A DNA stretch of 58,336 nucleotides, filler included, from Sphacelaria rigidula (Eukaryota), in assembly GCA_964200075.2 (NCBI GenBank). It is 10 parts of 10 records of this genome, joined end to end, with 100 filler letters (N's around TTAATTAATTAA, not from the genome) between each part and the next. Parts side by side here need not be neighbours in the genome. Positions count along the whole stretch, not along the records: positions 40,908 to 46,650 come from CAXNAA020024805.1; 9 more parts are not named here. One strand, given 5' to 3'. This document shows, one piece after another, positions 1 to 58,336 of this stretch; within the stretch, counting starts at the first letter, position 1, and each line of letters starts with the position of its first letter. A program made the position numbers and the translations under genes. The notes beneath the pieces are model-generated. The model had not been told where the DNA came from and searched no databases. It saw nothing but the letters and a program-made list of their open reading frames with translations.

Positions 1-68
1 GGGAAAGCACTGTTTTAGGCTTGAACCTCATCTCGGAGTTAAACCTCAATTCGCACAATTTGTTGTTA
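1..68. repeat. Interspersed repeat end, also at 11521-11588 in inverted orientation
   Basis: 2-68 is the near-perfect reverse complement of about 11522-11588. A looser copy lies at about 5495-5543. Confidence 0.8.
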
Positions 69-364
69 TATATTTTTGTTGCAAGAGAATATCGTCATTT
101 CCGTGTGCTAGCACATACGACGTGCAACAGACGTTGAGAGACGATGAGCCCCAGCGCGAAAATTGATTCATCTGTTCAGCTTGCCTGCATCACTACGCTA
201 AGACTTGGTATTATCACAAGCACCGTTGTGAACCTGTCGAATGAGACGCGGTCTTGTCACGACATCGAGCAAGGAGGACACGTTGGCGTGTGTGTCACGC
301 ACAGCCGTCCAAACCTAAAGAGCAATTATCACCACCATGAGTGACTTTCACGATGTGTCCATAC

Positions 365-1582
365 CTTGATAGATTCGGCGAAACCGATGATGTTTGGATG
401 CTGCAGGTTTTTTATTATAGTGACCTCATCCGGTTCCTTTTCGTAGATTTGGCCACAGCGTGGCAGGAGGAACGTGTTCGCACCAAGAGACAACAAAAAA
501 GGAGGGACCAGCCTAATGTTGTCAAAAACAAGTGTGTCTCTTGGTCTCCGAGCTAAGTATGTGCAACAGCCGGAACATTCGCTTCCAGCTAGTACACAGC
601 GCCGAGTGATGTCGGCTATGTACTGGGAATGTACGTCGGCGGCGATGGGCACATACGTTCAGCCGTGGTGTCAGCAGAAAAGTCATAACCCCGGGGCGTA
701 CATCTTTTGAGGTGGTCGCCTGTCTAAGCCGCAAACCTTACTGGGCTTGTTTTGTCGCTTGTGGGTGGCGCCTGGACGGACTAACACGAACGTTTAACAC
801 TTACTTCACATGCCCCGCATACCTCAGCACCTCCGAAGTCCATTATTTTGATAGCCACAATCACTCCAGACTCCCGGTGCGTGGCTTTCTTCACCTGTTC
901 AGTTGTTACATACAGGGGCACCAAACGGGGGTTAAGAGGACAAATTATCGTGGAAGCGATGTGTTCAAGGTACGATCCTACGATGATCTTTGCAGAGCGT
1001 ATCCTAATATTGGGCTTTTTTTTCTTGACACATTCCGAACCGCTCCCCTCCCTCAGGACGAGTCCGTGGTCTCAAAGGATCAACACATCTCTCCCCGGTG
1101 AACCCCGCGCAGTTTGGTATCAAATGATCGGGTTAGCACACCCGCGCCGCGTCAACTATCGTCAAACAAAACTATCCGACTGCTTTTTGCTTACTTCACG
1201 TAGTCACGCTTTCGAAGGTGGAAACCACATACTTCGAACGAAAACTCAACGCATTGTGAGTCGCGCTTACGCTCCCTCTTCCCTAATGGTGACAGTCGGA
1301 CCATCAGAACACCGGGGTGCATTTGTGTATGTATATTTCTCTATATACATGTACCTGAATGTTTACATCTCAGCAGCTCGGCACAGGTATAGCCACCGAA
1401 CTTGTTCAGTTTTGCTTCACGAGTCACAATCTAGATGCCATATCCTACGTGGCAGTGAGCCTGGAAGCTGTTGCAAAACTCACAATTCCAGAAGTGCCCT
1501 TTCCCATGGTCATATCTTCGATGGCGTATGACCCCAAGCTCCCAGTCATTCTCGGCCGCAAGATCCGGAGGTCGGTACAAAC
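365..1582 (-). CDS. Ser/Thr protein kinase, N-lobe exons (partial gene)
   Basis: Phase-0 GT-AG exons 1582(or ATG 1549)-1484, 894-823 and 436-365 splice to ...MTGSLGSYAIEDMTMGKGTSGI|VKKATHRESGVIVAIKIMDFGGAE|EPDEVTIIKNLQHPNIIGFAESIK. This gives the Gly-loop GxGxxG, VAIK, the alphaC Glu and HPNII. Downstream exons were not found in the contig. Confidence 0.85.
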
Positions 1583-3699
1583 CTATGTGTCGGACCGAGA
1601 ACGGTACGTACTGTGTCATCTGTCGTCCAAACCACGTTGTGAATCTTGCACTCTTGTCGAAACGAGGACGATTTTGTCGACACTGACGCTGATAATGCCG
1701 ACCGAAAATCGTTCCCCCCATCTTCGACCGAAACAACTCTTGAGAATACGGTGAAGAATCACGCTTCCTCGACTCCCGTACATACCCGTGACCGCTGGTG
1801 CACTTACTGTGGCATGGACAAAACGCCCGAGACGCAACACCCCTAATATGGCATGCCGTGCTATCAAGAAGGCAGCCCACACAGTACGTCACGGGCGAGA
1901 ATCTACACACCTCAAGCATGCTTGGAGACGACGTCTCGCAGCCTCCGGCCGTGTTTCCCGCTCCGCCATAATCGCGGTCCGGTAGAACTTCCGCAATTGG
2001 ATCCTTGCTCGTTCGCGGAGGCACAGCAATACGATTCTCCGGCGCCTGCACTATCTTTCTACCCTGTGCCGATCAATAAGCCGTAGGGTTCGGTTGGTCG
2101 TCTTGGGTCCTCTAGAACATGATCTGTAAAGGTAGGCACAGTACTAGCAACTACTCATGCACTGATATCGCCCGTTAGGACCACTATGTTACAACCTACT
2201 CACAGGCACCTCTCTGGGAAAGAAGCGCATATCACCGCGGTGATGTGTTTGGGCGGCGAGCGAATAGGCGCGGCAGCTACATGTAATCGATTTCGGCACG
2301 GGAAATGGGAAGAAATAGCCTTGGACTACTAATGTGACTCCGTCGTTAATACACAATTTCCTTGAACGGCTAGTTCCATCGCTTCTGCAGACGTACGCAC
2401 ATCTTTCTCCCCGTTGCCTTTACTTAAAGCGGCGACCGTTTTCGTTCCACCCACGTCGGTGGCAACCTCCAAACGATCCACCACCTTTCCGACTACGGCT
2501 CTCCTGATCACGCACGTGCACAGAGCAGCCATGGAAACGAATTACCTTAGTTCAACCAATGGAGCAATGCTACGGTGGGCGTACACTTTTTTCGCGAAAT
2601 ATTGTCTAGTTCAGGGGCTCCTAACGATTCCAGATGCAGAATAATATGGGTCAGGGAATCCCCGTCTGCAAATTCATTTGGGATATCCCCAGCTCATTGG
2701 AGTAGTAATCCTGGCGTACCTTTGCATGTTTTCATAAGTGGTGTTTTGGATGAGATCAAGGGCTCCTCACAATTCTAACTTGAGAAAATATTTGTGCACC
2801 CCTACCGTAGCATCACTCAATGAATGTAACTGTCGTGTGCGATGACAGCTGTAGCACTCGGAATCGTGCTCGTGCGTTACAAGGCACGAACGGTGTTACA
2901 CTGGTGTCCGCGGAATGCCGCAAACTCGCCCACGTTAACCATCTGGGCTGGTTCACTCACGCTTGTCTGCGGTTACTTGAATCGCATTTCTGGGCAGCCT
3001 CATCCTCGGTGCCCCTTCCCAACCTTGGCTCATCCGCAGACCTGAAAATACAGCCAGAACGCACAAGCCGAGGATTGCGAGGAATGGCGACTGGCGGGGG
3101 TCACGAACGTCAACATGTGTCGTTCGTGAACACCTATCTGTCGTACCAAGCGAATACCCCCACTGACTACATCGACTATTCAAAGTGTAAAGCAAATCGG
3201 GAGCGGTTTTAGCATGAGGGCCGGCTAACTCGAAGCTTCTACGACACGTGACGCTATCTACCCAGCTACCGTACCAGGTGCAGAATGTGGTACTAGTTCG
3301 CCATGTGTTGTGTTTGTTGCCACCGTAACGCGGCACTATCGACATCCACTGTTTGCAACACCGCCTTGGTCTCCTCCACATCCGCCGTGCGTACATCGAT
3401 GGAATCGCGGCTGACGAAGTCCTACACGTTACGCCTCCGGAGGCGGCTGGCCAATATCGACTCGCGCGAGTCCCGTCATGAGGGAGGCCGTGGCGTACGA
3501 CCTCACGCACGCTCATAAGGGACGCCCGCGATCAGATGTGGGTGGAATGGTGTGATCAAAGGTGACCTGACAGAGTTCCTACGCCTGATTATCAGTTCAC
3601 GAGATGCTCCCCCCCGTTTATAGCGTGATGATCAGTGTACACCATCCGAGCCTCGTTGCGTCAGATGTCAATTAATGTGTGTTGTGTGCGGAAATGGGG

Positions 3700-3990
3700 C
3701 TGAGTACCGTGCATGTTTACGTGTATTTGTTTCCTTTTTGCTTTTCCTCTGGTTCCCGTTTGTTTTGTTTTTCGTTTTCATCTCCGTCGTCGTTTACGTG
3801 TTTATTTTCACTCTTGCTTTCGTTTACGTTCGTGCTCTCGTTCTTGTGCCTACCTTCGTTCATGTTCTTGTTTTTATTGCTTTCATTCCTTATTCTGTTT
3901 CTATTTTTAATGGTCTTCTTGTTGTGCTCCTCTTTTCCCAGATAACTATGTTTGGTCTCCCTATCCATCACCGTTTCTCCCTATATCGAG
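3700..3990. repeat. Pyrimidine-rich low-complexity tract
   Basis: Degenerate short T/C-rich units; produces overlapping F/V/L-rich spurious ORFs. Confidence 0.6.
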
Positions 3991-5744
3991 CTTTCTTTAG
4001 CGGGTGCTTCCGCTTTCAGTCCCCTTGAGTCCGTCTACACTATGACCACTGCTGTATACCTGAGGCATCAGTTAGTATGTACGATCATTGGTAAAAAAAT
4101 GAACAAATGAATGAATGGCTAAACGAATATACCGGTACGCCGTGTACTATCCGATACTCCCGAGAATGCGTATGCTTGTACTGGTGCAATACAATATCGT
4201 TCACTGCTTGAAATAACCGCGAGATACCTCGCGAATGTGATTGTGGCAGAACTGGTGTGAAATGAATAATTATTTTTCAACAAGGTGCCAAAACATGATC
4301 TAGAATTATTCCCCGTGCCTGCAAGAGCTCTCCGAGCCCTCGGGGTCCAGCGATAGCCTTGCGGCAGCAAATGAAACGTCGCGCCTGGTCATCACCTCGT
4401 CTTTAACCTTCACCCGTAGTCTCCTATTGAATTTACGATACAAACGTTCGGTACAGCGCAGGAGGGTGGCGGGAACCGCAAAACGTTCGCGAGGGATCCC
4501 TGAGCCACAGTGCACGTATCGCTGCCCTGGCTAGCATGACCGAGGTGCGAATGCAACCAGTGTCAAAATGCGAGCAAAGGATGGACGACACACCGAAACT
4601 TCAAGGCATATCATCTTGGCGAATAAGGCCAGATCTAACAAACGTCACGACCATACACTGCAATGACACCCCCGTTCTCATCTACAATCGAAGTGCGTCC
4701 TCCAACATGGGGAAGAAACAACACACACTAGATTCACCGGGCGTAGTCGAGTGACCGTATCGTAGTTGCCAAATGGCACATGGTGGTGTTTTTTTTACAT
4801 ATCTCCCCTATCGAAAACACTCCATCGCACGATTCGACGCCTACATCTTCGTGTACTCACGCTTCGACTAGACTGCTGCCACCCGAGTATGCGCAGCTCT
4901 CATCGGGAACGCGGCACACACATTGTTCGGCACTGCTGGGGTTGGCACAACCCAGAACCACAGGCACTCGATTACCGCACCTTGTGTTCTGCTGGTTAGG
5001 AAATCTGTAGACGTGTGCGCGTTTAATTGCGGGATCCCGTACACACGATTCACCTCTAGCTTCGCGTTCGCGTATGAAAACAAGTGGTAATCTCATCGCT
5101 TGATCCTGTCGGATTCCAGGGATATGTTGAGATTTTTCGAGGGGTTCGAAAATCGAAAAACAATGTTGTACGGTAGGGCAATAGATTCAATTACTGTAGC
5201 ACTTTGGTATCTCCCAATTTTGGTAGGTTTTTGGTTTGCTGTCAAACCATGTTCTTACGAGCTATTTTTGTGTTGCTTTCCCCCTCGTTCCGTAGCTTTT
5301 CCTCTTTTTCAGCTTACTCTGCTTATTTCCTCAGTCTCCCCCTCTTCTCTCGAGCTCTCTGTATCAAGTGTGTCCGCTTATTTACCTTCGGCACGTCCGT
5401 CCTATGACTACAGCTCCATGTCTCACGGATCAGTCAATTTGCCGCAATGAATCAATGGATCACAAAAACCAATGACAACAGCCTGGATCCGTTTTTGAGG
5501 TTCAACATTGTGACGAGTTTCAACTCGAAAACAGTGCTTTTCCTGACCGAAAGTCATGACCAATGAATTTCATATGGACGACCTCATGCTCCCCGACCTC
5601 ATTGAAACTGTTTTCGGGGGTCGTCCGTCTTCCGTGCCCCCGAAGTGCATATGCGAAAGCATCAAATTCGGGCTAGAAGCGTCCCCTTTTTCGCCCCGAT
5701 ATCGAGGCGAAAAGATGCTTTCGCACATACGCTTTGGGGGCACG

Positions 5745-5844
5745 NNNNNNNNNNNNNNNNNNNNNNNNNNNNNNNNNNNNNNNNNNNNTTAATTAATTAA
5801 NNNNNNNNNNNNNNNNNNNNNNNNNNNNNNNNNNNNNNNNNNNN
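5745..5844. other. Artificial contig linker (also 11589-11688, 17433-17532, 23277-23376, 29121-29220, 34965-35064, 40808-40907, 46651-46750, 52494-52593)
   Basis: Identical N44+TTAATTAATTAA+N44 with stops in all six frames. The intervening pieces are six of 5744 bp then four of 5743 bp, i.e. length-sorted contigs. Confidence 0.99.
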
Positions 5845-5917
5845 CGGCTTTGTAGGGATGCAAAGTCAATGGTCTGATGACTATGGCATACATGATCATG
5901 AGTACACCCCACCCCCC
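5845..5917 (+). mobile_element. LINE 3' end, subfamily B, with C-rich tail
   Basis: CGGCTTTGTAGGGATGC..GTCAATGGTC..ATGACTATGGCATAC..GATCATGAGTACACCCC matches 17311-17388, 29221-29250 and 40632-40708. Confidence 0.75.
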
Positions 5918-5999
5918 GGAATAGGGGCGAAATGCCGCATTTTTCGGACCGACTGATTGTTTTTCGGAAACGGTCAAGGGCTCGTTTAAACGTAACGAA

Positions 6000-6844
6000 C
6001 TCGACTTATGGCACCGACGAAGTGAGTATGGCGTGGCGTGAGGGGCTTACGATGGACGTCTTGATTGATGATTGTGATTTGATACTCGCATACTGTATTG
6101 CCTGATCCGCTGAGAATCCGCCTGTGTTCACAAGGTGGGCGGACCATAGGGGGAGGTGTCTTGAGAAGAATAAATAGGACGCTGAACTCGCCCCGATGCC
6201 TCGCTGAAAGGCCATCAAATGATATGTGATGTTCATCTATCCCGCTACAACACTGCACCGAACGTCTGTTCAAAAGACGGGTCCATACGCTTGAAGGAAT
6301 CCGCTATCGTATCCGTTTTCCCCTTTGTGCCAAAAACATACAATCAACGCGTTACATGCAGGCATACAATATCGCGGCGGATCGTGATACGGTGTCTACC
6401 AGCCTAGATTTAGTCACTCCAGCCACGGCCAGCGATGACAACGACGCTGCCGTCGCCGCCCCGGCTGTTGAACTACACCGCCAAGATGTGTGCCCCGCAC
6501 GGGACTCAAAGTGGTACGTGGTCCACTCAATCGCCTTGTACTTTACGGGTGAGCGGGATGACAAAACTCTCCTCTCTGAATCCGATCGCGAACCTTCAAC
6601 CTTGTCCCAACCGCCGTCGGCGGAGGACGAGGTAGAGACAGGCACTTCGTCTCAGCCGCCCTTGGCAGAGGGGGGCGTGGAAGTCGTCGGCTCATCTCAG
6701 CCGCTGTCGGGGGAGGAGGGGAAGGGGTCAGCACCCTTATCCCGACCCACTTCCCTACCACTGCCGGGGGAGGGTGAGGCTCTGTCCGGAGGAGGTGGGC
6801 ACGAGGTGAGACGTGCACATGGTGTGACGAATGAAAATGGGTAG
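6000..6844 (+). mobile_element. Possible decayed Copia-like remnant
   Basis: DLWHRR at about 6003 resembles the GAG-pre-integrase WHxRLGH motif. 6590-6760 encodes repeated SSQPPxxEx units, like an INT-RT linker. Weak support. Confidence 0.3.
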
Positions 6845-8846
6845 ACATCCCCCTATTTTATGTGGGGCGAGCCCTTGTATTCCAAAGTGTATCAGACGAC
6901 AGGAAAATATTGGATTTCGATCAATTCCTCGTCGAGAACGAGACCTAGCGGTTGCTAGACTCTCGCAAAGATCGTATCTGAGCGTCATGATCTGACCAGG
7001 CTCAGAAAAAGTATTGGTATGTAGGCAGGGTTGCCTCGCATTGCATAAGAAACACACTTTTATGGTAACCGGGCGGTGCGAATGCTACAGCATGCTCAGG
7101 AGAGAGCCTCTATCTCGCATTCCAGTGTGCGATTGCCCCGCCCTCCACCTCAACAACCCCCCGACCAGTGCTGTCGAAAGACTCGAGGGCTGTTGCACAA
7201 CACATTTGACGAATGCTCTCTGAACAAAGTATTCCAATCTCGTCTGTGTTCGTCATCTGCAGCAAATACTGGTACACGGCGGGGGGACCCCACGTGTATC
7301 ACCGACGCACGATGACCTTTCATTCCTCGGACCAGTCGGGGTCAGCTGCATATGGGTCGATGCCGCGTGGTTGCCAATGAAGGCTACGTATGGTGACGAC
7401 GTGTCACGGCAGGGGCTCCAGAAGGTGTGTCGTCGACGCGAAGATTGCGCACCGTCAGCCTACAGCAGTATAAATCCACATGGTATTTTTTCTTTTCTCG
7501 GAGCACAGCTCGACAGAAAATGAGGCCGGACGCCACGAGAATCTGCTGCCAAACAAATTGAAACACCAGGATCACATAAATCCAGAAGCGCCGCGTGCCA
7601 GCCCATCCCGATCGAGTTCATGAGACAAAAAACAAAAAATCATATTCGCCGCTCCCCATATACCAACGCCCGTGCGGCTGATCCTTCTTGTTTTGCCTTC
7701 TCAGGCCAGCCGTCCGCAGTCATTCCCTTGTGAGTCGACAACGACTACGTTTTGTATCTCCGTTTATGGAGACGGGGGATTCCATGTAGTTTCGCCCTCT
7801 GGGACGACAGCGCACTTGACCGCATCACTCACGACGAGAGAGCACTTGCCCCCGGATGACTGCAACATCATGATGGGCGCCTGTCATACCGCCGAGCCCG
7901 GCACGTCACGGGAACTGGCAGCAGCTACCTCATCTAACTGGGGCACGATCCTCGTTCCGGCTCTCCTCGCCGGCGAAGGCGGAGTGCAGATCACCACACC
8001 GTGCGGTACGGAGAGTGTCCTTGTGGACAGTGTTCAAGCCGGAGATGATGAAATGACAAACGACGGTACCTGCTGCTTCTCCTCGCATTGTTACGTGCTG
8101 AACAAGGGTGCTTTAATGGTGATTACGGCGAGTGTGTTGATCCTGTGGTCGATAAGCGGTGCTGTGATTTTTCTTTTTTGTTTACTGAGGTGGACCGGTG
8201 TGATGTCCTTCGATGATTCGTCCACAATCATGGGGCGTGCGTTGGTTTTGAATGCGGTTACGTGTGGTTTTGTATTGCTATCGGAACGTTACTGTGTGCC
8301 ATCCTTCTCTTAGAACATGATCACAGAATCAACCGTGTTCGTCTCAGAACGCTGCATATTGCACGTATCTTCAACACGCGGTCTGTAGCCAAATGATACC
8401 AAGCCATAGGTTTCAGTGTAATCGCATGCATGATTGGAGCAGTGGCAGGGGACAGGGGATCCTGGATTGATGACCCTTATTTGTTTGGCCCCTTGCTGCT
8501 GGCTTATGATGTGGTTGGTCTGTTGAGGATCTCTCCGTGATGATGACAAGTGAGAAGAAAGGGCTTGTTGAGCACAAGGCCAGTGCTACTGGAGGAGTCC
8601 ATCGTGGATAATCCTCTTGTTCAGATCGTCTGGCAGAGGATATAATATCTAGATATTCTTCCGGCACTCTGTTAGAGGAGTCTTGGCTGAGGAGAAAAGT
8701 TGGGCAGCAGCTTATGGAGCCAGTTCAGCCCGCAGAAAGGAGGAGACCAGCTTGAAGCGCACAGCAGGGGGGGACGCTCCGTGAACTGGAAGACGCACAC
8801 AAGTCAGGCAAGAGTCTCTTCGTGAAGTGTTTGAAGCATAGATGAC

Positions 8847-11520
8847 ATGGCTCGAGGGGCGGCAGCGCCGCTGATGTTAGGTGAACCACTCCAGCCGCCA
8901 AAGTATGGTGAAATATGGAACGAGCAGGCACCCCGCGTGTTTTTCGCAAGATACCTTGAATATATACAGCGTCTGAGTCTCGCTAATGGACAAGGAATTA
9001 TACGGCATGAGAGAGTGAGCATAGGTCATCGTATCCCTACATACATTCACCGCTGCTTCGAGGACAAATACAAGGACGGTCGGGCTATGACCCCCGATGA
9101 ATTGCTTGATGCTGTGAAGCAGCATGCCGGATATACTACAAACAGTGAAAAGCATGACGCTATGCGGGCTGCAGCAGACCTGCGTAGGGCACTTACGATG
9201 AAGCAAAGCGATGGAAAGTTCGTGAAGGATCGTGCTATGATGGTTAGTTCAGACTTGGAACGGTTTTTTGCTGAAAATCTGATGGTGCAAGCAATGCACC
9301 GTGCGGAAGACAGGAGTTGGTTGCCTGGCCCGGCCGAGTCGGTTTCCGTTGCTTTGGTGGATGGGATTTGGCCCCCGGAATTCAAGGCGTATGTTAGAAG
9401 TGTACCAACGTATGTTGACGGCTGGGAAAAAAGACCCGACGGTGGTGTTCAAAACATATTTGAGGCGGCCAACCAGTGGAAGTTCATTGAAGAACATGGA
9501 CGCGCGACTCTGCAACAAGTACAGGTGATATGCGCCGCAAACAGCAGCAGCAACAGAAACAGCACCCGTCTTCGCGAGAGTCGTCCCCTCGCGTGTGTTA
9601 CAACTACGGCGACACCAAACATATGATCAAGGACTACCTCACGCCTCGCGCTCAAGGGGCGGCACAGGGCAATGCACGAGATTTATCAGGATCTCGGAGC
9701 GGTCGTCACGGTGGACGGGGCCATGTCAATCAGGGACGCGGGCGCGGCGGCAGCGGTAGCAAGCAATCGGCGGTGGATGGTGGTACCTCCGCTGCTGTTT
9801 CTTCCTCTACGTCATCAGATAGTGGCTCTGGATGTTATGGTTCGTCCGTAGCGGGGAGGACATTGTACGTGTGAAATTCTAATACTTCGATGGGGAGTGC
9901 TGGAGCGAACAGCTCGCAATCCATCAGCTAGGCAGGATCTGTGTCTGGTGCATTCCCTACGGCTGCGACGGCTGTAACAGCGCCGTCTGCATATTCGGCG
10001 ACGTGGTCTGGTTGGACCGACGATTCGCAGCTATCGGTGCCAAGTTCTGGAGGGCAGCTCTGCTGTCAGGTGACTCTTGGGACAGAAAAGGGTTCTTCGG
10101 CAGGCGGTACCTGTCGATCGCAAGGCTGAATGCTTACGCGCAGATTTAGCCTTGCCTGGTTCTGTAGGTTCGTTCATGGCCCGCGTTATTCTGGATTCTG
10201 GGTCCGCTCTCACGTCGATCGGTGTGGGGTTGCTAGATCAGATACCTTCGCAGTTTGGCGGCGCTCGGCTTCAGATTCCCTTCGAAAACGGACCGCAAAC
10301 GGCGCAGACCGCCACGGGTGCTCCCGTGACGGTTACACACAAAACAGTACCAATTACTGTTAGTGTACGTAGGCCGTGGGGGGCTGTGCAGTTGCAGTCC
10401 ACTACTTTCGCTGTCATGCCCGGTAGGGACGACGTAGTTCTATTTGGGATGACGACAATCTAGGAGCTGGGAATTGATTTATATCCGCTGGTGTTGGAGA
10501 AGTTACGTCCGCTTGCTGTGCCGGTGCAAACCGGCGTGGAAAACCCCAGTTACCTTGCTGCAAGGCGTGTGATCTTATCCATACGGTCATTTCCAGAGCG
10601 TCAATGAGGACGAGGCTCCTGCTGATGAAGCGGTGGAGCGCTCGGTCGATCGGGGGCCGGAAAGATTCATGGACCCAGCAGAGGAGAGAGGTTCAAGAAA
10701 ATGTGCGCTTGAGGATGGTGTGCGGCAGGCCGAGCAGAAGAGCCTGAGCGCCGATGGCGCACATTGTCTGCGCGATATTTTGGCTCGTCGCGTAGATATA
10801 TTTCGTCGTGCGCTGTGTGGTGATCCGCCAGCGCGCATGGAGCCAACGAAGGAGGCTGTGAAGGCCAAGCCTTGCCGCTGCGTTCCGGTGAAGACCGTGT
10901 GGCTTGCTTCATGCATCGCAGTTTTAGGAATATTCAGGCTGTGTGGGCGAGTCCAGCGATGGCGGTGCCGAAGAGGGACACAGTCCGTTTGGTCAGCGAC
11001 TATCAGGCGGCGAGCGCGCAAGTGGAACAGTCTCCGGGGGTGATGCCAAGCCAAGAAGACATGCGGGAGTTGCTGGGAGCCCTACAACAATATCGGTATG
11101 TCAGTAAACACATTCCTGGAGAGCGCATTTCTTGGAGAGATTTTTTGTCTCGCTTGGTGAAGGTTCCTACCGTGCCTGTTCGTTCTGTTGCCGTGTACAG
11201 CTCGCATGATGCCGATGATTCGCTGCCCTCGTTAGATGTCATTCGTACCGCGCAGCGCAAAACACGTGCGTTGCGGTCTATTTTGTCGGAAAAGAAGACG
11301 GCCGGTGTCTGAATGGCCTGCTGTTTTGCCAGCCACTCAGTGGGCGTTGAATACTTCTTTTCGTGAACGCTACCGTAACACTCCGTATTGTGTGATGTTT
11401 GGGCGTACGCCGCGTACAGCGTTTTCCGCGCTGGCTTCTGTCACTAGCTGCGAGTGGAACGTCGATGTCATGGGTGCTGATTTGTTGCGTGACAAGGTCC
11501 GAGGCGTGGTTGACGAGCAA
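8847..11520 (+). mobile_element. Ty3/Gypsy LTR retrotransposon, internally deleted and frameshifted
   Basis: gag-like ORF 8847-9626; decayed knuckle CYNYGDTKHMIKDY (~9595); protease ILDSGS (10077-10463); RT remnant RLVSDYQA..EQSPGVMP; RNaseH remnant KHIPGERISWRDFLSR; integrase remnant WPAVLPATQWALNTSFRER..TPYCVMFGRTP. PR-RT-RH-INT order is Gypsy. A candidate 5' LTR at 8089-8548 (TGTTA..TGACA) is unconfirmed. Confidence 0.9.
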
Positions 11521-11791
11521 GTAACAACAAATTGTGAGAATTGAGGTTTAACTTCGAGATGAGGCTCAAGCCTAAAACAGTGCTTTCCNNNNNNNNNNNN
11601 NNNNNNNNNNNNNNNNNNNNNNNNNNNNNNNNTTAATTAATTAANNNNNNNNNNNNNNNNNNNNNNNNNNNNNNNNNNNNNNNNNNNNCTATTGCAATAG
11701 GCGCAATAGTCGATACTGTACGCAGTACAATTTTTGACTGTGTATTCTATTGTCCAGGGTGTGCAAACATGGCACTTTGGTAGGCATTGGT

Positions 11792-12040
11792 GAGTCAAGC
11801 CGCGGCAGCCCCCCCGGCAACGTGGCTGGTTTGAGAATGCAAAATCTACATGCAAATCAAAGTGACCAGAGCCGAGTATACCGAGCAGCTGGGAACTCCT
11901 ACCCTTGGGATCGTTTTCACCAATGTCGCCCACATGAGGCGCTTTATTCTGCCTGAAACCAGCTATCATGCGCTGTATGGCCATTTTCTTCGTGACAGTT
12001 TTGGGTCCTGCTTAGGGGGGGAGCTATCGCGGCGTTACTC
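11792..12040. mobile_element. Sola2-like MITE (249 bp)
   Basis: GAG...CTC termini, imperfect ~24-bp TIR ending in a C7 run, 4-bp flanks TGGT/CGGT. Homologous to 15292-15542. Confidence 0.7.
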
Positions 12041-12660
12041 CGGTGCTCCAAATGTAAGAATGTATTGCTGAAAATATTTCATTCATTCTCCATTATTTTA
12101 CCGGCTTCTAGGCGTCCAGGCATGAAGACGCCCGGAACCCGGTACAGAATGCCTCAAATCAAAACAAAACAAAAAGAGCTGCGCGCGCCCCGGGGTGATC
12201 CAAGGATCATTTGTGCGCAGTTTCGTCTCGAACATCGATATACTGATGCAAGGGGGTCGGATTCATGTCAATGTACCCGAAAAATGATGTTTCTATACTA
12301 TCAATATATAAACTAGGTAGCAGGTTGTACCGGGCACGGTGTACTTCGGCGGACTCATCCGTAGAACCTCATACCGGGTTTTGGAGCCAGACTCTGAAAC
12401 CTTAAATACGTGTACTATGGGTTGCTGCGAAAAAGTTATTGGCGTTTTTTCTTCTTCCGCCGGTAATCGGGAGTCCCAGAAGGGCATCTGATCCCTCCAA
12501 ATCCCCCAAAACCTTGCGACCCCTGATAACCGGAGAAAAAAGCACGAATAAAAAGCCTCCCTCCAAATACGTTTTGCGATGACCCGAATGCACGGGCGTG
12601 AATTTTCAGAGTCTAACTCCAGAAAATGACGTGAGGTTTTCCGGGGTAATATGCATGGGG
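12041..12660. repeat. Interspersed repeat family with palindromic core (also ~33300-33800 and 36845-37215)
   Basis: Shared motifs GGTGCTCCAAA and (T)ATCGGG.GTCCCAG...GACCCC.GATAACCGG across three contigs. Confidence 0.55.
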
Positions 12661-12817
12661 TGATAACTATGAACCAGCCTTTGAACCTTATCATTTCAAG
12701 CAGTCCATCGAATGCAAATGTCTAGATACTGTCAGTGCCCAGTTGCGACATATTAGCGAGGCGAGTTGTTGTATTTGATTTTCCCTCGTCCTCCTCGGCA
12801 ATGGTCTTGCGCAACAG

Positions 12818-15800
12818 CTCTCGAAGCGCCTCACGTACGCCCTCCGGCACGGTGCACAAGACCTGGGCCTTCACCTCCGATCGGACGGATTTGTACGCCT
12901 CGACGAGCTGCTCAACAACTCCAAGTTTCGCGGGGTGACGAAGCGACAAGTGGAAGATGTGGTGAGTCCTGGACGTGGCATGAATTGGCAAACTTTTGTC
13001 AGACTTTCAATAGTACCAGGATTGAGCTGGATCATTCGACAACAGCTGCCTGGAGTACCACAGTAACCAGTGATTTCACATCCAAGAGTTGGGCTATCTG
13101 AAAGTAGTGTGTACTCTCCCAGTCGCAAAAACACGGGTGCTTACCACGTGTAACCGAAGTATCGGCTATTTCTGTGGGAAAGATATCAACTCTACATATT
13201 TTGGCGCCTGCTCTGCATGAGTCAGGTCATGGCAGACGAAAAGGGACGACTGACGATCGCGGCAGATACGGCAAGAGACGGGGCTCTACTAATTCGAGCG
13301 AATCAAGGGCACTCCATGAAAGGCGTTGTGGACGAGGAGCTCCTCATGACTAGAATCGAGGACGCGTCCGAGGTTCCAGTTTGTGTCCACGGAACGTTCT
13401 TGAAAAACTGGGCCAGGTGACGATAGGTTCGCCGTCTCTTCGCCTTCGCCTCGCAGTGAAGCATGTCTAGGAATCAGGCTTAGCTGAAGGCAGCGGATTG
13501 GGTAATTTGTTCTGGTTAGTTGATTGGCTATTGATTGATCATCACACAATAGCTGGAGTGCTAGACATGAAATGCAATACTACTGTACCATACGATAACC
13601 AATCGGTACAGAAGGACCCGAGATCTGTCAACTCAAGGACGACGTAGAAACAGTGACTCGCCTAACGTTGCCCTAAAACACCAACACCCTTCGACGTGGA
13701 ATTATTTCGTAACACGCTAATCAACTGACATGCTATTGCGGAGGAACATTGTTATTAATGGTAGAAGTATTATAAAAGTAGTATACGGGATTGAGGGGGC
13801 GCCAATGGGAAATACTCACGAAATGAGCCTCGATTTCTTTCGTGAATCATTTGTTTTCAAATGTTTTGTCGCTGACCGCTAACCGCGGGGACCTTGCGGT
13901 TGATCCGAGCGACCCATGAACGCTCGAGTTACGTTCGTTCATGTATCCGCTCGTAGTAACAATGTACCCCCGTAATACGGCAGCATGAAGGCCGGCCGGC
14001 AGATGATGGCGTCGCGGTACAGAAGCGCAGGAGCGACGATATGTCGATAAAAGAACGCGGTTCACAGTTTAGCGATGTAACTTCACGCCTACACTTCGAG
14101 TGAACTATGTTGTTCAAGGGTAAAAGTAGAAACAACGTGGCTGGTTCTCAACAGCCAAGGGTGAAACGTAATCCCTGCCACGAGAAGAAGTCGACCAGTA
14201 CCTTGATCACTGGCGATGGATTCATTTTGACTACCGCTTCAGGTATTCCCCCGCCGTGCTCCAGACACCATGTCACATCGGCAGATGGTCGTTGTTTCTC
14301 ACAAGCATCTCGTTCGCCTGTTGCGTTGGTTGCGTGTCGGAGAAGTCTAACATTGTGTCCTCGTGATGTTTGGTTCCAAACCTAACGTTTCCCGAATCGT
14401 TTTCTCATCGCAGTACGCTGGCTTAAATAGAAAAAAAGCGTATACACTGCAGGACGTCGAAAACGCGGGGTGATATTCCCAGCCGCCGAACCCATCGACG
14501 AGTCTCGTGAAACCGCCCGCAAACAAAGCATGGCTGACGTTGTACTCGTTCTCTTCTTCATTGAGCTGCGTGATGATGGGTTGTCTTGCGAATCCTCTGT
14601 ACGCGATACGTATTTGGATGCTTTCCTCCACAAAATAGAGCACATTTTTTCCGAGTAAACACAGTACTACTTGTGTGCAACGAATATACCATTTTGTTCT
14701 GTCGTGCGTGTCTTTCAAATCCGCCTTTTAGATGCAGAACGCCTCTCGCAGAACAATCAAATGAAGTAACAGCTGCTTGGCCACGAACATGGCACTCATA
14801 TCATTGGCAGTACCCGCTCACCGTTAAAGTCGATCTCCATGCCGTTGAGGTGGTGGAGTACCAATGCGGCCTTCTCAGCTTTTTCAACGTTTCGAGATAT
14901 TTCAACTGTTCCTCACGCACGCCCGCCCGCGCCGCGGCGGATGGTCGAGTGCAAGCGACTCGCGTCTCCATTCCGTCGTTCACAAAACAAAATAGTTGAG
15001 AGATGACCGCCAAGGCAAACCTTCAACGGTGTTCAAGGTTCAGTACGGGACGGCGAGGGCTTGGTTATCCAAGTAGCCGAAAAACGATGGTTAATTCTTT
15101 TGTTTCGATAGATCAATCAATCAACTCCCGGGGACCCGGACAAATGAGCCGCAGCCGTTCCGTGCTCAACTCTGAACACCTGTGAAAACGTGTCTCGGCG
15201 GTCGATCTTGCAGCTCTTTTGTTTGTGTGACCATGGAATGGAGGCACGCGCCACGTATAGAACGGTTTCGCTAATGTTTCCAGATACCCGAGAGTAATGC
15301 CACGGTAACACCCTTTAGGAAAGTGGTAGGTTTGAGGGGGGAAAATGTACATGTATACCGAAATGACACAGGCCGAGCAATCCGAGCAACTGGGAACTAC
15401 CATGCGTGAAGTCGTTTCGCCACTGTCGCCCATACGAGGGGCCCCATGGAGTCTAGAACCAGCTATCATGCGCTATATGGACATTTTCTTCGTGACAGGT
15501 TCGAGATGGGTTTGGGGGGGGGGGGCTATCGCGGTATAACTCCCGAGAATCCTCGATACTTTTGAGGCAAAAGCCCCGATACTCGGAAATACTCGGTGTT
15601 TTCGGCCATCGATGCCGGTCTTCCCGGTGGCTCAGTTGGTAACCTCGAAACCTTGTGACGGTTGGGTCGTGGGTTCAAATCTCGAAGTGATCTGGGATTT
15701 TCCCTCACACCGTGCCCAACAGCGGAGAGCAACTATGTCGTGGGTACACAAAATTCGACTTGATGGTCGACGAGGGAAAGGGAGTTGTGCTAAACCTCTC

Positions 15801-16694
15801 TCGCGATAAAAAATCAAGGCAAGCACCGCGGAAGGAAGGTGGGGTACTAAAAACAAACAAACAAACGAACTAAAAACTCCTGTGTTGACCTTTCTCCTGT
15901 TCGACCCCGGCTGGTGCGCCGACATATACCGAAATGTGTAGACCGGCATCCAGAATAGATGGAACGACAACACACACACAAACACACACAAACACACACA
16001 CACACACACACACAACATACCCCGCTTACCCTAGTGTACACGGCACTGCAAGAACTCTGAATACCAAGGGCACCCCGGAATGTGAAGTATGTACCTCGAG
16101 TACCTTCGAAAATACCCGGATGAACCTGTGCACTTCCTCACCTGAATCCTCGTTGCGTGACTGACTCCTCGCACAGCATCCGGGATGGAGGGCTCCGCCG
16201 CATGAACCGCACGCACATCCACTTTGCCACGGGGTTGCCCGGAGACAACGGAGTTATCAGTGGCATGAGGGCAGGCTGTAAGGTGCGCGCGAAGGATGTC
16301 CTCACTTCTGCATCAGCCTGTACCGTACCGTAGTAGTGCATTGGGTTTCAGATCCCGCAATCGTATTTCTGCAAGATGATGGTCGGATGGTGTCATCGTG
16401 CTCGCCGAGTCTTTGTTCGGAAGCGCTCCATCATCGATTGAACCTGACTGCGAAATGCCAATTGAAGAGACGGAGAACGTCCACCAATGGCGCACATTAA
16501 TGACTGCTCCTCGTGATAAACAGTAATACGCGTGGAGAATTGATACGCTCTCGAGACACTGGGACAACGGACAGACTGGCACTCTAGGTTGCACCGCATG
16601 ATTTTTGTGCAGGTTTTGATCTACGTTGATGTGGCAGCGGCGATGGCGGACGGTATCAGGTTCTTCCGTTCCACTAACAACGTCATCCTATCAG
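12818..16694 (+). CDS. TPT1: tRNA 2'-phosphotransferase (Tpt1/KptA family), partial gene
   Basis: GT-AG exons 12818-12961 (LSKRLTYALRHGA..SDGFV), 13226-13416 (IRANQGHS..VHGT), 16177-16282 (GLRRMNRTHIHFA..VISGMR) and 16613-16694 (VLIYVDV..FFRSTNNVILS). Phases are compatible and the Tpt1 signature motifs are present. First and last exons were not located. Confidence 0.96.
15292..15542. mobile_element. Sola2-like MITE (251 bp) in TPT1 intron
   Basis: GAG...CTC termini; perfect 4-bp TSD CCGA at 15288-15291 and 15543-15546. Confidence 0.75.
15615..16015 (+). mobile_element. tRNA-derived SINE with (CA)n tail
   Basis: A box TGGCTCAGTTGG, B box GGTTCAAATC, ~270-bp body shared with three other copies, and a (CA)n tail. 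Confidence 0.9.
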
Positions 16695-17310
16695 GTATGA
16701 GCACGCTTTGCAGGGTCGCACTCCAAAGTTCAGGCACCGCCAAACGTGCAACGCTGATTCAACCCCGGTAGTATAAATACTTCGATTTAATACTCTGAGA
16801 AAAGGAGCAAACCCTAGCCTTAGCTCTGACCCTATCCTTGAGTCTCACCCTAGCTCTAACCTTAACCCTTCCTCCAATGTTGTACGTTGCGATTGCGTCG
16901 TTTATGTTGTGTTGAACCCTGCATGCTGTGCTTATAGAAGAGATTGCTCAGACTTGCGATTATTGCCGTACTAGTTGCTGTTGATCCCTCCGCTCTCTCT
17001 CGCCCTCTTCCGGCACCGACAAACCGACATTCGTTTCAGAGACTCCCATGATCTAGGTATCATGTGTGACTGCATTTTCGGCAGCGTACCCCTGCTGCTG
17101 TACCGCACGAATACTGTACACTTACCACTTCAAACATACAGCCTAGCAGTGTTTTCTTGCGGTGCACACGCCTTCAGGGTGCTTGTGGTGTTCGCTCAAG
17201 CTCTGTACCACGTCGTATTCGATATATTTTTCATCCTCGCAAGTGCTGCGCGAGCGCCTCCGAATTCGCCTCATTCCCCACTCCCTGGTCCGACGAAAAC
17301 TCGACGTTCT

Positions 17311-17432
17311 CCGTCCCGGCTGTGTAGGGGTGCGAGGTCAATGGTCTTATGACTATGGCGTACAAGGTCACCAGTATTCCCCCCCCCCTTATCCCCTGCT
17401 CCGTCTCGAAAGGGATGCGTGGTCAATGGTCA
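17311..17432 (+). mobile_element. Tandem LINE 3' ends (subfamily B, C-run, then subfamily A)
   Basis: Type-B end at 17311-17378, C10 at 17379-17388, then TGCTCCGTCTCGAAAGGGATGCGTGGTCAATGGTCA to the contig end. Confidence 0.8.
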
Positions 17433-17532
17433 NNNNNNNNNNNNNNNNNNNNNNNNNNNNNNNNNNNNNNNNNNNNTTAATTAATTAANNNNNNNNNNNN
17501 NNNNNNNNNNNNNNNNNNNNNNNNNNNNNNNN

Positions 17533-17694
17533 GGCTGCATGAAGCGCCTCATATTGACGACATTGGCTAAAACGAGCCCAAGCGTGGGAATTACCAGCTC
17601 CTCGTTGTGCTCGCCTTTTCCCATTTCGATTTACCGGAAGATTTTGCCTCCCAAAACCGTGCATTTTTGCGGGGGGGCTATCGTAGAAAGTGTC
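17533..17694 (-). mobile_element. Sola2-like MITE family member (partial) inserted in Copia integrase
   Basis: Reverse complement aligns with 11792-11950. Its terminus GACACTTTCTACGAT is mirrored by AACACTTTCTACGAT at 23262-23276. Confidence 0.75.
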
Positions 17695-19064
17695 GAAAGG
17701 TTTGCCTGCTTGCCGAACATGCGATGGTAGGGCGTGTCCCCTTGTAGAGCCTTGTGCAGGAGGCGGTTTATTACGAATACCGCAGTTGCCGCAATCTCCC
17801 CCCACAGGTGCTTAGGCAGATCCGCTTCGTTCAGGAGGCAGCGGGTCATGTCCATGACGGTCCGCCCGTCGCGCTTCGATATGCCGTTTTGTTGCGGCGT
17901 GTGCGGGGAGCTGAACTGCTGTATGATCTCCGTAGTTTCGCACTAGTCGCGGAACGCAGTGCTGACATGTTCCCCGCCGTTGTCCGAAAGTAGACGTTGT
18001 ACCCGTTGACTGAGTGGAATGGCGAGGTCTTGAACGAACCGTACTAGAGAGGAAAGGGCGTCACTTTTCCTTTCGAGGAAGTAGACGGCCTTGAGCCGGG
18101 CGTAATGATCGGTAAACTTGGTCATGTACTGGTAGCCGACGATCGCAGTTGGAGTGACGGGCCCCAGAAGGTTCGTGCTGACGAGTTGAAGTCGTTGCGT
18201 GGCGCCTGTGCTCCTGGTCTTGGGACGATTCCGCTGTGTGCTTTTGTTTATCTTGCACGTCCCGGACGCTAAAAGGGAGTCGGGAAACGCGACCCCGCTC
18301 TCTTTTATTCGCCCGACTTGAAGTAGCACTTGGGCATTGGGATGTCCGAGTCGCTGATGCCACGTGTTGGCCATCGATGTAGCCGTTGAGGTGTCACATG
18401 CTGTTTCCTTTTCCGTGTCCTGGATCAAAGAGGTACTGGATGCTATATTCACTCTTTCAGGCGGCAGATTGGCGCCGGAGACGGTTATAAAACCGTGTTG
18501 GGTGCAGCTGCTGTCCGGTGCGATAGCCAGATCCAAGTAGTACATGGTGGTCCGGGAGCTGTCCTGTCGAAGAGGCAGCTTGAAGTTTCCCATCCTAATG
18601 AAAGATAAATCCTCAAAAACCAATGACATCCCTCTTTGCACTGCTGTTCCTCCCGAGAACAGGTGACGACCCAGCCCTGTGGGGGCGACGTACTCGTCCG
18701 TCAGCCCATTCAGGATGATGTCCAGTATCTCGTCGTCCGTAATCATTCGACCCACCTCCGCCAGTTCATCTCGCAACAAAAATAGCTCGTTGCAGAAGAC
18801 GTCCGGGTCTTGACCTTGCTGCATTCTCATGTTTGACAGCCAATTTGTAATAATTCGACGCCGCTGGCGTGAAGGGTTCTTATATTTTCCCACCAGACCA
18901 TTCCAAGCGGCGATGCCGTTTGGCAAAGTGCCTGGTCTAGGCTTGTACTTTAGGAGAAAGCTTGCCGTCGGTCCTGCCGTACTCAAGAACAGGAAGTGGA
19001 ACAGGATCTTGTTGCCCATGTGCCACTCCCGGGTGTCCTCGACGTTCTGGACGTTGTCATCCAT
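17695..19064 (-). mobile_element. Ty1/Copia gag-integrase region (defective)
   Basis: gag MQQGQDPDVF..ILNGLTDEY; GAG-pre-integrase WHQRLGHPN; integrase LSDNGGEH, TPQQNGISKR and CLLNEADLPKHLWGE; in-frame stop at 17943. Confidence 0.95.
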
Positions 19065-20123
19065 CTCCTACATCACAGAAATAGGAGTCTCGCCGCTTGT
19101 TGAAGTCGGCTCATCTGGTGCAAGCTACTGCTGTTGCTTGGGATGCAGTGCTGAGTCTTCTGCTGCATCCTTGTGTCCATCCTCTTCTTCATCCTCGATG
19201 CTTCAGGTTGCTTGTTTCTTGGGATTGCCAGCTTTGCCCTTGGTCTTCTTGTAAATGGTCGGCGGACATGGTCTGCCGTCCAGGATGTCTACAATGCCCG
19301 AATGTCGCATGCTGATCACGGACGTGTGTGCGGGACCAGACATCGAAGTCCGTTCCGTTGACCTATCCGCCAACAGCCTTGACGAGCTTGTCCACTGCGT
19401 CCGCCGCAGCAGCATTTGTCAATGGCTCCCCCATGCTGCGGCGATCCTGTTGCCATTGTTGTTGCTGTTGCCGTCCGTGTAGATGACGTGTACTCGTACA
19501 GCAGTCACACGATGACGTTGAAACATTCCAAGAGAAACTGACAGTCACTCAACAGAAAATGATGATGCACCCAGGTGTGAGTTACCTACAGGTGTTGGCT
19601 GCGAATGCCAGTTGATAGGCTTGATGGATCCGAAGTCCTTGTCTCTTGGCTATCTATAGCGTTGCTAGAGGAACCTGCCGAAATGATGATGTCGTAGCTG
19701 AAGACGACGTAGCTGAGTGTCGTTGCTGATGACGACGTATCTCTCTTTTCTCGAAAAAGCTTGCACGCAACACAAATGCGGAGGAACAGCTCGGAACTTT
19801 CCGATGCGATGCGGTCGATTGTCGATCTTGTTGATGACCGAAGATGCTCACTAGCGAGATAAGCGTGGAGAGGTAGTCTTGAGCTGACTCCGTTGAACTG
19901 CTGTAGTGATGTCTTGGCGACGGGGGTGATGCCGACGCGCCTGATCTTGATGGACCTCCACAGAACTTGAATTTGATGGAGGGGGAAGGACTTGAAGTTC
20001 CCGTTGGTGCGATGTCCGTCTTCTGCTTGGAAGAGCGGTGCCGATCCTCTTGAGAACGTGCTGATCGCTGACGACGCTGTGACTCCTTGCTCTGCGTATT
20101 GATGAAGCTCGGGGCTCATAATC

Positions 20124-20571
20124 TCGAAGAACATGGCTTCACTCTTGATGGTGTGCCGATGTGGCAACTGTCTTCTGCAGTTTATGTAGAGATGCAGAGA
20201 GTGACGGTTAAGTCACTTGACTTGAGAATAGACAGGTTGAACTTAGCGCCTATGTGGCCGAAGACTTTAACTCATGGGAGAGAAGAGTATGAGAAGATAA
20301 GTAGTAGAGGAGTGATCAGGTGGGCGAGCACCAAGTGTGCGAGCCTACCGATCAGCTAATCAACTTCCAGAACTTCCACATGTCTAGAACACTCGCGGGC
20401 TTACAACCGATAACTCCCGATTAATCCCCCGACAACTTGTTCTGAAAACATAATGTACCGCAGAATATACCGCAGACTATTTCTGGAACACTCAAATGAT
20501 TTCTTACTCGTTTACGATAACCTACGATAGATAGTAGTCGTTACCAATGACTGGCATTGAATATTCCAACA
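20124..20571 (-). repeat. Copia LTR (single copy) with PPT upstream and PBS downstream
   Basis: On the minus strand: PPT GAGGGGGAG (20580-20572), then TGTTGG at 20571. At the other end GATTATGAGCCC (20123-20112) resembles the Copia-type GGTTATGGGCCC tRNA-Met-fragment PBS. The LTR ends GA rather than CA. Confidence 0.75.
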
Positions 20572-21153
20572 CTCCCCCTCAATGAAGAGTCATCTCAAAG
20601 GAAAGTACCAAAGGAGGAATATCTTAATGCAAAAAAAAAACACTTACGCAAAAGATTTTACTCCTACTTGCGATTGACAGAGATCGAACAAAGATCTCTC
20701 ACGCTTCCTTCTGTAGCATGTACGGTAGATGCAGCAAATGAAAAGAACGCAAGAATGCTGTGTACAAGAAGTCACAATTTTAGCCTAGATATTCAAGCTA
20801 CTCAGGGAATCCAGAAAGTATGCACAAATCATCTGAGGTTGCTACTCCGGAGCATATGCTATGAGCTACTGCTTTTACGATCATACTTGAAGATTTGCCC
20901 GCGGGCGTTATACGAATATGCGCAAAAAACACAAGAAAAACGCGTTGCAGTGATATACTGCTGTCTGCTGCTCTGCTTCTAGAAGAAGATGTTTCTCGCT
21001 GCGGACGACGCGTAGAGTCGCTCTTGGCGGAATATTTTCCCTCCCCCTACAGCTCGTTGCGGGAGAACATGTCGATGACGAGATGCACAGAAGATTCCGC
21101 CCGGACTATCCCATGGCGATGGTGAGGAGCCCGATCCTCGAGTTTTGGCGTCG

Positions 21154-23261
21154 TCACTTGAACTGGAGGATTTGCCGCATGAGACTGTCTTGTACCTCGC
21201 GGACGCAGTACTTGGTGCAGAGGTCGGCCAACATGTGGCGGTCTGGAATGAACTTTAGCTTGATGATGCCTTGACGGATCCATTCGCGGAGTGCGGCGAA
21301 GCGGATGGCGATGTGCCGCGACCTCTGGCTGAAGTTCGCCTCCGAAGCAAGGGTCAGGGAGCTCCGGTTGTCCGAATACAGGGTGAAGGTGCGTTGCTGT
21401 GGCCGTCCTAGCTCCCCCAGCATAGAAGAGAAGTAGAGTCCGTGCTTGGCGGTGCTGTTCATTGCGATGAGCTCCGCCTCCGATGTCGATTGCGCGGTTA
21501 TGCGCTGAACTTGACTGCCGAAGTGAATGAGCCCTCCACTCAGAAAAACCATTGATCCGGTGATAGATTTGCTTGATGGTCCAGATGCGTAGGAGGCGTC
21601 GCTGCAGCAGGTAATGCTGAAGTCGCTGGCGCGCCTGTAGGTAATGACGAGACCTCGGTTGCGCTTGAGGTACCGAAGAATCCTTTTGGCGCTAGCTGCG
21701 CTTGCAGTGGTCGGATCTGACATGTGCCGTACTACCTTCATGACGGCATACGCGATGTCGAATCTTGTGCAAGCCACCAGGAAGATGAGGCTTCCCACCA
21801 GGTTCTGGTAGCCCTTTTTCTCACTTGCGGAAAGAAGTGCAGATTCACCAGTTGCGTTGTTGAGCTCGGCTCCTGTCCCTGGAGTGTGCAAGGGATTGCA
21901 CGTATCCATGCCATAACGCTTGAGCACAGATATGGTGTATTTCTCCTAGCTGAGGCTTATTGTGCCGTTCTCCAGGTCTTGATGAATGTCGATGCCGAGT
22001 GGCTGAGTCGCATGACCAAGATCAGTCATCTTGAATGACTGCTGAAGTTTCTGACGCACTTGATGCAGCACGTGGGTAGAAGGGCCCGTGAGAAGAACGT
22101 CGTCGACGAAGAGTGTCAGCATGCAGTAGGTGCCTCCGCTGCCCTTGGTGTAGACACAGGGATCAGATACTGTAGGTGTGAGCCCTTTTGTGCGCAGATC
22201 CTTGTCGATTGGTGGGTTCCAAACGCTCGGAGATTGATGCAACCCGTACAAGCTCTTGCGCAGACGCCAAATCAGCTGCTTGCCAGTGGTGCTGTCGAAC
22301 TTTTCGAATCCTGGCGCCTGAAAAGTGTACACCACTTCGGAGAGGGTACCGTTTAGGAACGCTGTCTGCGCGTCCATGGCGATGACCGGCCAGTTCTGGG
22401 CAGCCGCTATCGCCCATAGAAGTCTTTGGCTTTCGATCCTGCACACCGGTGCAAATGTAGTGAAACAGTCTATGCCGTGCTGTTGCGCCCAGCCCTGAAC
22501 GACAACTCTTGCCTTGAATCGCCCATCCGTTTTGATCCGATAAACCCAGCGCGTGCCGATGATGGAGCAACCGGCGGGTACCGAGTCGAACGGGACGAGA
22601 TCCGCCACCTCGTGGTCGGCCAAGCTGTCCATTTCTTTGTCCATGGCCTTTTTCCATTCCGCTGCCTGCGGTGAGTCCATGGCCTGCTTGTAGGTGTTGG
22701 GCACTTGGATTGCTGCAGGAGGAAGAACTTGATCGATACCCACTGCTCCGATGTACGAGGTCACTGATTCCAGCATCGCTTGAAATGAATCGGCTTGCGC
22801 GAAGTTGAGCTGTCGTAGCGCCCGAGCCTGCGATAGATTATTCATCTCTGTTTGGAAAGGATCAACGGATCCGGATGAATGCAGTCTTCGTGTAGAACCC
22901 AGTGGTTCCTTAAAGCGCTGTTCCTGTCGGTTGTTGATATCATGACCTTCGCCGTTGTTCTTGTTGGAATCCAGGAATGTAATTCCGTCGTGGATTTGCT
23001 CCAGATCCGCCATGTCGACCGATTATTCTTCTTCATCACTATCCAGAAGATTGGTACAGCTCAGGGGTTCCGGAACCGGCTCGATGAAGGTGACATTCCG
23101 GGAGGTTGTAATGCGTCCCGTAGCCCGATCGTAGATACGAAAGGTTGGGCTGTCGTCATTATAGCCAACCAAAACACCTTCCCACGCTCTTGGCTGCAGC
23201 TTGGTGGTATGACCTTCGACGTGGACGAAGGCCCTGGAGCCGATGATCCGAAGAAAGGAAA
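21154..23261 (-). mobile_element. Ty1/Copia integrase C-term, reverse transcriptase and RNase H (defective)
   Basis: FLRIIGSRAFVHV..GVLVGY; RT motifs WKKAMDKEM, KARVVVQG, MDAQTAFLNG, KSLYGL and LFVDD; RNaseH motifs DASYA, STSEAE, SDNRS, RHIAIR and MLADLCTK; stop at 21946. Confidence 0.96.
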
Positions 23262-23828
23262 AACACTTTCTACGATNNNNNNNNNNNNNNNNNNNNNNNN
23301 NNNNNNNNNNNNNNNNNNNNTTAATTAATTAANNNNNNNNNNNNNNNNNNNNNNNNNNNNNNNNNNNNNNNNNNNNGTCGCTGCGTATGTTGTGGTCGCG
23401 GGGAAGGCGGGGGTGGGTGGGGGGGGGGGGGGGGGGGGGGGCATGAACACTGCGTACACCATTGATCACAACCAATCAAGACTGTGCTTGTCCCTAAGGA
23501 GTACGTCGATTCGTGTGCAGGTACGGCTCAGCACAAATTCAGCAGTACGAGCGGATGCACCCCTTCCCCTTCACAAGCAGCAACAGTGAAGTCGCAGGTT
23601 ATATTGCAATCCTGGCAGCGGTGTTTCGGAGGTTACAGTGGTGAGACGAGTTAGTTCTCTCTTACGACCCCTTTCACCACCACGGTGCATCAAACTGAGT
23701 TTGTTGAATTGGCATCAATGCGCATGGCAAAACACATGCCTTCAACCACAGCAACCGAATTTTCGTACAAGGTGAAAGTCTTACAGGAGACACGCCGCGC
23801 ATCTCAAGTCTGTGCGAACCAAACACAC

Positions 23829-26800
23829 CTCGCCCTCCCCCTCCTCTTCCTCTTCCATTTCCTCCGGGTTAGCATCAGCGTATTCACTCTCCGCCTGCTC
23901 CAAAACCTGCAAAGAGGCAAATATCCAGACGGAGGAATCACATACGAATACACAAAAGGTGAGCGACATTGCCCCAAAATATTGAATGCAACCACCACCC
24001 CCCTTCCCGAAAACAAAAAGTTCAACCGGCGCCAACAACGGGGACAACAACAACTACGACGATACCGCGATACACCAACACGTCCACCGGGGTAACGGGC
24101 ACCAGCGGACAATCTCTCACCACTCTGCGAAAAATATCATCAGCTTGGCGCACCCCAACATGAGCTATCGTATATACTCAACATCCCTACTCGCAAATGA
24201 GGTTGAAAAACCGGAAGAGACCCGAGCAGGAATCTGCAGAGCATATCTCGAATGTGCATCGTGTATAGACCGTTGATGCAGGCAAGGGCAAAACCCTTTT
24301 ACGATGGCGACTGAGCCAACAGAAAGCTGGTTCGGTAACAGAGCAGTCACCACATGCTGACTCAACACGTAGTTGCCACCATCGACCACGCCCATGAAGG
24401 TACCAGAACTAACGCATGGGGTACGGCACTGGGCTTTTGGCTATACTGTATGCTACTTTCTCAGCCTGACTAGTGCCCCTCCCTCCACCATTAACCTCCG
24501 CAAGTCCGCATATTTTCGCCCAGGAGGGGTACTGCATTTTGTACTCAGCAGAGCCACGCTTCAGGACTTGGGGAGCTCGCGGCGGATGACCGTTGATTTG
24601 CACGATCGGGCTGGTGTGCTCGGGAAGAAACAAGCAAGCAGTGGTCAGCAGAAATTCAATCCTTGTAATTCTCGCCACTCAGAGGTAGTCAGGGAGGCTT
24701 AGCCATGGTGAACTCAGTTGATGGTCACCACGGTAGTGTGTCTTCATCAGAGAAATGACAGTTTGATGGTGACGGCGAGCTGGGCATCAGAGCTGCAGCT
24801 ATTTCGACTTGACATCGATCCGAGCTCTTACTCTTTGCTGTGCCTGTCCGTTGCTATAGGGCATGATGAAGGCGGCGCCTTGCAGTGTGATGGGAGTAGG
24901 GCGGGTATACCTATAGGGCCGACGCTTGTAAGAATAGGACGGCGCATGCACTGCGCCAAGTTGACAGCGGGTTTTAGAGGGTCAGGACCCCCATAATGCC
25001 TGGAGCAAAGCTTTCCGAACGCTCGAGGCGCCTACCCCACATGACTACCGCGAGGCGGTCCTGCCGAACCTCCGGGTGATAGGCACACAAACCCGCCTAC
25101 TATAGAGATCACGCTAGGGAAGATGGAAGCATAATTTATGAGCGCCACGGCACATGTGCAACAACGCTGTCGACTTCTCGCTCCCGTGTAAACGAGGCAA
25201 CCGCCACCTTGATGCCAAAAACCGCACACACTGCCTGGATGGGCCATGTCGACGAACGACACGAAAAAGTATAACCAGTGGCCACAACCAAAGGTATAAA
25301 AGTAGCCATAATCAGCAAATGGCGCGTGCCAGAAAAACTACACGCCTGAGTAAAGTAAAACACAATGGCGTGCACCCCCTCGTTTGATATCACCTGGACT
25401 CTGCATGCGACCTCTAATGCAATGTTGCATTTCTGCCGAGCGTCATCCGGGATTTTTCTTTCGAGACACTGGCGGAGGGAGAGAAGTACGGCATGTCCTC
25501 GACAGAAGCAACGAAGTTTACAGTAAAAATCCACGTCTGATGTCGATGAGAAAAAACTCATCCCCAACCGCTGCATTGTGAAGAGGCGAAGAATCGCCAA
25601 GTAACTCTTTCCCTGGCCACTGCCCGGAATGGAAGCAAGAGGATTCACCTTGTCGTATTGAACCTCCGGGAAGTTGTAAATATCCCCATAGGTTCCCTTT
25701 TTCAGCCGGTCTAGTAGCTCCCCTTCGATAGCCCTTTCCAGCTTTGCCGCCACCAACGCCTTCTTCTCGCGCTGTTTCTCACGTTTCTCTACCTGGCAGA
25801 GTTTTCCACACATTTTTTTTCCGGGATTTTGTCAGCGTGAATGAGACGGGTCAGTCACCACAGTCAGAAGCGCGGTGCAGTACAGCCTTCACGAATATTC
25901 ACGAGAGTGGACGAAACGTCTGCCAGTGGGTCTGCACGTTGCCGGTCCGGCTGGCTTACAGCTTGGTCATCCTCTGACGTTGCACTGGAGGATTGTCACG
26001 CGTTCGACACATTACAATTTGTGCGATGTTTGAGCTTTTGGTGTTATGCTTACACAACATACAAAAATACACCCTCACCGCTGTAGAACTCTTTGGCAAA
26101 TCCGTATCAACAATATTCCGGGCAAAGTCAAGGGGAGAGCAGCTGGAAATATTCTTCATGCTAAGTTAATCGACACATTCTCGCACATCTTGTCCTAGGA
26201 ATATTGACTGACACCCCTAAATATATGTGATATGTTCTGTTCTGTACTGTGTACGTGTGAAAAGGCCGTGAATGCTCGGGTCCGGTAGGGTCAATGTCGT
26301 AGCGTTGTGTGTCATCCTCCACACTATGACACCTGGTCAATTAAGTCATAAAAAATACACTTGCCGCAACGATAAAGCGCCTGTGTATCCATCATCACAA
26401 ATTAAGCAGAAGACGCATCACTCGCCGCATTCTGCCGAAAATATCGACGTATCCTAACCCATCCGAATCATCATCACCCCAGCCCGTCTAAATCATCGCT
26501 CAGCCGTTCTCTCACCTTGGGATTGATGGTGACCAGCTTGGGTTTAGCCTTGAGCTTGAGTTTTCGCATCCGAATGAGGTACTGGTGAATCTTCGTCAGG
26601 CGCTGCTTGCTTCGATGTTGCAAGTGCTTTGGAAAGTACTCCAACTCCTTTGACACCCTCTCCAACGCCTTGGCGTAGTTTCGCGACAGCTGTTGCCCGC
26701 GCGTTTGGTAGCAGTAAACATGAGGAGTATGACCGTAAAATGTAGTGGATACGTGGTGAGGTACAGAACAGTCAGGCATCATTTTTCTTCATTATAACAG

Positions 26801-28152
26801 TAGGTCATCCTATGGGGACATACATATATCCGACTTCAAGCTTGTCTTGCGGTTGTCGTGCGGTTATCGGTCGTACCGACAGACTGTAGAACACATGACA
26901 CATGGGAATCGTGTTCGCAAGGTCAAAGGCGACCAGCGCAGGGGAACGTGCGTGATTTTCAGGGGAAATCAAGAATCATCCTCGCAATCTAGGTTTAGGC
27001 AAACGTACCGTAGGTCATCATCCAGCGTACATTGTCTTGGAGGGGATCGGAAAACCTACCTCGATTTTCATGTGCAACTGTGGTCACTACTCCACCGACA
27101 AAATTGCGTCTTTAGAAAAATTATGTCGACATCCGTGCGTAAACGGAATACCGTGAGCATGCCGGGCCTTATCTGTCGTAAAACCTCGACAGAGATTCTT
27201 ATCGTCCAGGCCATATTATATATACATACATATATCAACTGCGTGACCTACCTTAGCCCACTTCAACTCCGAGTACACCACGTCCGGGGATACTCCTCTC
27301 CTTCGCACATTAGTCAGTCCAAAACATTGCAAACTTTTTTTGTTGAGTACGCTACTGAAAGTTTTCAGGGCCCGCGTGCAACCATGAAACACGAGCCAAC
27401 GTGTACACAGGTTGGGGTTGCATCACGCGTGTTTTTCTATGATAGCACCAGGCGCATGCGGTTGCAAACAGTGTACAATCGACACACCTTGATTTTTTCC
27501 CATAAGTTCTTGGGAGTGTGGGCTCGCTCGATAGTCTTGATGTAAAGGTAGCACACACCGTCGTGCTCGCGAATGGTGGCATACCGAGAGTTGGCCAGCG
27601 GGCACGAGCTCTTGTTGCAGAGACCGGTCACGTTGTACTCATTCCTGCTCGTACGGTATCGAATGACCATGTCGTCCGGGTGTGCATGTAATACGAAAAT
27701 CAAGAAATGTGACAACCACACGCGAGAGTTTGTATCAGCAAAGGTGTTGACGTTTGGATTATCTCCGTGACATTTTCGGGGAATTGGTAGTGTGCACCAC
27801 GACTGATAGGGTGTCTACACAAGAGGTCGGGGTCAAGAACTACTGCCCCAAGTATACGGCACGCCTCCACCGCACAAGAACACGTGTAACTACCCATAGC
27901 AAGCCCCGACCTAGTAGTTGCCATTCTGTACATAACACGCGACGCAGTGCCACACAAGACATATCTGTAGCCCTTGTCTTGCCGTCTCCTTTTGTGTGTT
28001 TATCAGAGTCATGCTTGCAGGATACTACATACACATTTCACTCTTAAATTGTGTCCGCTTTCTCACCTGCAGAATGTTTGCTCCTTCGCTATCTTGCTCT
28101 TGAACGAGCAGAATTGGTAGTTGACCACCTGCCAGATGACATCATCGCTCTG
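23829..28152 (-). CDS. MAK16: Ribosome biogenesis protein MAK16, partial gene
   Basis: GT-AG exons 28152(or 28149)-28067 ([21 protein letters not shown]), 27644-27488 ([29 protein letters not shown]), 26689-26516 ([26 protein letters not shown]), 25792-25649 ([23 protein letters not shown]) and 23906-23829 (acidic tail). Phases are compatible. Confidence 0.97.
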
Positions 28153-28602
28153 CTCGCCGAGCGCGGGTACGAGGGGCACAGCGGAGGCAGACAGCCAGGC
28201 TGCATCACTTTTTCGTATCGTGAATGCATGTAAAGTACAACGGCCGAGTTGATCGTCCATCGGCCGTTTCATAAACCTTGCACAACTATTGGTCATTACC
28301 CAATAGTCTACATGTTGAATAGCACGGCCCCAGGGGATACAGTCAGTAACGTTACCATATATGTGAACGTGTTTGTGAAGGTTCAGCTCACAACTTCTCA
28401 ACCGGGCGGGGCGAAGATGACTTGAACCGCAAGCTTCACATCGGAACAGTCCTCCTGTATTAACGCGGGAAAGAAGCATAACTTGAGGCCTCGGACCAAT
28501 TAGACATCCAAGCCGGTTTCTGTGGTACACTATACTCATATTTTCAAGAGCCCACGGTAGAGTTTTCATGAACATCGGGGAATTGTATGGCACGTCGGAG
28601 AA

Positions 28603-28953
28603 TTGTGTTGTCGTCCCATCTATTCTGGGCGCCAGTCTGCACCTGTCGGTATATGTGGGCGCACCAGCCGGGGTCACACAGGAGGAAGGCCAACACAGGA
28701 GTTTTTTCTTTTTTGTTTGTTTTTAGTACCCCACCTTGCTCCTGCGGTGCTTGCCTTTATTTTTTATAGCGAGAGGGGTTCAGCGCCCCTTTTCCTTCGT
28801 CGACCGATAAGTCGAATTTGGTGTACCCACGACATAGTCGCTCTCCACTGCTGGGCATGTGAGAAAAAATCCTAGATCGCTCCAAGAATTGAACCCCACT
28901 ACTCAACCATCAGAAGGTTTCGAGGTTACCAACTGACCCACCGGGGCGACCGG
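28603..28953 (-). mobile_element. tRNA-derived SINE
   Basis: Full-length reverse-complement copy of 15615-15975, including A/B boxes. Confidence 0.9.
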
Positions 28954-29948
28954 TATTGTGTGGCACTTTGAATACAATCCAACTAGTCAGGACGATTCCC
29001 GCCTCATATTTGCCGGCTCCTTGGGTCCTGGCGAATACGAGTATATTCATTCCTACATACGAGCTGGGCCAGCTTAAAAGCTGCTAAAACTTGCTCACAC
29101 CACAGCTTCCCCAGTTTCCCNNNNNNNNNNNNNNNNNNNNNNNNNNNNNNNNNNNNNNNNNNNNTTAATTAATTAANNNNNNNNNNNNNNNNNNNNNNNN
29201 NNNNNNNNNNNNNNNNNNNNTATGGCATGCATGATCATGAGTACATCCCCCTCCCTACCCACCCAACCGCATATTTTTTGTTCGCCGAAGGCATACCATA
29301 TTTACCGCATTCCTGCGGGCCCTCATCCCCCTTTCCTACCCCTCCGGGCATCAATTGCCGAAAACGCCGAAGTCTCCATCCTCTCTAGACGACAAAAATT
29401 AGAAGAACAGACACATGAGAAACGAGCTTTCCGTGCCGAAGCTACAGTTCTGGACGTACCACAGGTACACAGTACAGCAGTGCACCCCCAGGTGAGATTT
29501 TTTTGTATCGCAGCGTGCTCCTCAACCTGTTGACCGCCGTGATGGTCAATCTGAGTCATTTGGTTCACGATACTTGAAGAAAACAAATGCCAGCAGCGTC
29601 ATCGTATCCATCTACGGGTGCGTTTGAAAGCATCGACACGAATCGTTTCAGTATCACAAGTACACCTCCCGCCCTCTTGGCGGATTTGCACTTTTATAGA
29701 TATGCTGTAAGACTCTTGTTTTTTTTGTTTCATTTTACGGTACCCCTGGAGGAAAGGACTGAAGCCTCTCACTCAACCTCACGCAAAATGCGGGTATATG
29801 TGTATGGAGCTAACTTTACGAGGTGATCATTATCCCGGTCGTCTGGAGTCCCTTGAACAAACTAAATACTCATGTTCAACTCCCGCTCTCCCACACAGTT
29901 TAGAGGGGGGTATTGAGTTTCCGACGAGTTACCTATGCTCGGTACGTA

Positions 29949-31123
29949 TTATGAGTTCTGCTGATGGTCGTCGTGATCCCCTTCTCCAGCACTGCCCTCG
30001 CAAGTGTCTTCCTCGCCCACGTCTCCCTCATAGCATCCCCATGCCTTGTGACTCTCCCATAATTTGATGCAGAGAGAACCGTGGAATTGTTTGCCACACT
30101 TCGCGGCCAGCTCGTCGAAAATTACCTGCACGAGTACGTTTCCCCCCCCCCCCCCCAGAGGGGAGAAAAAAAAAAAGAGAAGTGGTCACCCTGTCTCTTG
30201 CCAACAAAAAAACACGGAATACAGAGACAGGCGCGNNNNNNNNNNACCGTGAAATTGTTTGCCCCACCTCCCGGCCAGCGCGTCGAAAATTACCTGCACG
30301 AGTACGTTTCCCCCCCCCCCCCCCCAAGATGGAGGAGAAAAGAAAAGATATGTCGTCATCATCGTCATCGTCACCAAAAAATAACGGAATACAGAGACAG
30401 GCACGAGAAAGAGGCAAACTGTATCAGGCACTGGTGTGTGCAAACACCACAGCAACAACCCCAACTCTGACAGCGGCAGCAGCAGCAGTAGAAGCAGCAG
30501 AAAAAATACAACTCGAGACAAAATGAAAGACAGGAACAGCAAAGACGAGAACTTGAGGGAGACGTGCGCACTGGAGGCCACGTCTCCAGCTGCCCCCCCC
30601 CTCCCCTCTCTCCTCCTCTCCTCTTCCGCGCACGAGTTGCTCAGTTTTTATCGTTCGTTCTTCAAGCGAGTGTGTTTTTTCAAGTACGGCGTTTGACTTG
30701 TTTGAACCAGTACGACGAACGTTCGGATGGAAAGAAAAAACGCTGTTGTACGAGACGTTCCAGGTGTACTCATAATAGTCGTCAGCGCACGATAAGTTAT
30801 ACACGAGATATAGTGAGAATATATTCCGGAGTTTACTGGTGACTAGATATATGTTTGTGCTCTCTAGTGTACCGTGCCCCCTCCATCCTTCCTTTTCTCA
30901 CACCACTCGCTACAGTACATACAGCAAGTCGACTTGCCTTGCACATGAACTCCGTCGTTGTATTCTCTCCGGGGAAAAGTTCGTTCAAGTTCTTGAAGTT
31001 GTACTTGGACAGGACTTCGGCCAGCATGGTTGACGCCGCGCCGATGTCGACGACCCAGTTGAGCTTGGGCACGAGTGCGTCTGTCTTAAATTCTGCATCA
31101 ACGGTGTAGGTAGCCCCGTGCAT
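29949..31123 (-). CDS. 6-pyruvoyltetrahydropterin synthase/QueD-like T-fold protein (COG0720), last two exons
   Basis: Exon 31123-30938 MHGATYTVDAEF..WVVDIG..YNFKNLNELFPGENTTTEFMCK, GC-AG intron, exon 30125-29949 VIFDELA..IKLWESHKAWGCYEG..stop. Family motifs HG.TY.V, VVD.G, N.TTE and ES are present. Confidence 0.88.
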
Positions 31124-32510
31124 CTGCGAATAAAGAAGGCCGATGACAAGAGTGTCGGGGGGAGGGGGGAGGGGGGTTAGGATGCGCATTAAATATGGAG
31201 ACAGGACTAAGCAAAATGTTCATGGCTGTGCTGTTGACAGCATCACGTCCAAAACTTATAAACGGGCGCAAGCAACACATGAAAAAATTCAACAGGTGAA
31301 TTAATGACCGGCCGTGACAATGATTTATAAAAATATTAACGTGCCGTACTTTCTTTAGCCAGTGTTCCCATTTTGTTCGTCTGGGGCACGTTCATCTTGT
31401 GACCACGGCTAGATCCCTGAGGAATAAAATGATGTGCGACGATTAATGAATAATCATTATTTTATTCCACCAATCTATCAAAGCAATCGATCAATACTGA
31501 CTGCACAACCAAGGCGTTAATTCTCTTGCGGTGGGAATCTCCATATTATCGCGGCATGACGAATTAAAATTGGTGCAAGGCTTTGTGCAAAAAAAGGGAG
31601 GGGGAGGGGTGACGGCGAGCTTGAAGGATAGAGAGTATCGTTTAACTCTTCCCACAAACGGAACTAGCAAGCACGTCGGCTGACCTTTGATGAAACAGGA
31701 TGTGGTACCTGTTTTCAGACTTGCCAGTTCATCTCCCTGTACGTCCGGTCCAACTGACTTTTCGCAAAAAAATATTTTATCACAGTTTGTTGTTGCAGTC
31801 TCCAAATGGGCAGTCGTTCTTCGTCACCACCCAAGCTTCGCACCTAACAAAAATACTCCATGTAATTAAAGCCCAGGCTGACCATACTTCTGTTCGAAGC
31901 ACTGTGGAAACAGGTCATGTTCAGGTACATGTGCGCATATCGGGACAATTTCGGGTACGCAGTCGGGGCTCAGATATACTTTGTTTCACATACAGCCATC
32001 CGCTTATCCGACACAGCGGGATACCTGTAGACATCTACGGTACCAGGGGCTGTAGCCGAAGTTGTTTACTCCGTGCCCAAGCCTGTACCTGAACCTTGAC
32101 AATTCCTGAAAAATGGTTTGAAACAGTCAGTACCCGAAAATGTCGAGCGACAACTACAGAATATCGCACGACGAAAATCACCAACGAACCGTTCATCATT
32201 GAAAAAAAAACAGTATTCGTTCGGGGCAAGCGCCATATCTACTTTTGAAAGGATCGGAGGGAAAAAGGATCAACACAGCACATCACTCCATGACATACAT
32301 CCCCCTTGACACCTTCACTCATACACATGCAGGCTGGTTCACATTCATCAGCCAAAATTGTGTCGTCAGCAAATGACTTCCGCAATAGCAACACAATAGT
32401 CGGATATATGACATCATACTGACCGCAATGAACAAACGATGATGATGACAATCGTCGTTTTTTGCTTAAAGCCATGGCGGTGGCGCTAAGGGTAAAACGG
32501 TACCTTGATC

Positions 32511-33020
32511 AATCAGTTCACGGTTAGGACAAATCACGATTTATACAAGTTGACTCCTCATGAAATGACAGGAGTCAACCTGTATTCGACTGTTGGTCCT
32601 GCATGCACCCGACGGTGGATAACATATGCAGTACAGTCATCTCAACCGCATACAGATTGGGGGAAAAGTTCGACTGATACAAGGCCCATTTCATGAGAGG
32701 ATTCAATGATGTGCCGACTCTTCGTCCCGCACGAGTCATACTCATGGCATAGATGTAGATGCCATTCACGCCTCATGGTGAGTGTGGGTGGCATGTCAAT
32801 TGATTCATTCCGCATTTTTTTAGAGGGGATTAGTATGTGTCCATGATCTACCCCCTATGACCTGAAGGCAGGAAACAGGTACTGTTGACCGTGTAGTGCA
32901 CGACACAAGAGCTCAAAACCTGTATAAATTACAAATGATGTTCGAATCGTATGATTTATTCGTTCAAGTGATGAACATGAGTTGAATCACGATTTTATTT
33001 GTCCTAATCGTGAATCGGTT
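32511..33020. mobile_element. ~510-bp MITE-like element
   Basis: Imperfect 24-bp TIRs: AATCAGTTCACGGTTAGGACAAAT (32511-32534) and ATTTGTCCTAATCGTGAATCGGTT (32997-33020). No clear TSD. Confidence 0.55.
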
Positions 33021-34856
33021 CCCGTCGAATTGTTCTGAAATTGAAAATACGAATTCTCAACCACAGTTCCACCCAATCTTCACATACTTTAAATCGTAGT
33101 CACCCCTATTAGCTGGGGAATCTAACGCATTTTTTTTTTGCAAACGGTTACTATGGGATCAAGTCATACCCCACACCGTGGTTCCGCGGTAACGTGGGAT
33201 TTTAGCGTCGTGGGATTTCCACTGATGATGTGGGAAAAGAAAAACAATCCTTCTGACGGTTTCCCTTATATCCGTCGTAGAAGAGCTCTGATAGACCTCA
33301 AATTTGCCAATTCCGCAATTTTTGGTGCTCCAAACGGAAACATGTTTTTTTCACCGGCTTCCGGGGCTCTTCACGCTGGGATCCCCGGAAACCGATCCAT
33401 AATGTCTCGAAATAAAAAATAAATCATGCTTCGCTTACTGGACATTCCCAGGGACGTATGTACAATTTTTGGTTGCGAAACTCGAAAATCTGGTGCAGTA
33501 TTCCTCGCATAAACCTTGAACATACCCGAAAAACACTTCTCATACCAAAATCGAGTAGTTAGGAGTTTGCACGTTTCAAGCTCTCATTACATCGCACAAA
33601 CGTACAGATATCCGCGCCGACTTTTGTAGTTAAACTCTGGAATTTTGCACATATATACTACTACATTCCAAAACATTATGAATGAGGTCTTTTGACTTTT
33701 GTTTTGTTTTTTTTGCCAGTTATCGGGGGTTCCAGACGGTCACGTGGATCCCCGGGACCCCTGGGACCCCGGATAGGTAGAGGCAAAAGCAAAAGTTTCG
33801 CAATGTTCCATAGTATATGTGCGGAAAATCTTCAGCCCAACTTCAAGAATTGGCGAGAACATTCGCGGGTGAGTAAAATTTGGGTGATGAACGTAGATCA
33901 GCGTGTAAGCATGCACATAATATCCAGCCCACAGCCCACGCTCAACTCAGAACTGTACACAACCTGCACGTCCCGTACCTCTACCAATGGCTGGTGTAAA
34001 ATATGGTGAGGCAGTGATGATATGATGGTGGGGGAAAGATAAGCTCGTAGAGCCGAACGTCATTTCGTGATTGATGCATACCTTCTGTTTTTGTGGGTTA
34101 TGAAACGTACAACCACATGTTACCCGTTACTGCACCGTTACCGGGAGATGTTCCGTGGTTATGGCTCGCCATTTTCAGATGCGATTTCTCGCTATTTTCA
34201 GGTATCCTTCACAGAATAATATACCAGCGGGAGGGAATTGAAAACCACCTCAGGTTTATCTGCTACCTTTGGAGTCAGATGCCGGTATTCCGCGGCCTTG
34301 ACCAAGATGATGGTCGTATTTGGGGCAAGGTATGGTGTTACTGCTACCCAGACTCGGAATTGGCCCTGCAAATTTCTCAGAAGCATCAGGTGTACCCGAA
34401 TGTGACCATCGGCAATTAATTCATACCAACCCTCGTGCAACCTGTAATTGCTATTGGTGGGCACAATTCGCGCGGCAGTTTCCCGCCAAGTACGTGAGAT
34501 CTTCACCGATTCCCATCACCGAGTCTCGGTAGAGCCGGGTACAATGTGCACCCTACGGCAATCACGGTGAGTTCATCAACACCCAAAGTAGAATTTTCGA
34601 TCCTTGCGTTTCCGGCCTCAACTCAAGAGTATAAACATGTCAGCGCGGCCGTCATATATATATATATATATATATATTCAAAGACAGCGGCTGTAAAGGC
34701 CCTTGTGAGACTTAAATAAGAACGTACGGGGAGGGGCATACCCGTTATCTTGCATGCCGCAGTCATGAGACCATTGGCCTCGCGTTCCTACAAAGACGGG
34801 ACGGACGGAGCACGCCATGTTTTCGCCATATCAGACTCGCAAGCGCAAACGGTCCG

Positions 34857-34889
<33 letters not shown>

Positions 34890-35513
34890 AAGACCGGGGG
34901 GGGGGGGGGCTTGGGCGGGCGGGAGGGTTAAGGATTCAACGGAAAAAAACAAGGAGAAGGGAAANNNNNNNNNNNNNNNNNNNNNNNNNNNNNNNNNNNN
35001 NNNNNNNNTTAATTAATTAANNNNNNNNNNNNNNNNNNNNNNNNNNNNNNNNNNNNNNNNNNNNCGACTCATCATACTAGAACCAAGTAATTTCCAGACG
35101 ACCCATTATTCGTCCGACCCTTGCAGGGTTGGATATAGACGCTTGGTGATGCCATTCATGTCGCTCACAGCATCGCAGTCCGCCTGCCATTACCGAAAAC
35201 GGTGGAGGTTAGTTCACCACTTGGTAGGTACGGAACGTTTTGGGAAATTCATTATTTTGAGTAGCTATAACCCTAACCCTCACCCTCACCCCAACGAAGG
35301 CATACCGAGAACCCTCGGGCGAGGGCGTTGCCAGACCTCAAATCGGCGCCTGCGGCATCGATTTGGACGAAAACACATTCTGCGCACGCCAGGAGCACAG
35401 CCCCATTAACGATTCAGGTTTCGGTGTCCGCACTGAAACCAAGAAAGAAATTTCCATACCTACCAAGTGGTGAACTCTACTGAAACGGTGTCAGCACACC
35501 GCGTGAGCATGCT

Positions 35514-35740
35514 TGTGTGTGTGGTGTGTGTTGTCGTCCCATCTATTTTGGACGCCGGTCTGCACCTTTCGGTATATGTGGGCGCACCAGCCTGGGTCAC
35601 ACAGGAGGAAGGCCACCACAGTAGTTTTGTTTTTGCTTGTTTTGATTCTTTACCTTCTCTCTGCGGTGCTTGCCTTCATCTTTTATCGCGAAAGGAGTTC
35701 AGCTATCTCTTTCCCTCGTCGACCATGAGGTCGAATTTTG
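35514..35740 (-). mobile_element. 5'-truncated tRNA-derived SINE
   Basis: Matches the SINE body and (CA)n tail; lacks the tRNA head. Confidence 0.85.
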
Positions 35741-36844
35741 CTTGTGGAGGGGATAAAATTATCCCCTTGCCGTAGAGTGGAGTGGGGTCAAGGTGGCCAC
35801 AAGCATCCAGTTGATGGTAGACTTATTGGTGGTGCCACATTGTCACCCCGTATAAATCATGCGACGGAAAAGGTGGCTATTCTCAATGAGTTCGCTGTGG
35901 CCCGCCTCCTCTTGCGCCGCCTTCAACGCTTCCCTCACTTCTTTCCACGATCCGTCGCCCTCCTCGCGCGAAATACGCAGCACCGCGTCATTCGCATTCA
36001 TACACCGCACACATATCGCACACACGCACAGACATGACAGTAATGCAGCCGTCACCTCACAGAAACGCGCAATCTGCTATCGGGCTTCCTGCATTTATGC
36101 CACTGCAATATCCCGTGCCCAGGCTACTTGTCTATGTCATCCATGCACCTTTGCTTCCGAAAAACCTTTTATCGCACTCCTTCCCGTGGAGATACCTTCA
36201 TCCTCTCGAGCATATACCCACGCTCCCCTCTACGATTCCCGGCGATACGCCGGAGCGTATCGCTCCGCCCAACTTTACCGCATCTACATCCTCATGGCGC
36301 ATTCCCCTCACCGCACCACCAGTGTCCTAGCTCATAGTTCATCTTTACCCCCATCCGACTGCACCTGCTATTCCCCTGCATGAGGTACTTACTCTACGCC
36401 ATCACGCGCACTTATCTTTCGTACTCTCGCTACCCCCGCCAAATGTCAGCCCTGCCTTCCATGCCCCCACCCTTTCGCGTACTGCACGCCGTCGAAGCCC
36501 CGCATACCACCCCCGCTCAAACCCTGCATAATCGCTTACCGCGCTCCCGCCACCCGCCGCACCGCCTCATACGCGATAACCCGCGTGCAACTGGTCACGC
36601 GTGCCACCTACCGCATGCTGCTCTAGCACCGTGTCACCACTGCTTAGCCGGTCCCACGCTACATCGAATTGTCTAGTCGTGATCTCATGCCATGCGTGAA
36701 TGAAACCTATTAGCCACAAACCCGGTCGCAACGAAGGAAGGAGTTCAACTGATGCAAGGGGGTCGCTTTCACGTCGCAAAAAAGGCGTTCTATGGAAGAA
36801 TCAACTAGTTCTGAGGTCGTGCCGGGCACTGGACCACTTCAGCG

Positions 36845-37215
36845 CACATTTCCGCAAACCTTCAGGCAGGTTTTTGGAGATGGACTCCGAAAAATTGCGC
36901 ACATGTACTTGAGATCATTACGAAACTTCCTCTGGACATTTTCTTTTCTTTCACGGGTTATCGGGGGTCCCAGAACGGCATGTGATCCCCCCGAATCACC
37001 GAATCCCCGAAACCCTGGGACCCCCGATGACCGGCGAAATAACAAAAACGTCCTCAGAAGGTTTCATGTGATCCCCCTGAATCCCTCAAAGCCCTGGGAC
37101 GCCCGATAACCGGCGAAATTTGAAAAAAAAAACATCCTCAAAAAGTTCCGTCATGACCTCAAGTACATGTGTGCAATATTTTCTCCAAGAACTTGCGTGA
37201 AGTTTTGCGGATGAT
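36845..37215. mobile_element. Foldback/MITE-like palindromic repeat
   Basis: About 130-bp imperfect inverted arms (GCGCACATGTACTTGAGATCAT / ATGACCTCAAGTACATGTGTGC) with an internal direct duplication. Confidence 0.65.
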
Positions 37216-37539
37216 GAGTGAACATGGGGTGTTCGCCGTGAATCAGTCTGTAGAGCTCTTGAAAGTCCATGACCACTATGACATGCCCTTCTTCGAGAGT
37301 GGCTACCATCTCGTTGAAAGCCACGCGCTGCAGCGTCTTCTATCGACGGTGAGGGAAGAGGCGGAGTGCACTGGATCTGGCGTCCATTAAACAGTCTGCG
37401 GCGGAACCAGTTCTTCACACCACCGCCTGTGTTGACAGTACAGTACAGCAGCTGAGAGACATCCGGTGAAGTAAGATGCGATACGAATGCCCTGTTTCCT
37501 GCCTGTCGAGCTACGGGTACACCATGGACCGATCCTCAG

Positions 37540-37870
37540 CTCTGGTTTCAAAAACCAGGGACGGGGGAGGTTAGGGGCGGGCCACATCAAAAGTACACCA
37601 CTATCTGGTCGCGGGAGTTCGTTGACACAAGCAACCCGCGCATCGTGGAATGTGTTCGGCCTTCAGTCCTGCTTCCAGAAACAAGAGACAGGGGGAAGGG
37701 GGAGGTACAGGGCGAGGTATTGCAACACGATGACCTCTTCGCGGGGGATAGTTGACAAGCCACCAGCGGATCGTAGTCTGTTCGGCCTTCAGTCCTGGTT
37801 TCACAAAGCAGGAGAGTGGGGAGAGGTAAGGGATGAGGCGCTTGTTGACAAGCAACGAGGGGATCGCTCA
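37540..37870. repeat. Three degenerate ~90-125-bp tandem units
   Basis: TGTTCGGCCTTCAGTCCTG at ~37653 and ~37779; GTTGACA..AAGC recurs three times. Confidence 0.55.
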
Positions 37871-38754
37871 TCTTGTTCATCCTCCACTCCTGGATACAGA
37901 AGCCTGGAATTAGACACCATGCTTTAGGCCGCGCCACACACTGTCCTGGTTGAAAAAAAGCTGTGGAATCTCCCGCGCTGTAGTGAACAAACATGGAAAA
38001 GGGGGGGCAAATGATCCGGACCAGTACACTGAGAGAAAGTAATTATCAGACGGATCGTGATCTGTCCCACGTGTGGAATGTACATCTTGTTCCTCGCGCA
38101 GTCTACCCTACTCCCCCATCCTCCGTCGCAGAATACCCGCATGGGTTCTACATTCGGGATTTTGGCCTATTCATTCAATAGGCCTGCCAGCATAAGGGTG
38201 GGAATTACCACTCCGACCCGGCTCCAAAGCGCGATGGGTGACATCAAGTTGAAAGAGAAACTGTGGCCGACGTCAGGGGGGACAACAGCGCGCAAGGTGA
38301 AAATGAACAAGGTGCGGCATGCCTTTCAGGACCACATGGAGGGACCCCATGAAGGGATATCTCACGCGATATGTGCTCAAGCGACCTGGAGGGGAATTTC
38401 TCCAATGCGAATCACCTGAATTGAACCACCTGGTGACGCTGGTCTCCGCCATGGTTCTCCGCGACCAAGAATGGCCGCTGGCCGACGTCCCCGTGAGGCG
38501 ATTCACTTATGAAGAGGAACAGAGAATCAAGCCTGTGAGTGCCGTTGAGAGCAGGGGTTGCCTTTCAGAGGATGGGTTTCTTGAGACGGCTGCGTTGGGA
38601 CTGTGAGGATTCTCCGGAGAGTCACGATCCTCCCCTCGCCCGGAACGTTGATGTCAACGAGCGCGTGCGAAAGGACCCGTGTGGCTTCACTCCGTACGTC
38701 TTCGCGCCTTATTGGACTACCCCTCAGGGGAGAAGCGCGGCATCAAAGCTTCCG

Positions 38755-40079
38755 CACGTCGGACGTGAGCTAGCTCATCTGTGGACAGTAGCTCACTTGT
38801 GGTCAAATATGTGCCGATGAGCTACGCCCGATGGCTCACCCAGGAAAACATGCGTAGCTCATGAAGTTCTTATAGCTCGCCCTGACCACACATTCGCAGC
38901 TCACGTAGCTCTCACGTCTCACCCCAGGGCATTCGTGTAGCTCTCATAGCTCATCCAGGGCAAACATGCGCTGATGAGCTAAGTCCCGTACCTCACCCGG
39001 GGCAAACGTGCGTAGCTCACGTAGATCTCATGGCTGAGTAGGGAGCCATGCCCAAGAAGAGCTAGCTGGAGCTACAGGGGGCTGATGTGTCCGACTTATG
39101 CAATAGCATGAACAATTTGAGCTCCGGGCCTCGTTTCGGTACAACATTGGGCCGCCAGACCCGCGGGAAATGTGCAACCATGTGCTGTACAAAAATATTT
39201 GAGCAACGTGCAGTGCAGACGGTACAGTACTGTCTGTGCTGCCTGCACACAGTAGGGTGTAGATTCGAGTTTGCGCACAGTAGTACATCGGCTATACTAA
39301 AACCGTTTTGAACAATGTGCAGCACAGGCAGTACAGTACTGTCTGTAGCGTTTGCAAACAGTATCCCAGCGGTGAGCCGACAATAAATACTGGCACCGCG
39401 GTACATGCGGTGGTGCAAAGGAGACGATGAGTGATAGTGACCCCACAAACCCGGAGGCTATTGTTTGCCTGTGTTCCACTCGTGCCACGGACGTTCCAAA
39501 AACATCCGCCGGCGAACAAACACAGAACACAGACGTTTGAACGTGCTCATATATCAACGTGCGTAAGCATCGGAATGGAATAAGCTCTCGCGTGGCGTTC
39601 GGTCTTGTGGTGTTATACGCGGCTTTGTGTGTAGCTCACCCCGGGAAAAGACGTGCGGATGAGCTACGTTGGGTGGCTCACCCAGGGCAAACATGCGTAG
39701 CTCATGTAGTTCTCATAGCTGACGTTGACCAAACATGCGTCGCCCATGCACTTCCCATAGCTCACCCAGGGCAAACATTCGTAATTCATATAGCTCTCAT
39801 AACTCACTCAGGACGCACATGTGCTCATGAGCTACTCACCTGTAGCGCACCCAGGGCAAACATACCCTGATGAACGACGTCCGGTAGCTCACCCAGGGCA
39901 AGCGTGTGCGAATGAGCTACAAGTTAGTAGCTCACCCAGGGCAAACATGCGTAGTTCATGTAACTCTCATAGCTCATACACCGAAAACGTACGTATCTCA
40001 AGTAGCTCTCATAGCTCAGTAGGGAGCTACGCTAAAAAAAAGCTAGCTCGAGCTACAGGGAGCTGATCTGTCCGACGTG
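38755..40079. mobile_element. TIR-bounded element with two AGCT-rich ~42-bp minisatellite blocks
   Basis: CACGTCGGAC (38755) and GTCCGACGTG (40070). Blocks 38765-39095 and 39630-40076 are built from TAGCTCACCCAGGGCAAACATGCG units and share the same ~60-bp right end. Confidence 0.6.
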
Positions 40080-40631
40080 TGAAAGCTTTTGAGGGCAAAA
40101 TGTAACGATTATCTCTTGAGCCAATATATGTATTTCCACGAGGAGGGGGGTGGATCTCTTCTGCGCTTGGAACTGCGAGGAAGTAGCGGAGCACAAGTGA
40201 TGATATGGAGCCAGGACGCACGACTTAGGGCGGGTGTGGGTGGTCTACTAAGTAGAAAGTGATGGCGCAACTGCAGTATGTGGCCACGTTGTGTTGTTAG
40301 GTTCCGATGGTCAACGGTTCATTTTTCTTCTGGCCGCAGGTATAGCTAATTGTCGTATACGACGTGACTCGGTGTGGTGGTGTCACCCCCCGGTACTGGT
40401 GAGACACCCATGAGGCAGTGTGTAAGCCGCGGCTGTCTCTGGAAGTGGCGATACCAGAAAATGAAGCAACTCATTGGATGCTGCCGTCCAAACGCAAGAT
40501 AACCAGTACGCTTCGGGCCGAACAGTCTCAGCAGGATGCAGCTCACCACTCATGAGACTCATCGAACAGGTGACGGCGCTTCGCGCTTGGTGCTTGATTG
40601 CGAGCCTGGTCCGGCGAAAATCCGGCGTGAT

Positions 40632-40807
40632 CCATCCCGGCTTTGTAGGGATGCGAGGTTAATGGTCTTATGACTACGGCATGCAAGATCATGAGTATAC
40701 CCCCCCCCTCCCTGTACTCGTCCCCCTGTACTCGGTGCTCCGTCTCGAAAGAGATGCGTGGTCAATGGTCAAACGACTAAGGCAAGCAACAAATGAGTAC
40801 GCCCCCC
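40632..40807 (+). mobile_element. Tandem LINE 3' ends (subfamily B, C-run, subfamily A, C-run)
   Basis: Type B at 40632-40708, CCCTGTACTCG twice, type A at 40735-40807 ending ATGAGTACGCCCCCC. Confidence 0.85.
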
Positions 40808-43080
40808 NNNNNNNNNNNNNNNNNNNNNNNNNNNNNNNNNNNNNNNNNNNNTTAATTAATTAANNNNNNNNNNNNNNNNNNNNNNNNNNNNNNNNNNNNN
40901 NNNNNNNAAAATGTGGGCCTAAAATTTGAGCAGATGGGCACCGTTACACGATTAATATAATATGCGGATCATGGCCCAACTCGTCAGTGTCGACGAGATA
41001 TTGCTTAGAGAGCTTAAATCCGTGTCTAGGCTGGCCCAGCTCGTATTAGAATATTATGTCTGCGATATCCGTGTCTACATCTAGGTGTGTGCGTTGTGCG
41101 GTCATGCACTCGCCTCTGTAAACTCAGCGTTACGACGGGGATTTTTTATATATATATAGCGAAATAGACGCCTCCGCAAGAAACGCGGATGGTGGCAAAA
41201 TATCCCAATTTTGCAACCGTGGTTCCGCACACCGTGTGCATACGGCATCGAATCACACGGCATCGCCCAAGTGAAAGGAGTGGGCTCGAAGACGATCGAG
41301 GTGCGTTGATATATAGACGAGCAGTTCCTCTCGCATGCTGCGTCGGTAACAGCACTGTCTTCAACGAGTACTTGCAGAATCCGTGCAGCCTAGGGTAAAC
41401 ACCACACCTCCCCGTGAAACCTGACCTCGGGTGTCATGGCAGAGCACCGCGCTCGCATGACGCCACCGGTAGAGACACACCCGGAGGATGTTTTCACCAT
41501 CTAGAGAAATCGGTATTACCACAGGAAAAGGTTGCGCTGGAATCCATCCATGCCGCAGATGAAACGAATTGGTTGAGGTTTGGAAACAGGTTTGAATTTT
41601 GCTACGCACCAGTACATGGGCCATCTGACCTGCCGTGTACTGTACAAACAGCACAGTACACTACACTACAGCACGGTACAATAAAGCTCACTGCGGTACA
41701 GATCGTTGTGCTGAAGTGCGTAGACAGCAAGAATAAAATGCCATGTAGTACAAATGTGTATATGACTGTGATCAAACGTACTTCAACCAGCTCCTGCAAA
41801 CCGCGGGGGCGGTTGTAAATCTTGGGGTTGCGCTGTACAGGCACAAATATGCGACTCGCTCTCAGTGTCCCTAACGGAAGAAGGAGTGCAAGTTGAGAAT
41901 CTGACAGCCAGAAGCAAGCAACTTTCGACGTGGATAGAGATCAACGGAGTTGACATGAGTATAGATTTCGACTTATCAATTTCAACGGTATCAAGATCGC
42001 ACGCCGCGACCATCAGGTGCGGTAGAGAACACATGCCTCCGTCGGTGTTGACCGCGACGACATGAGAACGGCAGCGTGGATGACACGCTCGATCAAAGGC
42101 ATTAATCTTCAACCCTCCACCCGACCACCCTCCAGGACATACACTCGCAGCAGATGTGGAGGACCCCCAGGGCTGACTCATGGGATGCAACGTCCGGGCG
42201 CCTGCTGAGACGCCGTCCGGGGCAGTCCGAGCGTCACATACGGCACCAAAATCAATTCCGAGGTAATAGCATCATCAGTTCACTCTTTGCAGTACACCCT
42301 GCGAACTATCAAAGGTGATGATCGCTCGCTCCCCGTTGTTTTCTTTCAGGTATGACTGTGGCTTCCAAACGAAACGCAGGACGCTTGCATGCGTGGATAA
42401 TTTACGTGCACATGGAAACCCAACTCCCACTCTCGAAATGTTGAACGTAGCAGAGAACTGAGATCTTGCACGCATACGCCATTGCTTCATGTAATCCGGG
42501 CAGGTAGTGAAACACCTGCATCTCTTCGGGAGGCACCGGTACTGTTATCAGCGGGCTGGGGGGCGCTGCCTCGCAGTGGAATGCGGCAGCGATTATGGGC
42601 GAGCTTTCGTCGGGGGTAGCAGGGGAGGGAACGGCAGAGGCGACCTCACGCGCGAGTGTTGTTGGTGGCGGGCGGGCGGTTGTGGCCCGTTGCTGGAATT
42701 CACCGGCTGCATCAAGCGGATGGGGGGAGGGAGGAGCGGCGATGCCGCCGATGGCAGCAACTGCGGCATACGGAGACCTTGACGACGGAGGTATGGCGGG
42801 GGCGGCCCCACGGACTTCTCTTGCGGCGGTGACGGGCCAGCGATCGAGCGGGGGGGCGCCGACGCCGATAACGGCGCCGAACGCTGGTCTTCGCACCCGC
42901 GCAGGGGTTACGGCGATTCCACGATCGTATCTTACCGCGTGGGCAGGTAGCGAGAGGGGGTGAACAGCGGCGGCAGGAGAATCACGCGCGCTAAGTGCGG
43001 CGCTCCCCCCCCCTTCTATGCGTGGCTCGCAACGCCACCTGTTGTGGTGATGTCATGGTAGTGGGCCTGATCGGAGTACT

Positions 43081-43823
43081 CACAGTGCACCTAGACGCGG
43101 CATACGTGAGGGAGAAATGTCCACAGCCCACTTCATCATGCACTCCGGGAGTTTGTTCGGGAAATCCTTGAAGGAGTGGCTCGTGCCTCCCATCAACACT
43201 GATCTGTACATCATTGTACTCTTGACGATGTCCTCCCGGTGTATCAATCCACATGGCTGAGACGCCGTGCGAGTCACCATCAAATGCTTTGTGACTGGTG
43301 GCCTTCGGTACATACTGGTGAACCGGATATACACTGCGATCGAGAATCTGAGGGACGGAAGCGCGAGTGCTGGGCCGCCCGGCGGACAGTACGATCGGCT
43401 GGCGTAGTCTATTAAGGTGGTACTGTTCGTTTTGACGTTTCTGTTGGCCGGGTGCGACCTTTCACCACATGTGTCCGGGATTCCTTTCCTGAAGATGCGG
43501 GATTTCGTTTTGAAAGCTATTTGCACGCCAACTCTCTTCAGAAGACCGGTACCTGTGGACAAAGACGGGACGCTGAGGGTGAATGTGGACGACGGCATAA
43601 AGCTGCTGGCCACAGCTCTTATTTTCAGGTACGAAAACGCTTTTGCACAAGACGCGACGGATCCGGGACTTCTGTTCACCACCTGCGGACAGGACTTGGC
43701 GTCGTACGTGAACAAGATCTGCTTGTGCATCACCACAGTACATGGGCACCTGCCTTCCGGCTCTTGCCCAGACTTAGATGACGGTAGGAAGCACGTCAGT
43801 AAGTCCGACGCAGAATCCGAATA
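43081..43823 (+). pseudogene. Decayed XPG/FEN-like PIN nuclease domain, probably an AcademX-type DNA transposon protein
   Basis: One frame with two stops: GIREGEMSTAHFI..WLVPPINTDLYIIVLL..YILVNRIYTAI..FVLTFLLAGCDLSPHVSGIPF..CPDLDDGRKHVSKSDAESEY. No introns. Decayed coding-like DNA extends upstream to about 41400. Confidence 0.6.
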
Positions 43824-43973
43824 CGGGGGGGGGGGGGGGGGGGAAAACCTTTTGTTTTTTTGCGGGGGTGTGTTGCCATTTAACCCCGCACCCCTTTCGA
43901 AAGGGNNNNNNNNNNCGGTAGAGGGACAGGAAGAAAGGGAGGAGGGAAGACGGAAGAGAGCGCGGGCGGGAGA

Positions 43974-45490
43974 GGGGGGGGGGGGGGGGGGGGGGGGAGC
44001 ATACTCATTTGTTGCTTGCCTGAGTCGTTTGACCATTGACCACGCATCCCTTTCGAGACGGAGCACCGCTCCGACTCCTAATATTGATCCCTTCAACATT
44101 TGGACACTCCTTACGCTTCATCCATACCATTACATGAAAACCTTTTGCAATCTTATCCCGTCCTGCTTCGCCTTCTGTGGCCACCATCTATCTCCTAGTA
44201 CAGCTATCGTTTCCTCCCTACTGTCTAATACACCAAACGATTCCATGCCACCTCCGTTCACGTCCCGCATTTTCCCCCCTCGTACGTCATGTTCCTCTTT
44301 GCATAGTTCATATTCTCCCACTATATGAGTTCTGCTCTCTGTTGCTTTGCCACAGGGGCAATTCTGTGCACCTACTCCCTCCTCTTCTCTACTGGTGGTC
44401 CATCTCTTTCTTCTTTCTGGCAGGTCCAGATCCCCCACCAGAAATCGCAGTTTCGCTTTTTTCGCCGCGTCCATTGGGCCATGCAGATACGTTTACATTC
44501 CCATCCCCTCCCTCAACTCCCCGTATATCTTGAGGTGTTCTTCCCCGTCTACTTTGCGTCTGAGCGTTTCTTTTCTCCTTGTTTCGATCATGTCTCTTGT
44601 GTAGTGTATCCCGCACCTTCTCCAGTGGACAGCATCTCGTCTTGGTTTCCTCCTGTCGTGCTCCATACTTTGTCGACCTCTCTATCCCACCTTACTCCAG
44701 CCTGCCCTTTCGTCATTTCTTCTAGACAGCCTTTATAACCATGGCTGGCAAATCTCTTTTTCTGCATGTTTTCTACGCTAAATGGTCATCCCAATTTTCG
44801 TCGTTTGTTTCACGTGAGTACATTCCCAACTCTGCTCTCAATGCTGTATTACTCGTCCTTTTCGAGCATCCAACCGGGTGTTCCTTGTATTCGCTACATA
44901 AATGTTCTGCGCATATTTGCTGTCACTTTCAATTTCCTAGTGTATTCCAACGCCTTCTCTATTTGTTTCTGCAATCCTCCTGATGTTCCTGATGTCCCCA
45001 CGAAATCATCTGTGAACATCAATCCTGATATCACATCTTCCGCCACCTCGACTCTTTGCTCTGCTGCTTGTATTGTTATCATCATTAATAAATGCTTCGA
45101 ATAAAGTGGGTGATAACGTACATCCCTGTGCAACTCCTTGTAAAATATCAAAGCATTCCGATATTTACCCGTCTACCATCATAGCACTTTTGTCACATTC
45201 TGTCATATTCTTCACCATTCTCCACATTTTCCGTCTGATCCCAGTTTCGCACACCCTTGTCCACAGCCCATTTCTCCATACTGTCTCATGGGCCTTTTGT
45301 ACGCCCAGGATGAAACAGTACGTTGTCAGCCCGGCGTCTTTCCTACCTTGCATAATCTTACCTAGTGTGTACACATGGTCTACGCAACTACGGTTCGGTC
45401 TAAAACGTGCCGGCCCCTCGTTGTTGTTTTGTGTAGCCTCGTTTCCACTCTATCGTTCAGACTCTTGACATAATATTTTCCCCACCGTGC
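43974..45490 (-). mobile_element. Non-LTR retrotransposon (RTE-X-like LINE), RT to 3' end, with C24 tail
   Basis: MSTVGKI, VQKAHETVWRNGLW, GVAQGCTLSP, GLMFTDDFVG; C-terminal LRFLVGDLDLPERRKR..CPCG..ESRTHIVGE; 3' UTR then a G-run on the plus strand at 43974-43997. Frameshifted. Clade assignment is an inference. Confidence 0.92.
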
Positions 45491-46650
45491 TCATTTGTTG
45501 CTTGCCTTAGTCGTTTGACCATTGACCACGCATCCCTTTCGAGACGGAGCACCGTTCCTACTCCAAATAGAGTCACTGTCAACATTCCGGCACTCATTAC
45601 TTTTTTTCCATACATTACACAAAAGCCGTTTACATACCTTATCCTCGTCCTGTTTCGCCGTCTGTGGCCATCATCTATCTCCTAGTATAGCCATCGTTTT
45701 CTCCCCAGTGTCTAATGAACTAAACCATTTCATGCTGTCTTCGTTCACGTCCCGCATTTCCCCCTTTAGCACGTCCCGTTCCTCTTTGTATAGTTCACAT
45801 TCTGCCACTATATGACTTCTGCCCTCTATTTCTTTGCCACAGGGGCAGTTCTGTCCATCTACTTCCTCCACACGACTACTGGTATATGTTTCCTCTTCAT
45901 GGAAAGTCCATGTCCCCCACCCGAAATCGCAGTTTCAACTTTTTCGCCCCATCCATGGGGCCATGCAGATATGTCTTCATCCCAATCCCCTCTCTCAACC
46001 ACCCGTATATCTTCAGGTGTTCTTCCTCGTCTACCTTGCGTCTGAGTGCTCCTTTTCCCCTTCTTTGTACCATGTCTCTCGCTTTCGTCTTGTACCCCGC
46101 GCCTTCACCTATGGACAGTATTTCGTCTTGGTTTCCGCCTATCTCCTTCCACACTTTCTCGACTTCTTTATCCCACCATATAGCATACCCTTTCGTACTT
46201 TTCTTCCATACAGTCTTCTCAACTATAGCTGACAACCTCTTTCTCTGCATACTCTTTACGCTATATTGCCATCGCAATTTCCTCATGTCTCTGTTTGTTT
46301 CAAGTGAGTGCATCCCCAACTCTGCTCTCAAAACTGTATTACTCGTCGCTCCCGAGTATCCAAGTATCTTCTTCGCTGCTGCCATCTGTACTGTTTCTAA
46401 ATTTTCACCAGTTTCACGTTCCCCTCCCATACTTCTCCTGCATATTCCAGCCTTGGTGCGATCACATTCATCAGGATATATCTCTTGATCCTAGTGTCTA
46501 GTTGCGGGTCTCTGAGGATCACGTCCATTCTGCCTATCTATGCCTCACTTTTTTCTAGTACTTTGTTTATGTGTGCACCTGAAGAACAGTGTTTTGAGAT
46601 CTCTACGCCAAGGTATGTATACTGGTCTACGATTTGTAGTTCCTCTTCTC
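45491..46650 (-). mobile_element. Second LINE copy (3' half), directly upstream of the first
   Basis: VDQYTYLGVEIS, LRAELG, LRFRVGDMDFP, CPCGKEIEGRSHIVAECELYKEER and the same 3' UTR at 45491-45553. Confidence 0.92.
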
Positions 46651-46880
46651 NNNNNNNNNNNNNNNNNNNNNNNNNNNNNNNNNNNNNNNNNNNNTTAATT
46701 AATTAANNNNNNNNNNNNNNNNNNNNNNNNNNNNNNNNNNNNNNNNNNNNGATCTTAAGACCGTTCGGCCCGAGGCCTACTGATTATCTTGCATTTGGAT
46801 GACAGCCTACAATGAGTTGCTTTATTATCTGGTATATATGGGAGGGGGGGAGGGGGGGTAGCACTGTTGGGACCGTGTCC

Positions 46881-47087
46881 GGGCTGGCAGGTTCCGGTTC
46901 TATATTAAATCCTATATACTCAATGCAACCAAGCGGGCTGGCAGGTTCCGGTTCTATACTAAATCCTATATACTTGATGCAACCAAGCGGGCTGGCAGGT
47001 TCTGGTTCTATACTTAATGCAACCAAACGAGCTGGCAGGTTCTGGTTCTACACAAAATCCTATATATATACTTGATGCGACCAAGCT
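46881..47087. repeat. 54-bp tandem repeat (4 units, third shortened)
   Basis: Unit GGGCTGGCAGGTTCCGGTTCTATA.TAAATCCTATATACT..ATGCAACCAAGC at 46881, 46935, 46989 and 47029. Confidence 0.9.
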
Positions 47088-47774
47088 CAACCACAAGTTA
47101 CTCGGTTTTGAAATGGGTTGAACGGGGGAGAAAAGTCACTTCACTTGCAGAGCACGCCCAAGCACAAGCAGCAAAAAACAAAACAGTCGCGGTCTCGGCA
47201 AGTCTTGGTTTGGTGTCGGGCTAGAAGTACGCTATGTAAGCGAACATAAACCGCTTGATCCATTGCTTGATGCAACCTGATCATGAATCCTAGCAAACCC
47301 AAGTGAGTCAGATGACCAGCATTCCGCATCCTAACACCAGAACAAGCAGAGCCGAGGATTTTTCGCAAAAACGCGGCGAGACTAATTAGTTGGGGCAAAA
47401 GATCAAGGCGGGGGAGGGGGGCAGTTTGACGAACCACAAACTCTTCACCCGTCTGTGACCTGCCCAAGAAACTTTTCGTCACATTTTCGGGGGGGGGGAA
47501 ATCGATTTTTTCGGAGGATAAAATATGCCCGTTGGTGGAGGTTTCCCGATATTTTCAGCTGTAAATTACTGTGAAATATACCGGAAATCTTGAGTTTGAG
47601 ATGACTCTCGTAGTTCCTCCTACTCTTGGATTAATACTTTGCTCGCGATACGTCCGGCCTAGCCAAAAACAAGTTTATGAGATGTCAAGATTGTGGTGAC
47701 AAGCTGTCATCTCCGTACACATGACGCATCCTATAAATACCCAGTTGTGTTGAAACTACTCCCCCCTTGCTTTC

Positions 47775-47777
<3 letters not shown>

Positions 47778-47817
<40 letters not shown>
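47778..47817. repeat. (TC)n microsatellite
   Basis: Direct read. Confidence 0.95.
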
Positions 47818-47822
<5 letters not shown>

Positions 47823-47953
47823 CCGCTATGCATTCATCGACCGCCTATCGTATTTTCAACGTCCCTCTTGCTCTTCCTCCCCCGTCGCACCGCATGCCGC
47901 ATGTGTTCCTGCTTTTCCGTTGCGAAGGGGCTGCTGCGGACAGCGCGGATCAG

Positions 47954-49012
47954 ATGGCGGCTGCACCGGCTGTGTCGGCAAGGCAGAACATCTGCAAGCT
48001 ATCGTGGACGAAAAGCTCGCTGGAAGTTCTCGCCGAAGCGGAGAAGAAGCTTCTTGTGAGTGTTGGCAATACAGTACAGTACCAGTGATGATACCTTCGC
48101 ATACAGTACAGTAGAGGTACTCGCGTTGGAATGTACATGTACCCCGTTTCATTCGTTTCCGCACACGCGCTCGCAGCAGTGGTCGTTGACCTGCGTTCGA
48201 AATTTCACCCGCCAATACAGAGTTTCACTAACGAGGCTGTTTTTTTTTAAACACGAAATCTCCGAACTGTTCGGGCCGAAAAAAATATTATTATTATTTT
48301 CTTTTCCGAAAGATGTTGACAGCAGATTTCTTCACGAGGTCAGCTGATGGGTCGAGTCAACCCTGTCACTGCGAGCGTCGTCTCGGAACAGTTTCACCGG
48401 CTGACAGTCCAGGGACATCCGGGGGGTTCCAGGGGGCGAGGAGGTGGTTTTCAACGGGGTTGTGGGAGGCTGTTCGCAGAAGCCACCCATTTGTGTTCGA
48501 AAGTTTCCCACGGGGAATTCAATCTAGGAACGACGCCCAAGAAAAGCGGAGTGACCGTTTCGAGAACGATGATCGGTCAGAATTGTCGCCCAAGATTAAC
48601 CGAGATGGACTACCTCGTAGTGTAGCTTCATGTGACCATTTTGGTTGTCACCATTCAGCCATAGATAACATGGGCGCAAACGACGTGCTTATTACTCTGC
48701 TCGTAGTCTTCGCCGCCTGCCTGATGGACCCCTTTCGTGTCGCCAGCACAGCTTCACACCGTCTGTAGCGTTGATGTGAAACACTAAGCGGAGACATCGG
48801 CAGCGTGCAGCAAAGCACGCTGTGCTCAGCGGAGAGCGATGGCACGCTGACTGTTTTGTTCCCATTGTATCCAGCGAAGACATTCAACAACACACGTCTA
48901 TGAATAACATGACGAATAAACCTAGGAAACGGCAGGAGTTCGTGTATTCGACACGGACATTGGAGGCGAGCAGCACATTCACACGGTGGAAGGCGGAAAA
49001 GGAAAATCTAAG
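47954..49012 (+). CDS. ABHD4/ABHD5 (CGI-58)-like alpha/beta hydrolase, N-terminal exons
   Basis: Exon to 48055 MAAAPAVSARQNICKLSWTKSSLEVLAEAEKKLL|gtgagt and exon 48926-49012 ETAGVRVFDTDIGGEQHIHTVEGGKGKSK|gtgagt, both phase 0. Resembles the W..TS...L..AE.K/R.L and IHT motifs at the N-terminus of ABHD4/5-family proteins. Catalytic exons are not in the contig. Confidence 0.65.
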
Positions 49013-49904
49013 GTGAGTCCTGAAAACCGAACGGTGATGACACCAAAAATGCGACCGCGGGTGTCTTGTTGCTGAGTGATCTAATATTTATAGTCCTGCC
49101 TCAGCGATGAACCCTATCGGAACAAATTTTCCCCTACGATACTTTTGACGTATTTCAAGTAACTTTGATCAAGCGCTCCCCCCCCCCCCTCCTCCCCCGC
49201 GTGCCCCTTCAAGATGTATACATGTTTCGCTTTTGTTTTTCGGTCCGAAAGGTTTTGCACCCATTTATTCTGTCCATAGCAGTGTTTTTAGAGACGAAGA
49301 ACGGAGCAGTGGCTGCTGAATAGCTACTGTACTGTCGTGTGTCACTACACTTGTAAAAGGGATGAAATCGGCAGTGAATACAGCAGACCTGAATGAAAAC
49401 GTGTCGGCTCGTCGTACAAGATGTCGCACATGGGAAAATTCACGAGATGGATGAAAATTAGGTGATGTAACCTTTTTTTTCTTTTTTTTCGCGGCTCGCT
49501 TCAAAACTATTGAGCTAAGCTCGTTTTCGCAGGCCATAATGAAAAAAGAATCACCAATGAATAAAAAATGTAATAGTTCGCTACTGTTGTTGTAGTGAAG
49601 TCAAAAAGCGCTCCAAGAGGGCGCATCACTTTTCACCACTTGTTCGCCGTTACGACTGTCTGGATCTGTCGTGGAACAGATTATAATGACGACCAATTCT
49701 AGCTATACAGCAATCTACGTGAGAGATGTCGCGATAGCCCCCCCCCCCCCCCCCTAACAATAAAGGGGAGAACTCAGTATACTGGGGGAAACGGGAGTAT
49801 AAAAGGAGGAAAGGGAGGGGGTGTGGGAGGGGGGGNNNNNNNNNNGGATCTGTCGTGGAACAGATTATAATAACGACCAATTCTACCTATACAGCAATCT
49901 ACGT

Positions 49905-50460
49905 GAGAGATGTCGCGATAGCCCCCCCCCCCCCTCCTAACAATAGAGGGTAGAACTCAGTATACTGGGAGAACGTGAAGTATACAAGGAGGAACGGGAC
50001 GTGTTGTGGAAGGGGGGATGTGGGAAGTTAACGAAGGTGGCATGAAAATGTGTGGTACATTGGACAGTCAGTGGCGAAAAAACAATCGCTACACTAAGAG
50101 ATATAGATGGCGGCTGCAGACGATGACATGGGAAGGGGATAAAACATGTCAAGAGTTTTTTTTGTATGTTCAGGAATGTCTGCAAGGAACGGAATGAGCG
50201 CCCAAATGTTGGAGGTGTCTCTCTTCGGTGCTACGTCTAGAAGGGATGGCGTGGTAAGCATCAAGGGAGTACCGCCCACCTACCCTCGAGCCAGCCCCCA
50301 AACTGCCACGAACGAATGACCACCCAGCGCATGAAAGCTCTGGTTTCAGACTACATGAAGCGCCTCATATGGGCGGCATTGATTGGCGAAAAACAATTTC
50401 AAGCGTGGGAGTTCCCAGCTGCTTGGTGTGCTCGGCTTTTTTCATTTTGATTCGTATTCG
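49905..50460. mobile_element. Sola2-like MITE interrupted in its C-run by a 5'-truncated LINE (49937-50280, +)
   Basis: MITE terminus GAGAGATGTCGCGATAGCCCC.., then LINE C-terminal sequence (YKEERDVL..EKTIA-like), then the MITE body resumes (AAACTGCCACGAA..GCGCATGA..GCGCCTCAT). Confidence 0.7.
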
Positions 50461-51043
50461 TTTAAAGATTTGACCTCCTCAAACATTCTCTTCTTAGTTT
50501 TTCTTCGTTTTTCATCTCTTGGTCTACTACGTTGTTCTGTTCTACCGTTTCTGTATTTTCCTTTTTCTTGAGCAAGTGTTTCAGTTTGTTTTGCCCGAGG
50601 GGCCCCATATCGGGAAATCCATGCACCACCCCCTCTTTCGCCGCACAAACCTCTTTCTAGGGTTGGAGGAGGGGGTGGGGGGGAGGGTACCCACTTTCAT
50701 GAGGGGGGGGGTACCCCCCTGATCGCTGTACAATGGCGATAGTATTTGCTGTACTGCACCGCACGTACTTGCCGGTTACGTTGGCCTGCGCCGGGTGTAC
50801 CGAAACGGTGAGGTAGTAGGGGTAAGTCGAAGCAAGTAGAGAAGAACATGTCCGCAGAAGCAGGGAGTGGAAATCAAAGCGCTGAGGGTACCGGCGCTGG
50901 AAATGTGCCGCAGATTGCAGAAGTCGTGAACGTGAAGTGGGCACGCACGCCTGGCACCCAGGAGTTTGCATGCATCTGCCCTTGCGGGCATGACAATATA
51001 TTGATTTCATGTTGATTACATTTCATGATTGCCGCTACCTCGA

Positions 51044-51091
<48 letters not shown>
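51044..51091. repeat. (GTT)n microsatellite
   Basis: Direct read. Confidence 0.95.
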
Positions 51092-51093
<2 letters not shown>

Positions 51094-51371
51094 TCACATC
51101 AAAACATTCGACGTTGGATACTCTTTTTCGCAACACCACCGCCATAACATTCCCCTTCGCAACCTCTCCCTCTCTTGTGTCGCAGTGCAGTATGGATTGC
51201 GATATGTAGATATAGGCGTTGTATGAACACGACTGTCTGCCCAAACGCGGGCAAAGTACGTGATTATCTGCAACTCACTCATTGTGCACGCCTATAATAC
51301 CAAAACATTTTTGTATCGACTGGTAACACCAGACAGTCAACTTACTGCATGTACATTTCATTCAGTGGAGC

Positions 51372-51838
51372 AGGTCGCCCCTGTGGCTCAGTTGGTAACC
51401 TCGAAACCTTCTGACAGTTGAATCGTGGGTTAAATTCTCGGAGCGATCTGGGATTTTTTCTCACACAATGCCCAACAGTGGAGAGCGGCTATGTCGTGGG
51501 TACACAAAATTTGACTTCACCCCTAGACGGGGAGAGTAAGTCATGCGCGGAATCGGCATCAATTTAGCTTGAAAAAAGTATGCATGTCCCAAGTAGACTA
51601 CCCTCGCGGTCTAAGGATTAACGGTCGACGAGGGACAGGGACTGCTGAACCCCTCTCGCAATAAAAAATGAAGGCAAGCATCGCAGAAGGACGGTAGGGT
51701 GCTAAAAACAAATGAAGAAGAAAAAGCTCCTGTGTTGATCTCCCTCGTGTGTGACCCCGGCTGGTGCGCCCACACATACCGAAATATGTAGACCGGCGCC
51801 CAGAATAGATTAGATGACAATACACACAACACAACACA
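51372..51838 (+). mobile_element. tRNA-derived SINE carrying a nested MITE
   Basis: A box TGGCTCAGTTGG, body and CA tail as at 15615; CAGTGG on both flanks. Confidence 0.88.
51520..51617. mobile_element. 98-bp piggyBac-like MITE
   Basis: Absent from the other SINE copies; flanks TTCA/TTAA; imperfect TIR CCCCTAGACGGGGAGAGTA vs TACCCTCGCGGTCTAAGGA. Confidence 0.7.
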
Positions 51839-52192
51839 GTGGCAGTACAGAACTGCTCGTCGTACCCCGCCCTCCTTGGAATGTCGGCCGTATCACTGCG
51901 ATAGTGTCAGGTCGGTAACAACCGGTCTTGCGAAAGCCAGCGGGACTCGGCGTTCATTATCCAGTGATCACCGCGACACAAAAGTCATTTTACAGCCGGC
52001 AAAATTGCCCCCCGATCGCCACAAGAACAACTCACACACCAAAACTCCTCGGTTTAGGGCTGCTCACGTTGAGGCGAACCTTGGAATATATCAATGATTG
52101 TTCAATTCCGTATACTAGTGGAGAAATAGGAAGAATAAGGTTTTTCCCAAATGGATTTGATATTTTCCTCATTCTCGACCGCGGGTAGGGGG

Positions 52193-52266
52193 AGGGCGTA
52201 CTCATCTGTTGTTTGCCTTAGTCGTTTGGCCATTGACCACGTATCCCTTTCGAGACGGAGCAAATT
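52193..52266 (-). mobile_element. 74-bp LINE 3'-end insertion with 16-bp TSD
   Basis: GACCGCGGGTAGGGGG at 52177-52192 and 52267-52282 flanks a subfamily-A 3' end. Confidence 0.9.
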
Positions 52267-52387
52267 GACCGCGGGTAGGGGGGGGGGGGTAGCGGTGGTG
52301 CATATATTTCCCGAGATGAGGCCCCTCGGTTTTGCCTACGGCATGTCTGTCATGTAGATAACGACCGAGACTGGATCACGACTGCCT

Positions 52388-52418
<31 letters not shown>

Positions 52419-52593
52419 ATCTTTTTGGGCCTGGCGCCCGGCCGGGTTGCCGTGGGAGTTGATACCCTCTACTCCTAGATCTGCGCCTCCACCNNNNNNN
52501 NNNNNNNNNNNNNNNNNNNNNNNNNNNNNNNNNNNNNTTAATTAATTAANNNNNNNNNNNNNNNNNNNNNNNNNNNNNNNNNNNNNNNNNNNN

Positions 52594-52651
<58 letters not shown>
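52594..52651. repeat. (TAA)n microsatellite
   Basis: Direct read. Confidence 0.95.
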
Positions 52652-52654
<3 letters not shown>

Positions 52655-54118
52655 CAATAATAACCTACCCGATCGGTTCTGTGACCTTTGTGCGAATTTC
52701 ATCCGGGTACTCGTTACTTCTGTAGGATTTATCAAAACCCTCATACCCTACCGAACGAACCTAACCCTACGAAGAAACATATCTATTCTCAGGGCTGTGA
52801 GCAACCAGCTCTGTTCAATTCGGTTAAAACTGGCCGCGCCAGCTGCCAGTACATCGTTTTTTTCCAGTTAATCGCCCCTCCGGGACGGTGGGGGGTGCCG
52901 CGCAGGAGCGCCGCCCGAGGCAGAAGAAATTACAGTGTTTGGCGTATGTTCCCTGCAAAAATCGTTGATAGTTGTGAAAAATGCTACCACTCACATCAAG
53001 CTGCTAAGAGGCTTGTACTGCTCGAAAATGTCTTCGAACGTCGTGAGCTATTAGAAAATCATCCATCTATAGTATGCAGCATCAGATACTCCCCATGAGG
53101 ACCTCAAGATCGGAACAAGTATGCCACGGCTGGCAGTACCTTGGGACAAAGAGCGCAAGTTTTCACCGCGGCTTGTTCAATAGACTGCTTGGGAATTTTG
53201 TAATCGCCAGTTACCGATATTGTTTTGCGGATTTGGTACATATCCGCTACATTACTTCGAGGTGTATAGTGGGTATGTCCTACATCATGTTTAGAACGCT
53301 CTTCATGCAATCGGCAATTTGGGGTTCGACGTTCGGCACTTCCGCATCAAGCGTCCCCCCGTAACTAAGTCACACTTCTTCATTTCTTCGTTTTCCTCAT
53401 TCGACTGACCGACCGTCGACCGACCCGCTGTCGTCGGAAAAATAAAAACTACAGACCAACAAGGTACCAACGAAGTTTGTGGTACCTGTGCTGCTGTAGA
53501 CTGCAAACTTCAATCATAGTCTAATTACATGAGGTGTTTATTTGTTACAAATTCCATATAATAAAACTAATATAAAATACTTGGTGACGACAAGCGGCAC
53601 AACACCTCCAGATGAACTGGTCAACTGGCGCTCTCGTAGCCATTTCCAGCTTAACTCCAGTTATAATGAAATCATACAGTATTTACTGGGCCAGTTCCCA
53701 GCTCATGTAATGCATGTATGTGTTCGGTGTACCTTCCCGCACGAGATAACATCACCCATTTTCAGCCCACGATCCAACACACATGCAGAACGGGGCGCTA
53801 GAAGGGGACCTCCCACCTTCTTTGTTTTTACGCAATACAACACACTCCTACATGCTGCACTTGCTTGTATAGAATACCACAGATACCGACAGGCCGGTGG
53901 TTTTCCCACTGTACGTTCATCAAGGAGTAATCTGATTACCGCAAGCAACCTATTATCCCACCTCCTTCCTTTTCGACCTACTTGACACCGTTGCTTGCAA
54001 CACCCGGTCGTCACGCATTCGCTCACAGTACAACTATGTTTCGTTCCATACTTTCCTCGCTAAACTTTCCGCAACCTTCCCTTCGTCTTTCTCCCGATTC
54101 GTTCAACATCGACAGGTC

Positions 54119-55127
54119 TGTGACGGCGGGTATCAGTCGCTTATATAGAAGGCGTTCTCGACGTGCGTGATATGGGCGATAGGTCGTATTCCAGCCGTAA
54201 GTTAGTCACGTTATATTCCAGTCTGGTCTTGCAGTATCGCCCCAGGCTGGTCACTCGTTTAGCTACCTAGCTAAGACTGATAAATAACGGAGCTATCAGC
54301 CATCACTTGAAGACATCTCGCTTGCAAGCAAGTCAAGAGCACCCTCTTCTGCACGTGAAAGTGAGTCCCTGCTTGCTTTATGGTACAGTACTGGCCGGAC
54401 TCGAGGGTCTGCTACTCACGAGTGCAAGGGGTCACTCCTCTCGACTGCAATTGTTTACCATAGCCAGCCTCTGACCTCGTGTCACCCCTGGCCTAGCATG
54501 TTCTTCGAGAGTGAAACCAGTATCACCTCGTGATCAGACCACAACAGGTGCTCCATGTGCACTACCCACGTGTCTGTATCCCAGGAGACAAAACCATTCC
54601 CAAAGGGCGCCAGGAAACGGGTCCCCTTTCTCTGCCTTGCGTGTGGCGTGGATATCGGCGTCAGCACTCCATACCACCGCATGGCCGACCCCAACGGCGG
54701 TGAAGACAGGGTATACGCCCACGCCGACGACCTGCGCAAAGACCCTCGTCAAAGCGGACGAGAACAGTTCTTCCCCTTGCTACGAATAATGCAGAACCAC
54801 CCCCACAAAAAAAATCTGTTTGACCTGTCGGCGGGGGATCATGACCCAGAATTTATAAGGTGTCATGACTGCTTTTACGACACCCGTGCCGAGCTCCCGT
54901 CGGATTTCCAACGGCACTTGTTGCAGGAGAAGGAGACATTTGCCTCGAGAAACGACAACTCTACACCTCGGAAAGTACCACGGGCCAATACTCATTCCTC
55001 CTTCCCTCCCGGAGGCGACCCCGTGATGCCACCAAGCAAAACCGACTCTTTACCCGGAAAGAAGAAACCCAATCCTACCCGACAGGGTACCCGACCCACG
55101 GCTACCAGGAGCGGAGCCGGAAACTGA
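54119..55127 (+). mobile_element. Possible decayed LTR-element remnant
   Basis: TGTGAC..GTCAC-bounded segment at 54119-54485, followed by LCLACGVDIGVSTPYH..NGGEDR, resembling the integrase motif ST.YHP..NG..ER. Weak support. Confidence 0.3.
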
Positions 55128-56107
55128 ATCACCGTTTACGGTAAATGCCACAACTACACATTCCTTTCCCCCGTCCAACCCCCTCTCCACCATCTACAGC
55201 CCCATTTTCATCCCGCCCTTTCCCACCTTCAATGCTTGCTTTCATCGGTGGCAACCTTTTTGTTTGCTTTCAACATGCCTCAGCGCAATCTCCAGCCTGC
55301 ACGCTTCTTCACGTCCCCACGTTCCTTTACTTTGCTCCTTGCCTACCTTCTTTCTACCGTGATGCGTTCCAAAACCAGATGCCTACTCTCGGGACGTGAC
55401 GGACTTTGTCACATCCGATATCATCCATGTCAGCTTCCGGCAGCGTCTGTGACTTTTTAGCGGCATCGCTTATTCTCATTTTAAACTCCGGTTCTTTCGG
55501 TGTTGTGTTGTCTTCTGTACAGTAACGTGGTCAAATGAACTTCTTCCCAGTGCTTTCTTGGGACCAAGATTGGGGGGGATCAACAGTGTCCTGAGTCCTA
55601 TATGGCCTTAGTATTGAACTCTTTCCTGTACATCACGAATTTCTGCTTTTAGGGCAGGAAGATATGAGTTGCTCGAACTTGGATCAGCTCTGGGTAGTTA
55701 CACCGAACTACTGCAGTAATAGGGTAATCAACTCACTTGATGTTGATGTTGAGCCAAGTCAGTTGATGCTTCTGTAATAGAGGTATTTCCTCATCTCCTT
55801 GAACCTGGAATCTTTTTCAATATTACTAGGTCTACTACGGGATGGTTCTCCCTGCCTGCGACATGTCGATTCCTGCGTTTGCTGTTTCTACACGTATATG
55901 CAGCAGTAGGTGGTAAGTTGGTCGTCTAGATCGCACGCCGGTAATTTGCCAGCTTGCAGTGTGTCCCTTGTAATTCAACGGTTTTTGCGGGCTCCTTTTT
56001 TTCGTGTAGCTTTTTCGTGTAAAGGCATCCTCTGTCAACTCTTGGTTTTATGGTCATGGGTGGTAGGCTGCTTGAACCCCGCGACCACGGGTCGGAGAGA
56101 AAGAACT

Positions 56108-57084
56108 AACAGCGGGTCCTCAAAAATGGGGTCCATCTAAAAAATGAGGTCCATCTAAAAAATGAGGTCCGAGTAGCATTTCGGTTTTGCAGGGGTGACG
56201 CGACACAGTTACACAGAGCGAAGCCATCTCCCCCCCCAAATGTCCGCAGCAGTTCAGCAGCTGTGGCTAGGTGCCCCTTACGAATGCGGTGTGCACGCGC
56301 GTCGATGACGATATTACCAGAGAGAGGAAGCAACGACAGAGAGGAAGCTCCTCGCCCGTGTCCTTTGTGTGTCCTCGCTCGGCGATTACCAACCGCTCGA
56401 GAGACTGGCATCGTCGATGTTACCAGCATGTACCCAATTTTCCATGTGCCAGAACACCGAGGTGCGGAGAGATTATGTCTCTTCTTGATGCTGTTAGGTA
56501 AAATCAACGATGAATAACACCTCCCCCAAGTTCCAATTGGATATATCGGTTGTTTTCGCCGCATCACCGCCCTTGCTGGCATGTGTGTGACAGAGAATAG
56601 TAGTAGCGGTGACGGGAACATTGCCCTATTTTTCAACGACATGCTTTTCAGCGCACAGAGGCGCGTCCTGTCGAAAAAGAGAGGCAGAGAGAAATCCATC
56701 TTCGCATTGGTGAGCTCGACAGGCAAGAAGAGACATAATCTCTCCGCACCTCGGTGTTCTGGCACATGGAAAATTGGGTACATGCTGGTAACATCGATGA
56801 TGCCAGTCTCTCGAGCGATTTGTAATCGCCGAGCGAGGACACACAAAGGACACGGGCGAGGAGCTTCCTCTCTGTCGTTGCTTCCTCTCTCTGGTGATAT
56901 CGTCATTGACACGCGTGCACATCGCATTCGTAAGGTGCACCTAGCCACAGCTGCTGAACTGCTGCGGACATTTGGGGGGGAAGATGGCTTCGCTCTGTGT
57001 AACTGTGTCGCGTCATCCCTGCAAAAAAGAAATGCTACTCGGACCTCATTTTTTTGTGGACCCCATTTTTGAGGATCCGCCGTT
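56108..57084. mobile_element. Foldback element: ~360-bp inverted arms around a 236-bp spacer
   Basis: 56108-56487 is the reverse complement of 56724-57084 with scattered mismatches; the left arm has an extra ~18-bp tandem copy. Confidence 0.9.
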
Positions 57085-57934
57085 TTATGTCACCAGAAAG
57101 GCAATTTAAACAGCGAAACCACACTTATCAACCAACCTTTCACCACCATAGTGCGGCAGGCACCGTAATTCATCAAGCAGGCCGACCTCTGGAAACGCGG
57201 TGACTCGAAACAGCACTAACGAACGAATTTACCCAACGTGCGAATGCACGACCTTGTCGTTCTTTATCATGTAGCAAGCGAAAGAAGGAGGTGTATTGGA
57301 TGGTCTCACGGCATCCCAGCCCACATGCTGAGAGAAGTTGAAAACTACAGACAGTTCAATGTTCCACACCTAAGTACGCATGAAATGGAGAAAAGTGTCA
57401 GCCGTCTGGTGAATATATATACAAATATATCGGAGAGAAGCGGGTTTTCTAGTCAGTACAGTCCCTCCTCCAGGCGGGCACCAAAACAGCCCTCAGTTGG
57501 GATGTGAAAGTACATACTCTACGCAGAAGCTGGAAACGAGCACGATGAGAGTTGGTCTCTAAGCAGCCGTCAGAGCAGCCGTGGAAAAATCAATACAATA
57601 AACAAAGGGTCATCATCGTCGAAATTGAAGCTCAGCTTGTTGAGGCTCTCTCATCATTCCACATTCTGCGCCGTACCCCAATGAATCGGGAACGTTCCGC
57701 GCTGACACATGTTCAACCGGCAGCCAGAAAAACAGCAATGCCATAAGCAGGGGCTGTTGATTCCAAATCGAAACACCAGTCTCCCTTTTGCAACCCGATC
57801 TTGGACGATCACTGGTCTGACTCATAGAGCGCATCATAACCCGCCAGGTATACAGATGCGCCCCTAGCGCTAACCTGTGCATCAGCCCGCATTAGAGTCG
57901 CAGCCAGATTAAGCGGTACCGCCGCTGAAACAAA

Positions 57935-58230
57935 TCACAATCGATTCCGCAGCAGATGTACCGTGTATCAGCAAAAGTTCATAGATGAACGCCCGGCCAT
58001 CATGGCAGCTGGTATAACGCCAGTACCGCCGGGGTATATGGATCTCAGAAGCGCGGACGACTCCCCCATAAAACTCCCAGGCTTCATTCATTTCGAGCTT
58101 ACGTTGGGGAGAAAAACCCTGCCAGCAGATCGTTTGTATTACCTAATCTGGGGCCGGATTGTCTATTACTAGACAACTCCATTAGGAGTGCTTTTAAAGC
58201 TATACTCTGTACTCGACTGGCAGACGGAAA
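57935..58230 (+). mobile_element. Gypsy-like aspartic protease remnant
   Basis: Frameshifted IDSAADVPCIS..DLRSADDSPIKLPGFIHFELTLG..FVLPNLGPDCLLLDNS..DWQ. Confidence 0.6.
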
Positions 58231-58238
58231 AACGAACG

Positions 58239-58336
58239 GCTAATGCCGAGATAGCCCCCCCACAAAACGTGCACCGGCACAATCCAACGAACCGGCTGCG
58301 ATCCCACTATTGGGCTCGTTTGCAGCAATTTCGCCC
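58239..58336 (+). mobile_element. Sola2-like MITE family left end
   Basis: TAATGCCGAGATAGCCCCCCCACAAAACGTGCAC..TTGGGCTCGTTT matches the other copies. Confidence 0.55.

What the first reader, a model, noticed from the sequence alone, without database searches (positions are those of the whole stretch)
43974..44070. LINE family with oligo(C) tails that targets C/G runs
Seen: most LINE 3' ends whose terminus is visible end ...AGTA(C/T)N(0-3) followed by C-runs, not poly(A): 5907, 17379, 29247, 40700, 40802, 43974-43997 (C24) and 52193. The exception is 45491, which is fused to the next copy. Copies sit just behind the C-tail of another copy (17311-17432, 40632-40807) or inside the C-run of a MITE (49922). 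Known: in target-primed reverse transcription the RNA tail pairs with the nicked target (L1 poly(A) with T-runs), and RTE/CR1-type LINEs often end in short repeats. Inference: a G/C counterpart of L1 targeting that seeds and feeds on the many G/C homopolymers here. I do not know of a description of this, but could not search.
Basis: partly seen in the sequence, partly recalled or inferred. Interest (0 to 1): 0.72.

Follow-up and report, generated by a model that had tools for sequence, protein, structure and literature searches.

The report
Brown-algal LINE inserting into C-runs
A very abundant brown-algal retrotransposon and its non-coding partner end in runs of C and insert into existing C-runs, much as human LINE-1 does with A-runs; this trait is already listed for Ectocarpus, but here about half of the copies are a precise 66-base end piece, which is unexplained.

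Summary
Real and genome-wide, but already noted in print. The finding is the 3' end of a minus-strand, single-ORF endonuclease-RT LINE of a brown alga, broken in this copy. On the + strand 1825 of 2141 termini are followed by CCCC and none by AAAA. The untouched 5' flank has a C5 run in 48 of 70 and 59 of 82 copies (G5: none). Target-site duplications (33 of 70; control 6 of 828; up to 10-22 bp) start with C in 31 of 33. Dinatale et al. 2025 (PMC12477816, supplement) list Ectocarpus RTEX-1/-2/-N1 with '(C)n 3'' and 'C-rich' TSDs. Not found in my searches: (1) the stop codon lies 5 nt before the C-run, and the last 23 codons show 0 of 20 synonymous changes against 39% elsewhere, so the RNA signal lies inside the ORF; (2) about half of the copies end sharply 62-71 nt from the 3' end. 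Whether the Cs are in the RNA is inferred, not shown. Run lengths, C24 included, are unreliable. 'Feeds on' C-runs is supported; 'seeds' them only in part.

The parts
43974..43999 (-). 3' junction of LINE copy 1: 2 nt plus C24 on the element strand (length uncertain, 19-24)
44000..44065 (-). Terminal 66-nt unit: last codons of the ORF, stop codon TGA at 44007-44005, 5-nt UTR; putative RT-recognition RNA; 44065 is the 5'-truncation hot spot of the family
44000..45492 (-). LINE copy 1 (family B), matches ORF residues about 750-1360 of relative P0001; broken by frameshifts, stops and an internal deletion
45486..45492 (-). Microhomology joint between the terminus of copy 2 and the RT region of copy 1
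45486..46650 (-). LINE copy 2 (family B), residues about 973-1360, broken, cut by the contig end
43825..43973 (.). G19 plus probable assembly artefact around a 10-N gap; the left part repeats the element end in degraded form (the right part was not significant)
52197..52262 (-). 66-nt family-B copy; 16-bp duplication starting with C5 at 52177-52192 and 52267-52282; target run C12 at 52278-52289
40733..40807 (+). 69-nt family-B copy plus C6, behind the tail of a family-A copy, cut by the contig end
40397..40708 (+). Family-A (non-coding partner) copy of about 300 nt plus C9; C6 just before its 5' end
17284..17388 (+). Family-A copy plus C10
17397..17432 (+). Family-B copy starting exactly at the hot spot, behind the family-A tail, cut by the contig end
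5845..5917 (+). Family-A 3' end plus C4-A-C6
29221..29255 (+). Family-A 3' end plus C-rich tract
34728..34888 (-). Diverged family-A copy (34728-34842) with a C-rich end and C31 shortly before its 5' end
46758..46858 (-). Family-A internal fragment (46758-46835) with two C7 runs at its 5' flank
49936..50272 (+). Old family-B fragment (residues about 1255-1338 match) inserted in the C-run (49922-49934) of a MITE-like element
11807..12030 (-). Uninterrupted MITE-like paralogue (about 220 bp, imperfect inverted ends holding C7): shows the empty site of 49922; others at 15320-15535 and 17533-17690

Best explanation
A brown-algal APE-type LINE of the lineage annotated as RTEX in Ectocarpus, with a non-coding partner of at least 500 nt that shares its 3' end. 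Mechanism: (1, shown as sequence constraint; role inferred) the ORF protein recognises the last 66-69 nt of its RNA, which lie inside the ORF. (2, shown as insertion pattern) it inserts where the top strand carries a C-run. (3, inferred) the endonuclease nicks the G strand inside or next to the run, the freed G-rich 3' end pairs with the short C tract that follows the signal in the RNA, and reverse transcription starts there. The C tract most likely comes from the donor copy's own genomic C-run, since the ORF ends 5 nt before it. Pairing in any register, with slippage, gives 0-14 extra bases. (4, shown) the second nick lies 3-14 nt past the run, giving a duplication of up to 10-22 bp that begins with C, so each insertion leaves a C-run on both sides and offers a new target; hence the stacked copies. 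(5, pattern shown; cause inferred) about half of the events stop at the 5' edge of the signal, most simply because only the protein-protected end of the RNA survives or is copied. How much of the targeting is due to the endonuclease and how much to primer pairing cannot be told from genomic data.
For: Tails; also 3 of 3 metagenome contigs of related lineages. Target: C5 in the 25 nt before the 5' junction in 48 of 70 and 59 of 82, G5 in none, C5 further upstream in 4 of 70 and 1 of 82; partner family 14 of 26, G5 0 of 26. TSDs: 33 of 70 against 6 of 828 mismatched pairs, 31 of 33 begin with 2 or more C, 20 of 33 carry extra bases, 9 of 33 three or more; in the older, tail-blind set 11 of 70 against 31 of 4830, one with a C3 target and a 14-nt tract. 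Protein: Pfam Exo_endo_phos plus RVT_1, catalytic-type residues invariant in 33 sequences, model pLDDT 91.6 whose best Foldseek hits are LINE-1 endonuclease structures. Signal: 0 of 20 synonymous changes in the last 23 codons against 328 of 849 elsewhere; none of the other 51 windows has zero; the partner keeps 52-55 of the 66 nt. Hot spot. Prior annotation.
Against: No RNA evidence was obtained. 13 of 33 duplicated sites have no extra base, so their Cs can all be target-derived. No TSD was called in 37 of 70 and 59 of 70 copies. The 66-nt unit does not fold better than shuffles (z from -1.04 to +0.19 in 7 sequences), 3 of the 4 LINE-end folds gave another structure than the one I favour, and I saw no change on both sides of a pair, so the structure is a guess. 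My TSD search required the bases before the 3' copy to be C-rich, which biases the 'extra' bases towards C. No intact ORF was seen among the 30 of 151 protein matches fetched from this genome. RTEX membership was not tested with reference sequences.
Confidence: 0.62

Rival explanations
1. There is no RNA tail to speak of. The endonuclease itself picks G-runs; all Cs at the 3' junction are target DNA, lengthened now and then by slippage during priming or later replication.
For: 13 of 33 duplicated sites have no extra base, and in 12 of them the target run is longer than the junction run; the median gain is 1 nt. C-run lengths are unstable in this assembly.
Against: 9 of 33 sites gained 3-14 nt, some with T or G interruptions absent from the target; L091 has a 14-nt tract from a C3 target. 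Repeats of 'last base plus C-run' occur (L010); first interruptions were G 9, A 2 after G-ending termini and A 4, G 1 after C-ending ones, but none was A in 27 partner ends (weak). L1 endonuclease is only modestly specific in vitro (PMC12809410, passages).
Confidence: 0.15
2. Endonuclease-independent insertion: G-runs break or stall replication forks, and the RNP primes on those ends by C:G pairing.
For: Long C/G runs are common here (15 of 10 or more nt against 4 A/T runs in the window); half or more of the copies gave no TSD call. EN-independent L1 insertions keep a weaker target preference (PMC12809410, passage).
Against: TSD lengths cluster at 10-22 bp, as for staggered nicks; the endonuclease active site is conserved in intact relatives; many targets are only C3-C8.
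Confidence: 0.1
3. The 66-67 nt unit is cut out as a separate RNA, gets oligo(C) after transcription from a nucleotidyltransferase, and moves as a micro-SINE. The closing stem followed by one unpaired base and CC looks like a tRNA acceptor end (resemblance by eye; poly(C) activity of CCA-adding enzymes is recalled).
For: The 5' end is sharp: 58 of 84 exact copies end at -66 or -67. Short copies are closer to the common sequence than long ones (mean 2.1 against 4.9 mismatches in 43 nt, n = 37 and 23, p = 0.0014; ungapped comparison inflates a few long ones).
Against: ARAGORN found no tRNA in 8 loci; Rfam found nothing relevant; no fixed diagnostic base separates short from long copies; most copies lack the G at -67 that the stem's first pair needs; a 66-nt copy has no visible promoter; the partner family has its 5' ends elsewhere (near -95 to -100, -300, -500).
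Confidence: 0.1
4. Sequencing or assembly artefact (poly-G reads, contig breaks at homopolymers).
For: Run lengths differ between double readings of one site (19/24; 17/13), and many copies lie at contig ends.
Against: The run is C on the element strand whichever way the element points; it is mostly 5-12 nt, often interrupted, lies inside contigs with matching duplications, and recurs in three other assemblies and in the Ectocarpus annotation.
Confidence: 0.02

Closest known systems
RTEX-1_Ec32 and RTEX-2_Ec32 of Ectocarpus (PMC12477816, supplementary file 1, rows seen)
   Same: Single EN-RT ORF, '(C)n 3'' or '(C)n termini/TSD', TSD 'C-rich', thousands of copies (RTEX-1b 3007). The closest named protein relatives of this family are from Ectocarpus sp..
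   Different: Their consensus FASTA could not be read, so identity is not measured. The rows and main-text passages I saw give no TSD lengths, no mechanism, no coding-overlapping signal and no 66-nt class; 'C-rich' does not occur in the main text.
RTEX-N1_Ec32 (604-607 bp) and RTEX-N2_Ec32 (188 bp), same source
   Same: Non-coding, C-rich TSD, 'can be present in tandem', '60 bp 3' end 83%' like the LINE. Family A here: no ORF match beyond the shared end, 52-55 of 66 nt alike, tandem copies, 2283 motif matches.
   Different: Family A could be followed for about 500 nt only; its true 5' end is not fixed. Sequence identity to RTEX-N1 not tested.
Human LINE-1 (PMC12809410, passages)
   Same: APE-type endonuclease fold; homopolymer at the 3' junction matching the target run; duplications that begin with the run; the same open question of nick preference against primer pairing.
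   Different: C instead of A; short tract; nick apparently inside the run (12 of 33) rather than at its edge; specific 3' signal shared with a partner, where L1 recognition is 'relaxed' (PMC3747384, passages).
'Stringent' LINE/SINE pairs such as UnaL2 and RTE; green-algal RTEX with (CA)n, (CAA)n, (CCAT)n, (ACAATG)n or (CTTGTAA)n ends (PMC3747384, passages and Table 3)
   Same: Shared 3' end between LINE and partner; terminal repeats linked to template slippage.
   Different: The terminal repeat is a single base, C, and the shared end is coding sequence, not a 3' UTR.

Membership tests
APE-type non-LTR retrotransposon (LINE) | N-terminal APE-like endonuclease and RT in one ORF | tested here: met
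   Met in relatives P0001, P0002 and L271; window copies match residues about 750-1360 of P0001 at 43-72%. The endonuclease region is not in the window.
APE-type non-LTR retrotransposon (LINE) | Common 3' end, variable 5' truncation, target-site duplications of variable length, no LTRs | tested here: met
RTEX clade | Placement with RTEX references in an RT tree | not testable with these tools
   No labelled RTEX reference sequence came from any tool; none of the 120 listed relatives carries a clade name. The label rests on PMC12477816 (best blastp RTEX-4_NV, RTEX-1_BF).
RTEX-1/-2_Ec32 lineage | Single EN-RT ORF | tested here: met
   P0001 1360 aa, P0002 1328 aa, L271 and L272 over 1200 aa open; upstream ORFs were not looked for
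RTEX-1/-2_Ec32 lineage | (C)n 3' end and C-rich TSD | tested here: met
RTEX-1/-2_Ec32 lineage | Sequence identity to the published consensus | not testable with these tools
   The FASTA supplements cannot be read; indirect only: Ectocarpus sp. proteins match at 54% (C-terminal part) and 67-77% (RT part of P0001)
RTEX-N1_Ec32-like non-autonomous partner (family A) | Non-coding, about 60 nt 3' end about 83% like the LINE, C-rich ends, tandem copies | tested here: met
RTEX-N1_Ec32-like non-autonomous partner (family A) | Full length about 600 bp | tested here: inconclusive
   Four copies reach about 500 nt and start near one place
tRNA-derived SINE or known ribozyme (66-nt unit, family A) | tRNA or Rfam match | tested here: not met
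   ARAGORN 0 genes in 8 loci; Rfam only chance-level hits in window 40400-40810, L181 and L174
L1-type relaxed poly(A) retrotransposition | Poly(A) tail and A-run target | tested here: not met
   AAAA after 0 of 2141 termini on +; A5 before the 5' junction in 4 of 70 and 0 of 82. It works like L1 in geometry only.

The most novel reading that the evidence does not exclude
The last 66-67 nt of the LINE's reading frame double as a discrete RNA: it is released at a fixed point (self-cleavage, an RNase P-like cut, or a protein block to 5' decay), carries an oligo(C) end that may be added after transcription, and is copied into C-runs as a promoterless micro-element that now makes up about half of the family. 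This would be a LINE whose commonest product is its own recognition signal, and a natural C:G version of L1 priming.
Probability: 0.15. Interest if true: 0.7.

Novelty: new member of a known kind. Interest (0 to 1): 0.4.

Why it matters
For L1 it is still argued whether the target bias comes from the endonuclease or from primer pairing with the tail (PMC12809410). A LINE with the same endonuclease fold that uses C-runs allows swaps of tail and endonuclease that separate the two. It also bears on brown-algal genomes: thousands of copies duplicate C-runs, stack in them and break short-read assemblies. The coding-overlapping signal and the sharp 66-nt class point to how this RT grips its RNA. The basic trait is not new.

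Tried and rejected
Poly-G artefact: rejected for presence, accepted for lengths. Known RNA family or tRNA in the 3' unit: none; HDV-like, hammerhead, twister and pistol layouts were compared by eye from recall and did not fit. Thermodynamic support for the fold: none. The automatic alignment of LINE and partner ends was misregistered at its 5' side, so no covariation count was run. First TSD finder was too loose (15 of 70 against 27 of 414 controls) and was replaced. The right half of the 43906 gap as a degraded flank reading: not significant (122 of 1000 shuffles). Separate lineage for the short copies: no fixed diagnostic base. Sequencing runs: no RNA holder listed; the laid runs are contigs and skip the homopolymer, so neither transcript tail nor run length was tested. 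Earlier findings of this scan: three look-ups returned nothing. Literature searches without a further description of a C-tailed, C-targeting LINE or of such a truncation class: (listings only; the library lacks most subscription papers; Repbase and Dfam were not available). (CCA-adding enzymes) was seen as a listing only.

Full report
Setting. The window is a string of small contigs joined by N-spacers, from a 244-Mb assembly in 27,214 contigs. The closest named relatives of the element's protein are from Ectocarpus sp., so the host is very probably a brown alga (inference).

Observation. The finding covers a G24 run and the end of a minus-strand element. Two broken copies lie head to tail at 44000-46650 and match the C-terminal half of P0001, a 1360-aa endonuclease-RT protein. 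Family B is the LINE. Family A is non-coding, at least about 500 nt, and shares 52-55 of the last 66 nt with B in four copies compared. An internal 19-mer of B matches 2293 times and an 18-mer of A 2283 times in the genome.

The C end is general. I took 93 of the first 100 listed B matches, chosen without regard to the tail; 88 had a readable end. Of these 74 have a C5 run in the next 15 nt, against A5 1, G5 0, T5 0 and a background of 1.4%. Genome-wide on the + strand 1825 of 2141 terminal 16-mers are followed by CCCC within 0-3 nt and none by AAAA. Family A gives 22 of 28. Three metagenome contigs of related lineages (60-70% protein identity to the query) also end in C7-C11.

The target is a C-run. 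The 5' flank of a truncated copy is original host DNA. A C5 run lies in the 25 nt before the 5' junction in 48 of 70 copies of the tail-blind set (G5 0; further upstream 4 of 70; 38 of 58 after leaving out 12 flagged as behind another copy's tail). In a second set, 90 of the first 100 listed of 214 exact 66-nt matches (10 at contig starts left out), it is 59 of 82 (G5 0; further upstream 1 of 82); the two sets share some copies. Contigs of four public runs show the same: loose ends at the element's 5' side have a G-run consensus on the + strand. At 49922 the empty site is seen in uninterrupted MITE-like paralogues.

Duplications. In the exact set 33 of 70 usable copies gave a TSD call, against 6 of 828 mismatched pairs. 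The longest possible duplication is 10-22 bp (median 15); 31 of 33 begin with at least 2 C; the part after the leading Cs is 3-14 nt. Twenty of 33 have bases at the 3' junction that the target cannot supply (9 have 3-14), 13 have none, and in 12 of those the target run goes on 5' of the duplication, so the nick fell inside the run or the primer realigned. The search asked for C-rich bases before the 3' copy, which biases the extra bases. In the older set a stricter test gave 11 of 70 against 31 of 4830; the junction tract was longer than the target run in 5, shorter in 5, equal in 1. The window holds one clear case at 52197-52262.

Limits of the assembly. The run at 43974 was read from both sides of a 10-N gap: 43844-43905 is a degraded copy of the element end behind G19 (0 of 1000 shuffles; the matching test on the right side failed, 122 of 1000). 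The site at 49738/49922 is assembled twice with C17 and C13. The runs are real; their lengths are not reliable.

Two features I did not find described. First, the stop codon lies 5 nt before the C-run, so the conserved end is coding sequence. Between the intact ORFs of L271 and L272 the last 23 codons have 0 synonymous changes in 20 shared residues, against 328 of 849 elsewhere; none of the other 51 windows of 23 codons has zero. Second, 5' ends pile up at the edge of that segment. Of 79 tail-blind copies with a visible junction 40 are 62-71 nt long and 23 are 65-67 nt. Of 84 exact copies 42 end at -66 and 16 at -67 (this set cannot show shorter copies). Genome-wide only 736 of 3380 18-mers starting at -66 continue with the next 7 upstream bases (mutations explain part of the loss). 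Loose ends in four runs cluster at window 44063-44068. By eye the unit can close a 6-bp stem (GTGCTC with GAGTAC) around two hairpins, and A and B differ largely in the two loops. But it folds no better than shuffles, other folds compete, and Rfam and ARAGORN find nothing. The constraint is shown; the structure is a guess.

The 45491 exception. The terminal 8-mer of the element also stands in the RT region of L271 at the place where copy 2 joins copy 1. The joint is a microhomology fusion, by template switch or deletion.

Protein. The endonuclease domain of L271 keeps E, Y, D, N, T, D, D and H invariant across 33 sequences and folds like the LINE-1 endonuclease (pLDDT 91.6; best hits 2v0r and 1vyb, E about 1e-12). 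Nothing in this tells its target preference. No intact ORF was seen among 30 of 151 protein matches fetched from this genome.

Mechanism. Best reading (0.62): stringent target-primed reverse transcription. The protein binds the last 66-69 nt of the RNA; the G strand is nicked in or beside a run; the G-rich primer pairs with the short C tract behind the signal, which most likely comes from the donor's genomic run; slippage gives variable extra bases; a second nick 3-14 nt past the run gives a C-led duplication. Each insertion thus leaves C-runs on both sides, and 10 of 82 exact copies were flagged as sitting behind another copy's tail. The insertion pattern is shown; RNA tail, nick preference and the cause of the hot spot are inferred. 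Rivals: target-only Cs with a G-specific endonuclease (0.15), priming at breaks in G-runs (0.10), a processed RNA with added oligo(C) (0.10), artefact (0.02). On 'seeding': long C/G runs outnumber A/T runs in the window (15 against 4 at 10 nt or more), but by my reading only 10 of 34 C/G runs of 7 or more touch an element junction, and several others are MITE ends.

Comparison with what is known. Dinatale et al. 2025 (PMC12477816; main-text passages and rows of supplementary files 1, 2, 3, 5 seen; FASTA supplements not readable) list RTEX-1_Ec32 as 'single EN-RT ORF; (C)n 3'' with TSD 'C-rich', RTEX-2_Ec32 with '(C)n termini/TSD', and the non-autonomous RTEX-N1_Ec32 (607 bp, 'can be present in tandem', '60 bp 3' end 83%') and RTEX-N2_Ec32. 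The main text does not mention the trait. An RTEX-1 is also reported from Saccharina (PMC4421812, passages). The architecture, ends and partner here fit that lineage on every feature I could test; clade placement and identity to the consensus could not be tested. It works like L1 in geometry (PMC12809410, passages) and like stringent LINE/SINE pairs in its shared 3' end (PMC3747384, passages and Table 3). PMC5753468 and PMC11203168 (passages) added only that RTEX is a recognised clade beside RTE. Searches for another description, or for the 66-nt class, gave none; the library is incomplete, and the unread FASTA supplements and Repbase may hold more.

Verdict. A real feature and a sound reading, but a new member of a lineage whose C ends and C-rich targets are on record. 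The added value is the quantified geometry, the coding-overlapping signal and the sharp 66-nt class. Interest 0.40.

Noticed in passing
window 11807-12030, 15320-15535, 17533-17690, 49915-50460, 58245-58265: MITE-like family of about 220 bp whose imperfect inverted ends hold a C7-C13 run; a repeated target of the LINE (also L094, L130, L183, L257, L259).
   Followed up: partly
L069, L194, L203, L220, L243, L267: Several unrelated insertions share the same short sequence right after the C-run, pointing to another repeat that serves as a recurrent target.
   Followed up: no
family A, e.g. window 40480-40515; L160, L162, L171, L176: Family A holds a degenerate internal copy of its own 3' terminus about 200 nt upstream of the end, and its 5' ends cluster near -100, -300 and -500; it may have grown from stacked insertions.
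   Followed up: partly
L069 (5' junction), L009: Telomere-like TTAGGG repeats next to the 5' junction of two short copies; possible extra bases captured during joining.
   Followed up: no
window 49662-49834 and 49846-50017; 30078-30235 and 30246-30405; 43844-43973: Stretches duplicated across 10-N gaps beside long homopolymers: assembly artefacts.
   Followed up: partly
window 17943-23022 (- strand): Broken copia-type LTR element: Pfam Retrotran_gag_2, gag_pre-integrs and RVT_2 in separate frames.
   Followed up: no
window 25136-25831 (- strand): Exon of a MAK16 gene (PF04874, E 2.6e-21).
   Followed up: no
window 8835-11312 (+ strand): 263-aa and 162-aa frames that look like gag/pol remnants by eye; no Pfam match.
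   Followed up: no
window 56137-56487 and 56724-57073: 350-bp inverted repeat, 95% alike.
   Followed up: no
window 15612-15988, 28604-28956, 35514-35740, 51370-51838: Another dispersed repeat of about 370 bp in four copies, 80-88% alike.
   Followed up: no
window 38801-40084: Degenerate tandem-like repeats of 40-250 bp period.
   Followed up: no
P0003, P0048: Ectocarpus sp. gene models in which pieces of this LINE's ORF are joined to Gypsy or ABC-transporter sequence; probably misannotation.
   Followed up: no
P0001, P0002, L271, L272 C-terminus: C-x-C-x8-H-x4-C motif in brown-algal members, a likely zinc knuckle; C, H and C columns are nearly invariant.
   Followed up: no
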